Source: a virus. Taken from it: DNA of 64,000 bases. The stretch spans positions 1-64,000 of IMG/VR virus record IMGVR_UViG_3300042402_007915; one strand, written 5' to 3'. The position numbers were made by a program, and so were the translations under genes. The notes below the pieces were generated by a model. That model worked only from the letters and a program-made list of their open reading frames with translations, did not search any database and was not told the origin of the DNA. This document shows, in pieces, positions 1 to 64,000 of this stretch (its first letter is position 1; each line of letters begins with the position of its first letter).

Positions 1-372
1 TCAGGGATTCTGAAGTGCCCACTGATAGGCTTCCATCATAGTAGCGGTACCATAACTCATCTGCTTAGGGAAATTTGGGTGTGGCCTCAAGGCGCAACTG
101 AAGACTAGTTCTAAGTTGGTTTTTTCGTTGACAAAATCTTCAGCTACTCTTGGAAATGCCAAGATGGCATTTCGATGGGCACACTCAAACGTATACCTAA
201 GATGATTGCTTTGGTTACTTGGATGAATCTCATAAGCATGAGCTGCAGCATTTACCGCAGTATAAACAGCAGCATCGAAGTTTCCTTCTTTGCACTGCTT
301 CATACAAACAAGAAGCAAATCACAGATCTTCTGCTCTTTCTTGGTGAGCACTACCAACCTCTCTTTGTCCAA
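1..372 (-). CDS. hypothetical protein
   Basis: 123-aa ORF in a tightly packed leftward run; TTG start overlaps the end of the upstream gene. Confidence 0.6.
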   Translation of the reverse strand: MDKERLVVLTKKEQKICDLLLVCMKQCKEGNFDAAVYTAVNAAAHAYEIHPSNQSNHLRYTFECAHRNAILAFPRVAEDFVNEKTNLELVFSCALRPHPNFPKQMSYGTATMMEAYQWALQNP

Positions 373-1091
373 TCGATTCGGATTGGATCTTTCTTCACTG
401 CGGGTTGTTCAGGAAAAATACCTTGAGGAAGCGGTGGGTTCCCTTGAATCATCTCAGCAGTTGTGCCTTTCTGTTCTTCGGGCCACATAGCTTCCATGTA
501 TTCCACAAGACGCACACTAAGCTTTTTGGCTCTGATGTCAATGCCGTGTTGTAGTAGGAAGGCAGTACGTTCTGGCTCCAAAATGTTAACGTTAGAACAT
601 TTAATCAAATGTCCGTGGAATATACTTGTTCCTTCTCTGCTTCGAAGAGCAGCTTTAGCATGGGTTCTGTAATAGGTATATTTTGCTTGAGTGTCCTTAT
701 CCCATGCGGCTTCAAATGCGTTAAAAGTAAACAGCCAAAACTCTGTCTCGGCCAACATTTTAGTGTAACGGTCTTCACTATTAAGTTGATTGTAGCTGTC
801 AAATCCACTTTGGAGCAGATCCACGAAATCAAGAAGTTTAGATCTGATGGTCTCATAGTTGAAACCTGGAGGCAGTCTTTTGCTTTCATTGATAACAATC
901 TTCAGCTCTTCGATAAGCTTTGGATATTCGTTTGGCGAATGTAGTTGTTCGAATCTAGTGTCCAGAGCCTGTGAGGCTTCTGTCCAATTGCTTCGGTTTA
1001 GGACTTTCCCATAGCAAACATAGAGGAGAGCATGCATAGTTCCCGCAAGAGCTCGCATATTCTCAATGTACTGGCTTTCAAGGTTTTGCAC
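351..1091 (-). CDS. hypothetical protein
   Basis: 246-aa ORF, AGGAG RBS before GTG, overlaps both neighbours. Confidence 0.75.
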   Translation of the reverse strand: MQNLESQYIENMRALAGTMHALLYVCYGKVLNRSNWTEASQALDTRFEQLHSPNEYPKLIEELKIVINESKRLPPGFNYETIRSKLLDFVDLLQSGFDSYNQLNSEDRYTKMLAETEFWLFTFNAFEAAWDKDTQAKYTYYRTHAKAALRSREGTSIFHGHLIKCSNVNILEPERTAFLLQHGIDIRAKKLSVRLVEYMEAMWPEEQKGTTAEMIQGNPPLPQGIFPEQPAVKKDPIRIDWTKRGW

Positions 1092-1476
1092 GCTTTCTCC
1101 TATTGAGACGGTTAATGGCTAGCTTTCGAAGTTCATTGTAAATCTTCGTTGCCATCGACGAGGCCTCTTCAGGTGAAATCTTTAGGGCTTCGCAGAGCAC
1201 CTGAACTGAATAATCTGTTGAAATGGAGACGCTACAGATATCTGGATCGGCTAAGGTTTTAAGATCCGCGATTTCGGCTTGTGCTTCAATCAATAGCTTT
1301 TGAGTTTCTTCTTGGGAATGTGAACGGTTCAAATGTCCGTCCAATTTATCCAAAGCAAAGCAGATATTACCGTGCGTCAACTCCTCCGGAGTCGGGACTT
1401 TCTCGGAGCCATGATAGATAGAAGACAATACTTGCGCAGCAAAGACATAAACTGGATCTTCTCTTTTATCGGTCAT
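1078..1476 (-). CDS. hypothetical protein
   Basis: Start re-set to ATG 1476 (MTDKRED), which overlaps the end of the upstream gene. Confidence 0.65.
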   Translation of the reverse strand: MTDKREDPVYVFAAQVLSSIYHGSEKVPTPEELTHGNICFALDKLDGHLNRSHSQEETQKLLIEAQAEIADLKTLADPDICSVSISTDYSVQVLCEALKISPEEASSMATKIYNELRKLAINRLNRRKRAKP

Positions 1477-2014
1477 GGCTTTTAAGGGCCTCGATAAGAA
1501 GTGCCAATTCCTCACGCTCTTCATAGAACGGAAAAGCGTTCTTATCGTCTGGGTACCACTCGAAGAAATCAATAGGACTGTCATCAGTTTCGTCCATGAA
1601 GTAGTCTTCTAATTCTTTCCAGTCCCGGAAGTACCGAGGAAGATGTCCTGGTCGCTCAAGGCAGTACTTGAATCTTGGTCTCTGGTAAGAAACTTTTTGC
1701 TTGAAAGTGCCACGAGGAGCAATACTTTCGTAGCCGATGGCATTCCAAAAATAGAAGTACGTTGGGCCGTCATGAATCCAGTCCCTGAATTTGTAGATGT
1801 ATCCCAACTGAGTGTTGAGCTTCCGAGAATAAGGATTCTCCAGGTTAAGCTCACCCCTGCGGTACAAAGCTCCGGATGATTCAGGAACGTAGGTAATACA
1901 AAACTTCAGAGCGATCCTCTCATCGGTGCAGCTCCACTGGCCTTGTCCGGCATCGTAAACGAAAGGAATATCTTGAGAGGCAACAAGCACGGTTTGCTGA
2001 GAACCTTGGCTCAC
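1466..2014 (-). CDS. hypothetical protein, paralogue of 2011..2448
   Basis: GTGA start/stop overlap at 2011-2014; shares the motif FxYxLE-x5-RYFRxxxELExYF-x6-PIDF with its neighbour. Confidence 0.65.
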   Translation of the reverse strand: MSQGSQQTVLVASQDIPFVYDAGQGQWSCTDERIALKFCITYVPESSGALYRRGELNLENPYSRKLNTQLGYIYKFRDWIHDGPTYFYFWNAIGYESIAPRGTFKQKVSYQRPRFKYCLERPGHLPRYFRDWKELEDYFMDETDDSPIDFFEWYPDDKNAFPFYEEREELALLIEALKSHDR

Positions 2015-2448
2015 TTTCTTTCCACGAGGCGCTTGATCATTTGGAGAATCTGGTCTTGCTCGACAAGGGAGACTCTTCCCTCTGGGCAATCGAAATCAAT
2101 CGGAATCTCAAGCGTGTCTAGCTTAAAGTATTTTTCAAGCTCTTCAAGATTTCGGAAATAACGCAAAGGTTCAGTGCCCATCTCAAGGATGTATCGGAAT
2201 GCCATAGGTTCTGTTGTGTTCATGAAAATCGTACTGCGAAAATTACTTTGCATAGTAGTGATTTCTTCTTCTGAAAAGATGATTGGGTTTTCATAAACCA
2301 AAAGAGCTCCATAACGAGTCTGCTTGTTGTTGAAATGTACCCAAGCAATATCGAGATTACCACTGACGAATGCAAGTCCGGCTGAGGGGAGCAGGCACTT
2401 GAGGTGATATTCTCTCAGGGGCGGAGGTCTCTGAAGGTCAGTTGACAC
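2011..2448 (-). CDS. hypothetical protein, paralogue of 1466..2014
   Basis: 145-aa ORF with the shared C-terminal motif. Confidence 0.7.
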   Translation of the reverse strand: MSTDLQRPPPLREYHLKCLLPSAGLAFVSGNLDIAWVHFNNKQTRYGALLVYENPIIFSEEEITTMQSNFRSTIFMNTTEPMAFRYILEMGTEPLRYFRNLEELEKYFKLDTLEIPIDFDCPEGRVSLVEQDQILQMIKRLVERK

Positions 2449-2451
2449 TGT

Positions 2452-2658
2452 TCACCTACACACGGTTAAGCATTCTTTACTTTGACAATCTTTGAGCCGC
2501 CAACATTGACGCCTAGAACTGTCGAGACCAATGTACTCCCAAGGATAAGGGACCTTAGGAACTCGTATTGGTTTATTAGTTAGGTTTTGGTAATAGAAGA
2601 TTGCAGCTAATACAAGTATGAAAAGAAGTGAGAATTCTTCGAAAGTCTTGCGTTTCGT
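2452..2658 (-). CDS. small membrane-anchored protein with ACG start (or start-mutated pseudogene)
   Basis: GGAG-N5-ACG then a 68-aa frame (M)KRKTFEEFSLLFILVLAAIFYY...CWRLKDCQSKECLTVCR; fills the gap exactly; absent from the ORF track. Confidence 0.55.
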   Translation of the reverse strand, partial: TKRKTFEEFSLLFILVLAAIFYYQNLTNKPIRVPKVPYPWEYIGLDSSRRQCWRLKDCQSKECLTVCR

Positions 2659-2768
2659 TTTTGCTCCGGCTTAGTAGCCCGCTTGCAGCGGGCTCCAGTC
2701 AAACCCGACGCCTGTTTCTTGGGGTGGAGGGGCCGATACCCCACCCGGAGTTCGGCCCCTCGTTTCGC

Positions 2769-3323
2769 CTACACGATGGTGTTCAGGATGATGGACACCC
2801 TGGTTCCCCTTCTGTGCCAGGCGTAGTGGCTTGGCCCCTGCTCTTCTTTTCCCTCGAAGAGGGTGGTGCAGGGTATTGAGATGGGTACTCGGCGTTGGTA
2901 TGGGATTTCTTCCAGGTGAACGCGGAGTTTTCCTTCGGTGAAGTCACCGAGAGGAAGAATGACGGTTTGCCCCTTGTTGGATTTGGGGTCTTTGTGCCGT
3001 CCAACTTCTGCGCCAGGTCTGTATACCTGGACGAAGAGGCAGTTGAACCTTTGTTCGTGACCCAAGAGCGCTTCAATCCATTCTTTCATACGAATGCCCG
3101 CTACACGAATCGCGGGTGGGGACTTGCGGCCCCTACCATATCCTTCGCCGAAAGCGGTGAACCGGAAGTCGCCGAGGAAGCTGGGAGAAGTGCCGAGCTT
3201 TAGGCTCTTTATTTCCTCCAGGACCGCAGTCTCTTCCTCTTCGGTGAGGATTGGCTCTGACCCGACGAAGGTCAGAGCTTTGTGGTGCCGCGAGAGACGC
3301 GTCATGTAATCGAAGTCCACCAT
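2769..3323 (-). CDS. 2OG-Fe(II) dioxygenase (AlkB / TET-JBP-like)
   Basis: VYRPGAEVGRHKD (HxD), LGDFTEGKL, distal H and R in SHYAWHRRGTRVS. Confidence 0.8.
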   Translation of the reverse strand: MVDFDYMTRLSRHHKALTFVGSEPILTEEEETAVLEEIKSLKLGTSPSFLGDFRFTAFGEGYGRGRKSPPAIRVAGIRMKEWIEALLGHEQRFNCLFVQVYRPGAEVGRHKDPKSNKGQTVILPLGDFTEGKLRVHLEEIPYQRRVPISIPCTTLFEGKEEQGPSHYAWHRRGTRVSIILNTIV

Positions 3324-3326
3324 TAC

Positions 3327-3605
3327 TCACACTCCCTGCAGCGCTGCTTCGAGTTGGTCGAGCAACGCTGCTTTGAGGTTTAGGTCCCAGACTTTGGCGA
3401 TGAGGTCTGAGATTGCATTGAAGCCTTCTTCGTCGTTGCAAGTAAGGACTTTTTGGATTAGTCCGTTTTTGTCGACCAGGTATGTAGCTCCTGGAAGTTC
3501 CTGGAGTTGTTCTATGGTTGTGGATTCCGAGAGGAGGTGAGGCGATTCACCTTGTCTGCACCAGAATAGTTTAGAGCGAGACAATAAACTCTCCTGCCAT
3601 CGCAA
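3327..3605 (-). CDS. hypothetical protein
   Basis: 92-aa ORF abutting both neighbours. Confidence 0.55.
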   Translation of the reverse strand: MRWQESLLSRSKLFWCRQGESPHLLSESTTIEQLQELPGATYLVDKNGLIQKVLTCNDEEGFNAISDLIAKVWDLNLKAALLDQLEAALQGV

Positions 3606-3837
3606 TGAGACATCCCATTGAGATTAGTATTAGTGTTAGAAGTGGTAGGACCAATGCTGGGTTTGGTGTTGGTCCTTGAGGAATAGAAGTAGGCGCCGTT
3701 TTAAGTGGTGCTGTGGCTCGAACTGGCTTTGGGAATAGTTCTGCATCTGTTGGATGTGCCCAATCCCACAGAATCTGGCATGGGACATATACGGCGGTGA
3801 AAGCCGTTAGGGAGATGAGAACGATGAAGGCGTTCAC
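3571..3837 (-). CDS. small membrane protein
   Basis: Two hydrophobic segments separated by a Pro-rich linker. Confidence 0.55.
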   Translation of the reverse strand: MNAFIVLISLTAFTAVYVPCQILWDWAHPTDAELFPKPVRATAPLKTAPTSIPQGPTPNPALVLPLLTLILISMGCLIAMAGEFIVSL

Positions 3838-3888
3838 GAAAGAAGGCCCCTCTACCTCTTTTTTAGGGAGATAGAGGGGCAGCTCCCC

Positions 3889-4635
3889 TTAGAAGGGGAT
3901 TTCGTCGGCGTTGGCGTCGGGGGCCGTGACCTCTTCGTGCTTCGCCGTGCTGGTCTGGGTCGGCGCGGGGGTGCTCGTGGGGACACCGCCGAGCACGAAG
4001 GCGTCGAACGCCTTGGACCGGGCGTTGCGGAACGCCAGGCCCCGACGCGCCCCCTCAGGGGCCGCTTGCACGGTGTCGTCCAGCTCCAGGATCAGCGCCT
4101 CGCTCATGTTGAGGTCGGCCATGATGGTGGCCAAGCTCTCCATGTTGGCGGCCCCCATGATGCGGCTCTGGGGGGTGGCCTCCGTGGTGCCCGCGGTGCT
4201 GGCCTTGGGCCGCCGCTCGGACAGGACCTCGTCGAAGGCCTGGGCGATGACGACGGCGTTCGGGCCGTTGAGCCAGATGACGGTGTCGCCGAGCGAGCCG
4301 CGGCCCGTCGGGTTGACGCTGGTCTGGGCGTTGAGGGCCATGCCCACGACCTTGCGGGCGGGCTGGTTCTCCCGCGCCGGCTGGTCCCGCTGGACCGAGC
4401 CGAGGTTGAGCTTCTGCGTGAGGAGCCAGCAGAAGACGTTTGCGGCCCGCGCAGCGGCGGCCTTGGGGATGCCGTCGGCGCCGTAGCGGTAGCCGAGGAG
4501 GTCACCGCCGTTGCGGTTCTCGATTCGAGCGCCGAGCAACGACAGCAGCGTGGCAGGCTGCGGTCCCTCGACGGGGATGGTGGTGGCGCCAACTTCGCGG
4601 ATGGCGGTCACGGCTTCGGTCTTGGTGAGGCTCAT
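3889..4635 (-). CDS. putative ssDNA-binding or SSB-mimic protein
   Basis: 248 aa, GC-rich third codon positions, flexible tail ending ADEIPF (bacterial SSB C-terminus is DDIPF). Confidence 0.55.
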   Translation of the reverse strand: MSLTKTEAVTAIREVGATTIPVEGPQPATLLSLLGARIENRNGGDLLGYRYGADGIPKAAAARAANVFCWLLTQKLNLGSVQRDQPARENQPARKVVGMALNAQTSVNPTGRGSLGDTVIWLNGPNAVVIAQAFDEVLSERRPKASTAGTTEATPQSRIMGAANMESLATIMADLNMSEALILELDDTVQAAPEGARRGLAFRNARSKAFDAFVLGGVPTSTPAPTQTSTAKHEEVTAPDANADEIPF

Positions 4636-4721
4636 TTTCTTTGCCTTTGAGGGGGTTGCTGGCCCCTCGTTTTGAGGGCTGACCCCTCTCTTTTTTCTTT
4701 CGAAGGACTTATTCCTCCACG

Positions 4722-4742
4722 GAACTAACGCGCCGAAGGCGC
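4722..4742 (-). promoter_or_regulatory. GAAC-N4-stem-GAA-stem hairpin element (putative template-strand hairpin promoter)
   Basis: Plus strand GAAC TAAC GCGCC GAA GGCGC; one of about 18 copies upstream of leftward genes. Confidence 0.6.
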
Positions 4743-4785
4743 ACGAAACAAACCCCCTCCCACTTGCGTGAGAGGGGGTCGGGGA

Positions 4786-5061
4786 CTACTGCGCGGCTGC
4801 GGCAGCCGCCCCATCGGTGCGGCCCTTGCGACGGGCCCACTCGATGAAGGCGAGCTTGTAGGTGTCAATCGACGCCGAGCTGATGAGCCCGAGCGCCACG
4901 CCCAGCAACAGGACCGGCATCACGACATACATCGCGATTTCGATCATCCAATCGATGCCCCAGGCGTAGATGACGCCTGCGATCAGTCCCAGGCCAAGTG
5001 CGGCCTTGAGCGTTGCCAGAGTGCCCCCCGAGAGGGACACCTGCTCAGAGGGGCGCTCCAT
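4786..5061 (-). CDS. two-TM membrane protein
   Basis: 91 aa with two hydrophobic helices; start overlaps the upstream stop (TGATG). Confidence 0.7.
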   Translation of the reverse strand: MERPSEQVSLSGGTLATLKAALGLGLIAGVIYAWGIDWMIEIAMYVVMPVLLLGVALGLISSASIDTYKLAFIEWARRKGRTDGAAAAAAQ

Positions 5062-5873
5062 CAGGACGCCTGCGTGCTGGCGGCGCTGGCCGCAGCCTCG
5101 ATCTTGGCCTTGGCCGCGCGGGTGGAGATGGCCGCACCGAGGATGCTCCCCACCTGGACCCGCTCCGGGTTGTTCGAGCTGCGCACGTTGACGCCCAGGT
5201 CGCTGATGCGCGACCAGAACGCCAGGAGGTCATCGCCCGCCTTGCCGGTGGGCACGGCGTAGCTGCCGTCGGGTTGACGCATGAGCTCGGCGACCCCGGA
5301 GAGCCGGGGCTTGCCAAGCACCTCGATCGTGGGCATGAGCGCCCCGTTGCGGCCGGTGAGGGCCGTGTAGAGGGTGGCGCGGGCCTGGTAGATGGCGTCC
5401 CCGGCGGCCCGGACCACGGCGTTGTCGCCCCGGTACTTGACGGCCTTGCCGTCGGGGCCGGTGGGGAGCACCCCCTTCCGGATCGCCGAGATGAAGTTCA
5501 TGTTCTCCCGGTGCGGGCGGAAGTCCGCCCGGAGCTGCTGGATCTGCTCGATCAGCTTGGCCCGCTCGGTGTCGAGCTTGTCGAGCTCGCTCTGCAGGGT
5601 CTTCGCGACGGTCGCCTCGGCCTTGCTCGTGCCGAGCCCCTTCAGCTGCTGGTACTTCTCGTTCCGGCCCTCGTTGAGGGCGTCGATCTCCGCCTGCTTG
5701 GCGTCGATGACCGCTTTGGCCGCGTTCGCGGTCAGCTCGAGGTTCTTGAACGTCGGCTCCGCGGCCGAGGCCGCCTGCTCGACCACGCTGTCGTGGGCGG
5801 CGAGCGCGGTCAGGAGGGGGAGCATGATCCGGGTGAAGTTGACGTTCGGCTTGGGGGTGTTGGTCTTGGACAT
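5061..5873 (-). CDS. coiled-coil protein
   Basis: Start at ATG 5873 (MSKTNTPK); long heptad-like N-terminal half; GC-rich codons. Confidence 0.7.
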   Translation of the reverse strand: MSKTNTPKPNVNFTRIMLPLLTALAAHDSVVEQAASAAEPTFKNLELTANAAKAVIDAKQAEIDALNEGRNEKYQQLKGLGTSKAEATVAKTLQSELDKLDTERAKLIEQIQQLRADFRPHRENMNFISAIRKGVLPTGPDGKAVKYRGDNAVVRAAGDAIYQARATLYTALTGRNGALMPTIEVLGKPRLSGVAELMRQPDGSYAVPTGKAGDDLLAFWSRISDLGVNVRSSNNPERVQVGSILGAAISTRAAKAKIEAAASAASTQAS

Positions 5874-5940
5874 GGTGTAACCCGTGGGGGGCGCGAAGGC
5901 CCCGGTATTTTTTTTGCGCAATGAGGGACAACCCCTCACG

Positions 5941-5961
5941 GAACCAAAGCGCCGAAGGCGC
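5941..5961 (-). promoter_or_regulatory. GAA-triloop hairpin element
   Basis: GAAC CAAA GCGCC GAA GGCGC, same stem as the copy at 4722. Confidence 0.6.
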
Positions 5962-5990
5962 AGGCCAAGGCTGACGAAGTCAGCCTTGGC

Positions 5991-6434
5991 TTATCGAAGG
6001 AGGTAGACCGTGAGAGGTGAGTCTTGGAAGATTTTGATAATCTCTTGTTTGATTTCCCCGTAGTCTAATCCACCCAATCCGCAACCCATTGGTGGGATAG
6101 AGATTGAAGAGGCGAGCTTAAGTTGAAACGCCTTGTCACTTCGCTCTCTTAAGGTTTGAAGGGCTTTTACGACCCATTCTTTTTGGGACGGGTACTTCCA
6201 GTGCCGCTTTGTAGCGGCGTTGGCGATGTATCTTCCACAAACCGCATAGATGACTACGTCGCCAGGCTTATACTTCCCAGCCTTACAGTCTCGGCGATAG
6301 AGCTGGAACATATCTGGATAGTGTTCTTTGTAGAACTTAGCCAGTCCTGCGCCCATGACGCCAACACAGTTGACTGTGTTGACTTCGATGTCAGCACCTG
6401 TTTGGGTGATGTTGGCTACCTCGATGAATGGCAT
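5991..6434 (-). CDS. macrodomain ADP-ribosylhydrolase (DarG/Poa1p-like)
   Basis: VNTVNCVGVMGAGLA, TKRHWKYPS, IPPMGCGLGGLDY; GGAGG RBS before ATG 6434. Confidence 0.9.
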   Translation of the reverse strand: MPFIEVANITQTGADIEVNTVNCVGVMGAGLAKFYKEHYPDMFQLYRRDCKAGKYKPGDVVIYAVCGRYIANAATKRHWKYPSQKEWVVKALQTLRERSDKAFQLKLASSISIPPMGCGLGGLDYGEIKQEIIKIFQDSPLTVYLLR

Positions 6435-6499
6435 GCACACCTCCGCGGAAAACAAAGGGCGACGCCCTGTTGGCGTCGCCCGTACTGCTGAGGTTGAGC

Positions 6500-6727
6500 T
6501 TACTTCCGCATTCCCCAGCCAGAACCCGCTCCCTGTGCCGAGACGAGGAACCCCTTGGGGCGGCGAACGACGTTGGCCTGAATGGCTTTGCGTTGTTCGT
6601 CCTGTTGCGCGGCGTTCTGCGCCGCACAAACTTTCTGGAGCCTCCAGGAATCGTCTTTGCCGCCGTATTGCTCCTGGATAAGAGCGGCCCGTTCGTCGGG
6701 CGTGATCGGTTGGCGTTTGCGTGCCAT
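6500..6727 (-). CDS. hypothetical protein
   Basis: 75 aa, GAGG RBS, start overlaps the upstream stop (TAATG). Confidence 0.65.
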   Translation of the reverse strand: MARKRQPITPDERAALIQEQYGGKDDSWRLQKVCAAQNAAQQDEQRKAIQANVVRRPKGFLVSAQGAGSGWGMRK

Positions 6728-6903
6728 TAGAGCACCTCACACAAGTCTGCTGGCGAGTAGTCCAGCAGGATAAGGACAAGGAAGAGTGCTGCTACTCCCA
6801 GCACAATGAGGTTGGTGAAGGTGGGCTCTTTGATGACAGCCACGAGGCTGTACCAGAAGAACGCTGCCCACGCGAACAGGCCGGTAAGGAAGATGATGAG
6901 CAT
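6727..6903 (-). CDS. small two-TM membrane protein
   Basis: 58 aa MLIIFLTGLFAWAAFFWYSLV...; below the ORF-track cutoff. Confidence 0.6.
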   Translation of the reverse strand: MLIIFLTGLFAWAAFFWYSLVAVIKEPTFTNLIVLGVAALFLVLILLDYSPADLCEVL

Positions 6904-6919
6904 TGGCTGCTCTTCCTGT

Positions 6920-7429
6920 TCAAGGACAAACCTTGACGCTGGTGGTCTGGATGAGGGAAGTGAAGTTGACCTTTGGACAGGCCAGCTTGTACCACACCTC
7001 GTTGTTGATAGAGACGCGCATGGTCTCGCCGTCTACGGCGGCCATCAGCTTCTGGGCCTTGATGCCACTTTCAAGGAACATCTGGCGGCCATGCTCTGCT
7101 TGGTTGCAGAGCTTCTTTTCTTTGACGTTCTTGGTTTTGTGGTTTTCGGCGATCCTTTTGATCTCGAAGCATACGATGGTGCCGTTGACGGAAAGAATCG
7201 CGTCAACGTTTTGTTTTTCGGTGTTGTCCAGGTGCAGGGTCGCACCGACTCCCAACACCTTGATGGGCGAGAGGAACATCTCTTGGATTGCAAGCAATCC
7301 CCGTGCGATCAGTCCGGCTTCTTTGTCGGACGAGATGGCGGCGAGGAGCGCAGCCTCTTTGATGGACAGCCCCGAAACGGTAACGATCTGCTTGGGACTC
7401 TGCTGACGACCACCAATAACGATTTGCAT
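6920..7429 (-). CDS. possible PD-(D/E)XK nuclease-fold protein
   Basis: VDAIL...VCFEIKR...LCNQA pattern; GAGG RBS. Confidence 0.5.
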   Translation of the reverse strand: MQIVIGGRQQSPKQIVTVSGLSIKEAALLAAISSDKEAGLIARGLLAIQEMFLSPIKVLGVGATLHLDNTEKQNVDAILSVNGTIVCFEIKRIAENHKTKNVKEKKLCNQAEHGRQMFLESGIKAQKLMAAVDGETMRVSINNEVWYKLACPKVNFTSLIQTTSVKVCP

Positions 7430-7468
7430 AGTTATACCTCGAGGAATAGTAGAACTGCATGTTCTACC

Positions 7469-7489
7469 GAATAGAAGCCGCGAAGCGGC
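7469..7489 (-). promoter_or_regulatory. GAA-triloop hairpin element
   Basis: GAAT AGAA GCCGC GAA GCGGC; contains the very stable GCGAAGC DNA mini-hairpin. Confidence 0.6.
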
Positions 7490-7524
7490 GGGTAAACGAA
7501 AGGCCCCCTTTCGGGGGCCATGTG

Positions 7525-7747
7525 CTACCAGCTGAGCGTGTCGTACAGTTCGTCCGCGGCCTTTTTGCCCCAGCGACGGTACGCTGCGTCAATCAGCAGG
7601 AAGTTGTAGTCGTTCTTTTTGGTGGCCAGGCAGAACGAGACGATACGCTTGCTCGCTTGGAATCCAAGCCAGTCTTTGCGTAGCTGGCGGACCCACCACC
7701 GCCAGCAGTGGCCGGCGTACTTTTTCTTTTCTTTCCTACGGGCCATG
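7525..7747 (-). CDS. small basic hypothetical protein
   Basis: ATG 7747 (MARRKEKKK) with AAGG RBS. Confidence 0.6.
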
Positions 7748-7762
7748 ATACACCTTGTCTTG

Positions 7763-8029
7763 TTAGAAGGGAACGTCTTCGAGGCAGTTGGCTGCCATTG
7801 CTGCTTCAAGATCTGCTTGCCACTGACGCTCTGCATCAGTGATCATGAGCACCTTGGGCTTGCCGTCTTGGGTGCCCCAGCGGGCAGTCTTGGCCCAGAG
7901 GCACGCGAGTTCCAGGTCGGAGACTTCGGGGATGGTGGCGCCGCATTCGGGGCACTGCTCCCCTGCCGCGCCTTGTTCAAGGTAACCGCATTGGTGGCAG
8001 TACGGCATGTTGGGTCGTTGCAGTTCCAT
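7763..8029 (-). CDS. Zn-ribbon protein with SSB-like tail
   Basis: CHQC...CPEC; ends LEDVPF. Confidence 0.7.
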   Translation of the reverse strand: MELQRPNMPYCHQCGYLEQGAAGEQCPECGATIPEVSDLELACLWAKTARWGTQDGKPKVLMITDAERQWQADLEAAMAANCLEDVPF

Positions 8030-8232
8030 TATTCACCTCCGAGCAGGAGTTTGATTGCCAGCTTGATACGCTGGCTGAGGGTTTTGGGAGCGGCTTTCAC
8101 TTGCTGCCGCTTGAACTTGCTCATCGCAATGAGCCTTGCGGCTGTTTTGAGTAGAGCCGGTGACTGCTTTGCTTCGATCGGGTGGCGCGATCGAAGCACT
8201 TCCTCCCATAGCCGGGTTTCGATTTTGTACAT
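8029..8232 (-). CDS. hypothetical protein
   Basis: AGGAGG RBS, ATG 8232, just downstream of the hairpin element at 8246. Confidence 0.65.
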   Translation of the reverse strand: MYKIETRLWEEVLRSRHPIEAKQSPALLKTAARLIAMSKFKRQQVKAAPKTLSQRIKLAIKLLLGGE

Positions 8233-8352
8233 GCGACCTCCTGGCGAACCCACCCCCCCGAAGGGGGTGGGCTATTCCTCAGCCGCGCTTGTCTACGAGA
8301 TAGCGTGTCGTGGGGATCAGTTTGCCTTCTTTATTTTTACCTTGAGAGTAGG

Positions 8353-9033
8353 CTAAGGGTAGTTGATGAGGAATCGGTTCAGTTCCTCATAGGACATACG
8401 GTCAATACGCTGCTGTGCCTTAATATGCTGTTCCATACGCATCTGAGGCTTGATTGCAGGAGGCGCATAGTCTGCTGCGTTGGGCAGCAGCATCAGCTCC
8501 ATTGTTGGCTTTTTGGACTTGTCTGTCGATGGCTTTGTGTTTTGGGGGTTACCGTAACTTCCTCGTTGTGGGATGTAGTCCCACCCGCAGTGGATTCGCA
8601 CTCCCATGGCGTTTACTTTATATTGGGGAGCAGCAATGTTGATTCCGACATTTGCGCCACTTTGTTCAGTGACTTTCTCTCCGCGTGCTCCAATAGCTTG
8701 AAGATATTCGCGCCCCAATATGGCTTCGACTTTTTCTTCAGGCATCTTTTGGGTTTGGACCTTTCGGATGTCCCAGAGCTGGATGATATTTTGCCAGGCG
8801 AAGTAGCTTGTAAAGTGGCTTGGGCGTTGGCCATCCAGACAGATCAGCATGCGTTCTTTGTCGAATACGGGCCTAAGCAGACACCAGAATGGGATAGCTG
8901 ACATTTGAGAGTCTGTTACGACTCCCAGGACTTCTGAGTTTCCGTATCCTTTCCATTCTTTTTCGGTGTCTTGAATCTCTTGTAGTGAGATCGGGCTGAT
9001 AAGCCCGTTGTCGATTGCTGCTTGGAAGCTCAT
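8353..9033 (-). CDS. hypothetical protein
   Basis: ATGA overlap with the NADAR stop; 226 aa. Confidence 0.7.
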   Translation of the reverse strand: MSFQAAIDNGLISPISLQEIQDTEKEWKGYGNSEVLGVVTDSQMSAIPFWCLLRPVFDKERMLICLDGQRPSHFTSYFAWQNIIQLWDIRKVQTQKMPEEKVEAILGREYLQAIGARGEKVTEQSGANVGINIAAPQYKVNAMGVRIHCGWDYIPQRGSYGNPQNTKPSTDKSKKPTMELMLLPNAADYAPPAIKPQMRMEQHIKAQQRIDRMSYEELNRFLINYP

Positions 9034-9521
9034 CTGCTCTCCTCTTGGATCCACTTTTGGAACTTGGGGTTGCTTCTAATACTTTCCCAATGCTCTACGA
9101 TCCATTCGTAGCCAGCATGGACTGGTTTACCGCCGTATTGGTAATAGTGCGTGAGTGGGAGCGTAGATTCGGCGAATACTTTTGCCATTGCTGGGTGCTG
9201 GAATAGCTTCAGCTTCATGGCGTGTTTGAATAGTTCCAAGCAGGGTTCGTCAGTGATATGGCGAACACGGTCACTTGGGTTGGCCTTGAAGTAGTTCTTA
9301 GCATCCCAAGGGGTGCATCTTACGAGCTTTGGCTTTGCTTCGTCGGATGCTTGGAGCCAGAACCAATAGTTCTCCATACTGCGGAACTTTACTCCGTCGA
9401 TTTCGACGGGAATCTCTGCGAGGTTGGAGAGCCATCTACCCAGGGTGGTTTGGCCCTTGGTGTAGATGTTGATGTGTGTGGTACCGTCTTCTAACGGCAC
9501 CCACTTATATGGTTCTGGCAT
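9030..9521 (-). CDS. NADAR (YbiA-like) family protein
   Basis: HINIYTKG..LGRWLSN, FRSMENYW, AMKLKLFQHP...ESTLPLTHYY, typical of phage NADARs. Confidence 0.8.
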   Translation of the reverse strand: MPEPYKWVPLEDGTTHINIYTKGQTTLGRWLSNLAEIPVEIDGVKFRSMENYWFWLQASDEAKPKLVRCTPWDAKNYFKANPSDRVRHITDEPCLELFKHAMKLKLFQHPAMAKVFAESTLPLTHYYQYGGKPVHAGYEWIVEHWESIRSNPKFQKWIQEESR

Positions 9522-9805
9522 TACTCGAATCGGAAGGTGACTGGAAGGATCGTCATCACGCTTGATTTGCTATTTTGAAACTCCCATTTAACGTTGCAGT
9601 GGTATACTTCTTTCAGGATTTTTCGTATTTCTTCTTCATGGGCTGAGTTGAACTTAAACGATACTGCGGTTACTTGTGAGATATTCCAGTCTGGATAGGC
9701 TTTCCCTCGAGCCAGCATTTGCTTGACCACATTTTCAGCATTTGCCTGGATAGTGATGGGGCCGCCACTCAGCGTGCCATTTCCATTCTGGTTTGCGATT
9801 GCCAT
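9521..9805 (-). CDS. hypothetical protein, paralogue of 9815..10102
   Basis: Shared GGxIxxQANAENVV...YxxWxI...YHC...FRF. Confidence 0.75.
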   Translation of the reverse strand: MAIANQNGNGTLSGGPITIQANAENVVKQMLARGKAYPDWNISQVTAVSFKFNSAHEEEIRKILKEVYHCNVKWEFQNSKSSVMTILPVTFRFE

Positions 9806-9814
9806 TCCGCCTCC

Positions 9815-10102
9815 TTACAGGAACCTGAAGAGTTTTGGGTGGACTGAGATTGTCGGGTATACTGGATCGTCAGCATACCTTTTCCCTCTACAGTGGTATT
9901 TCGCTTCGAGCATAGTCATGATATCTCCCTCTCGGGAGACATGGCAGGTAAAGGTGTTAACACCAGTCTTTTTGATTTTCCACTCTTGGTAGTGAAGGCC
10001 CAGAGCTACAATAGCATCTACTACGTTTTCGGCATTGGCTTGGGCGAAGATAGTGCCGCCCGTGATTCTGTGTGTGACGTCTTCGTTTTGGGCGGTTGCC
10101 AT
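9815..10102 (-). CDS. hypothetical protein, paralogue of 9521..9805
   Basis: Shared motif with its neighbour. Confidence 0.75.
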   Translation of the reverse strand: MATAQNEDVTHRITGGTIFAQANAENVVDAIVALGLHYQEWKIKKTGVNTFTCHVSREGDIMTMLEAKYHCRGKRYADDPVYPTISVHPKLFRFL

Positions 10103-10104
10103 GC

Positions 10105-10500
10105 TTACCTCGTGAAGATTGATGCGGCCAATTTAAACTCTTCTTGGGACAAGTTGAGGTTGTAGGTGTGGCCGGTTTCAATAAGTTGAATAAGTGCTTG
10201 CCGCTGCTTTCCTTCTGGAAAGTTCTTGGTCAGTGCTTTACACAAGCGCTTTTTGGTGCGCTTGGCACTTGTGAGAACGTCAATAAGGACAAGCACGATA
10301 ACTCGGCTTCGGTCTTCTGCTGTGATGGTAGAGAAGCGCCAGCGCTCCGGAGTGCTCCAGACGACCGAGTCTGCAATACGAACCGAAACCTCGTATTCTT
10401 GATTGGTTGCGATTTTTCCAATAAGGCCGTCATCTCGCATTACGCTGTAGTTGTCGAAGTGCCACTTTACGGGCAAGTCCTCGTAGCGTTCGAGTGGCAT
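10105..10500 (-). CDS. hypothetical protein
   Basis: 131-aa ORF tightly packed between neighbours. Confidence 0.7.
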   Translation of the reverse strand: MPLERYEDLPVKWHFDNYSVMRDDGLIGKIATNQEYEVSVRIADSVVWSTPERWRFSTITAEDRSRVIVLVLIDVLTSAKRTKKRLCKALTKNFPEGKQRQALIQLIETGHTYNLNLSQEEFKLAASIFTR

Positions 10501-10503
10501 ATC

Positions 10504-10722
10504 CTAACCTTCAATACACAGATGGGTGTAATATCCGCCACTAATCCCAGTGACTGTCTTGGTACCGGGAGGGCATGAATATGGGTCGCCTCCTTCGATA
10601 AGGAACCAGATCCAGGCAACGAGGCCGAGGATCAGTGCTGCGGTGAGAATGTAGCCAGTAATGTTACTGGCGCCGAACTTTGGCTTTGGGGCTTCGTAAA
10701 GCCTGGGTTCAAAGGGTTTCAT
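10504..10722 (-). CDS. small membrane protein
   Basis: One TM helix plus a C-terminal Cys pair. Confidence 0.65.
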   Translation of the reverse strand: MKPFEPRLYEAPKPKFGASNITGYILTAALILGLVAWIWFLIEGGDPYSCPPGTKTVTGISGGYYTHLCIEG

Positions 10723-10789
10723 GACTTTCCTTCTGGTGAAACAGACCCCACCAACGATTGTTGATAGGGTCTTGGGTTCATTTGGCTGA

Positions 10790-10879
10790 TTAGCGGGCGT
10801 ACCATGGGTAGAAGACCCACAACGCTGCCGCTGTCAGCGCTGCTGGGCCCACCATGTACACTACGAAGTCTTGCAACAT
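10790..10879 (-). CDS. 29-aa membrane peptide
   Basis: MLQDFVVYMVGPAALTAAALWVFYPWYAR; TAATG overlap with the upstream gene. Confidence 0.45.
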   Translation of the reverse strand: MLQDFVVYMVGPAALTAAALWVFYPWYAR

Positions 10880-11124
10880 TACTGGAAACCTGCCATTTTC
10901 ACTGTGAAAGCGATTGCAGTCCAATATGTGAGGTACGCGGCCAGGCCGGCGAAGGCGGTTGCCCAGAAGTTGAGCTGCGGCAGCAGCATATAGACGCTGC
11001 CGATAAAGATGGTGCAGCCCAAGGATTCCCACTGGCTGTATCCATCCAGGATTGCTATATCAACAATCCCGAGAATACTGAAGAGTGCCGCCGCCAGCAT
11101 GGTCTCTTTGGTTTGTTTTTGCAT
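10879..11124 (-). CDS. multi-TM membrane protein
   Basis: ATG 11124 (MQKQTKE); three hydrophobic segments. Confidence 0.6.
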   Translation of the reverse strand: MQKQTKETMLAAALFSILGIVDIAILDGYSQWESLGCTIFIGSVYMLLPQLNFWATAFAGLAAYLTYWTAIAFTVKMAGFQ

Positions 11125-11149
11125 TGCAGTTCTCTTTTGTGGAGGGTAA

Positions 11150-11421
11150 AGAAGCCCCGCCAACTCGCGTTGACGGGGCCCCTTTTTTCAACGGAACATT
11201 TTTTGTGATGCTCTCACTTTAGCGTCCCGGTAGGTCGAGAGCCGGCGCTTTAGTGAGCGTTTGCGACAGCGAATGTTTACAGCATTGGCTGACCGCCTCC
11301 TTAACGGCGTTATGTTAGAGGCCGCGGGATTTGGCATGACCAGAGAGTTATTCTCTGGTCCAGGCAGTGGAGGGACGGTGCTAAACCTATTCAGGTTCGC
11401 TCCTGGCTGCCTCCAAAGAAC
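11150..11421 (-). ncRNA. putative structured small RNA
   Basis: Lies between the hairpin element 11418-11438 and a terminator at ~11150-11180; several internal stems; no convincing RBS-led ORF. Confidence 0.35.
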
Positions 11422-11561
11422 CCAAGGCCCGAAGGGCCAAAGGGTAAGGACACGGTCCCGGGGAGGGGCAGTAATGGGACAAACACGGACAGGCTGGCTT
11501 TAAGCCAGCCCTTGCGATTGGGTTTGACCTTGAGGAAGAAAGAAGGGCCGCGCTTCTTGCG

Positions 11562-12311
11562 CTACCAGTTAGAGTAGGTTGGCTCTTTTGGCGGGGTGAT
11601 TGGCTTGGTGGGTAGACTGTAGTCTTGCTTTACCCGCCTATACTCAGGCATACATTTTCTACTATTTTCTTTGAGAGTCGACATGAAGTTTTCGCCAGCC
11701 TGTTGGAGACTGACAATCGCAGCATGTGTCTCTGCAGATGGCGTTACTTCGATTGAATGATTGGGTCCGTATGCCCAAGTAATACATTCTTCGAGGGGCT
11801 GACAGAACGCAGCTCTCCAGTTTTGCAACACTTCGCAGGCTTTCCAGTATGTTGGGCCGTGAAAGAATCTTGCGGATAGCATTGCAGTTATTTGCTCTTT
11901 GCTTGGCAGAGCTACGCCGAAGCGTCCTTCATCGAAGATGCCTTCGGGGTAATACCACGGGTCATCATCGTACTCGACGACTGGAGACCTTCCTGGAAGC
12001 CCTGCGACGGCCTCATCAATCTTCTTTAGGAGTTCGTTCAGGATCAGGTCTTCTTCCGGATCTGCCCCGAGGGTGAGTTCGGGGTGCTCTTTTTGAAGCT
12101 TTTGTATTGCTTCAAGAGCTTTGTCATTGTTTTTCAATAAACGGAAGCCCTCTCCGAACATTACTTGTCCTGGACGGATTTCTCTCCAGTAGCGGTACTC
12201 GTCAAGTTCCGCTCTTGTCTGGTCTTTTTGTTGCTGTAGGATGACAAGCTGAGATTTTGGGTCCACTTGAACCTCTTGCGAGCCTTGAGTGAGAATAATA
12301 GAGGCCGCCAC
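11562..12311 (-). CDS. hypothetical protein
   Basis: 249-aa ORF downstream of the hairpin element at 12331. Confidence 0.7.
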   Translation of the reverse strand: MAASIILTQGSQEVQVDPKSQLVILQQQKDQTRAELDEYRYWREIRPGQVMFGEGFRLLKNNDKALEAIQKLQKEHPELTLGADPEEDLILNELLKKIDEAVAGLPGRSPVVEYDDDPWYYPEGIFDEGRFGVALPSKEQITAMLSARFFHGPTYWKACEVLQNWRAAFCQPLEECITWAYGPNHSIEVTPSAETHAAIVSLQQAGENFMSTLKENSRKCMPEYRRVKQDYSLPTKPITPPKEPTYSNW

Positions 12312-12432
12312 TTATGTGCATACCTCCACGGAACCCAACCCCTGAAGGGGGTCGCCACTACTTTTCCTTTCGAGGTCATTTATTAAGAAACAAAGCCCCG
12401 CTAATCCAATGAAGGATTAACGGGACTTGGGA

Positions 12433-13005
12433 CTACCATGCGTCTACGACTTCGAACTCTGGATCTTCGCCGTCAACGATCTCGTTGAACGCCTGGACGT
12501 CTGCATCGAGCGGCTCTTGCAGGGAGGTCAGAATGCCCCGACGAATCAGGGCCTTGCTCAGCTCCTTCTTATAGACACCGTCGAACGGCAGCTGCCTAAG
12601 CATCCGCCAGATTTCGAGCGTGTCCAGCTCGAAACCGATGAGGTCTTTTTCGTGCTCCGCCAGCAAGAGCTTGAGCTCGTACTGCTCCCGGAACTCTCCC
12701 GGGACTTCATCGGGGCCCTGCAGGAAGTTCTCCAGGTCGTTTGCAACCTGGAAGAAGGTGATTCGGCAGAGCTGCTCCAAGCCGAGAATGTCCTCTTCGG
12801 AGAGGGCCTCGAACCAGGTGCTCGTTTCCTTGTGCCCACTGTAGTCGCCGGACCCGTAGATCCAGCTACCGAACAGGGCTGCTCCAGCAGCCCCAACGTG
12901 GGATTCGATGAACTTCCACACGCAGTCGGGCATGTTGGCCGGACGGTGGGACGGCGTGAAGGTCGGAGGGGACCAATCAGGCCCTGGGGCCTTGGTGTCG
13001 GACAT
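12433..13005 (-). CDS. acidic hypothetical protein
   Basis: GGAG RBS then ATG 13005 (MSDTKAPG); the upstream extension in the ORF track derives from repeats. Confidence 0.7.
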   Translation of the reverse strand: MSDTKAPGPDWSPPTFTPSHRPANMPDCVWKFIESHVGAAGAALFGSWIYGSGDYSGHKETSTWFEALSEEDILGLEQLCRITFFQVANDLENFLQGPDEVPGEFREQYELKLLLAEHEKDLIGFELDTLEIWRMLRQLPFDGVYKKELSKALIRRGILTSLQEPLDADVQAFNEIVDGEDPEFEVVDAW

Positions 13006-13199
13006 TGGATGCTCCATAATGAGGGAGGTATTCCCTACTTGTGAACTGACCTCACGAAGTGTAGAACGGTGACCTTGAGGAAGGATTTGAGATGGCGCGG
13101 TTTGTGTGCGTGAAGGCGCGGCCACCCTATTATTCTCTCGAGGTACCTTGTCCTCCTCATACCTAAACCAAACACCTATTAATAAACTAATCCAATAGA

Positions 13200-13360
13200 A
13201 TTGGAATGGGAATGGGATAATGGGAAGGAGTGGGATGGAACTGCAATGGGATAATACCTGGAAAGGAACTGGGATAAGACTGCAATGGGATAAGGGGAAG
13301 GAACTGGGATAAACTGTAATGGGATAACTGCAATGGGATAAACTGCAATGGGATAATACC
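13200..13360. repeat. iteron-like direct repeats ACTGYAATGGGATAA / TGGGATAA (candidate origin)
   Basis: Five 15-mers (13240, 13279, 13313, 13327, 13342) and about eight TGGGATAA cores in a ~1.2-kb non-coding tract. Confidence 0.75.
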
Positions 13361-14236
13361 TGGTCCTCTCCACAAACATATAATATTAACAACTAACCCC
13401 TCGCACACGTACTTCTCACTTATCTCTCACTACACTCTCACTTAGGTCTGAACATCTAACTCTCTCAAGGTATATGTGTTTGGTTACTATGTTTGGTTTA
13501 GTTTGAATATTTATACCCCTGGGGTCCGGGGGTTGAAGTACCTTGTTTGGTTGATAGGTAATCCGTTTTTTCTCGGGTTTAGAGTTTTGGTTGGTGTTGG
13601 GACCCTGGGGGTTAGTGTATTTATTGACCTTGAGACATAAAGAGGTGGCGCGAACCCTCTCACGACACCCGAATCCCAGTTCCTAAACCTCTCCAGGTTC
13701 ACATTTCAGTATCATTTCGGTGACAGATTTGTGACAGCACTGTCCGGAAGGACTGATTATTTTATTCTTTCTCTTATGCAAGAAACACTTATACCCCGCA
13801 GGTCTTATCTGCAGGGTCCGATTCCAGTTTTGCTGGTCCTAAGTATCTATCTCTACCCTTCACTAATGAGTTTCGTGCTGGTTCATCCCCTCTAAGGATC
13901 TCCAGTTCACCATACATGCATTGTAGGATTGGTGTCTGATAGTTTTGACAGTTAGGTTGGTATGAAAGATTTGGGTTATTGTGTATTCCAGTGCAGATGT
14001 TCTCCAACTCGGGAGTAGTCCGGGAGAGGAACCAATAACCGATCCGGGTTTGTTTATAGCATTGTCCTTGAGAGAAAGATAGATGGCGCGGCTCTTTCAT
14101 GACTATCCTATTTCCAAGAACAGGACTGCTTGTGCGGAGTAAGGCGGCCCCTTCTATTTCCACTCAAGGTAAACTCGCAAGAGAAACATAAGACCGCCAC
14201 CTGGTTTGGTGACGGTCTCTCAGTACAGGTTGATCT

Positions 14237-14722
14237 TCAGCACCGGGGCAGCTCTGTCCACCCAAAGTGAAGGATGTAGGGCTCGCCTCCCTTCACTGTG
14301 AGCTTGACGTGGTTTCTGAATCCCGGTGTGTCCGGCAAGTTCCCGGACATCTCAAACACCAGGTTCATCTTCTCCAGCTCTTCCAGGGGGAGGCCAAGAA
14401 AGGAGAACAGCTCGACTCTTCCTGCGAAGATGTCCCAGACCTCCGCCGCCTGAACGCAGCAGGGAAAGGCCTCGAGGCTGAACACCCCGAAGTGGGGAGG
14501 ATCCTCCTCGAAGACGGACGCGGCCATGGCGTCCACCTCCTCTTGCTCGCCCTGGGACTCGTAGGGCTCCCAGGAGCCTCCCAGTTCCGGCCTCTCGTAG
14601 ATGATCGAGGGGCTGTACGGGGGTTTGCACAGGAAGGCCCGGATCATTGCCAGGCCCCTGTAACCGGTAACGGTACGGGACTTGAGTCCCGGGACCACCA
14701 AGTGGTAAGTGTTTTGGTTCAT
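14237..14722 (-). CDS. hypothetical protein
   Basis: AAGGAGG RBS; downstream of the hairpin element 14737-14757. Confidence 0.75.
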   Translation of the reverse strand: MNQNTYHLVVPGLKSRTVTGYRGLAMIRAFLCKPPYSPSIIYERPELGGSWEPYESQGEQEEVDAMAASVFEEDPPHFGVFSLEAFPCCVQAAEVWDIFAGRVELFSFLGLPLEELEKMNLVFEMSGNLPDTPGFRNHVKLTVKGGEPYILHFGWTELPRC

Positions 14723-14736
14723 GAACACCTCCTTGG

Positions 14737-14801
14737 GAACTTAAGTCCCGAAGGGATTTGTTTGTTTATTTATTTACCTTGAGGAAGAATAGGGTGGCGC
14801 C
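14737..14801 (-). promoter_or_regulatory. composite element: GAA-triloop hairpin plus CCTTGAG-N12-GGCGCC box
   Basis: GAAC TTAA GTCCC GAA GGGAT, followed ~20 bp later by CCTTGAG GAAGAATAGGGT GGCGCC; the pairing recurs at 13043, 15389, 16370 and 18220. Confidence 0.6.
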
Positions 14802-15159
14802 CATTCGTCAGCCAGTCAAGCCGGCGGAGTCATACCCGCGTAAGGGCCGCCCCTCTATTTATCCCTCCAGGTAAACCCAGCCAGTCAAGCTCGGGCCAAA
14901 CCCCTCCAGTCAAACCCAGGAAGGGATGGGGCCGAAGCTGCACACAGGCCAGGCCACCACAGGCCTGGCCCGGAGCCGACCGAACTGAGTGGTAACTCAG
15001 GGAACGCACCAACCCGAAGGGTTAGGTTGAAGTAGGCCTGGTCTGGGGATTGTAACCCAGGAACGCACAGGGCCTTGAGATAAGGGTGGGGTGACTATTT
15101 ATCGGGAACTAAACTCCCCCGGCTTCTATGCAACGAAGCGTGCCACCCTATTTATTTAC

Positions 15160-15392
15160 GAAACAAGAGCCCCCGACATGCCGGGGGCTCAAGGAGACTT
15201 TTTAACGCAAGACGTCCTCACCCAATGGGCTCGGTCTTAGCGGACCTGGCTTGCTCAAGGCCAGGAACATTTTCTTCGAAGCCGGCCGGGACATCCCACC
15301 GGGTGACTTCGCGAGGGCAGCTGCACTCTATGAGCGCCGCACTTTCCCCGCAGAGGTGACCAGCACTCGTCAGTGGTGGTTCTCCAAGGAAC
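15160..15392 (-). ncRNA. putative structured small RNA
   Basis: Starts at the hairpin element 15389-15408 and ends at the terminator GAGCCCCCGGCATGTCGGGGGCTC-TTGTTT; GC-rich stems, no RBS-led ORF. Confidence 0.35.
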
Positions 15393-15500
15393 ACAAACCC
15401 CGAAGGGGAAACAGGCCCTTGAGGAAGGAATAGTTGGCGCCGCTTAGAGTGAGTATTTATAAGAGAAACAAAGCCCCGCCACATGGGGCGGGGCGTAGGC

Positions 15501-16277
15501 TCAGCGGCGGGCCTGGGGCATGGGCCGGCCCAGGAGGCCGGCCAAGACCTCCTCCTGGCGGTCGTAGGCGGTGCAGGCCGCCTTGGCCCGCTTGACGTTC
15601 GCCTTCCGGCGAACGCTCTGGGCCTGGAAGGCCACGATGGCCTCCCAGTCGAGGCCGAGGGAGTCGCAGTCTGCCTGAGCGAGGCCGTCCTGCGCCGCCA
15701 TGGCGGCGCAGTGCGCGAGCCACAAGTCGTACGAATGCCGCCCCTCCGCTTCGGCGGCGCGGTGGGCGGCGATGGTGGTCTCGAGCCTGTCCACCCAGGC
15801 CTCGGAGGCCAAAGCGCCCGCGAGGGCCAGGACCTTCCCGTGGACGGCGACCACGGTTTGGACCTTGCGGCCACCCACGACGTCGTTCAGCCAGCCCTTC
15901 TCGGGCTCGGCGCGAACGATAACGAGGAGGCCTCCTTCCAGAACGGCGTAGACCGTCCGGTTGGTGCACGTCCGATGGACCAGGCGCTCGCCGGGCAGGG
16001 GGCTGACGATGCCCCCGTGGATGGTGTCGGAGGGGGGGCAGGCCTTCGCGAGCCCGTTCCGCCAGAGGCGGTAGTCTTCCCCGCTCCAGGCGGGAAAGGA
16101 CGCAGCCTGGGCGTCGACCGCCCAGGCGTGCTGGCGCCGCAGCGCCTCCTTCTGGAAGAGCTGGAACTCGGCGGGGGAGCAAGCGCCCGCTTGCACGGCG
16201 ACCCGGTCGAGGGCCTGCTCCGCCTCAGCCATAGTGAGGGTGGCGAGGCTGTTCACGAACACGGAAAGGTTGAACAT
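15501..16277 (-). CDS. hypothetical protein
   Basis: 258 aa, GGGAG RBS, GC-rich codons, terminator-like hairpin downstream. Confidence 0.75.
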   Translation of the reverse strand: MFNLSVFVNSLATLTMAEAEQALDRVAVQAGACSPAEFQLFQKEALRRQHAWAVDAQAASFPAWSGEDYRLWRNGLAKACPPSDTIHGGIVSPLPGERLVHRTCTNRTVYAVLEGGLLVIVRAEPEKGWLNDVVGGRKVQTVVAVHGKVLALAGALASEAWVDRLETTIAAHRAAEAEGRHSYDLWLAHCAAMAAQDGLAQADCDSLGLDWEAIVAFQAQSVRRKANVKRAKAACTAYDRQEEVLAGLLGRPMPQARR

Positions 16278-16488
16278 GTTGACTCCCGGTCGGTCTTACC
16301 AGCCGTGCGAATGTGGCACTACACTCCAGTACAACACTGGGATGTAGTTGGTCCGGTAAGACTCTCCATGAACCTACACTCCGAAGGAGAAACATTTGCC
16401 CTTGAGAGATGATTGGGGATTAGAGGTGGCGCCGACTTGTTGAGTGAGTATTTATTGAGGAAACAAAGGCCCGCCGAAGCGGGCCAGG

Positions 16489-16713
16489 CTACCCTTGGAG
16501 CCATTTCGTGTCCACCCCGTCGGGGATGGGCACGTTGGAAGGCCACCGCCCTTCATGGACAACAACATCTTCGGCTATGTAGCGAGCCTCCCATACACTA
16601 TTCTGGGAGACTTCGTCCTGGACAACATCCAGGACGGCTTCGAGCTGGTTTCTACTAACCAGCCAGGGCTCTTTGATGGCCCTGTCAATCAGGGCCTTCT
16701 GTTCTGGTGACAT
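16489..16713 (-). CDS. hypothetical protein
   Basis: GGAGG RBS; bounded by the hairpin element at 16729 and a UUCG terminator. Confidence 0.7.
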   Translation of the reverse strand: MSPEQKALIDRAIKEPWLVSRNQLEAVLDVVQDEVSQNSVWEARYIAEDVVVHEGRWPSNVPIPDGVDTKWLQG

Positions 16714-17093
16714 CCTTGCACCTCCGAGGAATAGAACTCCCGAAGGGCATATTTATTGGGGGAAACAAAGGCCCGCCGAAGCGGGCCGGGCTACGGGAGG
16801 AACAGGGCCACCTCGAAGAGGGCGCGCCACCTATTTTCCCTCAAGGGCACAACGATTATTTATCAAGAAGAAACAAGAGCCCCTCCAATCCATTTAAGGA
16901 CAGAGGGACTCTCATAAAGACAGAGGGCCACAAGCCCTCCATCCCCGTTTACGACTGCTCCAAGGTTACCCTTGTGAGTCGAGCGATTCACGCTCACCCA
17001 TGCAGTACGGCTCTGCATGGGATTAGGAGATTGAGGAGGCCCAGTCGCCTGGGCTCCCTCCTCCGTCACCGAACCAAACCCCCCGAAGGGGGA

Positions 17094-17279
17094 TTAACGA
17101 GTGGCCTGGCTACGCAACCAGGCCACTTTTCCGCTCGCCGCGTGGGCAATACCCCGGGCCTTTTTCAGCCACGGGGAGTTCTTTTTCCAGCGGGGGGTAG
17201 CCCGCTTGGCAGCGTAATAGTACTGCCAGGCCCTCCACTCCGCGCTGAGGGCGTTCTCGAGCTCCTCTTCCAGGTCCAT
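17094..17279 (-). CDS. small Trp/basic hypothetical protein
   Basis: GGAGG RBS, ATG 17279. Confidence 0.6.
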   Translation of the reverse strand: MDLEEELENALSAEWRAWQYYYAAKRATPRWKKNSPWLKKARGIAHAASGKVAWLRSQATR

Positions 17280-17427
17280 GGTCACCTCCAAAGAAACCTT
17301 CAGAACTTAATCCTGAAGGGAGCGCGGAGTGCTGATAATGGCGGCCACCTCTTTATTCTCCTCAAGGGCCCATTATTTATAACAAGAAACAAACCCCGCC
17401 CACCAATGAAGGTGAACGGGGCTGGGA

Positions 17428-18162
17428 CTACCAGGTGACGTGGCCGAAGCCAAGGTTCAACATCCAGGGGTCGGGCTCGACGAGCCGGCGGACCGGCCCT
17501 TCGGGGGGAGCAGGCACTTTTGCCCACTCCATGACCTCGAAGTCGGCTGGCGTGAGGCTGGCGATGCGGGCCTCGGCCTCTTCGGCTTTGGCCTCCAGTC
17601 CCGGAATCTTGACCTGGTACCAGGCCAAGAGATCAACGGCGCGTTCGTCGGCCTGAGAGGCGTACTTGGTCCCGGTGGTCCCGGGAGGCCATTCGAGAGT
17701 GGCCCACCCCGAATCCCGGCCCCGGGGCTTGTGGTGGATTACCACCTTGGTCCCCTTGGGCCACCAGCCCAAGAGGTCACCCTCGGCGTCCTGGACCACC
17801 CCGCCCACGAGACGGACTGGGGTGTCCTCCGCCAGGACGTGGTCGTGGCAGAGGCGAGCCGGGATGTGGGCCGCCGGGAGGTGCGCGTTGCGCACCTCCA
17901 CCTGGACCGCCCGTGCTTCGGCTTCGGCGGCCCGGGCTTCGACTTCCGGAAGGAGGCCCTTGAGGTGGGCCGCCTCCTTCCGCCAGTCTTCAACGTTGAC
18001 CAGGTCGCTCTGAGCGGCGTGCAGCCGCCCCTGCACCGGCCACAAGTACCCTTTGCCCTCGTCACCGTACCCGACGAAGAGGTGGGGGACAGGATCCACC
18101 ATCCGGGGGATGATGGGGGTCTCGGAGATCACGTAACCGTACTTCCAGCAACGATAGAACAT
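17428..18162 (-). CDS. hypothetical protein
   Basis: GGAGG RBS, ATG 18162 (MFYRCWK); GC-rich codons. Confidence 0.75.
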   Translation of the reverse strand: MFYRCWKYGYVISETPIIPRMVDPVPHLFVGYGDEGKGYLWPVQGRLHAAQSDLVNVEDWRKEAAHLKGLLPEVEARAAEAEARAVQVEVRNAHLPAAHIPARLCHDHVLAEDTPVRLVGGVVQDAEGDLLGWWPKGTKVVIHHKPRGRDSGWATLEWPPGTTGTKYASQADERAVDLLAWYQVKIPGLEAKAEEAEARIASLTPADFEVMEWAKVPAPPEGPVRRLVEPDPWMLNLGFGHVTW

Positions 18163-18830
18163 AATAACCTCCACAGGACTTGCAGAGCCTGGTCTATCCA
18201 GGATGCAGTCCCTATCAATGAATCCACATCACGAAGTGTACAACATTAGTAGTGTTGTATAGTTTGGCCCTTGAGAGAATGAATGGCCGCGAGCTTCGTG
18301 TGAGCGGAGTTGGTTTGGAGTGGGGATTTGGGTGGCATCAACAAAGCGGCGGCTATCCTATTTCTCTCAAGGTAACAAAGAAGAGAAGACCCCTCTAACA
18401 TTTAAGTCAGAGGAGTCATGGTGAATACGCTTAAAGGGGAACCACCCCTACCAAACTAATCCCCTAAGCGCTGGGGAAGAAAGGAGATGAACTAACATAG
18501 CCTGGCCGCACCAAAGAGGGTACTAACATGACTTATCAACCACCAAGCACCAGGCCATGAAAGTCCAATCCCAACGAACAGAAACCCCCGAAGGGGAACA
18601 AAGGAAAGAACCTTGAGTGGGAAAGGGGAAGGATACCCACCTCAAAGCCAAACCCATCAACCCAAACAAGCCACAACGTCCAAGCGGAGTGCGCGTGGCA
18701 CACTGGGTCTGCCCTTGACTCGGAGTCCGGCGGAGTAACAAGAAATTAAAATAAAAAGGGGCCCCATTTCTGGAGCCCCTCCCAGGCAGTTAAGCCCGGC
18801 ACCCCCTACGCATTGTAGAGGGTGTTCGAA

Positions 18831-21800
18831 TCAATCCGGGACGTACTCAGTCCATTCGCCGAAACTTGGCTGGTCGTCTTCCGACTCCTCAGCACTAGGA
18901 CCATCCAAATAGGTGTCCTTCAAGTCTTCGGCGAAGCCCATGATGCTGATCCAGGAGGAGTAAATCCCCTGTTCAACCAAGCGGGCAAAGAACTCAGTAT
19001 ACATCTCATCCACCGCTTCCGGTTTCAGGAATGCGCGTTTACGGTTACAGGGCACCATTCCGGCGATACTGTTCCGATACGCATCCTTAGCCCGGAGCTC
19101 CCATCTACGTTGGGTCATTGCAAAATGGAGTGACTTGTCATCACGCAATTTCTTCTGCAATGCGGCAGTCAGCGAAACCAACTTGCCAGTAGACGGGAAA
19201 GCAGGAGCATTCGCGCTGCGGATACGAGCGACAGCAGCCTTTTTCAAGACAGCCATGCACTCTTCGCACTCGTGAAGAGGCTTATGCTTGGTCCGGAAAT
19301 GTTCCACCTGGATCCCAGGCACCTCCCCTTCTTGCGTCGGGTAGGCGTAAGCCGTGTCGAAGGCGAGCTCTGCAACCAAGGCACAGAGTTTAATCTCGTT
19401 CTTCCCACGGAGAGGAGTCAGCTTATGCTTCGAGACAAAGTAGCTAACATATCCGTCAGCATCCTCCGCCGTCAGCAGGCAAGACTCCTTGGTCTTGGTG
19501 GAAATGATATCCAGAAAGGTTGACCCCTCAAAGCACAGGGCGTCGAGAGCCCTGCTGTCTGCTTTGGTGAGCCAGTTCAAGCCGCCGTCTTTCTTGACGT
19601 TCAACTCGGACTGGGGGGTGCCCAAGGGTTTGTCCCCAACCTTCTGGAGCTCGACATAAATACCCGCCTCATTATTCCCACGCCGGTAGGCGATACACGA
19701 GAACAAGCTTTCGCGTGCCCAAGTGATCCAGGGAGCCAGGGCGTCTTTAGCCTGCTCTTCCCGCATTTCAGCCGAGAACTGCTCGTAAGCAAAGTCCATC
19801 GCCAATTTGCGAGCACTACTGGACTCTTGCGAGTCCGAGTTGTGGCCTTCCCCTTCACGGGTTTCCCCGTTCGAGTCGGACAAAGACATAGCCTCATAGA
19901 TGTTCTGATCGAGCCGAGCCAGCGGGTGGAGCGGGACTTTCGTCTTCTCCATCCACTTACCCATGGCATCGAAATCAATACACCGGCTATTCTGCAGGCG
20001 CCAGACAACGCGTTGATCGCGCCAAGCCGCCAAATGAGAACCCTCAGCAGGGTTTTTCCAAGAGTCCCCCTCCCCTTGGATAGTCCGGAAGATCTTATCT
20101 ACCACCCAGAAGAGCGGCAGCCGCTTCTCACCATAGTTCACCATCGGAGGGGTCGCCCCGCTCTGTTCGGCTTTCTGGTGGAGAGCACGGAGGATCCGGT
20201 AGGGAAGCCCTGCGCAAGGCTTAGCCGGGCGGTTAAACCCAAGCTCCTCACGCCGCTTTTCCCAAATTTGACACGCTTTGGTGTAAGCGATGTCAGAGAG
20301 ATTCGCTTGGTACCTCAACGACCCGAAGGCGTTGGGATCAATCCGCTTCCGGAGACGCTCACCCATTGCTGAGTTATTGCGCCGCCATCCGAGGACACCA
20401 AAGAACGCACTCATACCAACCGCCTCCTTAAACTTATCCTGGAAGTAAATCAGGACTTCGTCGGAGGAAATCAGCCGGCATTTTTGCGACAAGGTGAGCG
20501 AATCGAAGGTCTCGGCCGCTTCTCCAGGTATCAGCTTGAGGACAGCCTTATCCTGGTCGAGGAAGTTCTCAGATGAGATACCATTCCCCTTGAGCGAGCC
20601 AAACTTGAACGCCTTCCCGTTGGAGTCAAGGTCGTAGTGGCAGTAGATGTGACCATCTGCCATTTTCTTCCAGGCCCGAAGGTTAGAAACCTTCGGAGCG
20701 TTCGTCCAGCGCACGATCCGCTTGGCGCGGTCAATGCTTTCCTGAATGAACGTACCCCATGCGGGAATCCATCCTTTAGCTGCGTCAACGATATATTTCA
20801 CTCGTTCCGCGAGACCAAGGAACCCATCACCATCCTGCCAAGTAGCAGGGTTGGATTTCTGCTCAGACCAATAGAGGCTTTTAACCCTCCTAAAGGCAGC
20901 ATGCCACTTGCCCATTCCCTCAGGATCTTCCTTGAGGTACTCGATTTTATCGAGCCGAGCCCAGTACCGCAGATCAACGAGGCGCGCCTGATTAATGGCG
21001 TACGCACGAGCCTGCAGAATAGTGGCTTGCCCCACAGGACCCATAGGATCCTTGAGCAGGTAACCGTAAAACGCCTCTTGATCCTCGAAAGGAATCGACA
21101 TCTTTTCGCCAGCCGGTTCGATCCGGAAGGTAGGCTGCCAGATCCGACGGTTTGCAAGGAGTTTCACATCCTCGTCCGTGGTCCAAGCAGCAATGTCGCC
21201 GTCGTCGTCACCCTGGAGATCGGTTACATCATCCGGGTTCATGAAGACAGCAAAAGGAACGACAATCCGGTCGACTACCTCACCGTCAGCGTTTGCCACA
21301 CTCAGCGTCATGTGGGGGAGGGGATCCACCACCTTAAGCGTCATGAGCGACTGAGGGAGAATAGCAGGAAAGCGCCAAAGAACCGTTTCATCGCCTACAG
21401 CGGGAAGCTTCTGGTTAACACCGCCGATCACGCACTCACCCTTGTTCAGGGAGTTGTCCATGACCATGACGACCTGGTTCCCTTCGAAACCGGTGCCATT
21501 GGCAATGTTATACAGTCGCCGCTTGAGCTTATCCTCTGCCATCTGACGAAGGACAGGGATGTCAAGCAAGCTGTAGTCGAGTCCAAGCTCTTTAGCAACC
21601 CGAACCATGGTGATCTGGTTGTTGAGGGTGGTGTTGCCGCCACTATCCTCAGAGATCAAACCATCGACACCATCCTTGAGCAGCTTATCCATGGCCTTTT
21701 GGACCAAGCGTTCGACTGCCGCGGTAGTGTCGTTATCGACCTTGACGAGCTGCAATAGCTCAAAGCATGACTTGATCGTGCTTGCGCGTGACCAAGTCTT

Positions 21801-23000
21801 GAGAATGCCCAAATGAGCCTTAACAACCATTTCAGCGTCCACCTCATCCTGCGCTTTCGCCCAGTCTTTGGCAGTACCCTTAATCTGGTTCCAAGCAACC
21901 CGGACAGTGGGGTTACCGGCTGCATCGACACAAGTTTCATCGGGAACCAACAAGCCTTTAAGGAACATGTTCCTGTGCTCGGGGTTACCGGTGACTTCTT
22001 CGAGGCAGAGGCCACGAATTTGGATAACGGGAGCGATCATCCCACCCTGGTATGCGACCCCGCGTTCTTGGATGAACGCTTGAAGGAATTCGCAGTTCGG
22101 GTGGTACTTACCACTACCGTCAACCAAAGCCCGGATCTTCTTACCCTCGCGGTCGTTCACCCAAATATTACTAAGGGTTACTGGTACCTCGGGGAAGAAA
22201 CCACCGGGCAAAAGCGGGGACTTGAATGAACCAACGTAGGAACCCACGTTGATCGCATCACCGAAGACACGCTCCAGCAACGCAAAGGCAAAATGTTTGC
22301 CACCATTCTTACCCAAAGTGTTGAAGGCGGTCCGCCCTTCGAGCACACCCATATCATTCTGTCGGAAGACAGGATAGAGCAGCTCTCCAGGGGGCCTCCC
22401 CAGATTCTCCGTTGATTCGACCGGCAGGAAGAAATCCCCGTCGATATCAAGGAGCCCGTTGTGCCGCAAGACACAATCGAGCAAGCCTGGGGCCCGAAGG
22501 ACCTCCAAAGTTTGCACGCAAGGGAGGATTTTCTCCCGAGCAATGCTAGTCATTGCCGTAAAGTGGTAGGGGCTCTCAAAGCGATCCCCTTCCCGGCAAT
22601 GAGCATAAGCCTCAGCAGCATCCTCCAAGATGCCGTTCGACTTGAAGAAGCTGAGTGCAGTCTTGGACTGACCAGCAGCTGCAGCCATCCGGCCGGAGGA
22701 CTTGCGTTCCACCCGACCATAGGTCTGCATAATCTTGGTGCGGCGATAGAGCGCCGAGTTAGCCATCATGGCCGCGTACGTCGAGCGCCGCGCATCCAAT
22801 TTGGCCTTCAGCTTCTTAGCCGCAACCAGCAAAATCTGATCGACCTCGTCGGCCGTATCAGCGGGGATTGGAGTCCCCTTAATCAGCGCACGGAGAATCC
22901 CCGGCGCAAAACGACGGAGCACCTTTTCCAGGCGCCCGTTCGCTGCCAGAAGGGGCGGCACCACGACGGTGCGCCTCTCCTGGACTTCTGTTGCTTCCAT
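18831..23000 (-). CDS. single-subunit two-barrel RNA polymerase (YonO / QDE-1 RdRP-like)
   Basis: Motifs in order DGSG, IQIRG...KGLL, WRFP, DLQGDDDGD, VGQ, IDRAK, matching the cellular RdRP/YonO fold; AAGGAG RBS before ATG 23000 (alternative start 23054). Confidence 0.85.
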   Translation of the reverse strand: MEATEVQERRTVVVPPLLAANGRLEKVLRRFAPGILRALIKGTPIPADTADEVDQILLVAAKKLKAKLDARRSTYAAMMANSALYRRTKIMQTYGRVERKSSGRMAAAAGQSKTALSFFKSNGILEDAAEAYAHCREGDRFESPYHFTAMTSIAREKILPCVQTLEVLRAPGLLDCVLRHNGLLDIDGDFFLPVESTENLGRPPGELLYPVFRQNDMGVLEGRTAFNTLGKNGGKHFAFALLERVFGDAINVGSYVGSFKSPLLPGGFFPEVPVTLSNIWVNDREGKKIRALVDGSGKYHPNCEFLQAFIQERGVAYQGGMIAPVIQIRGLCLEEVTGNPEHRNMFLKGLLVPDETCVDAAGNPTVRVAWNQIKGTAKDWAKAQDEVDAEMVVKAHLGILKTWSRASTIKSCFELLQLVKVDNDTTAAVERLVQKAMDKLLKDGVDGLISEDSGGNTTLNNQITMVRVAKELGLDYSLLDIPVLRQMAEDKLKRRLYNIANGTGFEGNQVVMVMDNSLNKGECVIGGVNQKLPAVGDETVLWRFPAILPQSLMTLKVVDPLPHMTLSVANADGEVVDRIVVPFAVFMNPDDVTDLQGDDDGDIAAWTTDEDVKLLANRRIWQPTFRIEPAGEKMSIPFEDQEAFYGYLLKDPMGPVGQATILQARAYAINQARLVDLRYWARLDKIEYLKEDPEGMGKWHAAFRRVKSLYWSEQKSNPATWQDGDGFLGLAERVKYIVDAAKGWIPAWGTFIQESIDRAKRIVRWTNAPKVSNLRAWKKMADGHIYCHYDLDSNGKAFKFGSLKGNGISSENFLDQDKAVLKLIPGEAAETFDSLTLSQKCRLISSDEVLIYFQDKFKEAVGMSAFFGVLGWRRNNSAMGERLRKRIDPNAFGSLRYQANLSDIAYTKACQIWEKRREELGFNRPAKPCAGLPYRILRALHQKAEQSGATPPMVNYGEKRLPLFWVVDKIFRTIQGEGDSWKNPAEGSHLAAWRDQRVVWRLQNSRCIDFDAMGKWMEKTKVPLHPLARLDQNIYEAMSLSDSNGETREGEGHNSDSQESSSARKLAMDFAYEQFSAEMREEQAKDALAPWITWARESLFSCIAYRRGNNEAGIYVELQKVGDKPLGTPQSELNVKKDGGLNWLTKADSRALDALCFEGSTFLDIISTKTKESCLLTAEDADGYVSYFVSKHKLTPLRGKNEIKLCALVAELAFDTAYAYPTQEGEVPGIQVEHFRTKHKPLHECEECMAVLKKAAVARIRSANAPAFPSTGKLVSLTAALQKKLRDDKSLHFAMTQRRWELRAKDAYRNSIAGMVPCNRKRAFLKPEAVDEMYTEFFARLVEQGIYSSWISIMGFAEDLKDTYLDGPSAEESEDDQPSFGEWTEYVPD

Positions 23001-23069
23001 GTGACTCCTTTGTCTGGGAAGCGAAGGGTTGGGGAATATCGACGTTATTGTCATACCCCGCGTGACTCG

Positions 23070-23090
23070 GAACCCACCCCCCGAAGGGGG
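23070..23090 (-). promoter_or_regulatory. GAA-triloop hairpin element upstream of the polymerase gene
   Basis: GAAC CCAC CCCCC GAA GGGGG. Confidence 0.6.
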
Positions 23091-23168
23091 GTTGGGAACA
23101 CGAATCCATAAAAAAGAAAAAGAAAAAAGAAGGCTGGAAATGTTCCAGCCCCCTTTTGAGTCAGTTAG

Positions 23169-23924
23169 CTACCAAGTAAACTTGGAGCCAAGAGCAGGAC
23201 GCACCTCAGTGAGGTACCGCTCACGAAGAGCCGCCAAGATTTCCTCGTCTTTCTCGAGGTAAACCGCAGGTCCTTCGCCCATAACATAGACCTCAACATA
23301 AGGACAGAACTTCTTGTCCGGCGTCCCTTGACGAGCAAACGTCCGGAACACAAGCCTGTTCATCATGATGAGGCCCAAAGCAAACACCCAGCGTTCGGCT
23401 GAATTCTGGCGGCCAGTATAACGCATAAAGCGTTGGCCATCCTTGTTCATCCAAAGCTGAATGTTCAGAATCTCTCCGTGGTACACAAACTGGGTCTTAA
23501 CGAACCCAACAGTGTCCTGGAGAAGAAATTGGCTCAAAGCATTACGCCAGATGGCAATAAGCTTGGCCATTTCGCCAAACGGAGCCTTGCGAGACTCAGA
23601 CTTGGCATAGGCGATAAACGCACTAGCCCACATCTGGTACTCGTTAGCAGTGCCCCGAGCGGCAGTGAGTCCCCGAAGCTGAGCTTCGGATTGAGCGGCG
23701 TCAAGAAGCGCTTTGTTAGCAACTTCCGAAGCCGAGTTAACTTGGTCAATCAGGGCGACTCGCTCACGAGCGACATGCTCGAGGCAGCCCTTAATCTGCG
23801 GCTTGGTTTGCCGCATGAACGTGCCGAGGGGAACCTCAGCACCAAGTACCGGCAGAGTCTTGCCGGAATAGTTGGGCTTTGCAAGCCCGTTGGAACCCAC
23901 AGTGGGCTCCTTGCTCTTGGTCAT
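23169..23924 (-). CDS. hypothetical protein adjacent to the polymerase
   Basis: 251 aa, AAGGAG RBS. Confidence 0.75.
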   Translation of the reverse strand: MTKSKEPTVGSNGLAKPNYSGKTLPVLGAEVPLGTFMRQTKPQIKGCLEHVARERVALIDQVNSASEVANKALLDAAQSEAQLRGLTAARGTANEYQMWASAFIAYAKSESRKAPFGEMAKLIAIWRNALSQFLLQDTVGFVKTQFVYHGEILNIQLWMNKDGQRFMRYTGRQNSAERWVFALGLIMMNRLVFRTFARQGTPDKKFCPYVEVYVMGEGPAVYLEKDEEILAALRERYLTEVRPALGSKFTW

Positions 23925-24082
23925 AATACTCCTTCGACCTAAGAGTGATATGGGGTAGAGTCAAACGGCCGATTCCGTCATACCCAATCCCACAAAGAAG
24001 ATAAAGAAATAAAAAGTAAAAGAAATAAAAGGGCCCGAAGGCCCTCCTGTTTTGTTAACCCAGACAGGAAACTGGGCCCCTG

Positions 24083-24211
24083 TCAGCTGGCGAACTGGAC
24101 CAGAGCGGTCCAGAACCAGCCCGACAGGGGAATCCACGGGGCCTTGATGGCCCCGTGGAAAACCACGAGACCAGCAAGGACGACCGTGGCGCCCTCGAGA
24201 TAGTTCTTCAT
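24083..24211 (-). CDS. small membrane peptide
   Basis: AGGAGG RBS, 42 aa, hydrophobic. Confidence 0.6.
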   Translation of the reverse strand: MKNYLEGATVVLAGLVVFHGAIKAPWIPLSGWFWTALVQFAS

Positions 24212-24354
24212 AGTCCCTCCTAAGGACATTGAAGAGTTGTAATTTATCGTACCACTGGATTGTGATACGAAACCCATAGAAACAAAAAGGGGCCCGTTAG
24301 GGCCCCTAGCTAGTATTTACCACGCGCCCTAGCTAGGCGCAGAATACGACGTGC

Positions 24355-24579
24355 CTAGAACGGCATCTCGTCGTATTCTTTCCCCTCTTCGGGAGCGGAA
24401 AGGGCGGGGACATAGCCCGCCCAAGGATCCGGGCGGCGCTCGGCCGCCAGGAGGTGAAAGAGAACGAGCTTCTCCTGGGCCAAAGCCCAGGAGAGGTCGC
24501 TGTGAGTGCGGCAGGTGTGGCATTCACCACACCCGACCGCACAGCCGCGGAAACGGTTGTCAATAACTTGCACCTTCAT
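24355..24579 (-). CDS. small Cys-rich protein with SSB-like tail
   Basis: AAGGAGG RBS; CAVGCGECHTC; ends YDEMPF. Confidence 0.7.
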   Translation of the reverse strand: MKVQVIDNRFRGCAVGCGECHTCRTHSDLSWALAQEKLVLFHLLAAERRPDPWAGYVPALSAPEEGKEYDEMPF

Positions 24580-24610
24580 AGTTCCTCCTTAGGAACTAGG
24601 GCTTAATTGC

Positions 24611-24692
24611 CCATGAGAAAGAAAAAGGCCGCCCTTCCTAAGAGGGCGGCCTGTGACCATGCTTTTTTGTTAACTCGGAAAGCCAACCGAGC
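24611..24692. repeat. ~85-bp double-hairpin intergenic repeat, copy 1
   Basis: Similar copies at 25182-25261 and 27878-27958. Confidence 0.75.
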
Positions 24693-24697
24693 GAGAC

Positions 24698-25090
24698 TCA
24701 GAGAGTCTCGATCTCCTCCTCCCGGAGACGATACATCTCCGCGACGCGCCGCCGGGCCGTCTCCCAGTTTTTATCTTCTGCGCAAATCTCGGCCGTGCGA
24801 CCTTGATATGAGAACCTAAACCAGTAAAACCTGTAGATGGTGGGCCAGCCGGGCCCGCTGACCCATCTCACCGGGTCGCAGTCACCGCCCGCCTCGGAGA
24901 AGCCGTCGAGGTCGTCGGGGTCATCGCACATATCATGGTTAAGAAAGACGTCTTCGTCGTCCCCATGACAGTCCTTGGCGGCGGGGGCGGCGGTGGTGAT
25001 CATGCCGAGGTAGGCCTCGAGCTCGACCCAGCCGTCGCCGCCGAGGTCGAAGTCGAAGTCGAAGCGGTTGCCGCGGTTGGTGCTGGACAT
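24698..25090 (-). CDS. acidic hypothetical protein
   Basis: GGAGG RBS before MSSTNRG; Asp-rich. Confidence 0.65.
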   Translation of the reverse strand: MSSTNRGNRFDFDFDLGGDGWVELEAYLGMITTAAPAAKDCHGDDEDVFLNHDMCDDPDDLDGFSEAGGDCDPVRWVSGPGWPTIYRFYWFRFSYQGRTAEICAEDKNWETARRRVAEMYRLREEEIETL

Positions 25091-25181
25091 GTTGTCCTCC
25101 ATGGTACAATACCTAATACCTCATAAGCCCATCATACTAAATTGTATGACTGCCTCCTTTTGGCTTCAATAGATACGAGTA

Positions 25182-25261
25182 CCATAGAAAGAAAAAGGTC
25201 GCCCCTCCTAAGGGGGCGACCTATGACCATGCGTTTTTGACGCCCGGAACGCTAACCGGGG
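25182..25261. repeat. double-hairpin intergenic repeat, copy 2
   Basis: CCATAGAAAGAAAAAGG-stem-TCCTAAG-stem-GACCATGC. Confidence 0.75.
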
Positions 25262-25265
25262 GCCA

Positions 25266-25625
25266 CTACTTGGTAGTGGCCAGGGCAACCCAGGAGGGCG
25301 TGCCGATCGTCAGGGCGGTGAGGCCCAGGACGCCGGCGAAGGTCGCCGGCACCAAAGCCGTGAGGCCCAGCAAAGACACCGCCGCCACAAGGACGGCGGC
25401 AGCGGCCATACGGGGGGCGATGAACTTCCGCACCGCTCGCGCGGTGCGGGCCACGGGGCGCCGAGGGGCGCGAATGACGCGACCCTCGGCAAGAGGCGAG
25501 ATGGAGGCCGCGACCCAAGCCGCCTCCATCGGGTTCGGGGCCGGGAGGGAGGCCGCCGCCTCAACGGCGACCTCCAGGGCGACGGGGAACTCCGCCGCAA
25601 CAAAAGACATCTGGATATGGTTCAT
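25266..25625 (-). CDS. membrane protein
   Basis: GGAGG RBS; two C-terminal TM segments. Confidence 0.7.
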   Translation of the reverse strand: MNHIQMSFVAAEFPVALEVAVEAAASLPAPNPMEAAWVAASISPLAEGRVIRAPRRPVARTARAVRKFIAPRMAAAAVLVAAVSLLGLTALVPATFAGVLGLTALTIGTPSWVALATTK

Positions 25626-26350
25626 ACGAACCTCCAGCGGGTATTTCTACCCGAATAGTTGGGGAATCGCTCCCCCGGGGCCATAACACGCTCTGGCAGG
25701 CGCCAACCTCTTAATTATACTCCCAGAGATTGGTGTAGGAGTTTGGTGTCAAGGCTTCTAAGTACCTTGACGGGATAACCTCAGTTATCCACTTGGTCTG
25801 TCGGGAGTTTAGTGTCCGTGTGTGGTTTGACCAGTAACACACACAGACATCGGTTGCGTGAGCATAGGCTGCTCCTTTCGGGCCTGTAGGAGAGTGGGTT
25901 AGTTTTAAGTGCGGCCACTATTCCTCCCCTAAGAGAATAGCTTTCACACTAATGGGTTAAGCCCATTACTCTGTCCCTCTAGGTCTCTTTAGACTCTATA
26001 CCTTGAGGGGATAAGAAGAGGCGCGGCTATTACGTAAGCCGCTCCTGGGATGATCCAGGACGCAATCCTTTTCACTCCACTGTGAGTGTTGGACCCAATT
26101 CCTATCTCTAGGTATTGGATTGGATTGATTCCCGCCAGACACGAACGCCGGCCATTAGTCCTGGCCCCGAAGGGCTTAGGATGCTTTGAGTCAATTGCTC
26201 ATAGAAATAAAAAGGATGAAAGAAAAAGGACCGCGTCTTTCGACACGGTCCTATTCCAAACTACAAGCGAGCCTAAACTCCCTTGCAGTTGTCCTCTACA
26301 CGGCTGTTAATCCCGGTAGAGCGCCCGATGAGCGGGTCTTTAGCCCCCCC

Positions 26351-27004
26351 TTACTTCAGGGGGAGCTTTTGGGTGAGGGGGCGGGGCGGCAGGGGCCGGG
26401 GGGCCGGGGTGGGGCGCGCCTCGAGGGCGCGCCCGTAGGCCTTGCCCTTCTGGTACTGGGCCTGGGCGATCGCGGCCCGCAGGCCTTCCTGCGTGGCCTT
26501 GTACTCCCAGCCCGGCATCAGCCGGGCGGCGGCCCGCAGCAGGGTGACCTGGCGGTCGGTGACCGAGATCTTGGCCGCCGTCCAGGCGGCGAGGGCCGCC
26601 TCGGCCTTGGCCAGCGAGGCGGTGTCGGAGGCCGCCTTCTCCCGGGCCTCCTTCTGCTTGAGGGCCTCCTCGGCAAGAGCCTGGAGGCCCTCGCCGCTCG
26701 CCGCCGCCTTGGCCAGCTTCCGGTTGCGCTCGGCCTCCTGGGCGAGCGCCTTGGAGGCGGCGCGGGCCGCCTCCGTCTCGGCCAGGAGGGCCTGGACGGC
26801 GACGCCCTCCTCCATCCCCTCGCTCAAGAGGAGGAGGGCCTTGGCCTCCTCCTCCTCCTTGCGGGAGAGCGGGGCGGCCTTGGCCGCCTCCGCCGCCTTC
26901 TGGGAGGCGACCTTGGCGGCCTCCTCGGCCTTGGCCGCCAAGGCGGCCTTGAGGGCGGTCAGGGCGGCGGTGGCGGCGGGGGCGACAGTGCTGTTGGTGG
27001 ACAT
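26351..27004 (-). CDS. Ala/Glu/Lys-rich coiled-coil protein
   Basis: GGAGAG RBS, ATG 27004; very GC-rich codons. Confidence 0.75.
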   Translation of the reverse strand: MSTNSTVAPAATAALTALKAALAAKAEEAAKVASQKAAEAAKAAPLSRKEEEEAKALLLLSEGMEEGVAVQALLAETEAARAASKALAQEAERNRKLAKAAASGEGLQALAEEALKQKEAREKAASDTASLAKAEAALAAWTAAKISVTDRQVTLLRAAARLMPGWEYKATQEGLRAAIAQAQYQKGKAYGRALEARPTPAPRPLPPRPLTQKLPLK

Positions 27005-27392
27005 GGTTGTCTCTCCAGGTCTTGTGCCTACACCCTCAAGCTCTATATTGTACGACATGTACAAGTGAGCTCTATTGGTATGCAGGCCTTAAGACCATAG
27101 AAATAAAAAGGGGCATGCCCTAGTGCGTCAAATAGTTCTCCGGTCAAACGACTAAGCTAAATAGAATGAAAAAAAAGGATCGCGCCCAAGCTTTGTTAGA
27201 GCTGTTCTGGGGAGAACTCGCTAGTCAGTTGTGTTTACCTTGAGGGATAAACTTAGCTGGCGTCATTGAGATCGACCCCAAAGCTCACATTAAGCTTGGG
27301 CAATCTGCTCGGTCGGTAAGACCATAAAAGAAAAAGGGCCCGATGAGCGGGTCCCTACCTTTGTTTAACGTCTTTAGGTTAGACGTCCCGGG

Positions 27393-27614
27393 CTAGAACG
27401 GCAGGCCGCCGTTGTTCGCCCGGGAACCGGGCCCCCACTCGGTGAGCAGGCGCTGGGCCTGCTCATTTGTGGGGGAGGGACGGCCGAGATCATCCCAGAT
27501 CTCGACCGTCCCATAGCGGGCGTGGGCCTCCTCGGCCATCTGCAGGCCGAGGAGGATATCCTCCCGCAAAAGCTTTGCGGGAATACGCCGAGGAGGCTTA
27601 GGACTCTTCAGCAT
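27393..27614 (-). CDS. hypothetical protein
   Basis: GGGAG RBS, ATG 27614; ends GGLPF. Confidence 0.6.
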   Translation of the reverse strand: MLKSPKPPRRIPAKLLREDILLGLQMAEEAHARYGTVEIWDDLGRPSPTNEQAQRLLTEWGPGSRANNGGLPF

Positions 27615-27722
27615 GGCTGAATCTCCCAATCCTTGCATATCTGCTTTCACCATTAGCAGATAGGGGCTTAATTGCCCATAGAAGAAAAAAGAGGGGCGCG
27701 CCACTACGACACGCCCCTCTAG

Positions 27723-27869
27723 CTACCCTGGCCCAAGAGGAAGGGGCAGCTGCTCCGCCTTCCTCTTCTTGCCTCTGGGCTTTTTCCACCCAGAGACAAC
27801 GGGAGCCAGTGGTTCTGTCACCACTGGCTTCTCGTAGCCAGGGAGCCTTGGCTGTTTATCTTCAGCCAT
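27723..27869 (-). CDS. 48-aa peptide ending KKAEQLPLPLGPG
   Basis: GGAGG RBS; bounded by repeat/terminator modules; absent from the ORF track. Confidence 0.6.
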   Translation of the reverse strand: MAEDKQPRLPGYEKPVVTEPLAPVVSGWKKPRGKKRKAEQLPLPLGPG

Positions 27870-27877
27870 GCTCACCT

Positions 27878-27958
27878 CCATAGAAAGAAAAAGGCTATCC
27901 CTCCTAAGGGGATAGCCTATGCCAGTGCTTTTTTGTTAACTCGGAAAGCTAACCGAGA
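27878..27958. repeat. double-hairpin intergenic repeat, copy 3
   Basis: GCTTTTTTGTTAACTCGGAAAGCTAACCGAG is nearly identical to copy 1. Confidence 0.75.
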
Positions 27959-27964
27959 GGGTAG

Positions 27965-28105
27965 TTAGATCTTCTTGATCTTCTCCCCAAAAATCAGGAG
28001 GATGAAAAACAGAACGATGCCAACGAACATCGTCGTGGCGTCGCCCTCATACAAACCCTTGAGGAAGCAGAAGCAACCAATGCCCAAAATCGGAAGAATG
28101 AACAT
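27965..28105 (-). CDS. small two-TM peptide
   Basis: GGAGAG RBS, 46 aa. Confidence 0.6.
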   Translation of the reverse strand: MFILPILGIGCFCFLKGLYEGDATTMFVGIVLFFILLIFGEKIKKI

Positions 28106-28232
28106 AGTACTCTCCAAAGAGCCTACTACCCTTACCTCAAGGCACGCGTGTACCCATGTACACCCACCTATATCGGTTTCTATAGTAGCTAGACCCATAG
28201 AAAGAAAAAGGGCCCTAAGGCCCTGTGTACCA

Positions 28233-28382
28233 CTACTTGCAGCGGTACATGCAGGCGGTAAGAATACCGCCTGCGAAGGAGAACACCCCCGCCACAAGGG
28301 CGGGGGTGTGGGAGACGGTGACACCCAGGGCAATCAAGCCCATGAGCGCCACCGACGGGGCGTACTTCACGATAGGGCTCAT
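28233..28382 (-). CDS. small two-TM peptide
   Basis: AGGAGG RBS, 49 aa MSPIVKYAPSVALMGL...; absent from the ORF track. Confidence 0.6.
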   Translation of the reverse strand: MSPIVKYAPSVALMGLIALGVTVSHTPALVAGVFSFAGGILTACMYRCK

Positions 28383-28528
28383 CCCTACCTCCTACCCATA
28401 CACTACCCCTATACTACATGCCATGGTACCCACTACCATGCACATACTAGGGGATATAGGTATGGGCTATATGTCGTAGATAGTAAAGAAAAAGGCCACC
28501 ACACCTTACGGTGTGGTGGCCTAGTGCC

Positions 28529-28732
28529 TCAGTAGAAGCGCGGGCGAGGGCCGGGGCGGCCCGCCTCGCGCCACTTGTGGACCTGCTCCTGCCAGCTCTT
28601 GACCGGCCAGGAGCCGTACAGGCCCGCCTTCTCGTCGGCCTCGATCATCTTCTCCCAGCTCCAGGCCCCCATCCAGCCGAGGCTGGAGGTGACGATGGTA
28701 ACGACGATGAAGAAGCGGAAGTTGTCAGACAT
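28529..28732 (-). CDS. small membrane protein
   Basis: GGAGG RBS, ATG 28732, N-terminal TM segment. Confidence 0.65.
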   Translation of the reverse strand: MSDNFRFFIVVTIVTSSLGWMGAWSWEKMIEADEKAGLYGSWPVKSWQEQVHKWREAGRPGPRPRFY

Positions 28733-28936
28733 GTGTCCTCCAAGGTCTACCCATCTCTTCCTCATATGCTCACTATGCACGAAGCATAGTTGCATCCTTT
28801 CGGATTCTGGATGGGTTAGATCCATAGAAATAAAAAGGGACTACCCATTGCATTGCGGTAAGTCTGCCAAGGCATATTACTTTACCCGGGTGGGCTCGCA
28901 ACGATAGGGGACCCTAAAATCGCCTATATCAATACC

Positions 28937-29175
28937 AGGTACCTCCCGAAAATATATTTCATTTTCATTCTCAGGACTGACCATGAGGTATCTCCCGAAA
29001 ATATATTTCTTTCTCTTCCCCGGAACCACGAGCTGTACCACTCTAGACCTCCTCTCAAAATATATTTCCACCTACCCCTTTGCTCGCGTAAACAACCTAC
29101 CCCAACCTACCCCTTGTTTCTATTATTTTTTGCAGTTCAGAATGTCCTAGTAAAGGCCGGATTCTACCCCTGCCT
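28937..29175. repeat. direct repeats at the strand switch (CTCYCRAAATATATTTC-like x3; CTACCCC x4)
   Basis: Copies near 28943, 28992 and 29052; CTACCCC at 29072, 29097, 29107 and 29164. Confidence 0.65.
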
Positions 29176-29270
29176 TTTGCTGAAAAAGTTATGTAGACAG
29201 TGCTGAGCCCTTTACTTTCCCTCTTGTCTAGGTCTACTTTGGTGTTACTAACAAGAGGGGGCCGCACCTT

Positions 29271-29513
29271 ATGTTCTATGAGTTTTCTGTTAGAGTTAAA
29301 GGGTTGTATGATAAACTCAACTCTCTTAATGAGTTACATTGCTATCGGTACTTCTTCTTCGTTAAGAATTCTTCTTTGGGTACTGAATGTCGTTATGCTA
29401 AGTTAAGTGAAAAGATGTTTGTCCAAGAGAAGGAAAAGGAAAAGGCCGCCGCTATTCTCACTGCGATTAAGGATGAGTGCGATGTTTTACTCCGCCAACT
29501 TGAAACTCTCTAG
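29271..29513 (+). CDS. hypothetical protein
   Basis: 80 aa, GAGGGG RBS, first rightward gene. Confidence 0.55.
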   Translation: MFYEFSVRVKGLYDKLNSLNELHCYRYFFFVKNSSLGTECRYAKLSEKMFVQEKEKEKAAAILTAIKDECDVLLRQLETL

Positions 29514-29572
29514 AACTGACAGTTTGTTTGAGCTAATTGATACTGAGACCGGAGTGGTCGTTTGGAGTTGCT

Positions 29573-29761
29573 ATGCTACAGGTTACCAAGGTTGTTGTTG
29601 ATGGGAAGACAGTTCTTAAGTTTACTCCTGTTGAGGGCAAGGTAGAGAATACTGTTCCCTCTGAGTTGGTTGAACGTGCTATCAAGGCTACTCAGGATAT
29701 TGAGCCCTTGACTGAGGACTTTGTAAGTAGGCGCGAAGATTGGAGGCACACGGATGGCTAA
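29573..29761 (+). CDS. hypothetical protein
   Basis: GGAG RBS, ATG 29573, overlaps the next start. Confidence 0.55.
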   Translation: MLQVTKVVVDGKTVLKFTPVEGKVENTVPSELVERAIKATQDIEPLTEDFVSRREDWRHTDG

Positions 29762-30545
29762 GAAGCTCTTTACATTGCCGGGAGATACGAGTCTCGAGCG
29801 TAGGCAGGAAGACGCAGTTAACGACATCATCAATGGTGATGGCAGTTATGAGAACTACATTGAGAGTCTTTCTGAGACCAAGAAGAAGCGTATTGAGCAG
29901 TCCGTGTCTCGGCGTAGGCATGGAATGCACACTGTTGCTCCTATTCAATGTATGGGGCCTTCTAAATGTCCTTTCTTTAGTCAGTGTCCTATCCCAGAGA
30001 GGGATGAGAATGGCCGCCCGATTGAAGGAGACGAGACGGACTACCCTCTGTACAGGCCGTGTGTCTTTGAAATGACCTTCCTCCAACAGAAGACCGTCGA
30101 TTACCTTCTTCATCTCAAGGTAGACCCTTCCAACCCAGTTGAAATGGCAATTGTTAATGAGTTGGCCATTCTTGACTTGTATAAGCAGCGCGGGCTTCTT
30201 GTACTTTCCAATGGAGACAGGGATGGAGATGGTCGTGACTTCCTTAAAGTGGACATTAATGAGATGCAGGGTGAGCATGGAATGCTAATGCAGAGGTCTA
30301 CTCAGTTACATCCCGTGGTGGCTTTGCTAAACAGCAACGAAAGCCGTAGGGCGAAGATCCTTGAGCAGCTAATGGAAACTAGGAAGGCTCGCGCTGATCA
30401 GGCCTACCGAATGGGCGACACCCAAATTTCCTCTGCACTTAGGAATGAAATTGAGGCAATCCGGAAGGCCTTGCAAGAAAGAACTGACAAAAAGGAAGTG
30501 CTTACTCTGGAAGAACCCAAAAAGACAAAACTTAAAATTGAATAG
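29754..30545 (+). CDS. putative terminase small subunit
   Basis: Position upstream of TerL; RHG motif, Cys cluster and helical C-terminus; assignment mainly positional. Confidence 0.4.
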   Translation: MAKKLFTLPGDTSLERRQEDAVNDIINGDGSYENYIESLSETKKKRIEQSVSRRRHGMHTVAPIQCMGPSKCPFFSQCPIPERDENGRPIEGDETDYPLYRPCVFEMTFLQQKTVDYLLHLKVDPSNPVEMAIVNELAILDLYKQRGLLVLSNGDRDGDGRDFLKVDINEMQGEHGMLMQRSTQLHPVVALLNSNESRRAKILEQLMETRKARADQAYRMGDTQISSALRNEIEAIRKALQERTDKKEVLTLEEPKKTKLKIE

Positions 30546-30563
30546 TTACAACAGTTAAGGTAT

Positions 30564-30584
30564 AAGGGGCTTCGGCCCCTTTTC
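30564..30584 (+). terminator. intrinsic terminator
   Basis: AGGGGC TTCG GCCCCT followed by a T run. Confidence 0.65.
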
Positions 30585-30601
30585 CTTTCTCTCGAGGTCA
30601 C

Positions 30602-33600
30602 ATGGAAGACTGGATTAAGAAATATCTTGCCAATTCAGGCATCCTCGACACCGAAACCCTTGGCAGAGAGACTGGTTCGGGTATCCATGAACTGTCCTAC
30701 TACTCGTTTGCCAAGAATCAAGTAACTGAGTACTTACCGGCTCCGACTGTTGTAGATGTGTTGAGTGGTGTGCCTCAAGACGAAGCAAATATGCGTTCGT
30801 TCAAGGGCAACGTTTACTCTTCTCGTGTGTTTGCTGACTGGCGTACTGCTCTGCAGGACATGCTTGTTAACAAATACAAGATGGAGCTGGCGAATCTGCA
30901 GACTGATGATCATATCAAACATGCAATCTCTACTGTTAACTCGTTCTTGTATAAGCACCTTTATGAAGATAAGGCGTATCCTCACTTGTTAGGTGGTGCT
31001 CCTACTGCACAAGAGCTGGCCAAGAGAGAGGCAGAGTTTAAGCGTAGCGGTGTTAACTATAAGTTTGGTGGTTATGGTCTCACTGCTGAAGAGATGTATA
31101 AGCCCGGCGGAATTCTTCACTCTGCAATTAGAGAGACTGCAGATCCTACGATGGGCAGTACCGTCTGGATTGCTAACGCTAACTTCGAATCTAAACAGAT
31201 TGGCGCTTATGTTGGTGCAATGGCACAGGCCGGGGGTCCTGGCTCTGAGGACTTTAAGAGCATTTTTGAGTCTCGCTCTTCAACTCCGGAGCCTTTCTAC
31301 GTCACTGGAGCTGCTGTCAATAGGGCCCGCTCTAATGCACAGCTCACAGGAGACTGGACCCAAGTTTGGAAGGCCTATCGCGACAATACTCCTAAAGCAG
31401 GAGAGGTTGCTGTTCGAGACACCCTTGATCTTTCCAGGTCAATTCTGTCTTATGGTCAGAAGTTAAATCTGATTGATGTTAAAACGAAACAGACTCCTGG
31501 TGTTGGTACTGATTACCAAGAAAGACTGTTAAGAGGTGCTTTTGAGACCACTCGGGAGGGTCGTCTTAAGGGCATGCTTGCTTCTGAAGCCCACAGAGCA
31601 GCAGAAGACGCAGCTAGGTCTGAACGTTACGTACTTGAGAAGTCTCTTCAGGCTTTGTCTGTCCTTGAGAGAGTAGAGAAAGGTGGCGCCGATGCTGACA
31701 CCCTCTTAAGGGAAGCAGCAGAAGGTAGAGGTCCTCTTGCCCCTGTTATGCGGTACTTTGAGATCTACAATCAGTCCCTTGCACCAGCAATCAGAAGAAG
31801 GCACCTCTTGCAACAGTTTGAACGAGGGGTAACGGACTTAGAAACAAAGGGGTACGCCACACACACAACCGGGATTGACCAAACAATCGCGGAAAGACAA
31901 AAAACCCCAAGCGGACGGGCAACGACAATCCAGAGGAACTTGTACGCACAAAAGTACTTCAGGGACCCAGAAGAATATGGGCGGTATATTTCGCAAACTG
32001 GGGAGTTCCAGAAGTACGGATTTGATCCCGATGCCGAATGGAAGGCAATGCAGGAGTTTATAGACGAAGAACTCAAACACAGGCCAACTGCGACTCGGGC
32101 TACTCTTGCTACTGAATACGTTGAGACTGAAACGGGCGACTCTTTAACGAGTTACTTTGACAATAACGCTGCTAGGCTTTCTGGTTTGTCTGGTAGTTTC
32201 AATACCAGGAGAGTAAGGGCGGGTGGTATTCACTCTACTCAGGGGTTGCATACTTGGGCGACTGGTAAGATTGCCGGTGCAATTAAGAAGGCCCCGCTTG
32301 CGTTTGGTGCGGCCTCCGTTTTTGGTCTTGTTGGTGGAACCCTTGCGGCAGTTACAACCCCTTCTGAGGAACGGTACGCACCCCAAAACAGCATTCTGAG
32401 TATGTCTTACAGTGAATACTCGGCCGCAAGAGATTTAGAGACAGCAACTCACGACGGTTTCCCTGAAAAGGGCCTAGCAAAAATGACTAGGTCCAGCAGA
32501 ACAGACTTCGGATCGCCTTATCAGGGACCGGCCACCTCTTTATCAGTAATAGTACATCAAGACCTACTTAGAGCAAGAGAGCAAGAGCAGAGAAAGAAGT
32601 ACGGCGGCGGAAGTTACGACGAAAGGCCTGAATTGAGGTCAATGTTCACCTACACGAGACAAAGAAATACTGCACTGTCAGGTGATCCAGCTGATGGTTT
32701 GTTTACTGGTCTAAGAAACCAAAATGGAATGAAAGTTCTTAACATCGATGACAGCTACGACTTCGAAATCGAAGACGTTGACACGGTAAAGCTGCAAAAG
32801 AGGGGAATGTTTGCCTCCTTGCAGCGGTTCATGGGACTGGGCGGCTCCTATACCTTCCGTCTCGAGGGCATTGACGCTACAGAAACAAGCCACGGGATGT
32901 TTGACGACTCATGGCATACGCCACAACCTGGAGCACAGGAATCAATTGCAGGCTTCCAGAGGCTAGTACAAAAGGGCGGCCTTCAAATGGTGTTTGACCC
33001 CAATGACAACACCTATGGTCGCGGAGTAGGAACGCTCTTTTCTAACGGACAAAACATAAACCAAAAACTAGTAGAACAGGGTTTGGCGGCACATCTTCCT
33101 TACGGCTCATACATGGATGCACATGCAAACTGGGATGCAATGAGAAAAGCAGAACAGAAAGCTGTAGATGCCAGGAGAGGAATATGGTCGACAGCTTGGG
33201 CACAGACTTATAGGCACTTTACTGACTCTGCTGGAACTCAGATTACGTTCAACACGTTTGCTAGACCAAGTAAAATGGCCGAAAACTACAAAACAATGGA
33301 ATTGATCAGCCTTATGGAGCAGGCACAAGAGAAGGGCGCCATTTCTCCTCTCCAGGCCGAAACTGCATCTGCAATAGGCAAGTCATGGTCTCAATTCGGA
33401 GACAAGATGACCCCTTACCAGATTGAAGGAAATATTGCCGCCAACTACAGAGCGTCTATGCCCTCACTGATCAGAGACAATACTTCATTCATGCAAACCC
33501 AAGGAACCGGAAGTAACCCCAACAAGCTCGAAACAAAGAACTTTAACGACCTGAACGGTTACTTAGCAGTAGATTCAATGGGAAGCACAAACAGCCCCTA

Positions 33601-33742
33601 TACAAAAAATGCCTACCAGGCGTATGAAGTGTATGGCGTTGACAAAAAAAGAGCAGCTGAAAGAAGAGCTAGAATGGCTGCTATGCAAAGAAACATCAAC
33701 AACAAGTTTGGCGAGTCACCCATTAACCACCACAGGATGTAA
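30602..33742 (+). CDS. DEDDh 3'-5' exonuclease plus SNase (thermonuclease) fusion
   Basis: N-terminal LDTET, ANANFE, DTLDLSR, AHRAAED; C-terminal DVDT, RLEGIDATE, YGR, INQKLVEQGLA, RRGIW. Confidence 0.75.
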   Translation: MEDWIKKYLANSGILDTETLGRETGSGIHELSYYSFAKNQVTEYLPAPTVVDVLSGVPQDEANMRSFKGNVYSSRVFADWRTALQDMLVNKYKMELANLQTDDHIKHAISTVNSFLYKHLYEDKAYPHLLGGAPTAQELAKREAEFKRSGVNYKFGGYGLTAEEMYKPGGILHSAIRETADPTMGSTVWIANANFESKQIGAYVGAMAQAGGPGSEDFKSIFESRSSTPEPFYVTGAAVNRARSNAQLTGDWTQVWKAYRDNTPKAGEVAVRDTLDLSRSILSYGQKLNLIDVKTKQTPGVGTDYQERLLRGAFETTREGRLKGMLASEAHRAAEDAARSERYVLEKSLQALSVLERVEKGGADADTLLREAAEGRGPLAPVMRYFEIYNQSLAPAIRRRHLLQQFERGVTDLETKGYATHTTGIDQTIAERQKTPSGRATTIQRNLYAQKYFRDPEEYGRYISQTGEFQKYGFDPDAEWKAMQEFIDEELKHRPTATRATLATEYVETETGDSLTSYFDNNAARLSGLSGSFNTRRVRAGGIHSTQGLHTWATGKIAGAIKKAPLAFGAASVFGLVGGTLAAVTTPSEERYAPQNSILSMSYSEYSAARDLETATHDGFPEKGLAKMTRSSRTDFGSPYQGPATSLSVIVHQDLLRAREQEQRKKYGGGSYDERPELRSMFTYTRQRNTALSGDPADGLFTGLRNQNGMKVLNIDDSYDFEIEDVDTVKLQKRGMFASLQRFMGLGGSYTFRLEGIDATETSHGMFDDSWHTPQPGAQESIAGFQRLVQKGGLQMVFDPNDNTYGRGVGTLFSNGQNINQKLVEQGLAAHLPYGSYMDAHANWDAMRKAEQKAVDARRGIWSTAWAQTYRHFTDSAGTQITFNTFARPSKMAENYKTMELISLMEQAQEKGAISPLQAETASAIGKSWSQFGDKMTPYQIEGNIAANYRASMPSLIRDNTSFMQTQGTGSNPNKLETKNFNDLNGYLAVDSMGSTNSPYTKNAYQAYEVYGVDKKRAAERRARMAAMQRNINNKFGESPINHHRM

Positions 33743-33745
33743 CTA

Positions 33746-34738
33746 ATGAGCCAAGGACTTCTAAGTTTCCTGTCTAACACCCTCAACAGGGGGTTTATTG
33801 ACGCAATCGGTGGCAACTACGTAGGTATGGGTCAGGGGACTCGGATTTACGAGTTTGGTCCCTCTCGCTTTTCGGTAGCAAGCAAGGCACCTGCCGCATT
33901 CGGTAAATCAGTAAGAGCTGGTTTAATTGGTGGCGCTGTTGCTGTCGGCCTAAACGTCTTTACGGACAGTGATCCGTCTGTGTTGGGAATGGCAGGCACT
34001 TTCTCTTTTATGGGAATGATGTCTGCAGGTATGCCAGACTTTAAGAACCCAATGAAAATGCCAGGGAGAGGTGCAAGCTCGCTACTTGGTGTGGCGGCCC
34101 CTCTTCTCTTCTCTGGGTGGAATATCTGGAATGGTTACAACAACGAAGGCCTTCAGGGAGCAAAAGACGCGGCAATCTTTGACGTGGCCGTAGCTGGTGG
34201 TGCTTCTTTTGGTATTAGAGGACAAGTACTCAAATCTACAGTAGGAGACGCCACCTATGGAATCACAAGTCGAGTCACGAACAAAGGACCGCTACGTAAC
34301 GCAGGTAGATATCTTGGTGCGGCGGTTGGTGCAACGCTTGGCGGATCTATTGGAGAGTATATTGGGGTACCTGGTGGTGAAACTGCTGGAGTTATTGGTG
34401 GAGCTCTACTTGGAGGGGCGCCGCTTAGAACGTTTGCGAGATTCCCAAAAGCCACAGCAGCGGGTGTAGTTGGAATGGCAGTTGGTGCAGGGGTTGCAAC
34501 TGTAGGTAAGGGCGCCGGATACGTAGTTAAAATGGCAAATGCACATCAAAAGGCAAGAAGATCTATACAAACGGACGGATCTTTGGCAGCTTTTATGACT
34601 GAAGGTGCAAGTACTATGCGTTCTCGAGCAGTACAAGCGATCCAGAACTCGCATATGAATGCGAGATCCGCGCTAGGTAGAGAAGCTAACTTTATGCACT
34701 ACCCCAGCAAGAACTACCATTCGAGTTATAGGATGTAA
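33746..34738 (+). CDS. Gly/Ala-rich putative virion (ejection/membrane) protein
   Basis: Glycine-zipper hydrophobic segments; located in the morphogenesis arm. Confidence 0.55.
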   Translation: MSQGLLSFLSNTLNRGFIDAIGGNYVGMGQGTRIYEFGPSRFSVASKAPAAFGKSVRAGLIGGAVAVGLNVFTDSDPSVLGMAGTFSFMGMMSAGMPDFKNPMKMPGRGASSLLGVAAPLLFSGWNIWNGYNNEGLQGAKDAAIFDVAVAGGASFGIRGQVLKSTVGDATYGITSRVTNKGPLRNAGRYLGAAVGATLGGSIGEYIGVPGGETAGVIGGALLGGAPLRTFARFPKATAAGVVGMAVGAGVATVGKGAGYVVKMANAHQKARRSIQTDGSLAAFMTEGASTMRSRAVQAIQNSHMNARSALGREANFMHYPSKNYHSSYRM

Positions 34739-34740
34739 GC

Positions 34741-35172
34741 ATGATTAACTTTAGCCACAAAACTGCTCTTTGGAATGAGATCCGAGAACTCCTAGTCGCA
34801 GGTAAGCGCGTAGCCGTGTTCGGCAATGATCAGAATTTTGAAGACTTAGTTTCTTTCCTCATTCCGGTTGTTTACATCCAGCTCGAACACGAAGGTCCGC
34901 CTCCCAAAAGGATCGGAAAGTCTTGGTCTATCCCCGTAACTAACTACAATACTGTCATTGAGTTCTACAATACAGACAGTATGGATCAGATTGACGAATT
35001 CAAAGACAGGTATCTTCTTAACCCCAGCAAGCTGGATTACATTGTTACAATTGAGCTCCGTGATAACCCGACTGTCTTTGATGCTCTCATGATGGATGTA
35101 TTGCCTGTTTTGGCAATCATCTCCGAAACTGAACCCGACATTTACGTTCAAAGGAAGATTTTTGATGTCTGA
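34741..35172 (+). CDS. hypothetical protein
   Basis: 143-aa ORF overlapping the TerL start. Confidence 0.65.
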   Translation: MINFSHKTALWNEIRELLVAGKRVAVFGNDQNFEDLVSFLIPVVYIQLEHEGPPPKRIGKSWSIPVTNYNTVIEFYNTDSMDQIDEFKDRYLLNPSKLDYIVTIELRDNPTVFDALMMDVLPVLAIISETEPDIYVQRKIFDV

Positions 35173-37345
35173 AGAGCTGACCCTAAAAGGCCTAGAGAAG
35201 AGGCTGTACACTAAGAACGAGTACGGCATTAAACACCAAGACCCTAACCTTTCCCTCTCTGAGGAGGAAGAGGCGTTTCTTAGGGACTTGTTTACCATTC
35301 CTAGTCACTGGCATAAGACTTGCGTCTCTTGTATTGCAAGGCAGCATGCAAAGTACGGAGAAAACAAGATTAAGTGCAAAGGCATCAATAGTGAGTTGCC
35401 CGAAGGGTCCGCCGAGCTACTTGACGAGTTAGTAATTGAAAAGGGCATCGACAAAGACAGGGCCCTTCTGGTCCTTCGTGCAAGCCAAGACCCAGTTGCT
35501 TGGGCCGAGCTGATGTTTGGTTTTGATGACAAGACAAAAGGCACTGAAAACGAGTACTACATTCGGTCATATCAGAAAGAGCAGCTTCGTTGTACGGCCG
35601 AAAGTATGGTCATACGTGAAGGAAGGCGTACTGGTAAGTCTTTCGTTATTGCACTTAAGCTGATTTGGTTAGCCTTTAACCACAAAGTGTCTCGAGGCAT
35701 GAAAGACGGAGTTGCTGTAACTACAGGACCCCAAATTCTCATTGTTACTCCATACCAAGTACAGATTGACAACATCTTCCAAGAAATTGAAGGGCTACTA
35801 CTAAAGTGCCCTGAGCTGGCAGATGAGGTTTTGACTGGAAATAGCGGCTCTCTGTACGCCAAGACTCCTCCTTTGCGTATGGAGTTCAAGAACAGAGCTA
35901 GTATCAAGGGATTCGTTTCAGGCGTCTCAGCCAAAACTGACGGTACTGCAGGAGGTACTATCCGCGGACAGTCGGCCGACATCATTTACCTGGACGAGAT
36001 GGACATGATCCCCGAACCCATCTTGACCAACGCTATCCTCCCGGTACGTCTTACTCGTCGTGGAACGAGGATGATTGCCACCTCAACGCCTATCGGAAAG
36101 CGTGGCCACTTCTATAACTGGTGCAAAAACAGCTCAAATTACAAAGAAGATCACTTGCCCACTACAGTCTTGCCACACTGGGAAAGCGAAAAAGACAGTA
36201 TCCTAGGAGATCAGACTAAAGACTCACTCATGGCAGAGTACATGGCTGAGTTCATTGATGGAGATAACTCGGTATTTAAGTCTGAATGGATTAGAAGGGC
36301 CCGTTTTGAGTATGAATACGCCAAAACCACCTCGCATCGGTATGTAAAAGAGCGGCTCTTTGTTCAAAAGCCCCAAACTCTCTCAAAATGCCTTGGTATC
36401 GACTGGAACAAGAATGCTGGCACTGAATTCGTTGTCACTGGCTACGACAGAGACGCTCATAGGTGGGTAGTCCTTGAGGCAACAAACATCCCTCAGTCCG
36501 AGTGGTCTTCAATCAGGTGGAAAGAAGAGGTAATTCGCCTAAATCAGAAGTGGGAACTTGATTACATCTACGCAGACGAAGGATATGGCCACACAATCAT
36601 CGAAGACTTGCGTGCTTACTCACTAGCAATGCAGTCTATCGAGAAACCGGACGCAAGACAGAAGTCAATTGCACGTCTAGTAAACGTAATTAAGAGCCTC
36701 AACTTCTCATCTAAGATCATCTTGCGTTCTCCCGTAGATGGCAAGGAAATTCCAAAGACAGCAAAGGACTTCCTGATTGAGAACACAATCCGTATCTTTG
36801 AAGAGGACGCCGTTGCTTATCCTCTCGAGGACGACCAGCTGTTCAAAGAACTAGAAAACTACACAATCTTGAGAAGAAACCCAAGTACTAACAAGGCTGT
36901 TTATGGCCCCAAATCTGACAAGATTGGAGACCATAGGCTGGATGCCTTTATGTTGAGTCTTGGTGGGTTGTTCTTGGAGTTAAGTGAGTACAGTCCTAAC
37001 ATGTATGGAAGCTCGAACGCGCACTCCTTAGACAAAGAGACCCTTGAGAAGAGAGCGCAGGCAGAAGAAGCCGAAGGTACTGTTTCTCAATTCTTCAGGG
37101 ATATGAAGAAGACAAATGTTTCCCTAGACATGACTGCATTGTTAGTTTATGGAAATGATGGTAAAATCCTAAATAACCCAAATGAGGTAGAAAAGCTTTC
37201 TCATATTGGTAGAAGAGGGAAACCAAATACGTCTGGGTCTGCTTACGAGCACTACAAGGAACTAAGAAACGTTCCTAGCGGAGATCCTGACTATGCTCAA
37301 CAGAGTGAAGCAAAAGTTCTAACTCGTAGAGGATTCAGGAGGTAG
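35165..37345 (+). CDS. terL: terminase large subunit
   Basis: Walker A GRRTGKS, Walker B IIYLDEMD, TSTP motif III; RNase H-like GIDWN, ADEGYG, DHRLDA. Confidence 0.95.
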   Translation: MSEELTLKGLEKRLYTKNEYGIKHQDPNLSLSEEEEAFLRDLFTIPSHWHKTCVSCIARQHAKYGENKIKCKGINSELPEGSAELLDELVIEKGIDKDRALLVLRASQDPVAWAELMFGFDDKTKGTENEYYIRSYQKEQLRCTAESMVIREGRRTGKSFVIALKLIWLAFNHKVSRGMKDGVAVTTGPQILIVTPYQVQIDNIFQEIEGLLLKCPELADEVLTGNSGSLYAKTPPLRMEFKNRASIKGFVSGVSAKTDGTAGGTIRGQSADIIYLDEMDMIPEPILTNAILPVRLTRRGTRMIATSTPIGKRGHFYNWCKNSSNYKEDHLPTTVLPHWESEKDSILGDQTKDSLMAEYMAEFIDGDNSVFKSEWIRRARFEYEYAKTTSHRYVKERLFVQKPQTLSKCLGIDWNKNAGTEFVVTGYDRDAHRWVVLEATNIPQSEWSSIRWKEEVIRLNQKWELDYIYADEGYGHTIIEDLRAYSLAMQSIEKPDARQKSIARLVNVIKSLNFSSKIILRSPVDGKEIPKTAKDFLIENTIRIFEEDAVAYPLEDDQLFKELENYTILRRNPSTNKAVYGPKSDKIGDHRLDAFMLSLGGLFLELSEYSPNMYGSSNAHSLDKETLEKRAQAEEAEGTVSQFFRDMKKTNVSLDMTALLVYGNDGKILNNPNEVEKLSHIGRRGKPNTSGSAYEHYKELRNVPSGDPDYAQQSEAKVLTRRGFRR

Positions 37346-37347
37346 TT

Positions 37348-38739
37348 ATGGGTTTGCTTGCAAAAAGAGTCCTTCAGGTACTAAGCCCTGACACGAATCG
37401 CATTATCTTAGAGCGTGCACAAAAAGAAGTTACAAGCTCACACGCTAGGCCAATGAGTCGTACAGCGCCAAACGTTGTAACTCATAGCGCTGGCGGGAAC
37501 TCCTCATCTTATGCTCCATATGCGCAGCTACCCGGGTTCAGGCCTAACTATAGCTTAGGAGCTGAGCCGCCTCGGCCTAGTCCCTGGAACGCATTGGGAG
37601 ACAGAGACGATATCAGCTTCGACCTTCGCGCTTCGGTGGAAGCCAGGAAGAGGCATGGTCCACAGGAACAGCCAATCCCGCCTTATGAAAACGCTCCTTC
37701 TAGGGCTGGTGTGGGACGAGCTACTCGCTACATACCGATTCGTGAAAAAGAACGAGGTTTTAGAGCAGGTCATGCACTTTTCAGCAACGACCCCCCGGAG
37801 TACAGAACTTCGGTCAGACGCTATGTTCCCAATTCAGACACCGTTTTCATCTTTAGCAATCTCCGTACCGGACAGCTAAACAGTTTTCATCGACCGACAG
37901 CGGCAGGCCTAAAAGTAGAAGGGTACAAACCACCTCCCGGTCTAGATCCGGTTGCAGTTGGTGTACATAGGCCAACAGAAAACGTCACGCATAGGCAGGT
38001 GTACCCAATGTCTAAATGGCAAAAGGACCTAGAAGCCAACCAGAGACTTGATAGGCTAGGGCGGATTGCAAACGATAGAATGGCCGAAAAAGCAGAAGCC
38101 GCAGCCCTAAAAGCTGCAGAATTAAAAGCGTCAGCTCCTGTTCAGCCAAGCGGCAAGCCTCCCTCCGATCCTTCCTCCTGGAACGCGAAGTCAAAAATGG
38201 CCGACGAAATTGGCAAGCAAGCTGAAATGGGTCATTACCAAATGGTTCTTTATTCCAAGCCTGCCGGCAAGGGAAACACTGCTGTAGACCAAGCCGTTAA
38301 GGCAGCCACGGGTGCCGCCCCGGTTCCTAGGAACCTAACTAGTGGTTTTGGTGGTATGGGTTCTGTTTTTGGTGGTGCTGCTCTTGGTGGCGGTATGGGT
38401 TATATTGGTAGTGACCCGGAGAGTAGAGGGTTTGGGGCCTTTGCTAAGGGTGCCGTTGCTGGTGCTGTTGGTGGTGCTATTGTTAGTGGTGCTGCTGCCC
38501 GGGGTATGATTAGTGGCGCCGCCGATTACGCAGGAACCTTTGCTAAGAACCACGATCTTGACGAGGCCTCCCAGTTCTTCTCCGACAATGCAAACCGTGC
38601 CCACATGGGTCTAGAGTCCGCTGAAAGCCGAGCCATGCTGTTTGGTGCTGGTGCTATGTTAAGTGGTGCTATGTTTGGTACAAGAAGAAATCGTGCTTCT
38701 GGTATCAACGCCAATAGAGGCAATCGTTTCGGAGGATAA
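37348..38739 (+). CDS. putative virion protein (disordered N-terminus, Gly-zipper C-terminus)
   Basis: 463 aa; composition and position. Confidence 0.55.
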   Translation: MGLLAKRVLQVLSPDTNRIILERAQKEVTSSHARPMSRTAPNVVTHSAGGNSSSYAPYAQLPGFRPNYSLGAEPPRPSPWNALGDRDDISFDLRASVEARKRHGPQEQPIPPYENAPSRAGVGRATRYIPIREKERGFRAGHALFSNDPPEYRTSVRRYVPNSDTVFIFSNLRTGQLNSFHRPTAAGLKVEGYKPPPGLDPVAVGVHRPTENVTHRQVYPMSKWQKDLEANQRLDRLGRIANDRMAEKAEAAALKAAELKASAPVQPSGKPPSDPSSWNAKSKMADEIGKQAEMGHYQMVLYSKPAGKGNTAVDQAVKAATGAAPVPRNLTSGFGGMGSVFGGAALGGGMGYIGSDPESRGFGAFAKGAVAGAVGGAIVSGAAARGMISGAADYAGTFAKNHDLDEASQFFSDNANRAHMGLESAESRAMLFGAGAMLSGAMFGTRRNRASGINANRGNRFGG

Positions 38740-38741
38740 GA

Positions 38742-39176
38742 ATGGCGCTCGCTTTTTACGACAGCAGTCAGACCTTAATTGACGCGTCTAACCCAATTCG
38801 AACTTCACACAATGGCTTCGTTGGTGAGTCTGACGAAGTCTTGTTTCATATTCGCAATGACAGCACGGACAGGTACTACGAAGAGATCTCTGTAGAGATT
38901 GAAGACCTTGAGGGATATGGAACGACTCCTGAGTACGAGCACAAGGGCTGGTCCTTTAAGCTCCTATACGGCTCTAGACGGCCTACAGAGAAGGAGTGGG
39001 ACATGGCCACTAGTATGGCACCGCTTCTAGTTCCTGACCTGGGAGACGACACTGGGGGCGACGACACGACCTATCTTCCTATCTGGCTTCGCATCTACGT
39101 ACCAGGAGGAACAAGAGCACAGTACCGCCCCAATTACTCTCTCAAGATTACTGCTATTGAAAAGGTAGTGCCCTAA
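38742..39176 (+). CDS. putative virion protein
   Basis: 144 aa, GGAGG RBS. Confidence 0.6.
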   Translation: MALAFYDSSQTLIDASNPIRTSHNGFVGESDEVLFHIRNDSTDRYYEEISVEIEDLEGYGTTPEYEHKGWSFKLLYGSRRPTEKEWDMATSMAPLLVPDLGDDTGGDDTTYLPIWLRIYVPGGTRAQYRPNYSLKITAIEKVVP

Positions 39177-39658
39177 TGTCTCGGTCCCTGTTTGAACAGT
39201 ACTCACCACCAAAAGAGATTGCCGATTTTGGTTCTCTTGCAGACAAGGTTAAAAGTCCAGAAAAGCAGATTGAGGAGACACGGGAGAGAATCAACGAAAG
39301 GGTTCAGCAAGCAAAACAAGAAGCAAGAAATGCTGAGTTTAAGGCCCTAAGCTACCAAGAGTCGGTTGAACAGCAGAAGCAGATTGCAGAGGCTCTGGAC
39401 AAGGTCCGGGAGACAAAGACAAGGCTCGGCGCCTTCTCTTCCTTTCTCGAGGCACAGCTCATCACAAACGGCATCTCACCAAATTTCAAACTGAATATCA
39501 GTAAGAGAAGAGCACTTAGAACAGCAACTAAACAGCTCTATGGGAAACCACAAGACGTAATCACCTACGAAATGTACAAAGAGCTTAAAGCCCTTAAAGC
39601 CAAAATGGAAAGAGAAGAGAGCCGAGAGTACGTTAAGGGTGACTGGAGTACCGAATGA
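39176..39658 (+). CDS. coiled-coil hypothetical protein
   Basis: TAATG coupling to the upstream gene. Confidence 0.65.
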   Translation: MSRSLFEQYSPPKEIADFGSLADKVKSPEKQIEETRERINERVQQAKQEARNAEFKALSYQESVEQQKQIAEALDKVRETKTRLGAFSSFLEAQLITNGISPNFKLNISKRRALRTATKQLYGKPQDVITYEMYKELKALKAKMEREESREYVKGDWSTE

Positions 39659-39945
39659 GCTTCTTAAGAAAAGCCGCAAGAGAAGAAGACAGTTACGATT
39701 CGGACAAAGCAAGAGAAGAACAGTATCTTTACTTGTTTCCTAAAATCGGAAGGGACTTTGTTACCAGAGAGGACCTTAGTTCCATCCTTGGATTGATTCT
39801 AGTTTTGCTAGGAAGACCCGATCTGCAAGTAGATTTAGAATCAAACACCTATGCTAAACAAATGGCAGAGAACTATAAAGACAAAATCAACAAGGGTACT
39901 GGTCCCGACTACTCCAAATTAGACCTTGTTAACATGGATGACTAA
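39655..39945 (+). CDS. hypothetical protein
   Basis: ATGA coupling to the upstream gene. Confidence 0.65.
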   Translation: MSFLRKAAREEDSYDSDKAREEQYLYLFPKIGRDFVTREDLSSILGLILVLLGRPDLQVDLESNTYAKQMAENYKDKINKGTGPDYSKLDLVNMDD

Positions 39946-41546
39946 TGGCTCTACGAATCAAAGCTGACATCTACGATCAGGAGACTTACAACAACGTAGT
40001 TCTCCTGATTGACGCTTTTGAAAGTGCCGCGCTTGAGTCTGAGACTCGCGAAGGCATTCTTATGGCTATGCAAGGACCTATTCTTGGATATGGTCAGATC
40101 TTGGATGGCGCTGAAGAGACCCTTGAGAGAATGAAGAAGATAGGCGCCCCTCCTGACATGTCTAAGATGGGAGATCCAACGCCTAACGGCGGCTATGAAG
40201 TTCAGCAAGCAAACACTTCGGATGGATTCAACTACTACCCTGGAGATGCTGAAGGATTCACCGTCAATAGGGGTGCGGGAGGCCTGCCATTACCAAGTCT
40301 GACTATAGGAGGCGGCTCTGTCTCTGGAGAAGCGGACTGGCTAGGAGAAATGCTGAACCTTTCAGAGAAAGAGGCTGATGCTCTTAACGCCTACATGTAC
40401 GAGTGTTGGAACTGTAATACTCGGATTACGTTTAACTGGCAGATACCGCTCATCGACTTGCTGGCGCCAATCCTTTCCCTCCTCACGGACATCAACGAAA
40501 TCCTAGAGAGGCTTGAAGACCTAACAAACCCAGTAAACTTCTTACGGAACTTCTGTAAGTGGATGAACTGGTTTAGCCTAATCTGTCCGGCCGACTGGAT
40601 TTCACTCCTAATGGCCCTAAAGATGCTATTTACCAAGTACCTGACGTTCTCGCTTAGTATTAAGCTTGACTGGACTGTCTTACTTGGACCGCTAATCAAC
40701 TTCATTGTAGAGGCCCTAACCTCCCTAATCAGGCAGATTGCAGGAGTAGTGGTAAACCCCCTAGACTGTCTCATTGGCATCTTCAATACCCTCGTGGAAG
40801 TCGAATTTCAAGGGAAAGATACCTATGCAACCATGAAGGCTGCTAAAGATGAGTTCAAGGCTAGGCTAGAAGAGATTGCTAAAGGCGAAGTAATGCCTAG
40901 CGCTCGTACTTCGTTTGTTATGAGTGGGGTCTACTGGGATCCATTCCAGAAACAGTTTGTCAGGGTCGACCAGGACGTAGCCTTGAGGGATAAATATGAG
41001 TTTGCCGCTAGCAGTGGCAAGAAGACGAACCCCTGGGAGGCCTTCGTTTCCGGTGCCAAATACGAATCTGCCCGAAACATGAAAGAGGCAATTCAGCACC
41101 CCAAGCGGGAAGACATGTTCTTCTATACGTTTGTGGGGGCGGTTAAGGAAGCGAAGGACTACATCTTAGAAGTCTCGGCCCAGCTAATTGAAACCCTTAA
41201 CTCGATCAAAGGTCTTTGTGCCGGTGGGCTAAGCGTACAGCTCGAAGGTCTTGGGTTTATGCTTTTGATCCTGCAAATGATTCGCATGGTCCTTATGATC
41301 ATTAAGCTAATCCAGTCCAACAAAGATGTAACCGATTGGTGTGATTACCTTGAGAAGCATCCCGAGAAGCTTGAAGACGCACTTAAAGAGTTTGTCGACC
41401 CAGGTAGTAGCGCAAAAGAAGGCAGGGTCACTGTTAAGGGGCACTCTATCGACATGGCAAGTTGTATAAGTAGTCGTGATCCGCAAGAGTCTGTTATGCT
41501 TAGCAAATGGATCTCTGAACTTACGGAGAAAACTAATGCATCCTAG
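39945..41546 (+). CDS. helical hypothetical protein
   Basis: 533 aa with amphipathic helices, directly before the portal. Confidence 0.7.
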   Translation: MALRIKADIYDQETYNNVVLLIDAFESAALESETREGILMAMQGPILGYGQILDGAEETLERMKKIGAPPDMSKMGDPTPNGGYEVQQANTSDGFNYYPGDAEGFTVNRGAGGLPLPSLTIGGGSVSGEADWLGEMLNLSEKEADALNAYMYECWNCNTRITFNWQIPLIDLLAPILSLLTDINEILERLEDLTNPVNFLRNFCKWMNWFSLICPADWISLLMALKMLFTKYLTFSLSIKLDWTVLLGPLINFIVEALTSLIRQIAGVVVNPLDCLIGIFNTLVEVEFQGKDTYATMKAAKDEFKARLEEIAKGEVMPSARTSFVMSGVYWDPFQKQFVRVDQDVALRDKYEFAASSGKKTNPWEAFVSGAKYESARNMKEAIQHPKREDMFFYTFVGAVKEAKDYILEVSAQLIETLNSIKGLCAGGLSVQLEGLGFMLLILQMIRMVLMIIKLIQSNKDVTDWCDYLEKHPEKLEDALKEFVDPGSSAKEGRVTVKGHSIDMASCISSRDPQESVMLSKWISELTEKTNAS

Positions 41547-43305
41547 AATCGCAGAGCTCATAATTGACCTCCGTAAGCAGGAGTTCGACACTGGTTACGG
41601 CATGTTTGTTGCTGACAGGAAGGCTGACGAAGTTAAGAAAGTCAGTTCTAGGGCCTTGTCTTACGTAGAGAAGTACGGCCGCGACATTTTCTTCAACGCC
41701 GAGTATGACTTTAGGGAGATTCAGATTGCACAGCACTCTGACGGGTACATCTCAAGGTCTATCCGGAAGAAGATCAACCGAATCCTAACTGCCGGGTTCA
41801 CTTTGGTCAGCCCAAGTGACGACCCTCTTAACTATGTAAAGGCCAGACTGTCCGCCATTGCTTTGGCTACGTCCTACCCTACTGAGTGTTTGGTCCGAGA
41901 CTTCTTGTTTGATGCCTCGAGGTATAACAACTGTATTGCTGTTAAGACTCGTAGTGCAGAGCTGTCAGACGGAGACTTGCGTTCTGATTTGAATGGGCGC
42001 GAGCTTAAGCCAGTGGCGGGCTACCATATTCTGCCCTTAGAGACGCTTAGGTTCAGAGCTAAAGAGAACGGCGAGCTTCTTGAAGTCGAACAGCGCATGG
42101 TCAATGGGACCTATAAGGTCTTCAAGGCCAAAGACATTCTGCACTTCAGTACAAACAAAAGCCCTGGATTCTTTCTTGGTACGCCTGAACTGATCCCTGC
42201 AATCGACGACATCGTTATCCTTAGACGTATTGAAGAAAACATTCAGGACCTAATCGAAACAAATCTGTTCCCGGTATACCACTACACCGTAGGCACTGAC
42301 GCAATGCCAGAGCGTATGTCTCCAGAGGGGTATAAAGAGTCAGATAAGTTGGCGACAAAGATTAAGTTCATGAACCCAGGGCAGGTCATCGTTAGTGACC
42401 ATAGGCACAAGATCACTGCAGTCGGCTCGGAAGGACGGTCCCTTAAGATTGAAGGCTACATAGACCACTTCAAGAAGCGCGTCTTTGCCTCTCTAGGTAC
42501 CTCTGGTCTCGATATGGGCGAGTCTGACTCTGCCAATAGGTCTACGGCCTCTACCTTGAGCAAGGGAATGCTACTGGACATTGAGGCGTTGACACTTGAG
42601 TTTACCTACTTCTTTAACAACTTTGTGCTGAATGAGCTGCTTATGGAAGGCGGCTACGACATCTTAGACCCGGAACAGCAGGTTAAGATTCAGTTTGGAG
42701 TCATTGACAAAGAAGAACGCCGCGCGGACGAAAACCAGATTATCCAGTTGTTTTCCGCCAACCTTATTGACATTGACGAAGCCCGCATTGCATTGGGACG
42801 CAAGGTCTTCGATGAAGACCAAATCGAAAAGACACACTACAAGATGTTTGGTGAACCGGCAGAGCTTCTCAAGGCCGCTCAGGTTCCTCTTGCAGCTGGT
42901 GAAGCCCTTGCTCAGTCTCCGACATCTTCTATCACACCAGAAGGGGTGAAGAAGGAAGAGAAGCAGCGCAACGAAGAGAACAAACTTGCGAAGAAAGCAG
43001 CGGCACAAAAGCCCGCTGCTGGGGCAAAACCCCAAAAGAGTGGAAGGCCAACAACCAGGAAGAACGGAACCTCTACAAATAGAAGCCGCCCTGCTAACCA
43101 GTATGGTAAGCGCTCCTCGGCCAAAACAACAAAAGATGTAGAATTCCCGAATAATCAACGTATAATGATTGAAAAAGATTTGGCAGATTCTCCCAACCTG
43201 GACTCCTGGGTCGAACTAGTTTGGCAAAGGTACGAGTCCATGGATGGCTTCAACGTTTCATTGCAAAGTGTAGCTGAATCTATGCTTTGGAGGCTAAATG
43301 AATAA
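41536..43305 (+). CDS. portal protein
   Basis: Between TerL and the protease; ILHF...FFLGTP, LGTS...ANRSTA, IDIDEARIALG portal-type motifs; GGAG RBS before ATG 41536. Confidence 0.85.
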   Translation: MHPRIAELIIDLRKQEFDTGYGMFVADRKADEVKKVSSRALSYVEKYGRDIFFNAEYDFREIQIAQHSDGYISRSIRKKINRILTAGFTLVSPSDDPLNYVKARLSAIALATSYPTECLVRDFLFDASRYNNCIAVKTRSAELSDGDLRSDLNGRELKPVAGYHILPLETLRFRAKENGELLEVEQRMVNGTYKVFKAKDILHFSTNKSPGFFLGTPELIPAIDDIVILRRIEENIQDLIETNLFPVYHYTVGTDAMPERMSPEGYKESDKLATKIKFMNPGQVIVSDHRHKITAVGSEGRSLKIEGYIDHFKKRVFASLGTSGLDMGESDSANRSTASTLSKGMLLDIEALTLEFTYFFNNFVLNELLMEGGYDILDPEQQVKIQFGVIDKEERRADENQIIQLFSANLIDIDEARIALGRKVFDEDQIEKTHYKMFGEPAELLKAAQVPLAAGEALAQSPTSSITPEGVKKEEKQRNEENKLAKKAAAQKPAAGAKPQKSGRPTTRKNGTSTNRSRPANQYGKRSSAKTTKDVEFPNNQRIMIEKDLADSPNLDSWVELVWQRYESMDGFNVSLQSVAESMLWRLNE

Positions 43306-44779
43306 CTTAAAGGACAAAAGCACTAATGTCCTGGGCGGAGAGACCGCTCTCGACGCTAAGGGCTTACTTGACGTTGCTTTTGATGAAGCTCGCGGCCCCA
43401 AGAAGGGAATTCTTGTGGATTTGGTGTTTAGCACCTCCGGTAAGGTGACGAATCATAGGATTTACAGAGCGAGCGGACACGTAGCAGGAATGTCTACTTG
43501 GACCAAGCCATACAAGAAGCCCATGATTGTGCAGCACAACATGGAAGGAAGCGAGCCTCTTGGCCGAGTCCAGTCTGTTCGATGGCAGGAAAATCCCGAG
43601 GCTGTTCGTTTCTTCAATAGCAAGGGTGAGTACGAGCTCTTCAAAAAGACCTTGAATGAAGGCAGTGCTGTTGAGGTCTACAAGGCTTTCGAAAAGCATG
43701 GCCTCCTAAACAACAAGGACTGGCCCGGTGTCGGAGACGTTATCGGTACTGTTCGCATTACTGACAAAACCGCCGCCGAAAAGTTCATTGATGAGCGGTA
43801 CCTAACAGTTTCAGCTGGGCAAGACACGGATAGCCTTGCATGTGGCCTCTGCGGAGCAGACCATGCTAAAGGCAAGCGTTGCCCCCACAAGCGTGGACTT
43901 AAGGACGACAAGGGCCGTGTTGCTATTTTTGTTACCGGAACCATGAGCGGATCTGAAATTTCGGTAGTGAATAGCCCCGCAAATGATCGTTCTACTACAG
44001 TTGGTATTTCGATTGAGGATTCGGAAGAGTCCCAAGAGGATACCGAAACTATCTCAATCGCAACCCTCTTAGACGAAAAGGAAACTGATAAAATGCCTAC
44101 TCTTGCAGACATGTCCATGGACGAGTTCAAGGCGTTGATCGCCGATATGATCTCGGTAAAGACTCCCGCGCCAGTTGAAGACGCGCTGGAGACCGTATAC
44201 AAGAAGAAGACCAAGATGAGCGGCGAGAACCTCCCTACTCTCTCGGACAGCAAGTATCCATACAGGACAGCGGACGACCTGAAGGTCCTCCTTGCACTTG
44301 TTGATGGCCTAGAGGATGAAGAGAGCCTCGCCCTCGCTAAGCTTGCTACCGACAAGGTAGAGGAGCTCACGAAGACCAGTACAATCGCAGATGAACTTGC
44401 GACCCTTAAGGCAGAGCTCGAAAGCGTTAAGGCCGATTACGCGGCTGCACTGGTTCTGAATGACAGCCTGAAGACTCAGGTTGCTGAGCTTTCAGAAAAA
44501 ATTTCTGTAGAAAAGAACACAGATGCTTCGGTTGGTGTAGACGCCGAGAAGCTAAGTAACGAAAATGAAACCAAGGTAATTGATAATCCCAGTGTAAGCG
44601 GGACTCCAGCCCTCGACTCAAAAGGTACGAAGCTGTCAGACACGCTTAACTACCATGTAAGTACATACCACAAGCTTCTGAAAGATAAGGGTGGGAGAGC
44701 TGCTGAAGGGTACTTGATGAATATCAAGGCAAACAGGCTTGTTCCACGCGATTTCGATCCTACTAAGTACAACTCATAA
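43298..44779 (+). CDS. prohead protease / scaffold
   Basis: IVQHN, YLTVSAG, EISVVNSPAN protease motifs plus an acidic coiled-coil tail. Confidence 0.85.
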   Translation: MNNLKDKSTNVLGGETALDAKGLLDVAFDEARGPKKGILVDLVFSTSGKVTNHRIYRASGHVAGMSTWTKPYKKPMIVQHNMEGSEPLGRVQSVRWQENPEAVRFFNSKGEYELFKKTLNEGSAVEVYKAFEKHGLLNNKDWPGVGDVIGTVRITDKTAAEKFIDERYLTVSAGQDTDSLACGLCGADHAKGKRCPHKRGLKDDKGRVAIFVTGTMSGSEISVVNSPANDRSTTVGISIEDSEESQEDTETISIATLLDEKETDKMPTLADMSMDEFKALIADMISVKTPAPVEDALETVYKKKTKMSGENLPTLSDSKYPYRTADDLKVLLALVDGLEDEESLALAKLATDKVEELTKTSTIADELATLKAELESVKADYAAALVLNDSLKTQVAELSEKISVEKNTDASVGVDAEKLSNENETKVIDNPSVSGTPALDSKGTKLSDTLNYHVSTYHKLLKDKGGRAAEGYLMNIKANRLVPRDFDPTKYNS

Positions 44780-44791
44780 GGAGTTTGAAAA

Positions 44792-46138
44792 ATGGCAAAG
44801 CCTCTTGTTCGTCGCGACGAATTCTTTGGGGAGATGACTCCCTCCAACACCCGTAACCAGAACGTTATCTTTCCTCAGGGTACTTACATCCCTGCTAAGT
44901 GGCTCCCGGTAGCATTTACTGTTACTGACCGTGATGCTGGCAGCGATGCTTTCGTAATCTCGGAAGGAAAGCCTGTCTGTTTTGATAGCACGGGTGCTCT
45001 CGTTCCTGCTGGTTACTACTGGTACGTTACCAAGCTGAACGCAACCACTGATAACTTTGTTACCTATACTGCTACCGACGTTGAGTGGGGAGTCCAGGAC
45101 ATCACCACTGGTGAGGCAGTTGCTGCTGCTGTCGCTTATGACGCAATCACTGTTGCCAAGGCTCTCGTTGAGCGTGGCCTCGTAAACAGCACCACGATCC
45201 CGTCAAACGCTTCGGGCTGCAAGACCATCTTTGGTCTGTTCTTCTCTCTGCCGGTTGGTCTGGCCCCATATGACTTCTATAAGTACCTTGGGAAGAACGA
45301 GGACGGCGATGCAGTTCTCCATAACTACCTCAAGCAGTCGAACGTTCAGTTCCAGACCGAGAAGATGCTTGACGTTCTGAACCGTGCTGCTGATAGTACC
45401 ACTTCAGATGCCTTTGACGCTGCGGCCATTACCACGATTACTGCTCCTTCGGCGGTTGGAGACTTCCCCGAGGCTGGACAGGTTTGGACTGCTGCCGCTC
45501 TCGCTGCGACTGTTCGTTTCTCCCTCATGGGCATTACCAGCTCCAAGCCAGTTGTTGCTCTGAAGCTTGCTAACCGTGACGTTGCTTCTGTAACTGACCG
45601 CACTCCGTTCAGCTGCGATGACGCTAGCGTTCTGGTTAAGCTCAAGGCTTCTCCGGCTGCTATCCGCTCGGAAGGCGATTACTACATTGACCACTCAATG
45701 GGTATTGTCTTCATTCACGATGACACTTGGGCCGCCCTTGTTGCTGACGCCGTCACCGCCACCTTCAGCTACTACTTCTACGCTGCTCCTGGTAGCATCA
45801 CTGACGTAGCTAGCGGCCACCGCCACGTTTACTTCGAGGGCATTTGCCGTCCAGGTGACCGCGTTGGTATCGACAAGCAGTCCAACTACGTTGTTGCAGG
45901 CGGAACGAGTGACGTTCTCCCCAGCGGCACTAGCTTTGGCTTTGTAAACTTCTGTGAATATGAGCCTTACGCCCTCATGACCCACGTCAAGAGCGCACAG
46001 GAAGAGCGTCCAGGCCGCACGGTACCCGCTACCGCTAAGATGCCAGGTACTGCTTCTAAGGGCTTCTCCGACAGTATCATGAAGGCTCGCGAGACGGTTG
46101 CTGATCGCCACGTCATCGTAACCCTTCGCTTCCTCTAA
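44792..46138 (+). CDS. head decoration / structural protein
   Basis: Directly upstream of the capsid gene, strong RBS, biased codons. Confidence 0.6.
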   Translation: MAKPLVRRDEFFGEMTPSNTRNQNVIFPQGTYIPAKWLPVAFTVTDRDAGSDAFVISEGKPVCFDSTGALVPAGYYWYVTKLNATTDNFVTYTATDVEWGVQDITTGEAVAAAVAYDAITVAKALVERGLVNSTTIPSNASGCKTIFGLFFSLPVGLAPYDFYKYLGKNEDGDAVLHNYLKQSNVQFQTEKMLDVLNRAADSTTSDAFDAAAITTITAPSAVGDFPEAGQVWTAAALAATVRFSLMGITSSKPVVALKLANRDVASVTDRTPFSCDDASVLVKLKASPAAIRSEGDYYIDHSMGIVFIHDDTWAALVADAVTATFSYYFYAAPGSITDVASGHRHVYFEGICRPGDRVGIDKQSNYVVAGGTSDVLPSGTSFGFVNFCEYEPYALMTHVKSAQEERPGRTVPATAKMPGTASKGFSDSIMKARETVADRHVIVTLRFL

Positions 46139-46165
46139 TTCATAACGATCTAAGGAGTCAATGAA

Positions 46166-47449
46166 ATGGCTACTCTAAAGCTTACTGACGGCAACGAGGT
46201 TCCGGTTGAGAACAACCAGGAGTCCGCTCGTCTTCTGAACTATGCGTTTAACAACTCGGGGCACATTCCTGGGCAGGCGGAGGCTCTTGATTGGAGTCGT
46301 TTCGTAGGCTCGCTGAAGGACACTGTCGCTGCAGGTTCGATTAAGCCGCTGCTTACCTCGAGCATTGAGATTACGATGCGTGAGAGCGTTGAGCCTCTTA
46401 TGCCAATCCATACCCTGTTTGATGTAATCCAGGCTCGCGGTATGTCGACTCAGGTTGTTGCTGGTGCAATCGGCGCTGCCTTCCATGCTGCTGACGTTGG
46501 TGAGCAGGGTACTTACCCTGAAGCCACGTTCACCATGGGTGGTGGCATGCAGACTGCCATGATTGGCAAGTGTGGTATCCAGCAGTCGTTCACCGACGAC
46601 GCTCTTCGCTACGCCAACTTCGACCTCATGGGCTTGAACCTCCGTGAGATGGCAAAGGCAATGAAGCGCCACAAGGAGAACAAGGCACGCGCCTTCCTCC
46701 GTCAGCTCGGTGTTCCTCTCTTCGACAACGCTGACCCCACTTCGTCTCTCTTTGGTATCTGCACTGGCCGCGGCCTTGATATGGCCGCTAACGGCGCCCT
46801 TACCATGGACGACCTCCTGAAGGCCGTTTCTCACTCTGCTGAGCAGGGTTATGTTTACGACCTCCTGATTGTCCATCCAACCACCTACCTCATGTTCCAG
46901 CACGATCCGGTTATGCGTAACCTGTTCCTCATGGGCCAGGGCGGTTCGTACTTCGGTCAGACTGCTGGTAACCCCGGTCCTCTCGATCCTTGGGGTTGGG
47001 GTAACATGGGTCCTGCTCGCGGTCGCTTTGTCACTCCGGTTGGCGCTGCTAACGGTGATGACCCGACTGGCAACTTCAACTCAATCGCTTGGGGTTCTGA
47101 TAGCCGCCCCGTCCTCCCCTCCTACGGTCCCAAGGGCATTACTGTCCTCGCTTCGGCTATGGTTCCGTTCGACGAGTCGACTGGTCTTTCGGACGCCTAC
47201 TTTGTCTCCAGCGGCAACGTTGGTATGATGCTGGTTGATGAGGGTGAGACCAAGGCTGAGTGGTACGACCAGACCCGCGAGGTAACGACCATCCGTATGC
47301 GCGAGCGTTACGGTTTCGCCATCAAGAACGATGGTATGGGCGTTGGTCTTATCAAGAACCTGAAGGTTGTCCGTAACTACTGGGATGGTGCTGTCCACGC
47401 CGAGGCTGCTCCTGTTGAGCCCATCGACGTGACCACTGCTGTAGTCTAG
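46166..47449 (+). CDS. major capsid protein (HK97 fold)
   Basis: VGEQGTYPE, KCGIQQSFTDDAL, IRMRERYG; followed by a terminator. Confidence 0.9.
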   Translation: MATLKLTDGNEVPVENNQESARLLNYAFNNSGHIPGQAEALDWSRFVGSLKDTVAAGSIKPLLTSSIEITMRESVEPLMPIHTLFDVIQARGMSTQVVAGAIGAAFHAADVGEQGTYPEATFTMGGGMQTAMIGKCGIQQSFTDDALRYANFDLMGLNLREMAKAMKRHKENKARAFLRQLGVPLFDNADPTSSLFGICTGRGLDMAANGALTMDDLLKAVSHSAEQGYVYDLLIVHPTTYLMFQHDPVMRNLFLMGQGGSYFGQTAGNPGPLDPWGWGNMGPARGRFVTPVGAANGDDPTGNFNSIAWGSDSRPVLPSYGPKGITVLASAMVPFDESTGLSDAYFVSSGNVGMMLVDEGETKAEWYDQTREVTTIRMRERYGFAIKNDGMGVGLIKNLKVVRNYWDGAVHAEAAPVEPIDVTTAVV

Positions 47450-47475
47450 ACGATCCAGGGGTGACCCTATAAGAT

Positions 47476-47504
47476 AGGGGGAGCGCAAGCTCCCCCTACT
47501 TATT
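47476..47504 (+). terminator. intrinsic terminator after the capsid gene
   Basis: AGGGGGAGC GCAA GCTCCCCCT followed by a T-rich tail. Confidence 0.7.
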
Positions 47505-47515
47505 TGGAGATTCAT

Positions 47516-47707
47516 ATGGTTAGTTCTAAGTACGAAGACTTGTTAAGAGAGCTCCTTGGCCAAAAGACTAAGGTCCAGAGCGTTGCTGATCCGAGTAGAG
47601 AACTAGAAGTTGTAGATTTAGAGCTCGAGGTCTTTAATCAAGTCGAAGCAAGCGAGACCAAAGTCTTCAAGGCTAAATTCATTCGTCCGTCCGAAGAAGA
47701 GGAGTAA
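47516..47707 (+). CDS. hypothetical protein
   Basis: GGAG RBS, ATG 47516. Confidence 0.55.
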   Translation: MVSSKYEDLLRELLGQKTKVQSVADPSRELEVVDLELEVFNQVEASETKVFKAKFIRPSEEEE

Positions 47708-47709
47708 CA

Positions 47710-48822
47710 ATGGCAAGTCCAGAATTGGTTCACAACTACCCTGCGAGTGGAGATACTGGATTCCCTGTGGGTGAAAAGATTCGCCTCTACTTCTCTAACT
47801 GTGTTGATCCTAAGACAGCTAAGGATTCGATTATCTTGGTTGGTAATGTAAGGGATAGGGCGCATGGGCCTGGCATGGCAAGTCTTGTTTCTCCCAAGGT
47901 AGGAGACGACAGGTTCTTTCTTAAGTCTCCAGGGTTCAGTGGAACTGTTCCTTTGAAGATGGAGTTTGGTCTTTACAGGACAGATGATAGTGACCGGGAG
48001 ATAGTAAGTGGCGCGCTTCCAGACAGAGATGCAGAAGTGGCAGGCCCTTACGCCTCGGCAGTTACTATTTGGCCCGAAGGCGGCTCTTTTGCTGCAGACA
48101 CTATTTACACCCTGTATGTCAATGGAGATCCGGAGAGTACAGGGATTGTTGGTGTGTCCTGTAAGACGGTCTATGATGTGGTCCCAGACCCTGCCAATGC
48201 CTCTACGACTGGAGTTGTGAAGGTAAGCGGTACATACACCGGAGACGGAGACGACACGGTTGTGGTGGTCATTACGACAGCAGGAGACCCTGGAGGTATG
48301 AAGTATAAATGGTGGTTCGACTCGGCGGGCGAACCCTCTGCCACTATGGGGAAAGTAAGCTCACGGCGCTATCGTTTGCTTGACGAAGGACTTCAGATCC
48401 GTTTTGACGGGTCTGAATTTGAAGTGGGCGATAGGTTTGAGGTACAGGTCTACTCTAGGGAAAGAATGGAGACCAGTTCAAACCTTACGTTCACGACTAA
48501 CGACGGTACTTGGTCAGAAGCCCCAGGAGTGTCTTCTATTCCGGCCTCGACAGTTCCGGCAGTTACTGACCTCATTGAAACCGAAGCCACCTATCTCACG
48601 GTCATTGAGATGGACCCGGAACACCAGTCCTACAACAACAAGAACAATCTTAGAAGGGTCTGGATTAAGTTCTCCGAGGAACTAGATGCGGATACTGTTA
48701 CTAAGGAAACGGTTGAGCTTTGGAAGCTTCCAGTAAGCGGTCACTACAACAAAACGTATCGCCCCGAGAGACTTGAGTTTGAGCTCGAAGTTGACGGTGA
48801 CGAAATCGTACTCAAGTTCTAG
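47710..48822 (+). CDS. Ig-like domain virion protein
   Basis: Two Big_5-like segments (P...IRLYFSNCVDP; P...VWIKFSEELDADTV). Confidence 0.6.
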   Translation: MASPELVHNYPASGDTGFPVGEKIRLYFSNCVDPKTAKDSIILVGNVRDRAHGPGMASLVSPKVGDDRFFLKSPGFSGTVPLKMEFGLYRTDDSDREIVSGALPDRDAEVAGPYASAVTIWPEGGSFAADTIYTLYVNGDPESTGIVGVSCKTVYDVVPDPANASTTGVVKVSGTYTGDGDDTVVVVITTAGDPGGMKYKWWFDSAGEPSATMGKVSSRRYRLLDEGLQIRFDGSEFEVGDRFEVQVYSRERMETSSNLTFTTNDGTWSEAPGVSSIPASTVPAVTDLIETEATYLTVIEMDPEHQSYNNKNNLRRVWIKFSEELDADTVTKETVELWKLPVSGHYNKTYRPERLEFELEVDGDEIVLKF

Positions 48823-48830
48823 GAGGTACA

Positions 48831-49910
48831 ATGTTCTATAACAGACAAACAGGTGCTTCTCCTGGAGACACTATTACCCTGTATGCAATCTTTACTGATG
48901 ATGCAGGGGCACTTAAAGACCCAGACGCTTTGCCGGAAGTGTACTTGTATGATCCGGAAGCTGTGTACGAAGAGGTTGAAGAGGCGTTGCTTCTTGCTGA
49001 TTATTCCGGTGCTGCGGAAGGGCCTTTAGAGCCAGAACGTATTTCGACTGGGTATTACAAGTTAGAGTATGAAATTCCCTCTGGGGCAGCAGAGGGTACT
49101 TGGTTGGACGTTTGGGTGGGTGCTGTTGACGGGGTGTCGTTCTTTAATATCCTGTCCTATATCAGTAATGCAGGTCTTTCAGTTTCTCCTCAGAATATTG
49201 GTAACAACACTTTGGTGTTGATTAAGCTTCGCAAGGAAATTACTGCTAGTGAGACTGGTCATGTCCTTGAGGATGACACTAGTTTGTACTTCACAACAAT
49301 GTATTCGCCGCTTTACGCGTCACCCACGCTTGTCAGGCTTGAGCTTGGTCGTTGGGTTGAATCCTTCCCCGAGGACACACTTGCGTTGATGCTACACTGG
49401 TCTTCGCAAGAGTGCGACGCCATTTCCTCTCCGGGTGCAAATGGTCGTAATCTTGGTTTTGCCCGTACTAAGTTTTGTGTGTTTGACACGGCGCTTCGGT
49501 TGTTGACAATGCCTGGGGCTGGGTTGGTTGACGCCTTAGAGACAATTGGTCTGGGAAAGAAGATGTTGGGCGACCTTTCTATCACGAAGAACAACCTGAC
49601 CCCAGCAGAGGTGGACTCTGAGACGTTTGGCTGGCTTAAGAAACAGAGAGAAGAGTGGTGGCGTGTAGTAAACAGCGGCGGCACTATTGTCCCTGGGGAA
49701 GGCCTAGGTCCAGTAACAGCAAAACCTGGAGAACTAAGTCCAGACAGAATGAACATTGGAAGACTATGGGATTCACCCTTTGAAAGAGATTACGCACAAC
49801 CAACTGTAAATGGGAAAGGACCAAGCTACACTTCAGACGGGAGATTAAGAACTAGAGAGAGATTTAACTACAATGGAATGTTACTGCCCTTCCAGAGAAG
49901 GAGGAGGTAG
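48831..49910 (+). CDS. putative head-tail adaptor
   Basis: Position; PLYASP and KKMLGDLSI motifs. Confidence 0.55.
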   Translation: MFYNRQTGASPGDTITLYAIFTDDAGALKDPDALPEVYLYDPEAVYEEVEEALLLADYSGAAEGPLEPERISTGYYKLEYEIPSGAAEGTWLDVWVGAVDGVSFFNILSYISNAGLSVSPQNIGNNTLVLIKLRKEITASETGHVLEDDTSLYFTTMYSPLYASPTLVRLELGRWVESFPEDTLALMLHWSSQECDAISSPGANGRNLGFARTKFCVFDTALRLLTMPGAGLVDALETIGLGKKMLGDLSITKNNLTPAEVDSETFGWLKKQREEWWRVVNSGGTIVPGEGLGPVTAKPGELSPDRMNIGRLWDSPFERDYAQPTVNGKGPSYTSDGRLRTRERFNYNGMLLPFQRRRR

Positions 49911-49914
49911 TTCT

Positions 49915-50517
49915 ATGGCACCAAGACCCTCCCTTCATTCCTCTAGGACAACCCCAAGAGCAGCAACCGCAAGTCTGACTGGAGAGATCGATCTCCGAGA
50001 CGAGTTTGACAGGCTTGTACTTGGAAAGGGTGAAAAGATTAGGCACGGACACCCAATGCTGCTTCGTAAGATGAGACGTGAACCAAATGGAGAACCGACC
50101 TACTGTACCTGCTCAGTCAATGACTCAAACAGACAAGGAGACAAGGACTGCGTGTACTGTCTTGGAGAAGGGTATCTCTGGGACGAGAGCTGGACCATCG
50201 GCTATACACTCTACACGTCTTCAGAGGGCGGAAAGTCAGACACAATCGTGCGCATGCCTTCTGGAAACATTAAGGGCAATTACAAGTTGTTCTTTCTTCG
50301 GTATGACACCGGAATCCAGTACGGGGACAAAATTGTAGAGGTCAGGCTAGATGAGGAAGGAAAAATTCAGTTATCATCGAATACAAATAGTTATATCCGG
50401 AAAGAAATCCATAAGCCTCAAACGATTTCCGAGATGAGGTCTGATAACGGAAGACTTGAATACTACGCAATTTACTGCCGGGCAGAAGATGCCATTAGGA
50501 ATCCGACACCAACATGA
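49915..50517 (+). CDS. putative head-closure / neck protein
   Basis: CTC...CVYCLGEG; GGAGG RBS; position. Confidence 0.55.
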   Translation: MAPRPSLHSSRTTPRAATASLTGEIDLRDEFDRLVLGKGEKIRHGHPMLLRKMRREPNGEPTYCTCSVNDSNRQGDKDCVYCLGEGYLWDESWTIGYTLYTSSEGGKSDTIVRMPSGNIKGNYKLFFLRYDTGIQYGDKIVEVRLDEEGKIQLSSNTNSYIRKEIHKPQTISEMRSDNGRLEYYAIYCRAEDAIRNPTPT

Positions 50518-51272
50518 GTGAAACCGGTAAAGACCTTGAGAAAATTCTTGCTAGCCTTAAGGCTAGCTCTGGATCTATTGCTGCTGAGCTGACTGACGGG
50601 AATGGAATTGCAGACCCTATGAGCCAAGCAGTTCCTATCAGCTCTCCGTACCCATTTGACATGGGGGACTTCTCTCCTAACCAAAAACAGTACTCTCTTG
50701 AAGAGTTTGTTGAAACTGCAGAGCGTCTTATCCGTTTTGGGCAGGAACTTGAGTCTAATGACGCTTCCAAGTTTGTAAGCCTAATTGCTGAGTATCCGAA
50801 TGAAGACTTCTCTCGGTTTAACAGTGGCGAGGTCATTACCTGGAAAGTAATTAGGCGCGAACCTGCTATGCTTAACGCTAAGGCAAGTGGCCGTCCTGGA
50901 CGGACCTTTATGCATCAGCGAAACTTTAAGTCCCCCCTATTTCCGAATAAAATTGTTGAGTTAGAGACAAGATATTTGGACCATGTTATAGAGTTTACTT
51001 GCTACTCGAAAGAAGCCTCTAAAGCTAACAAGAGAGCGCTGTGGCTTGAAAGACTATTCGTAAACCACTCTTGGGCTTTTACGTTTAGTGGAGCAGACAG
51101 GTTCTTCTTCAAAGAAAGAGGTTCAGACAATTACAGAACAACTGGTGGGCAGCCCCTCTATGAGCGCTGCCTAAGATTTGATGTTAGATTGATCGAATTC
51201 AGGCTCAACATCCAGAGTGAGATCAAGACGATTATGATTCAGAACGGTATTTCTACCGACTACCTAGAATAA
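50514..51272 (+). CDS. putative tail completion protein
   Basis: Directly before the sheath gene. Confidence 0.5.
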   Translation: MSETGKDLEKILASLKASSGSIAAELTDGNGIADPMSQAVPISSPYPFDMGDFSPNQKQYSLEEFVETAERLIRFGQELESNDASKFVSLIAEYPNEDFSRFNSGEVITWKVIRREPAMLNAKASGRPGRTFMHQRNFKSPLFPNKIVELETRYLDHVIEFTCYSKEASKANKRALWLERLFVNHSWAFTFSGADRFFFKERGSDNYRTTGGQPLYERCLRFDVRLIEFRLNIQSEIKTIMIQNGISTDYLE

Positions 51273-51283
51273 GGAGTTTTAAG

Positions 51284-53584
51284 ATGAGTTTTTCATCTCT
51301 AGGCGGTGTAACCGCTGCTTACGTTGACGGGAGCCTCGCTCCTGCCCGTTCACCTGCTCAGAACCGTGTCCTCGTTATTGGTGCTGCACCTTCTGGTCCT
51401 AGCGACGAGATCTACGGTGTTGGTTCGATTAACCAAGCAGAGCAGGTTTTCGGTGTTGAATCTGAAGTGATGAAGAGGGTTTGGGAGCTCTTTACCGAGG
51501 GCGCAGATAACATTGGTATCTTGCGTTGCGGTGGGCGTCCTGGAGTTGCAGTTATCGAAGACGGAGCTAGCACGATCACCATTACTCCGGTCCTCCGGGG
51601 AGATGAGGTTTGGGATCGTTATGCTCTGATTTTTGAGCCTCTTGACGGTCAGAACCGCCTTGTCATTTGGGACATTGAGGGCGAGACCTTCGTTTACGAC
51701 TCTGCTGGTATCTTGACCGTAGATGATTCTCTGTTCGAGGTTGAAGGCCTTGAGGAGATGGAGAGCCTGCTTGAGCTTGGTAGCGTTGCTCTTCCGACTT
51801 CAGTAGCTGCTGCTGCTGACCTCAGTGGTACTCCGTTCGTTGATGGTTCGACCACTTTTGCTGCCGATGCTGGTACTGATGGTGTCGACGTCTCTCTCGT
51901 AGAGAAGTACGCCAGCCTTTCTAGCGGTTATCACGAGCTGTCCTACAAGGATGCTTCTGCGCTGATTCCTGTTGGCGTTGACTTTGATGCTGCAAACATC
52001 GTTGACGAGAGCCTGAGCTATGGCTTGTACTGGAAGGGCCTCCCCGTCCAGGGCGAAGCTAACGACAAGCTTGGCTATCTCTGGCAGTACGTCTACCGTG
52101 GCGGCGTTTACACTTACTTCACGGACAGCGATCAGTACTTTACTGACGTTCCTGACCTTGAGTTTGCTACTCGCGCCCACGAAGGCGTAACGATTTCAGC
52201 CCTTAAGGCTGGTGTTGGTGGTAATGCTTGCCGCTTTGTGATTACCGCAGGTACTCTTGGCACAACCATCACCGAGACCGACTTTGGTCTGGATATCGCA
52301 GTTACTGCTGTTACTTCTACCAGCACCTACAACGCTATCATCAGCAGCATCAATACTGCTCTTGCTGCGTTCACGCTTGCTAACGGAGTCGTAGCTTCTT
52401 CTCTTCTCGAGGCAAGTCTCACCTCTGGCTCGACCGGAACTGATACCCTGAGCGCTCTGCGTAGCATTGTGAACCTCACTGGCGGTGTTGGTGGGCATGT
52501 ACTCACCCACGAAGACCTCACCGGTGTAGCGGCTCCTGGAGCGGTAGAGGACAAGTTTGAGGACGGCTCAGACGCTCAGCTTCGTGAGTGCAACTTCGGT
52601 CATCAGCTTGCTACCGCTTGCCACCTTGCTTCTTCGTACTGGCAAGATTGCTTGGGTGCAATCTCCTTCTCGAAGCCAAGCGCTTTTGGTCGGCGTGTCA
52701 TCTCTGGTCACCTTGGAAACTCTCCTACCTATACCACGAATGGAAGAGAGCTTTACATCGACACCGCTTCTCAGAATGGTAGCGGAGTCCTTGGTAACAA
52801 GCTGCTTGCAGGTCTGTCGGCTTCGGGTAATGGATACCGTGCTCACTTGGTCACCGATGGCGGAACCAATGACTCTATCGCTTACGGTGGATTGATCCTC
52901 ACCAAGGGCCTTTCACTCCCGAACGAAGGTAAGTTCTCTTACGGTATCGATGACGGCGATGAGGCCCTCGACAGCAATAAGCGCCCAGTTGATATTGGCC
53001 GCCACATCTTCGTGAACGCAAGCTGGGGTAACTGCGTGTCTGGTTGGAACTCTGGTGCAAGATACAAGGCTCCGGCCCACGCTATCTTCATGGGAGCCCT
53101 GCTCAGGACGGCTGCCAACGTAGAGCTGATTGGTGAGAACGGTCTGCTTCGTACCCCCTTCGCACAGATGGATATTCACCCGACGACTCAGGACGAGCTT
53201 GCGGCTGGTCGTATCGTGTTCGTGAAGCCCATCGACGGTGGTACCGCGCCCACCTTTGGTGCCTGCAAGACTGCTGCTCTTCCAAGCTCGGACTACAGCA
53301 GAATGTCTACGATTCGTATCGTGAACCAGCACCTTGCTGATATTCGTCGGATTGCTCGCCCGTTCCTTGGAAGGCCGTTCACCAACGCCGAGCTTCTTTC
53401 TCTCCAGGCCAGCATCTCACAGTACTGCCGCGAGCAGCAGAACCGCGGGATGAACAACGGAGCAGCTGCTGTAATCAGTTACAGCAATGTTGACCGCACC
53501 GTTGGGACTCTCCGGGTTGGCCTCCGTATCCGTCCCACCTTCTCGATGGAAACCATTACGGTTTCTGTCAGCATCTCAGAGTAA
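51284..53584 (+). CDS. tail sheath protein
   Basis: 766 aa; VLVIGAAPSGP N-terminus; STIRIVN...PFLGRP...IRPTF C-terminus. Confidence 0.9.
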   Translation: MSFSSLGGVTAAYVDGSLAPARSPAQNRVLVIGAAPSGPSDEIYGVGSINQAEQVFGVESEVMKRVWELFTEGADNIGILRCGGRPGVAVIEDGASTITITPVLRGDEVWDRYALIFEPLDGQNRLVIWDIEGETFVYDSAGILTVDDSLFEVEGLEEMESLLELGSVALPTSVAAAADLSGTPFVDGSTTFAADAGTDGVDVSLVEKYASLSSGYHELSYKDASALIPVGVDFDAANIVDESLSYGLYWKGLPVQGEANDKLGYLWQYVYRGGVYTYFTDSDQYFTDVPDLEFATRAHEGVTISALKAGVGGNACRFVITAGTLGTTITETDFGLDIAVTAVTSTSTYNAIISSINTALAAFTLANGVVASSLLEASLTSGSTGTDTLSALRSIVNLTGGVGGHVLTHEDLTGVAAPGAVEDKFEDGSDAQLRECNFGHQLATACHLASSYWQDCLGAISFSKPSAFGRRVISGHLGNSPTYTTNGRELYIDTASQNGSGVLGNKLLAGLSASGNGYRAHLVTDGGTNDSIAYGGLILTKGLSLPNEGKFSYGIDDGDEALDSNKRPVDIGRHIFVNASWGNCVSGWNSGARYKAPAHAIFMGALLRTAANVELIGENGLLRTPFAQMDIHPTTQDELAAGRIVFVKPIDGGTAPTFGACKTAALPSSDYSRMSTIRIVNQHLADIRRIARPFLGRPFTNAELLSLQASISQYCREQQNRGMNNGAAAVISYSNVDRTVGTLRVGLRIRPTFSMETITVSVSISE

Positions 53585-53596
53585 AAGGAGTAACTC

Positions 53597-54277
53597 ATGG
53601 CTACAAGTGCTCTTGAGCTTTCTAGAACCTACACATCCTATAGCGGCACTGATATCAAGGCCGTTATCAACGGACAGCCTCTGGCGACGCTTCAGGGCAT
53701 TTCTTACGCCGTGCAGCGCGAGAAGGCTCCGGTATACGTCATGGGCAGCAAAGACCCCCTTTCTTTCTCTCGTGGTAAGCGTGGCATCGCAGGCACCATC
53801 ATCGCGATGATGTTTGACGAGCACGCTCTCTACAAGGAGGCTGCGTTCAGGGATACGCAGGTCATCCTCGGGAAGGAAGAGATCTACGCCAACCCATCCA
53901 GCCTGAACTCGCTGACGACTGGCCCTTCCGGAGACCTTCTGGACCTGGGTTCTGTCGATCCGAGTTACGCCGGCCTAAACCCATCAGACCTGTCTGCCTC
54001 GTATCAGCCCTACAACCCATTCTACATGGACCAGCTGCCTCCGTTTGACATCGTTCTCGTTGCACAGAACGAGTACGGCAATGCTGCTACCATGAGAATC
54101 TATGGTGCTGAGATTCTGAACGAGGGCTCAGGCTTCTCAATCGACGACACCACCATCGAAAGCCAGATGACTTACGTTTGTAGGACCATCCTGCCTTGGC
54201 AGAAGCTTGGTAACTTCACCGTAAGCGGTTCTGGATTCAGCGGCGGCTTCACGACTTCGCCGGTTGGTCCTACCTAG
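53597..54277 (+). CDS. tail tube protein
   Basis: YSGTDI, ISYAVQREK, RGKRGIAGT, LPPFDI, NEGSGFSIDD. Confidence 0.8.
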   Translation: MATSALELSRTYTSYSGTDIKAVINGQPLATLQGISYAVQREKAPVYVMGSKDPLSFSRGKRGIAGTIIAMMFDEHALYKEAAFRDTQVILGKEEIYANPSSLNSLTTGPSGDLLDLGSVDPSYAGLNPSDLSASYQPYNPFYMDQLPPFDIVLVAQNEYGNAATMRIYGAEILNEGSGFSIDDTTIESQMTYVCRTILPWQKLGNFTVSGSGFSGGFTTSPVGPT

Positions 54278-54348
54278 GCTGACAAAACAGTAACTAAATG
54301 ATATACAGGGTGAGGCAACTCACCCTGTATTCTTTTGTAGGAGAGAAA

Positions 54349-55071
54349 ATGCAGTATCGTTACTCGTATTCAGGTGCCGACTGTAAGGTTTATATCTGCC
54401 CGCACGGAGAGTACAGCAAGTTCATTGAACTAGAAAGTTTCAATACAATTTCGTACTCGATCCATGAGGCAAAGGGGCAGGCCAGAGCTTTAGGCTATAG
54501 AGGGGTAAAGGGCTTCTCTAGGGGCATTAGAACCATCGCCGGCTCTTTCATCCTCACGGTCATTGAAGACAACCCGTTCCGTCCGTTCTTAAAGCTCTTG
54601 CAAGAACCAGGAGAAAGCATCCCCGCTGTTGACAAGAGACAGTACGGCTACTCTGCTGATATGGGGCTGACAGGTACTGGGGCCTTTAATGATGATCTCG
54701 ACTTTAGCAACGCACTCCCAACCATCATGTACCCGTTCGATCTGCTATTGATCTATGCAACAGAGCGACCGTTTGAAGCAAGAACCGACACTATTTGGCG
54801 CGAAGATGAAACCTGGAGGCGAAAGACAGAAGATCGAGGGCTCGAGGCAGCATACGCTTCAAGCCTTATTGAGGCTATTGAGATTGTAGATAACGGTGTA
54901 GTTACTTCGATTAATGACTCGGTGACTGAAATGACGTGTTCATTTATGGCAAGAAACGTAATGCCAATGACGCTTGTCCTGCCAAGAAAAACAATCTTTT
55001 TGAACGACGATGAAAGGCCTCCTGTCCCTTTTCCAGCAGATTTGGGTAGCAGCACAGAGGAGTCTGACTAA
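54349..55071 (+). CDS. tail tube-like paralogue 2
   Basis: YSGADC, ISYSIHEAK, RGIRTIAGS, PFDL, SINDS. Confidence 0.75.
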   Translation: MQYRYSYSGADCKVYICPHGEYSKFIELESFNTISYSIHEAKGQARALGYRGVKGFSRGIRTIAGSFILTVIEDNPFRPFLKLLQEPGESIPAVDKRQYGYSADMGLTGTGAFNDDLDFSNALPTIMYPFDLLLIYATERPFEARTDTIWREDETWRRKTEDRGLEAAYASSLIEAIEIVDNGVVTSINDSVTEMTCSFMARNVMPMTLVLPRKTIFLNDDERPPVPFPADLGSSTEESD

Positions 55072-55670
55072 TGGAAAGACCACTTGGACAAAGATTCATT
55101 CCAGGTACTGCAGCGTACCCGTACGAGTATTTTTGCGGTGCCAATACTGTTCTTTACTTTAACGGTACCCCCGCCCTAGAGATTGCAGGGCTAAGCTTCA
55201 CCATCGTGGAAGGTAAGCGGCCACTCTATGGTTACTCCTCGAGGTTCTTTGATGGAGTCGCAAGAGGTAACGTAATCGTAGAAGGCTCACTACTTGTCAA
55301 TATGGTAGACAGTGCATATCTAGTAGGTCTCCTGGATGGAGTAGTACCAACGACTCCTCAGGGTAGAAGTGCCCTCGCAACGGGATTATCTCCAGATCTA
55401 AGCTGGGACGATTTGGAAGATACCCCAACAGTCGGAGTAAGAGACCTTGTGAGTTATAGAGGCAACCCCCATGATAGGGGTGTAGGTTTTTACATCAAAG
55501 TAGTTATGGGCGCGCAAGATGGAAGTGGCAATAGACTCCTTGGTAATTCAAGTGCTGGCTTTTCTCTAACTGGTCTTACCTTCACTGGACGTGGGAGTAG
55601 TATTCAGGTAGATGAGCAAGTCATAGTTGAACAGCACATGTTTTTGGCACGCAACTTTGTGCCAAACTAA
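55071..55670 (+). CDS. tail tube-like paralogue 3
   Basis: FCGA, KRPLYGY, RGNVIVEGSL, EQHMFLAR. Confidence 0.65.
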   Translation: MERPLGQRFIPGTAAYPYEYFCGANTVLYFNGTPALEIAGLSFTIVEGKRPLYGYSSRFFDGVARGNVIVEGSLLVNMVDSAYLVGLLDGVVPTTPQGRSALATGLSPDLSWDDLEDTPTVGVRDLVSYRGNPHDRGVGFYIKVVMGAQDGSGNRLLGNSSAGFSLTGLTFTGRGSSIQVDEQVIVEQHMFLARNFVPN

Positions 55671-55680
55671 AGGATAAGTA

Positions 55681-56502
55681 ATGGCAAAGCTCTCTCCAGC
55701 GCAGATTGAACAGCTCAAGAAGCAGTCTGTAGACATGAATGCACTACTAACTGATGACGACTTCTTCGAGACCATTAACAAAGATATTTCGCAGACAGTG
55801 GCTGAACAGTGTGACCCAGAGGAAGTAAAGAAGGCTCACGAAGCGTTTGGCCTTCCTCTCCAGGCTCCAGTACCTCGGCCTACCCCACAGAAGACCATTC
55901 CCAGGAAGGAACAGACAATGAACAAGCGCCCAGTATCGGTTTCACCCGCCCCAGTTAGTCCCATCTCAAGCGAAGAGGAGAATCTTGAAGCAGAACTTGA
56001 GCGTCTCAAGGCTGCTCGTGTTGCCAAGGAGAGGGCCCTCGCAGAAGCACGGCAGAAGGAAGAGGAGGCCCGGCAGCCCGCAGCTGCCGAGGCGGAGGAG
56101 CCTCAGGAAGAGTTCCGGGACACAGTCCTCGGGCTGTTGACCAAGATCCCAGGTGCCCCAAACCCCAATCAGGTTGAAGCCCTGAAGAAGCAGTTCCAAG
56201 CGGTTTACGCCATTGCTTTCTCTGAGACCGAAGTGTTCCTGTTTACCTTCCTCCGTCGTTCGCAGTGGAATAAGATCCAGGAGATTATGCAGGAGAAGAG
56301 TCAGGCTATGACTCCTCAGCAGGCCGAGCGTGATCTTAGGGAGAAGGTAGTTCAGAACTGTATTGTTTGGCCAAACGTAAAGAGTGCCGAGTTTACGGCA
56401 TCGACTCCGGCCGGCATGATTGACACTCTGTTTGAGACAATCATGATCCACTCGTACTTCCTCACGACTCCTCAGGCAATGCAGCTGACCACCAAGCTCT
56501 AA
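55681..56502 (+). CDS. putative tail assembly chaperone
   Basis: Position; FLRRSQW...CIVWP...AGMIDTL. Confidence 0.6.
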   Translation: MAKLSPAQIEQLKKQSVDMNALLTDDDFFETINKDISQTVAEQCDPEEVKKAHEAFGLPLQAPVPRPTPQKTIPRKEQTMNKRPVSVSPAPVSPISSEEENLEAELERLKAARVAKERALAEARQKEEEARQPAAAEAEEPQEEFRDTVLGLLTKIPGAPNPNQVEALKKQFQAVYAIAFSETEVFLFTFLRRSQWNKIQEIMQEKSQAMTPQQAERDLREKVVQNCIVWPNVKSAEFTASTPAGMIDTLFETIMIHSYFLTTPQAMQLTTKL

Positions 56503-56511
56503 GGAAATACC

Positions 56512-57183
56512 ATGCTCGACATCAAGAAGATTGTCGAGAGTGAGGGACTGTATAGAACGAGCCTCCCTTTCGGAGGCTCGTTTACTTGGCGCCTCTTAAC
56601 TCTCAAAGAATACAACGCCTTCGCTTCCCTCAAGGACTCCGGTACCATTAACGACTATGAGTTCTACACAAAGGTGTTTGAGTACTGTTTTGTGGGGAAT
56701 CCTTTACTCATTGATGGAAGCATGCCAATGGGTATTATCTTCGGGATTGGACGGCTAATCATTGACCTGTCAGGACACAAAGACGCAGAGCAAGAGAAGG
56801 CTGAACTTGAGATTGCTCGCCAAAACTATCCCAGGAATACTCTGCTTGAGTACATGAAAAGAGTAATACTTAGAACGTTTTCAACGTATACTCCAGAAAT
56901 TATTGAGAATTGGACAAGGGAAAAAATCCTAGAAAGATTTGTCTTGGCAGAGTCTGTCTTGGCTGATGCTACGGGATACACCCCAATCTCAATGGACAAC
57001 ATTCTGTCTCCGCAAGAGGCGAAGAAGAAGGCAAAGAAGAAGGAGAAGATTGACTTCGAGAAGGAAAACAGAGCACTCGAAAAGTCTCTTGGTAAGAACG
57101 GACAGCACTTTGTTGAGAACACTCCAACTGATCCAGAGTATGAAAAGCGTCTTCGGATAGCGAAGGCGATGGGAGGTAGGTAG
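56512..57183 (+). CDS. putative tail assembly chaperone 2
   Basis: Position; WRLLTLKEY. Confidence 0.55.
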   Translation: MLDIKKIVESEGLYRTSLPFGGSFTWRLLTLKEYNAFASLKDSGTINDYEFYTKVFEYCFVGNPLLIDGSMPMGIIFGIGRLIIDLSGHKDAEQEKAELEIARQNYPRNTLLEYMKRVILRTFSTYTPEIIENWTREKILERFVLAESVLADATGYTPISMDNILSPQEAKKKAKKKEKIDFEKENRALEKSLGKNGQHFVENTPTDPEYEKRLRIAKAMGGR

Positions 57184-60100
57184 TGGCATTTGAATCGTTT
57201 AGGGGCCCAGACATTTGGAGCAGTGAAGAGGCTCCGAACTCAAATGCAAACCTGTACAACTCGGGACAGTTCGCCGTTGCTGCAGCAGTAGCCGGTGGGG
57301 GTCTTTACGCTGGGTACAAGTTTAACAATAACTCGATGTACCCAATGATTGAAGGTGCGTCAGATAAGTTTAGACGTATTGGTAACCTGACCCCCTTTCA
57401 GCTTGCGAACACTTTCCGTATCCCTGAGTTTTTGTCTTTCTTTACGTCAGCCCAGTACAAGAATCGGGTCCTAAATCTAAGTGGCAACGCTTCTCCTGTT
57501 TCAGGAGTAATTGAGTGGGGTCGTGATGCTCTACAGAACGAAGACACTGCCGATTACATTTCTAGTATTACCGGGAGAAGTAGGAATGAGTTGGCGGCTC
57601 TTGGGTTCGAGCCCACTCGTATCAAGAATCTTGTTGGTGCTGACAACGCCAAACTGTCTTGGGAAGCAACCGGTGCAGGCAGAGGACGGCTCTCGTTTGT
57701 TCAGAGCCTAAGTGGTGTAGAAAGTCGGGCTCTTCTTTCTGAGGACATTGCTGTCGGTGCTTTCTCTCATGAGGTTAATGCTGCTGCTGGCGGGCACAAG
57801 GGAGAAGTAAACAAGCTAACCGAAGGAATGATGCGGGCGGCTGGCGTTGGGGAACGAACCGACGACTCCGTCAACAAGATCCTAAGAAGTTATACCGCCT
57901 CTGGAAGTACTGCACCCTCGTTTATGCCAGTACCGTCCATGTTGGGAAGGCTTGATAGCTTTGAGGACCTAGCACGACGCAGTACGATCCTTCGAGGTAT
58001 CTACTCGTTCTCTGCAAACCGCTTTAATGAGCTTATGGAAACGTTCGTCGACACTATGGGCGGCGACAAGACCAAAGAGTTCATGCGGAATGTTTTGGGT
58101 GTTAATCCTAAAGTCAAAGGCGGTACCGCAAGCTCTCTTATAGCTCGTTATGCGGGTAGAGCAGCAGCTTTTGGAGGAGCTGTTCTTGCCGTTGACCAGC
58201 TCGATTGGTTTAGGCGTCAGCACTCCTTCGGCCAAGTCTTTTCCTCTGGGGTAATGTCTGCAGGCTTTGCCTATGCCGCCCAAAAGATGGGCCATACTAG
58301 AGTCGCCAAGTATGGGGCCGCTGCTACTTTCTTGGGTCAGTTGATCCTTCCCGGTTTTGATGAAGGTGTTGTACCTGGAGTAGCAAGTAGTCTTGCGTCC
58401 TTGGACGTAATAAGAGGCTCGCCCCTTAACCCAATGACCCACTACAGAAGGGCGGTGGAAGGTCTGCTCCCCGGATTTACTGGGTTTGAGTTTACTGCGC
58501 TTACAGGTGCAGCTGCCCTTCTTGCAACTTCTATTCGGTCTCCAATTAGCGGACAGACCTTAGCGGAGAAAATCTTCTCAAAGTACGGAAACATTGTAGG
58601 TGTCGGACATGGAAATATCGACAACTACTATGGCGTAAACAAAGAAGCTCTCAGCCCAAGAGATATCTACTGGAACAAGGTGTCAGAAGCTGTTGACCAG
58701 AAGGTAGGCGCTCCTATTGGAATGGAAAGAAGGACGCTAAAAGAACGAGCTCTGTTATTTAACCGGTTCGAAAAGCTGTTTGGTGCGGACGCAGACTTTA
58801 CTGCCAACTCACTATTCCAAGCAGCAGAGACCGAACACAAAGAGTTGATGCGGAACTCTTTCACTACTTCTGGTGGCATTAACAACCGAATGGTTGAAGC
58901 CTTACGTGGAGTCGCAAGCAAATACCAAGGTCAAGGCTTGGGCAAGAAAGTAATGATGAACGTAGAAGGGTTTGGCGTTCAGTTACTGTATTCGGTGTTT
59001 GGCGCGGACGCTTCTTACAACAAGGACATTAGATCTGCGATCAAAGGTTTGGGTTTTAAGGGACCGGTTGGTTCGTTTGGTAAGCTCCTGACCGTTGCTG
59101 GTGCAGGTATGGCCGCCCATTCTATTCTCTCGGGTAACCTGCTTGGTTCATTAGCAGGCTCTGAAGAGCTGTCTAGAATCTATTCAGGTGAACAGTTAGT
59201 TGAGGTGAAGAGTTCTAGGGCCTGGGAAGCTGGTGGTACTCCTTTTGAGGGAGGTGAAACTTCTTACTTCAGACCACACCAGTTAGCGTTGATGAGGAGT
59301 AGGGCAAGAGAGAAGGCGGTTTGGGGTGAGAATGAAGACGAGATTTCGCCTCTGAAGAAGTTCTTCATTAAGAACTTCACTTATGACCTCGAGAGAATGA
59401 ATTACTACAGGCGGCCTTATCAGATGACAGGGTCTGCATTCCAAGACGTCCCTATTGTTGGTGATATCTTGGCAGGCTCTGTTGGGCAGTTAATCAAGCG
59501 CGCAAGGCCGATGCATTTGGGTGAGTGGGTTCGTGAGGGCGAGTCCGGTTTGGAGTACGCCTCTTTGTTCAAGGGGGCAAAGGCCGAGCCGGCTTATGCG
59601 CTTGGGGCGCCTAAGCCTGGCGCTCCTGTCAGTCCGTTTGCAGCCGGTGAAATTGCCAAGCAGATGGTGTACCAGTTTAGAGAAATTGAAGGTATGACGG
59701 GATGGGCCAAGAACATCATCCAGCAGACGCTCACGGGTTCAGCTCAATGGGAGAACCCGGCTCAGTCTATTGCAACCTCAAACGAGATGGACTCGACAAA
59801 GCGTAACTTCTGGGAGATGAACTTAGGAGGCGCACTCTTCAGCAACGAAATCATGCGCCGTATCCTTCCTCCAGACAGACAGGGGTTAGTAAAACAAAAC
59901 GCAATTCGTAACGACATGCCTTACTGGTTGCCAGATAAATTCCACTATGGCGATCCATTCACACAGGTTGAATGGGGAGACGCAAGACTTCCAGGTGCAG
60001 GTTACGAGGCACTACATCCAGAACTAAGGGGAATGGACCCTAACGACTACCCACTAATTGCAAGGTACGCAATCTTGGGAGACGTAGCACCTACTTCATA

Positions 60101-61280
60101 CGAGTTTAACAAAACCCAAAGAGAGGTTTATAAGAAACGGTACGAAGGTGGTTACAACAAAGAGCAAGAGGTACTGATTGATACTGTAGCGGCTAATGCA
60201 GCATCAGTAATCTCAAAGCTGGATTTCAGAAGGAATGACCCTAACGCGTATAACACGGCACTGACACCGATAACAGGCGGCCTCTTCCATTCTCTCCTCT
60301 CGGTAGCAAGAGAAGTAGCAGCACCTGCTGAGTACTTATTCCCAATGGGTTTCCGCCCAATGCAGAAACTTACTGGACAACTAAGAACCCCAATTGAAGA
60401 GTACGAACACAGAAGAATGTACGGAACAAATATGGCCTTCTGGGATAAGCCAATCCGAGACTGGTTCCGTCCTGCTGCTTACAGTGCTGCTCACCTTGCG
60501 GGCTTTGATGGGAAGCCTGGCTGGAGAACAGAAGCAGATGCGGCGTCTCAAAGATTCGACCAAATTGAATTTGTAAAGTGGATGCGTCTTGCACAGACAG
60601 CTAAAGAAAATGGTCTCAAGAATGAAGAGAACCAATACCTCTGGGCTGCTCAGCAGACCCGCGCAGGAGTAAACCCTCAAGGCTCCCCCCTTGCCATTTA
60701 CTGGGCTCTCCCTGCCGAGGACAGAGCCTTTATGGACGCGTTCGCAAGGGCTGCACCTACTGAGAGGGGACGTATCCTAGAAATGGTTCCTAAGGACCAG
60801 CAGCACCTCTACAAGGCCTTGTGGAGTCGACTCGACAGTGGAGATCCAACAGTCCAGTACCCGACAAGTGCCAAGGTAGACGGCTTAGCCTTAGCACAAA
60901 AAGCAGCAGTCCTCGAGCAACAAATAGCTATGCCCAAAGAAGACTGGATTGGCTGGAATCAAGAAGTGGATATTTCAGACATTAAAGTACGCTATGCTCA
61001 AAACCATGCACTTGATCTTCAAGACTATGGCATGTGGGACAAGCAGCTTAAAAAGTCTTATAACCAGTCCTTTCTTGATGGAGCTGAACTAGAAGTGCCT
61101 GTGCCAAGTGCAATCATGGCGCAAGAGATTCGAAACAGCCTTTCATCAATGGGGGGGCCGCTAAATTCGAACTATACAGTCAATACCACGTACGGTATGT
61201 CTAGGGCAAAGATTGCTGTTAACGATGACAGAGAAGGCGCTATTCAAAGGTTAAGAAGGGAGGCTAACTATGGGCTTTGA
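57183..61280 (+). CDS. tape-measure-like large virion protein
   Basis: 1365 aa after the chaperones; Gly/Ala hydrophobic stretches; RLPGAGYE and ILGDVAP motifs. Confidence 0.65.
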   Translation: MAFESFRGPDIWSSEEAPNSNANLYNSGQFAVAAAVAGGGLYAGYKFNNNSMYPMIEGASDKFRRIGNLTPFQLANTFRIPEFLSFFTSAQYKNRVLNLSGNASPVSGVIEWGRDALQNEDTADYISSITGRSRNELAALGFEPTRIKNLVGADNAKLSWEATGAGRGRLSFVQSLSGVESRALLSEDIAVGAFSHEVNAAAGGHKGEVNKLTEGMMRAAGVGERTDDSVNKILRSYTASGSTAPSFMPVPSMLGRLDSFEDLARRSTILRGIYSFSANRFNELMETFVDTMGGDKTKEFMRNVLGVNPKVKGGTASSLIARYAGRAAAFGGAVLAVDQLDWFRRQHSFGQVFSSGVMSAGFAYAAQKMGHTRVAKYGAAATFLGQLILPGFDEGVVPGVASSLASLDVIRGSPLNPMTHYRRAVEGLLPGFTGFEFTALTGAAALLATSIRSPISGQTLAEKIFSKYGNIVGVGHGNIDNYYGVNKEALSPRDIYWNKVSEAVDQKVGAPIGMERRTLKERALLFNRFEKLFGADADFTANSLFQAAETEHKELMRNSFTTSGGINNRMVEALRGVASKYQGQGLGKKVMMNVEGFGVQLLYSVFGADASYNKDIRSAIKGLGFKGPVGSFGKLLTVAGAGMAAHSILSGNLLGSLAGSEELSRIYSGEQLVEVKSSRAWEAGGTPFEGGETSYFRPHQLALMRSRAREKAVWGENEDEISPLKKFFIKNFTYDLERMNYYRRPYQMTGSAFQDVPIVGDILAGSVGQLIKRARPMHLGEWVREGESGLEYASLFKGAKAEPAYALGAPKPGAPVSPFAAGEIAKQMVYQFREIEGMTGWAKNIIQQTLTGSAQWENPAQSIATSNEMDSTKRNFWEMNLGGALFSNEIMRRILPPDRQGLVKQNAIRNDMPYWLPDKFHYGDPFTQVEWGDARLPGAGYEALHPELRGMDPNDYPLIARYAILGDVAPTSYEFNKTQREVYKKRYEGGYNKEQEVLIDTVAANAASVISKLDFRRNDPNAYNTALTPITGGLFHSLLSVAREVAAPAEYLFPMGFRPMQKLTGQLRTPIEEYEHRRMYGTNMAFWDKPIRDWFRPAAYSAAHLAGFDGKPGWRTEADAASQRFDQIEFVKWMRLAQTAKENGLKNEENQYLWAAQQTRAGVNPQGSPLAIYWALPAEDRAFMDAFARAAPTERGRILEMVPKDQQHLYKALWSRLDSGDPTVQYPTSAKVDGLALAQKAAVLEQQIAMPKEDWIGWNQEVDISDIKVRYAQNHALDLQDYGMWDKQLKKSYNQSFLDGAELEVPVPSAIMAQEIRNSLSSMGGPLNSNYTVNTTYGMSRAKIAVNDDREGAIQRLRREANYGL

Positions 61281-64000
61281 TCCATTCACAAGAATGCAAG
61301 AGAAGAAGGAAAGGACTACAGACGGCTTTGCGGTCGCCGCTAGTCTTGCGCCTGCTGTGGGCGTGGCAAGCTATCTTTGGAAGCAGCAAGTGAAGAACGG
61401 CCCCATTAATCCTGTCTCCTCTCTAGGTCTGAAGAATGACACTTCTGACTTCGGTAGAGAACTTGGTAAGGCCCTAAAGCCAAAAGAAAAAAAGGAAGCA
61501 GCAATAAAGGCCTTCCTGGAAGGAGATGCTTTTGCCAAGGTAGTTAGTAAAGCCCAAGACAGAAGAGCCTTAATTCAGTCTGTACTGATTGGACTGGACG
61601 CTGATGAGCTTGGAGTCGACAAGGGAGCCCTTGCTGACCTAAAGGACAAACTTCTTAAAATCGGTGAATTGGACCAAGACGACCTTGCCGATGACCTGAT
61701 TCGTCCTCTCAGGGAGGTCATTGATACGCTTAACACCTCTGGTAACGATTCCATGAGGAGTAAAGTGGCCGAGAACTTCCAGGAGCTAAAAGCGTTCAAG
61801 AAGAAGATTGTTCCGGCCAAGCCTTTTGGCAGTCGTCCCTCTTCGACGAGTTTCAGGGTGCTGGATCAAAGCGCTCTAACTAACTTTGACACCTTCAGGA
61901 CTCAAGTTAGGTCTGCCGGTGCAAACGCAGGAGACGAAGAGCTTTCAAGAATCTTCAATGACCAAGTTGGAAGCATTAAACGGTTTATCGGTACGAATCT
62001 CGATAATGCTCAGCTAGTCGTTGTCGACGCTGCAGCTGGTGTTAAGTCACTAAACCTTAGAATCATGCAGGGTACTAAGGGGAACATGAGACCGGTTATG
62101 AACCTGCCAGTAGCGTTCAACCTCGGCAACACCGATGCGTCGATGCCTAACATCACAAGAATGGGGCGTGACTTTGCTACAGGGTACTTTGTTCCGCAAG
62201 GCGTTATCGACACAAGAGAAATCTTGCATCAGCTTAAGGAGGGAAAGATCACTCCGGGTAACGTAAAGGGTGTTCAGTCGAATATGAAAAGCTTCGGCAG
62301 CTATGCTCTTGGCTTACTAGAAGAACACTTTGAAATGACCCCGAGTGGAAGACTGAAGTCTCGACTTGGCACCACCAACAAAAAAGCACAGTCTGAAATG
62401 TTTGCAGTGCTAAATGCGAACATGGAGAACATGCCTAGGTCTCTGTCTGCGACTCTAGAATCGAATGAAGCTCAGGCCGAATACCAGTCTCATGTTAAAA
62501 AGCGTGCTGGTGCTAAACACAAGACTGTTTTGCTGACTCATGGTGAAGCTCTTACAGATGCTGACTTCAACTATGTGCATACTTCCTTGATTGGTGGAGA
62601 TTCTCCTTTTGACCCTGGTGTTGGTGCTTCTCGTTTGCAGAACATAATTGGTGGTCGCAAGTTTGGTTTGCTTCAGTTGTCGAGTCATTCTGTTCATAGT
62701 CGTTACAGATTGCCGTTTAAGGTGTCGCGTAAAGACGCGCCACTTATTGCTCGACAGGAGCAGGTAGAAGGTCGTATTGGTCAGTTCATTGCTCGAGGTG
62801 GAAAGGAAAACAATCCGACTATCAGAGGCGGACTGACTCTGGGAGAAGAGACAGCCTCTCCTATCCTTGAGGGAATGACGGGACACAAGAACGTACTTGT
62901 TGCAGTTGACGTCACAATGGGAAAAGGAAAGGGCGCTTATTCTGCGGCAGAAAATGAAGGTCAGTACTTTGTTCCAAAGAACAAAGGAGCAGGTCTTGGT
63001 GCCTACATCACAGAGAGCACAATCCCGCTACTCGACCCCGAAGAACACAAGCTTATGTCTTCAGAGCTACTCGAACAATTAAAGGCAGATTTCGAGGCAG
63101 GAAAGCCGCCGCGTTATTTCACGCTTGAAGAGATCGGCAAGCTTAACGGATATCTTGGTCACTCAACGCTTGGTAACAGGACTGTAAGGATTGATCCTCG
63201 TATGCTCGGCGCGTATATGGGTATTGCAGAGACAACAAGTGCTTCTGGAAAGAAGCAAATTCACCTGACATCTCGAGCTGTTAGAAAGGCTAGCGCAGGC
63301 AAAGTCTTCTCCACCTCGACAGTAAAAGGAACTTATAGAGCAACGAGAACTGCTTCTATCCGGCGAGATCTATCTACTTATGGTAGGACTAACTTGGTAG
63401 ACGGAAGACTTGTCAGAGAAGACGTATTCGACCGCATTCTCACTGACGTAAGTGGTGTAAAAAGCGGAGCCGGCCTAAACATCAAGGGTTCGTTTATCAC
63501 GGGCTCTGGAGACGTGCTGAAGAAGTCTGCTGCAAACAGGGCCAACTTCCTATTGACCTCCGCCGCTGTCTCTCTAGGTCAAAAGCACTCCAACCTCCTT
63601 CATGAAATGACTGGTAAAGTAAGCAGCTCGGAAGAACACTCCAGTTACCTGTTTAACAAGATTGCCACAGCTTTCGAAGCGGGACAAATCTCGGAAAGCC
63701 AAGCAGCCAATAGCTTATCTCTACCTTGGTGGGGAGGAGGCAGAGGAACAGGTAAAGGCGCTTACGCTCCGGAAATGAAGTCTATCGCAGATGAAATGCT
63801 TAAGCGTTCGCAAGAGACTACAGAGCAAGGAAAGAAGTGGGCTGCCCTGCTTGAGCTAACAGAAAAAGGACTTCAGGTAGGTGTGGATACTGTCACGCAG
63901 GGTACGGGACACGGAGATTACGGACTGGGTCGCGCATCTATTGAACCGAGAGCAATCGGGTTCATTCGCATGTCTCTCCAGGACATGGGTTTTGACAGCA
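61270..64000 (+). CDS. large virion protein, possible virion RNA polymerase (3'-truncated)
   Basis: ATG 61270 with GGAGG RBS; the frame appears open to the window end (spot-checked, about 910 codons); beta-like motifs GHKNVLVAV...ENEGQYFV and VRKASAGKVFSTSTVKG. Confidence 0.5.
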   Translation, partial: MGFDPFTRMQEKKERTTDGFAVAASLAPAVGVASYLWKQQVKNGPINPVSSLGLKNDTSDFGRELGKALKPKEKKEAAIKAFLEGDAFAKVVSKAQDRRALIQSVLIGLDADELGVDKGALADLKDKLLKIGELDQDDLADDLIRPLREVIDTLNTSGNDSMRSKVAENFQELKAFKKKIVPAKPFGSRPSSTSFRVLDQSALTNFDTFRTQVRSAGANAGDEELSRIFNDQVGSIKRFIGTNLDNAQLVVVDAAAGVKSLNLRIMQGTKGNMRPVMNLPVAFNLGNTDASMPNITRMGRDFATGYFVPQGVIDTREILHQLKEGKITPGNVKGVQSNMKSFGSYALGLLEEHFEMTPSGRLKSRLGTTNKKAQSEMFAVLNANMENMPRSLSATLESNEAQAEYQSHVKKRAGAKHKTVLLTHGEALTDADFNYVHTSLIGGDSPFDPGVGASRLQNIIGGRKFGLLQLSSHSVHSRYRLPFKVSRKDAPLIARQEQVEGRIGQFIARGGKENNPTIRGGLTLGEETASPILEGMTGHKNVLVAVDVTMGKGKGAYSAAENEGQYFVPKNKGAGLGAYITESTIPLLDPEEHKLMSSELLEQLKADFEAGKPPRYFTLEEIGKLNGYLGHSTLGNRTVRIDPRMLGAYMGIAETTSASGKKQIHLTSRAVRKASAGKVFSTSTVKGTYRATRTASIRRDLSTYGRTNLVDGRLVREDVFDRILTDVSGVKSGAGLNIKGSFITGSGDVLKKSAANRANFLLTSAAVSLGQKHSNLLHEMTGKVSSSEEHSSYLFNKIATAFEAGQISESQAANSLSLPWWGGGRGTGKGAYAPEMKSIADEMLKRSQETTEQGKKWAALLELTEKGLQVGVDTVTQGTGHGDYGLGRASIEPRAIGFIRMSLQDMGFDS

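What the first reader, a model, noticed from the sequence alone, without database searches (positions are those of the whole stretch)
18831..23000. Large YonO / eukaryotic-RdRP-like polymerase
The motif series DGSG, IQIRG-x-KGLL, RFP, GDDDGD (21195-21209), VGQ, IDRAK follows the QDE-1/RDR and SPbeta YonO order. About 600 residues follow the last core motif and may supply promoter recognition without a sigma factor. Its own leader carries both a CTATGG-type element (23106) and a triloop hairpin (23070), which suggests a hand-over or autoregulatory point. DNA versus RNA template preference cannot be read from sequence.
Basis: partly seen in the sequence, partly recalled or inferred. Interest (0 to 1): 0.78.

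Follow-up and report, generated by a model that had tools for sequence, protein, structure and literature searches.

The report
Phage single-chain two-barrel RNA polymerase
A 1,389-residue "hypothetical" gene in the early arm of an uncultured 147-kb contractile-tailed phage encodes a single-chain RNA polymerase with the same two-barrel core as cellular RNA polymerase and the RNAi polymerases, and it sits at the boundary between two conserved families of gene-start signals.

Summary
Observation confirmed.

The predicted fold is a QDE-1/RDR2-like two-barrel polymerase (Foldseek E 5e-10; VIA Z 14.8). It is not a YonO-family member by sequence (hhalign 1.8%). The nearest characterised relative is the Thermus phage P23-45 gp64 non-virion RNAP (hhalign 88%, E 2.8e-6), which is less than half its size.

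The family has about 160 clusters, all metagenomic. It has no Pfam or PHROG model, no cultured phage and no prophage.

Genome layout copies P23-45: polymerase gene, then a block of small upstream genes, then a divergent junction, then terminase and portal. A second polymerase-like protein in the tail module was flagged by earlier notes of this scan on this same genome.

Two cis-element classes meet in the polymerase leader:
- Class A is a hairpin, a T-tract and TATGG. It lies at 23.1-28.9 kb.
- Class B is a GC hairpin with a TTC triloop followed by GTTC. It lies at 4.7-23.1 kb, with 13 copies on the - strand and 0 on the + strand genome-wide.

The A-then-B leader is conserved in relatives of 40% identity.

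Best reading: a DNA-dependent non-virion RNAP in a two-polymerase cascade. The template, promoter assignment and C-terminal function are inferred. It is a new, larger member of a known kind.

The parts
18831..23000 (-). Polymerase gene: 1389 aa from the ATG at 23000, stop codon included. An in-frame upstream ATG at 23054 would give 1407 aa; residue numbers in this report count from 23054.
21876..22121 (-). First barrel (beta-subunit-like, DPBB-B) motifs: DGSG, IQIRG, F-x-KG, NQIKG-x2-K. Q345, K366, G367 and K392 are invariant.
   Evidence: (strands at model residues 117-260)
21195..21377 (-). Second barrel (beta-prime-like, DPBB-A): WRFP, then 52 residues, then Q-G-DDDGD. This is the metal-binding Asp triad D616/D618/D620.
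   Evidence: VIA alignment of model residues 355-458 to designed and natural DPBBs, Z 9.6. pLDDT above 90.
20718..20747 (-). IQESIDRAKR motif at the end of a long helix (candidate bridge helix). It aligns with IQVAVDRQKR of P23-45 gp64.
19257..19481 (-). Family-invariant C1192 ... H1252 ... C1263-x2-C1266 (plus R1279): candidate zinc site in the C-terminal region.
23106..23157 (-). Leader element of class A: a terminator-like hairpin (GGCTGGAA/TCCAGCC), a long T/C tract and TTATGG.
   Evidence: Conserved in orthologue leaders.
23070..23092 (-). Leader element of class B: a 7-bp GC stem with a TTC triloop, followed by GGGTTC.
   Evidence: Conserved in orthologue leaders.
23005..23011 (-). Shine-Dalgarno AAAGGAG, 4 nt before the ATG at 23000.
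18754..18783 (-). Intrinsic-terminator-like hairpin plus T-run, 48 nt after the stop codon.
24274..28834 (-). Cluster of class A elements (hairpin + TTTTTnTTTCTATGG), each just upstream of a small gene. Copies at 24274, 24626 (variant), 25182, 27095, 27322, 27676, 27878, 28195 and 28822.
   Evidence: 8 matches against 0.33 expected
4737..18592 (-). Cluster of class B elements (GC stem, TTC triloop, N3-5, GTTC), each a few bases before a ribosome-binding site. Copies at 4737, 5956, 7484, 8262, 11433, 12335 (TTCA-loop variant), 14752, 15404, 16385, 17087 and 18592.
61270..64000 (+). First part of a 1767-aa tail-module protein (runs to 66573 in the genome) with R-x-P ... DADGD ... motifs. It is the candidate virion polymerase that would act before this enzyme.
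   Evidence: earlier notes; motifs invariant in 4 homologues; co-occurrence. The fold was not tested by me.

Best explanation
The gene encodes a single-subunit, two-barrel (double-psi beta-barrel) nucleotidyl transferase of the QDE-1-like clade. It most probably acts as the phage's own non-virion DNA-dependent RNA polymerase.

Shown here:
- the fold;
- the catalytic RxP...DxDGD barrel and the lysine-bearing partner barrel;
- remote but specific homology to the P23-45 gp64 non-virion RNAP;
- a P23-45-like genome layout;
- two strand-specific, spatially separated families of gene-start elements that meet in this gene's leader, and their conservation in relatives.

Inferred: a temporal cascade as in P23-45.
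1. An RNAP available at infection reads the AT-rich class A signals at 23.1-28.9 kb. This is the tail-module two-barrel protein if it is injected, otherwise the host enzyme. It thereby transcribes the small pre-early genes and this polymerase gene.
2. The new polymerase then takes over at the class B GC-hairpin/GTTC signals that precede the genes at 4.7-23.1 kb. One of these lies in its own leader, which would give positive autoregulation.
3. It does this without a sigma factor.

The large family-conserved C-terminal region with its Cys/His/Cys-x2-Cys site probably completes the clamp or neck. It may contribute to promoter binding.
For: Fold:
- Foldseek against the PDB is topped by QDE-1 (7y7r, E 5.3e-10) and RDR2. 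P74-26 gp62 (8f5m), the 8f72 entry matching P23-45 gp64, crAss gp66 (6vr4) and gp96 (8h2m) follow.
- VIA scores: 7w84 Z 14.8 (466 aligned), 7y7p Z 12.2 (500 aligned), 8f5m Z 10.9.
- BFVD returns uncultured-phage proteins and P23-45 gp64.

Catalytic residues are invariant in 113 sequences. The RxP-x52-DxDGD spacing matches the filter used by Chaban et al..

Specific homology: profile against gp64 gives hhalign 88.4%, E 2.8e-6, over 151 columns through RxP, DxDGD and IQxxxDRxKR. HMM against PDB sequences gives 8f72 as best hit, E 0.024. Controls were YonO at 1.8% and gp96 at 0.9%.

Layout: the polymerase gene, the upstream small-gene block on the same strand, the divergent junction, and then terminase and portal match P23-45 gp64/gp65-78/gp85-86.

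Elements:
- Class A: 8 matches against 0.33 expected, all on the - strand at 24.2-28.9 kb.
- Class B: 13 on the - strand and 0 on the + strand in 147 kb, 12 of them at 4.7-23.1 kb.
- The A-then-B leader is conserved in L003, L005, L006 and L010.
- Class B recurs downstream of those orthologues.
- A class A cluster of 7 copies lies upstream of the 29%-identical gene in a complete 183.5-kb genome.

Sigma-70-like sites are not enriched at 18-31 kb: 5 found against 6.5 expected.

A homologue of the tail-module protein co-occurs in both related records large enough to judge.

P23-45 precedent: the vRNAP reads a highly conserved AT-rich motif and the nvRNAP a GC-rich motif (PMC10770324).
Against: - No activity, template or transcript data exist. 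The phage is uncultured and its host is unknown.
- The structural neighbours QDE-1 and RDR2 are RNA-templated enzymes, so fold alone does not give DNA dependence.
- Each class A element is also a textbook hairpin + T-tract terminator, and class B hairpins could be terminators, processing sites or mRNA-stabilising structures. Gene-start position does not separate these readings.
- Assigning A to the first enzyme and B to this one rests on position and analogy only.
- I did not test the fold of the tail-module protein, and it shows no sequence similarity to gp96.
The C-terminal 220 residues have no confident fold match.
Confidence: 0.65

Rival explanations
1. It is the late-gene polymerase, as YonO is for SPbeta. 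It would be made early from host or virion-enzyme promoters and would transcribe the structural and lysis genes on the + strand.
For: YonO, the best-known single-chain two-barrel phage RNAP, transcribes only late genes (PMC5467207). Something must transcribe the 30-64 kb structural arm, and no sigma-70 enrichment was seen nearby.
Against: Neither repeated element class occurs on the + strand of the structural arm. The family is far closer to gp64, which reads early and middle genes, than to YonO. In P23-45 the late genes are left to host RNAP.
Confidence: 0.15
2. It is itself packaged in the virion and injected, like crAss gp66 or N4 vRNAP, and transcribes the first genes.
For: crAss phi14:2 gp66 is among the structural matches (6vr4, E 2.3e-5). 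Large size is typical of injected polymerases.
Against: The gene lies in the small-ORF early arm on the opposite strand from the structural module, preceded by its own gene-start signals. A different polymerase-like protein occupies the tail module. The closest relative, gp64, is non-virion.
Confidence: 0.1
3. It is an RNA-dependent RNA polymerase, like its best structural matches. It would make antisense or double-stranded RNA from phage or host transcripts, for example for regulation or counter-defence.
For: The top fold matches are QDE-1 and RDR2. One of 31 distant family members touches Pfam RdRP PF05183 at E 0.0016. QDE-1 has both DNA- and RNA-templated activity (PMC9508822 abstract).
Against: Both phage members of this clade whose activity I checked in papers, gp64 and YonO, are DNA-dependent transcriptases (PMC10770324, PMC5467207). 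The conserved, strand-specific DNA signals before genes fit transcription initiation. No role for RNA copying in a dsDNA phage is known.
Confidence: 0.07
4. It is an inactive or non-transcriptional relative: a structural protein, or a PolD-like DNA polymerase or primase.
For: PolD shows that two-barrel enzymes can make DNA (PMC7281927).
Against: The Asp triad, RxP and partner-barrel lysines are invariant across 113 diverged sequences, which argues for a maintained active site. No PolD chain appeared among the matches, which were RNA polymerases throughout.
Confidence: 0.03

Closest known systems
Thermus phage P23-45 gp64 / P74-26 gp62 non-virion RNAP (PDB 8f72, 8f5m; Chaban et al. 2024, PMC10770324)
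   Same: Both are single-chain two-barrel RNAPs. This is the only characterised family with specific profile similarity (hhalign 88.4%, E 2.8e-6, through RxP, DxDGD and IQxxxDRxKR). The structural match is VIA Z 10.9 and Foldseek E 3e-7. The genome position is the same: downstream of a block of small genes, opposite the terminase/portal arm. Both phages have a second polymerase-like protein in the tail module and two classes of repeated upstream motifs.
   Different: - Size: 1389 aa against 616 aa.
- Extra N-terminal region, clade-specific insertions, and a roughly 500-residue conserved C-terminal region with a Cys/His/Cys-x2-Cys signature.
- Motif DDDGD rather than DYDGD.
- Host virus is a 147-kb contractile-tailed phage, not a long-tailed Thermus siphovirus.
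- The candidate cognate signal is a GC hairpin with a triloop, not the linear GC-rich gp64 motif.
- Similarity is limited to about 150 columns.
Eukaryotic RNAi polymerases QDE-1 (2j7n, 7y7p-t) and RDR2 (7w84, 7eu1); Pfam RdRP PF05183
   Same: These are the best overall fold matches (Foldseek E 5e-10; VIA Z 14.8 and 12.2 over 466-500 residues). Both have two barrels in one chain, the same motif order, a DxDGD loop and a comparable size of about 1000-1400 aa.
   Different: This protein has no Pfam PF05183 hit. Sequence identity in the structural alignments is 12-14%. It is a phage gene with gene-start DNA signals, so DNA-templated transcription is expected rather than RNA copying.
SPbeta YonO (Forrest et al. 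2017, PMC5467207)
   Same: Both are single-polypeptide two-barrel phage RNAPs that work without the msRNAP accessory domains. The DxDGD motifs align correctly.
   Different: There is no significant profile similarity (hhalign 1.8%, 39 columns). YonO is 839 aa, comes from a temperate Bacillus phage and transcribes late genes from a single start site.
crAss-like phage phi14:2 gp66 virion RNAP (6vr4)
   Same: It has a QDE-1-like two-barrel core in one chain (Foldseek E 2.3e-5).
   Different: gp66 is about 2200 aa, virion-packaged, encoded in the structural block, and has a DFDID-type motif.
Phage N4 virion RNAP hairpin promoters (from my own knowledge, not checked here)
   Same: Class B elements are short GC stems with 3-nt loops on one strand only, just upstream of genes. 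This is the geometry of N4 early promoters.
   Different: N4 vRNAP is a T7-like (palm-fold) enzyme unrelated to two-barrel polymerases. No evidence here shows that class B hairpins are promoters.

Membership tests
Two-barrel (double-psi beta-barrel) RNA polymerase superfamily, single-chain QDE-1-like clade | Two DPBB domains in one polypeptide with a QDE-1-like overall architecture | tested here: met
   AF2 model of residues 170-970 (pLDDT 69.5, pTM 0.70). Foldseek: QDE-1 E 5.3e-10, probability 1.00. VIA: RDR2 Z 14.8 with 466 aligned, QDE-1 Z 12.2 with 500 aligned; isolated DPBBs Z 9.6 on model residues 355-458.
Two-barrel (double-psi beta-barrel) RNA polymerase superfamily, single-chain QDE-1-like clade | Metal-binding DxDGD loop preceded by [RK]xP at 20-100 residues | tested here: met
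   R561-F-P563, then 52 residues, then D616-D-D618-G-D620. R561 (70/70 sequences) and P563 (69/70) are near-invariant in the 73-sequence alignment; P563 and the three Asp are invariant in the 113-sequence alignment.
Two-barrel (double-psi beta-barrel) RNA polymerase superfamily, single-chain QDE-1-like clade | Conserved basic residues in the partner (beta-like) barrel that complete the active site | tested here: inconclusive
   K366, K392 and K396 are invariant or nearly so and lie in the beta-rich region at model residues 117-260. No residue-level superposition on the QDE-1 or beta-subunit lysines could be obtained.
Two-barrel (double-psi beta-barrel) RNA polymerase superfamily, single-chain QDE-1-like clade | Templated RNA synthesis | not testable with these tools
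   Needs purified protein.
P23-45 gp64-like non-virion RNAP family | Significant sequence-profile similarity to gp64/gp62 | tested here: inconclusive
   hhalign 88.4%, E 2.8e-6, but only 151 columns. HMM against PDB sequences gives E 0.024. This is a remote relative, not the same family: length 1389 against 616 aa.
P23-45 gp64-like non-virion RNAP family | Not packaged; made from pre-early transcripts of a virion RNAP; reads its own promoter class | not testable with these tools
   Only layout and motif distribution agree.
YonO family | Detectable sequence homology to SPbeta YonO | tested here: not met
   hhalign of the 113-sequence profile against YonO gives probability 1.8%, with 39 columns around DxDGD only. 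The 7-sequence profile gives 0.8%.
Eukaryotic RdRP (Pfam PF05183) | Match to the Pfam model above threshold | tested here: not met
   No Pfam family at E <= 1 for the protein. One of 31 distant family members matches at E 0.0016.
Virion RNAPs (crAss gp66, P23-45 gp96) | Encoded in or fused to the structural module and present in particles | tested here: not met
   The gene lies in the early arm on the opposite strand from the terminase-to-tail genes. Profile against the gp96 N-terminus gives 0.9%. Particle content is not testable.

The most novel reading that the evidence does not exclude
The class B elements are hairpin-form promoters read directly, without any sigma-like factor, by this two-barrel polymerase through the parts that only its long-form clade has (N-terminal extension, insertions, C-terminal Cys/His region). 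That would be a structure-specific promoter mechanism convergent with N4 vRNAP but built on the cellular-type polymerase fold.

The enzyme would also be the second stage of a P23-45-like virion-to-non-virion polymerase relay. That relay would then be widespread in large freshwater contractile-tailed phages.

The co-variation fits this reading. Class B hairpins occur with the roughly 1400-aa clade and are absent from phages with the roughly 1000-aa form, whereas class A is shared by both.
Probability: 0.25. Interest if true: 0.8.

Novelty: new member of a known kind. Interest (0 to 1): 0.55.

Why it matters
Single-chain two-barrel RNAPs are the minimal relatives of the cellular transcription enzyme and the presumed source of the eukaryotic RNAi polymerases. 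Only YonO, crAss gp66 and the two P23-45 enzymes have been studied.

This family is a remote gp64 relative that is twice as large and has a fold closest to QDE-1/RDR2. It comes with unusually clean comparative data: two strand-specific signal classes whose boundary is the polymerase gene itself, conserved across phages of 29-40% protein identity.

That gives ready-made templates for asking how a two-barrel enzyme finds promoters without sigma. It also suggests that the P23-45 virion/non-virion relay is not a Thermus-phage oddity.

Tried and rejected
**Searches that found nothing**
- Pfam, PHROGs and phmmer against PDB sequences with the whole protein found nothing. PHROGs on 31 family members also found nothing.
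- tblastn of the protein and of two other family members against 50,697 GenBank phage records found no match.
- A pattern scan of 185,579 species genomes for the catalytic motif found no relative, so there is no evidence of prophage copies.
- The supplement of PMC10770324 that is held lists no protein with a DDDGD motif. Its Supplementary Data 3 (family alignments) is not held, so I could not check whether this family is one of the 23 already catalogued.

**Tests that came back negative or weak**
- The YonO-membership test was negative.
- The C-terminal region was modelled as residues 540-1407. Foldseek gave nothing at E <= 0.001. VIA gave only weak extension of the RDR2/QDE-1 match and unspecific helical hits for the last 220 residues or so.
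- ESM Atlas on residues 940-1407 gave one sub-threshold lead: score 0.75, a cluster in which 10% of members carry RdRP.
- The tail-module protein showed no sequence link to this family, to PDB sequences or to gp96.
- CTATGG alone is not enriched in the window: 33 found against 24 expected. Only the extended element is.

The 200-kb contig that carries a >=90%-identical (same-cluster), same-length copy (P0163) could therefore not be inspected for host flanks.

Full report
**1. What is there**

The window is the first 64 kb of a 147,225-bp virus record that CheckV rates 99% complete. It is a contractile-tailed phage:
- large terminase at 35096-37345;
- portal at 41476-43305;
- major head protein at 46166-47449;
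- tail sheath at 51284-53584, all on the + strand.

The left 30 kb is transcribed leftwards and is full of small ORFs with no family match.

The flagged ORF is the only long gene of that arm: 18831..23054 on the - strand, 1407 codons. The real start is almost certainly the ATG at 23000. It has an AAAGGAG four bases upstream, the database copy is 1389 aa, and all homologues begin 'ME'. An intrinsic-terminator-like hairpin follows the stop codon at 18783-18754.

**2. The motifs are real and conserved**

DGSG, IQIRG, KGLL, WRFP, GDDDGD, PVGQ and IDRAK occur in that order at the stated places.

- A word-indexed search found only seven relatives.
- A full HMM scan of 1.84 billion representatives found 162 clusters at E <= 1e-3, of which 124 are at E <= 1e-30. 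Most are 950-1100 aa, and the window's clade is 1350-1430 aa.
- None of the ten clusters looked up carries any name beyond 'hypothetical protein'.

In a 113-sequence alignment the invariant residues are Y273, G313, Q345, K366, G367, K392, P563, D616, D618, D620, G675, Q771, D775, K778 and W890. The spacing R561-x-P563, 52 residues, DxDGD meets the filter that Chaban et al. used for two-barrel RNAPs.

**3. Fold**

Sequence libraries are silent: Pfam, PHROGs and PDB sequences gave nothing.

I modelled residues 170-970 with AlphaFold from a 7-sequence alignment (pLDDT 69.5, pTM 0.70).

- Foldseek against the PDB returns QDE-1 (7y7r, E 5.3e-10), other QDE-1 entries, maize and Arabidopsis RDR2, P74-26 gp62 (8f5m, 3e-7), the 8f72 entry matching P23-45 gp64, crAss gp66 (6vr4, 2.3e-5) and P23-45 gp96 (8h2m). 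Multisubunit RNAP beta-prime chains follow.
- The independent VIA search gives 7w84 Z 14.8 (rmsd 6.4, 466 aligned), 7y7p Z 12.2 (500 aligned) and 8f5m Z 10.9. Isolated double-psi beta-barrels score Z 9.6 on model residues 355-458, which is the barrel that carries WRFP and DDDGD.
- A second model of residues 540-1407, from 73 sequences, puts that barrel above pLDDT 90.
- BFVD returns uncharacterised proteins of uncultured tailed phages (best 3e-15), entries auto-named 'RNA dependent RNA polymerase', and P23-45 gp64.

The fold is there.

**4. Which family**

| Comparison with the 113-sequence profile | hhalign probability | Detail |
|---|---|---|
| SPbeta YonO | 1.8% | 39 columns around DxDGD |
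| P23-45 gp64 | 88.4% | E 2.8e-6, 151 columns through RxP, DxDGD and IQxxxDRxKR |
| gp96 N-terminus | 0.9% | |

The HMM against PDB sequences also ranks the 8f72 entry (gp64) first, at E 0.024. One of 31 distant members touches Pfam RdRP at E 0.0016.

So the protein works like YonO only in the broad sense of being a single-chain two-barrel polymerase. It is not a YonO-family member. It is a remote and much larger relative of the gp64-type non-virion RNAP, with a global fold nearest to QDE-1/RDR2.

No member occurs in 50,697 GenBank phage records, in PHROGs or in a motif scan of 185,579 species genomes.

**5. The C-terminal region**

629 residues follow IDRAK. Conservation continues to about residue 1290: W795, W890, K903, then C1192, H1252, C1263, C1266 and R1279. 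The three Cys and R1279 are invariant in 73 sequences, and H1252 is found in 68 of 73. This looks like a zinc site.

The last 110 residues or so are clade-specific, poorly predicted and end in an acidic tail.

The fold search extends the RDR2 match weakly to about residue 1187 (Z 8.2). It finds nothing convincing for the rest.

In known single-chain two-barrel RNAPs the C-terminal region forms part of the clamp (PMC10770324). That is my default reading here. A role in promoter recognition is possible but untested.

**6. The leader and the two element classes**

Reading the leader 5' to 3' on the - strand:
1. A strong hairpin plus a long T/C tract, ending in TTATGG (23157-23106).
2. Thirteen bases later, a 7-bp GC stem with a TTC loop followed by GGGTTC (23092-23070).
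3. About 60 nt further on, the ribosome-binding site.

Both elements belong to families.

*Class A* (GC hairpin + TTTTTnTTT(C/T)TATGG):
- The 13-nt core has 8 matches at one mismatch or fewer, against 0.33 expected. All are on the - strand at 24.2-28.9 kb.
- Looser scans add 27322, 24626 and the leader copy.
- Each copy sits just before a small gene.

*Class B* (GC stem, TTC triloop, N3-5, GTTC, then a Shine-Dalgarno):
- 13 hairpins on the - strand and none on the + strand in the whole 147 kb.
- 12 of them lie at 4.7-23.1 kb.
- The exact core occurs 4 times against 0 expected.

The polymerase leader is the only place with both, and it is the boundary between the two territories.

**7. Comparative support**

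- Orthologue leaders at about 40% protein identity (L003, L005, L006, L010/L011) have the same order: hairpin, T/C tract, TTTTATGG, about 10 nt, then CCCCC-TTC-GGGGG and GTTC.
- Class B copies recur before the genes downstream of those orthologues, always on the polymerase strand.
- In a complete 183.5-kb genome with 127-bp terminal repeats, whose polymerase is 29% identical and of the short form, seven class A-like elements (hairpin + TTTTCTTTTA(T/C)GG) cluster on the same strand immediately upstream of the polymerase gene. Class B hairpins are absent there.

So class A is shared across the family. Class B tracks the long-form clade.

**8. Mechanism proposed**

P23-45 provides the precedent.
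- A tape-measure-fused virion RNAP reads a strongly conserved AT-rich motif before pre-early genes, one of which is gp64.
- gp64 then reads a GC-rich motif before early and middle genes.
- Host RNAP makes the late transcripts.

The P23-45 map has gp64 on the - strand, gp65-78 upstream on the same strand, and then a divergent junction to terminase and portal. This is the arrangement seen here.

Earlier notes of this scan report a 1767-aa two-barrel protein in the tail module at 61270-66573. I confirmed three things about it:
- the ORF exists;
- its R-x-P, DADGD and downstream motifs are invariant in four homologues of 25-40% identity;
- homologues co-occur with this polymerase family in the two related records large enough to judge.

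I did not test its fold, and it has no sequence link to gp96.

My best reading (confidence 0.65) is a non-virion DNA-dependent RNAP. It would be made from class A-driven pre-early transcripts and would then take over at class B sites, including one in its own leader.

Shown: fold, active-site conservation, gp64 homology, layout, and element distribution and conservation.

Inferred: DNA template, timing, which enzyme reads which element, and even whether the elements are promoters. Class A is also a perfect intrinsic-terminator shape, and class B could be a terminator, a processing site or a stabiliser.

**9. Novelty**

Phage single-chain two-barrel RNAPs are an established kind (PMC7281927, PMC10770324, PMC5467207). 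This is an uncharacterised, metagenome-only family within it. It is distinguished by its size, its conserved Cys/His C-terminal region and its clean pair of signal classes.

I rate it a new member of a known kind, of moderate interest. It has a more novel possibility attached: sigma-free recognition of hairpin promoters by a cellular-type polymerase fold.

Noticed in passing
window 5991-6779 (-): A 262-aa early-arm protein with a C-terminal Macro (ADP-ribose-binding/hydrolase) domain (Pfam PF01661, E 5e-10). It is possibly a counter-defence gene, and it is preceded by a class B hairpin at 5956.
   Followed up: no
window 1-30000: G+C content swings from 0.44 to 0.68 in 2-kb steps in the early arm, while the structural arm stays near 0.48. 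This suggests a mosaic origin for the early genes. High-GC stretches carry many overlapping spurious ORFs on both strands.
   Followed up: no
window 30564-30601 (+): A GC hairpin with a TTCG loop plus a T/C tract lies directly before the first gene of the rightward structural arm (ATG 30602). It lacks the TATGG and GTTC signatures of classes A and B.
   Followed up: no
window 7720-7741 (+): A single class A-like element sits on the opposite strand (hairpin, then CTTTTTCTTTTCTTTCCTACGG), inside the class B territory and next to a + strand ORF (7619-8356).
   Followed up: no
L013 about 2145-2290 (G004, 183.5-kb phage), upstream of its polymerase gene: The DNA just upstream of the polymerase gene consists of degenerate 15-nt tandem repeats (gggggctgacctcc-type). 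This is what a pentapeptide-repeat protein gene would look like.
   Followed up: no
family members P0056 (1641 aa), P0117 (2566 aa), P0124 (1470 aa): Some family members carry the polymerase core far from the N-terminus (match starting at residues 776, 1599 and 677). Fused forms with large N-terminal extensions therefore exist. P0117 lies on a 151-kb contig.
   Followed up: no
P0163, a same-length copy from the same 90%-identity cluster: A >=90%-identical, same-length copy of the polymerase is recorded on a 200.5-kb contig, longer than the 147-kb 'provirus' record. The flanks might show a host or a larger phage genome.
   Followed up: partly
window 23169-23924 (-) and orthologous loci: A gene of about 230-250 aa with no family match sits immediately upstream of the polymerase gene here. 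A gene of similar size sits in the same place in L003, L004 and L005 (228-230 aa). It may be a conserved partner. Homology between them was not tested.
   Followed up: no

Follow-up and report, generated by a model that had tools for sequence, protein, structure and literature searches.

Virion-borne two-barrel RNA polymerases have been shown experimentally in two phage groups only, the crAss-like podoviruses and the long-tailed Thermus phage P23-45. In P23-45, the virion polymerase gp96 (also found in P74-26, G20c, and TSP4) is fused to the tape measure, and a paralog, gp64, is a non-virion enzyme (PMC10770324). Structures are available for the P23-45 gp96/gp64 system (PDB 8H2M/8H2N) and for P74 gp62 (8F5M) (PMC10770324). 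Eight residues are common to two-barrel polymerases: three Asp, an R-x-P pair, two Lys at a distance of eight residues, and a single acidic residue from Rpb2 (PMC2919709, Ruprich-Robert and Thuriaux). A survey of viral two-barrel polymerases relied on PSI-BLAST together with the filter [RK]xPx{20,100}DxDxD (PMC10770324).

The window analyzed here is a stretch of 64,000 nucleotides, positions 1 to 64,000 of a 147,225-bp IMG/VR record (G000) that is classed as a provirus. Its last gene, P0002, very probably encodes an active single-chain two-barrel RNA polymerase. Virion two-barrel polymerases whose genes lie in a structural module are already known; new are the P0002 family itself, its contractile-tail setting, its occurrence as a separate gene in the tape-measure slot, and a long insertion in its beta'-like barrel. 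A literature search found no paper describing this family.

The P0002 gene and its neighborhood

The sequence-only reading had noticed a large ORF that was missing from the ORF list and had no stop in the window. P0002 is that ORF: it opens at the ATG at 61270, its frame is stop-free up to 64000, and the parent record continues it to 66573, so that the whole protein has 1,767 aa (Table 1). The start of P0002 overlaps the stop of the upstream gene P0070 by 11 nt, suggesting translational coupling, and its final base doubles as the first base of the downstream ORF, P0003 (2,968 aa).

Table 1. Features of P0002, its upstream neighbor, and the second polymerase locus. Positions are those of the window; features beyond it were read in the parent record.
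Feature	Position	Strand	Remarks
Second single-chain two-barrel polymerase, 1,389-1,407 aa	18831..23054	-	RFP...GDDDGD; structural matches
GGAAC-N4-stem5-GAA-stem5 element, one copy	23070..23090	+	16 nt outside the start of the second polymerase gene
P0070, 1,365 aa, upstream gene	57183..61280	+	Homolog of ME3_35 (BLASTP 6e-43) and 0305phi8-36 gp145
Shine-Dalgarno-like AAGGGAGG	61256..61263	+	6 nt before the P0002 ATG
P0002, first 910 codons	61270..64000	+	Remainder runs on in the parent record
N-terminal hydrophobic stretch GFAVAASLAPAVGVASYLW	61324..61380	+	aa 19-37; below scoring threshold in P0002 itself
Predicted beta/Rpb2-like half, lysine-bearing barrel included	62575..63933	+	aa 436-888; model residues 7-459
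Conserved block TG-x-NK...D...G-x-G	62881..62970	+	G538 44/46, N541 38/46, D547 37/46, G564 46/46
GK...R...K678-x-F680-S-x4-K686-G-T	63250..63336	+	Two invariant lysines: K678 63301-63303, K686 63325-63327
Family-specific motif GTGHGDYGLGRASIEPR	63901..63951	+	G878, E892, and R894 in ≥90%; where the beta-like half ends
P0002 RxP	record 64879-64887	+	Beyond the window
P0002 DADGD	record 65317-65331	+	Beyond the window
C-terminal hydrophobic segment	record 66154-66231	+	aa 1629-1654; beyond the window
P0002 stop	record 66571-66573	+	Beyond the window

Genes for a terminase, a portal, a protease, a major capsid protein, and a tail sheath lie upstream of P0002, and the tail sheath marks the phage as contractile-tailed. 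Judged by its terminase, the phage is closest, among relatives in culture, to Moorella phage MTATph1, Acinetobacter phage ME3, and Bacillus phage 0305phi8-36. The annotation of ME3_35, the homolog of P0070 in ME3, names it a homolog of gp145 from 0305phi8-36, which mass spectrometry had identified as a structural protein of the virion; P0070 had no match in Pfam or PHROG, and the ESM Atlas returned nothing useful for it. P0003, which has an M23 peptidase, matches the giant baseplate hub or "endolysin" proteins of ME3, 0305phi8-36, and the Moorella phage. With a gp145-like protein on one side and a hub-like protein on the other, P0002 stands in the slot of 0305phi8-36 ORF146, which is annotated as a "hypothetical tape measure protein" and was detected in the virion by mass spectrometry. 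The earlier placement of the ORF after the tape measure is therefore unsupported, since P0070 is a gp145-like virion structural protein and P0002 itself occupies the tape-measure slot. P0002 is co-encoded with tail and virion proteins, to whose genes it is probably coupled in translation.

The same gene order (a protein of ~1,350 aa, the polymerase, and a protein of ~3,000 aa with M23) recurs in four other contigs. It is intact in the unrelated metagenomic contigs L005 and L017 and in G001, a complete 150-kb IMG/VR genome, and the hub gene is split in L004. In the cultured phage ME3, this slot is filled by ME3_36, a protein of 1,603 aa with SREP...GGDHDQD that is the probable counterpart of P0002. 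DxDxD is absent from the slot proteins of 0305phi8-36 (ORF146) and the Moorella phage, so that position alone is no sign of a polymerase.

Active-site residues

We aligned 46 full-length P0002 homologs, whose mean column identity is 20%. K678 and K686, eight residues apart, were present in all 46, as was F680, and G687, directly after the second lysine, was present in 39. The lysine spacing equals that of beta K1065/K1073 and Rpb2 K979/K987 (PMC2919709). The sequence-only reading had pointed, by eye, to this K-x7-KG spacing in KKQIHLTSRAVRKASAGKVFSTSTVKGTY, which it had placed correctly (P0002 residues 661-689), and the invariance of K678, F680, and K686 makes the resemblance to RpoB more than chance.

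The same reading had expected RxP and DxDGD motifs past the end of the window, and both were found there. RxP lies in ARAPALAAGN (R1204-x-P1206), with R1204 in 45 homologs (Lys in the other) and P1206 in all 46. The family consensus at this site, RHPxLSxGN, resembles NRAPTLH. The aspartate triad lies in LADADGDWA (DADGD, residues 1350-1354); D1350, D1352, and D1354 are each invariant, G1353 is found in 42 of the 46 sequences, and the family consensus around the triad, GDFDGD, is the canonical beta' signature. The distance from RxP to DxDxD is unusually long, 110 to 187 aa across the family, versus ~20 to 100 in the families surveyed in PMC10770324. Since RxP precedes the triad by at least 110 residues in every member, the family would fail the filter used in that survey.

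Invariant columns in the alignment are Q498, G564, K678, F680, K686, P1206, G1319, D1350, D1352, D1354, G1433, E1469, D1750, and R1752; K1474 and K1476 are conserved after the triad, beside G1433 and E1469. Seven of the eight residues common to two-barrel polymerases are accounted for in P0002, in the right order and with the right spacing. For the eighth (Rpb2 D837, beta D814), no invariant D or E precedes K678 in the 46 homologs, and the candidate columns are D547 (37/46, 80%) and D589 (33 D plus 6 E, 85%). AENEGQ, which had been proposed as the counterpart of RpoB NFED, is not conserved (E561 in 16 and E563 in 7 of the 46 sequences). The segment GHKNVLVAVD, quoted in the same reading and correctly placed (it begins at codon 538, and the quoted stretch spans codons 538 to 567), corresponds to the conserved block TG-x-NK...D...G-x-G.

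Sequence searches and family membership

A HMMER scan of 1.8 billion representatives recovered 66 relatives of P0002, most of them 1,650 to 1,800 aa long and none of them named, and a word-index homolog search with P0002 returned a single relative. Pfam, RNA polymerase models included, gave nothing at E values up to 1; the lone PHROG match was insignificant; and none of the tape-measure families in either collection matched. With phmmer and the 46-sequence profile, searches of all PDB chains (including 8H2M, 8H2N, 8F5M, and 6VR4) yielded coiled-coil noise only and no polymerase at E values up to 10. When P0002 and the second polymerase were compared with 50,697 phage records by tblastn, neither had a match. 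A search for related loci with six close P0002 sequences had no hits among 185,579 species genomes; in IMG/VR, it picked out one contig. Alignment of the P0002 family with Moorella phage CDS0026 and CDS0027, ME3_36, and 0305phi8-36 ORF146 by hhalign gave nothing significant, and the N and C termini of P0002 and its two neighbors, compared by BLASTP, had no more in common than expected by chance. The link between the P0002 family and polymerases is invisible to sequence and profile methods and is seen at the level of the fold.

Predicted fold of P0002

An AlphaFold2 model of residues 430 to 1500, built on 49 sequences, had a mean pLDDT of 85.9 and a pTM of 0.87. When this core model was compared with 48,161 representative chains by VIA-align, the best 20 rows were all two-barrel polymerases. 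Second-largest-subunit chains covered model residues 3 to 459, with vaccinia Rpo132 the best (Z 10.7, 305 residues aligned) and other beta-type matches to ASFV, Pol I, Pol III, Pol IV, AR9, and phiKZ. Largest-subunit chains covered residues 516 to 1071 (Pol I, Z 9.4; Pol II; archaeal A'; and Mycobacterium tuberculosis beta'). Single-chain enzymes matched across the whole core model (residues 6 to 1070), namely QDE-1 (Z 9.8, 394 aligned), RDR2 (Z 9.5, 384 aligned), P74 gp62 (Z 8.9, 334 aligned), P23-45 gp96 (Z 6.8, 323 aligned), and crAss gp66 (Z 5.6, 405 aligned). Isolated double-psi barrels (designed DPBB, VAT-N, and Cdc48-N) matched residues 664 to 937, the segment that bears RxP and the triad. 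Foldseek searches of the PDB gave RNA polymerase beta or beta' chains in all 50 top rows, with weak E values of 0.01 to 0.1 and no row at E ≤0.001.

In the model, the Asp triad is carried on a loop that joins two strands, and a connector of ~500 aa separates the two barrels. After the triad, long helices at model residues 947-977, 985-1019, and 1025-1043 lie inside the ranges aligned to Rpb1 chains and putatively take the place of the bridge helix. The double-psi-barrel fold that had been suspected from the motifs is thus borne out by structure prediction and fold search, the first half of the core matching beta chains and the second half beta' chains. No Z value exceeds 10.7, which is moderate; a uniform list of matches, a clean division into beta and beta' halves, and motifs that fall in the matching halves together make the predicted assignment convincing.

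The core model also matched BFVD entry A0A172Q0S6 (798 aa, from ME3) at E 1e-4. From the fit in size, this entry may be the second half of ME3_36, and we did not count it as support. ME3_309, an ME3 CDS that is likewise 798 aa long, has no DxDxD.

Regions outside the core

Only ~700 residues of P0002 lie outside the globular core. An N-terminal hydrophobic segment was scored in ~19 of the 46 family members, and another, 115 to 140 aa before the C terminus, in 39 of the 46. A conserved C-terminal motif of the family ends in RRPITxNYxDRLxGEY.

Comparison with described polymerases

Like gp96, P0002 is a single chain in which a beta-like barrel precedes a beta'-like barrel with a DFDGD-type triad, and its gene holds the tape-measure position of the tail module, with transmembrane and metallopeptidase elements nearby. 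A further likeness to P23-45 is the presence of a second polymerase in the early region of the phage. Unlike gp96, P0002 has no detectable sequence or profile similarity to gp96 or gp64, the resemblance being one of fold. P23-45 has a siphovirus tail, whereas the phage described here is contractile-tailed. gp96 forms the N terminus of a 5,002-aa protein; P0002 is a separate gene, not one polypeptide with a metallopeptidase and a tape measure, and has a hydrophobic segment, the M23 peptidase being encoded in the next gene. The connector between the barrels of P0002 has no parallel in the clamp-less gp96, and the two polymerases of this phage, unlike the P23-45 pair, show no sign of being paralogs.

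P0002 also resembles crAss phi14:2 gp66 (PDB 6VR4; bioRxiv 2020.03.07.982082) in being a large single-chain two-barrel protein encoded in a structural block, and by analogy, packaging and ejection to transcribe early genes would be expected for it. gp66, in contrast, is a head-carried podovirus protein of 2,180 aa with DFDID; the P0002 family has DxDGD and no sequence similarity to it. QDE-1 and plant RDR2, the best structural matches over the whole core, have the same order of barrels in one chain; they and the YonO-like enzymes are cellular RNAi or non-virion phage enzymes, unlike the role proposed for P0002. With multisubunit RNA polymerases (cellular, poxvirus, and phiKZ/AR9), P0002 shares the logic of the active site, and its halves match beta and beta'. 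It differs from them in being one chain, and no flap/SBHM, clamp, sigma-binding, or subunit-specific domains were identified in it.

A second polymerase and hairpin elements

The second polymerase carries RFPAILPQSL and DLQGDDDGD. Its model (pLDDT 68.6) matched RDR2 (Z 15.8, 472 aligned), QDE-1 (Z 12.0), and P74 gp62 (Z 11.0), the first two fitting much better than they fit P0002, and it is a second two-barrel enzyme, of the QDE-1/RDR type and probably non-virion. The hhalign comparison of the P0002 family with the family of the second polymerase detected nothing, leaving a paralogy like that in P23-45 unsupported, and a profile search intended to widen the latter family found no new members. 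G001 has a P0002-type enzyme and no second polymerase.

Between 4.7 and 23.1 kb, the plus strand, and that strand only, carries 9 to 10 copies of the element GGAAC-N4-(5-bp GC stem)-GAA-(stem). Several of these hairpins are found a short way beyond the start of a minus-strand ORF, the second polymerase gene among them. An analogous set, GGACC...stem-ATA-stem with ATA loops, occurs in the minus-strand arm of G001. We consider the GGAAC-N4-stem-GAA-stem elements candidate promoters, with terminators or RNA elements as alternatives.

Possible roles of P0002

The reading that we favor, with some reserve, is that P0002 is a tail-slot two-barrel RNA polymerase that is delivered with the virion and transcribes early genes. 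Its beta-like barrel would supply K678 and K686, and its beta'-like barrel would supply R1204-x-P1206 and the Mg-binding D1350-x-D1352-G-D1354. Late in infection, the protein would be built into the tail or virion; on infection, it would be ejected along with the DNA and, with no need for the RNA polymerase of the host, would transcribe the first phage genes in the manner of P23-45 gp96 and crAss gp66. These first genes may include that of the second, QDE-1-like polymerase, and the hydrophobic segments of P0002 may anchor the enzyme at a membrane conduit. Gene position and precedent (PMC10770324) are what suggest virion delivery, and we infer the catalytic activity, the DNA templating, and the target genes. 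Against this model, a folded core of ~1,000 aa would be hard to fit in a tail tube.

A variant of this model, possible though rather doubtful, is that P0002 is itself a tape measure with an embedded polymerase core, a version of P23-45 gp96 with an unfused hub. The slot shared with the virion-detected ORF146 speaks for it, as does the fact that neither neighbor is a tape measure, P0070 being gp145-like and P0003 a baseplate hub. The extreme C termini of the P0002 family and ORF146 also align weakly (INDTRRPITPNYLDRLNGEY versus ISDDRSTFNRSWLEKQFGDY), but this similarity falls short of significance (hhalign probability 0.5%, BLASTP E value 1.9), the residues outside the globular core are few for such a function, and no tape-measure family matches P0002.

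An active two-barrel polymerase that is not delivered with the virion and works inside the cell, as a late or middle transcriptase, a primer maker, or a QDE-1-like RNA-dependent enzyme, appears unlikely. The fold evidence says nothing about packaging, the closest single-chain structures, QDE-1 and RDR2, copy RNA or single-stranded DNA, and the lack of a second polymerase in G001 allows for a role of the P0002-type enzyme beyond the first minutes of infection. Several points stand against this account: in five contigs, the gene is flanked by, and translationally coupled to, the genes of two giant proteins of the tail or virion; its product has a conserved hydrophobic segment and a conserved C-terminal motif, as is typical of tail proteins that are ejected; and both characterized phage enzymes from structural modules are virion-borne. 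That P0002 is a purely structural tail protein, its polymerase-like motifs being chance or the relics of a dead enzyme, would fit the lack of Pfam, PHROG, and PDB sequence matches and of DxDxD in the slot proteins of related phages, but it is highly improbable given that seven catalytic-site residues, correctly ordered and spaced, are invariant or nearly so across 46 sequences with 20% identity and that a two-barrel fold is predicted with high confidence; a dead enzyme would not retain exactly these residues.

Virion delivery of P0002 can be set in a wider scenario, which we offer tentatively and think more likely wrong than right. A contractile-tailed lineage (relatives of 0305phi8-36 and ME3, ~60 clusters at 50% identity, from metagenomes) would have replaced its tape measure, or merged it, with a tail-delivered two-barrel RNA polymerase that recognizes GC-stem/triloop hairpins on the template strand, convergent with the unrelated virion polymerase of N4.

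Significance

If P0002 is indeed a virion polymerase, its family extends the virion-RNA polymerase strategy to contractile-tailed phages. The family escapes detection by Pfam, PHROGs, profile searches of the PDB, and tblastn searches of cultured phages. A virion-borne enzyme of this type would also pose a mechanical puzzle, namely how a protein of ~190 kDa with a folded core of ~1,000 residues exits through, or with, a contractile tail. The presence of ME3_36 in a cultured Acinetobacter phage makes the virion-polymerase idea testable. As a very divergent branch, the P0002 family also adds material for reconstructing how cellular-type RNA polymerases evolved and what their minimal core is.

A second predicted polymerase gene

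Besides P0002, the 1,767-aa predicted single-chain two-barrel RNA polymerase of the tail gene module, the window encodes a second predicted polymerase of this kind. Its RFP...GDDDGD motifs were invariant across seven homologs, and its AlphaFold2 model (pLDDT 68.6) matched the known single-chain two-barrel polymerases RDR2, QDE-1, and P74 gp62 with Z scores of 15.8, 12.0, and 11.0, respectively. No matches to this protein were found in Pfam, PDB sequences, or cultured phages, and G001, a complete 150-kb relative genome with a P0002-type polymerase, has no counterpart.

Features of the window and of the adjoining part of the record
Feature	Position	Strand	Remarks
Second predicted single-chain two-barrel polymerase	window 18831-23054	-	RFP...GDDDGD motifs and AlphaFold2 fold
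Repeated element GGAAC-N4-(5-bp GC stem)-GAA-(stem)	window 4722-23090	+ only	9-10 copies
1,046-aa protein	window 30602-33742	+	staphylococcal-nuclease domain (aa 751-863); heads structural arm
Paralogous adjacent genes (226 and 257 aa)	window 53597-55071	+	after sheath gene
2,968-aa protein	record 66573-75479 (contig L002: 5574-14480)		M23 peptidase domain (aa 635-684); just past window end

Base composition and repeated hairpins

The left arm (window 1-28000) is GC-rich and uneven (44-68% GC) and the structural arm (28000-64000) is steady at 47-55%, whereas the non-structural arm of G001 is AT-rich (34-39%). The exact P0002 protein is also present on a 200,515-bp contig, and the 147-kb record is therefore a cut-out. 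Several copies of the hairpin element are placed outside minus-strand ORFs, 9-40 nt from the start; the minus strand of the window itself has no copy, and the element is not followed by a T-run in either orientation. In G001, an analogous set of 11 stems, with ATA loops, occurs between 87.8 and 141.6 kb, and GGACCAAC precedes several of them.

Other structural genes

The staphylococcal-nuclease protein has a 1,023-aa counterpart in the same position in G001. Both paralogs hit PHROG 9206, which carries the label "major head protein." Their gene position and their counterparts in the cultured relatives Acinetobacter phage ME3 and Bacillus phage 0305phi8-36, which are labelled "major structural protein," make a tail tube identity more likely. 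The M23 protein contains several hydrophobic stretches and matches giant baseplate-hub or "endolysin" proteins of 0305phi8-36 and of Moorella and Bacillus jumbo phages; on contig L004, its counterpart is divided among three ORFs (313, 653, and 2,107 aa).

Structural matches of the P0002 core

In BFVD, the AlphaFold2 model of the P0002 core (residues 430-1500; mdc619bd68a48) matched a Siphoviridae sp. ctnpt50 protein labelled "minor tail protein" (E 2e-6, 1,190 columns) and A0A7R7G2L5 (E 5e-6), with weak matches to large proteins from two Microcystis phages, LMM01 and MaMV-DC. A 798-aa ME3 entry was also among the matches, but it did not map to a gene bearing the catalytic triad. Polymerase cores embedded in tail proteins may occur more widely.
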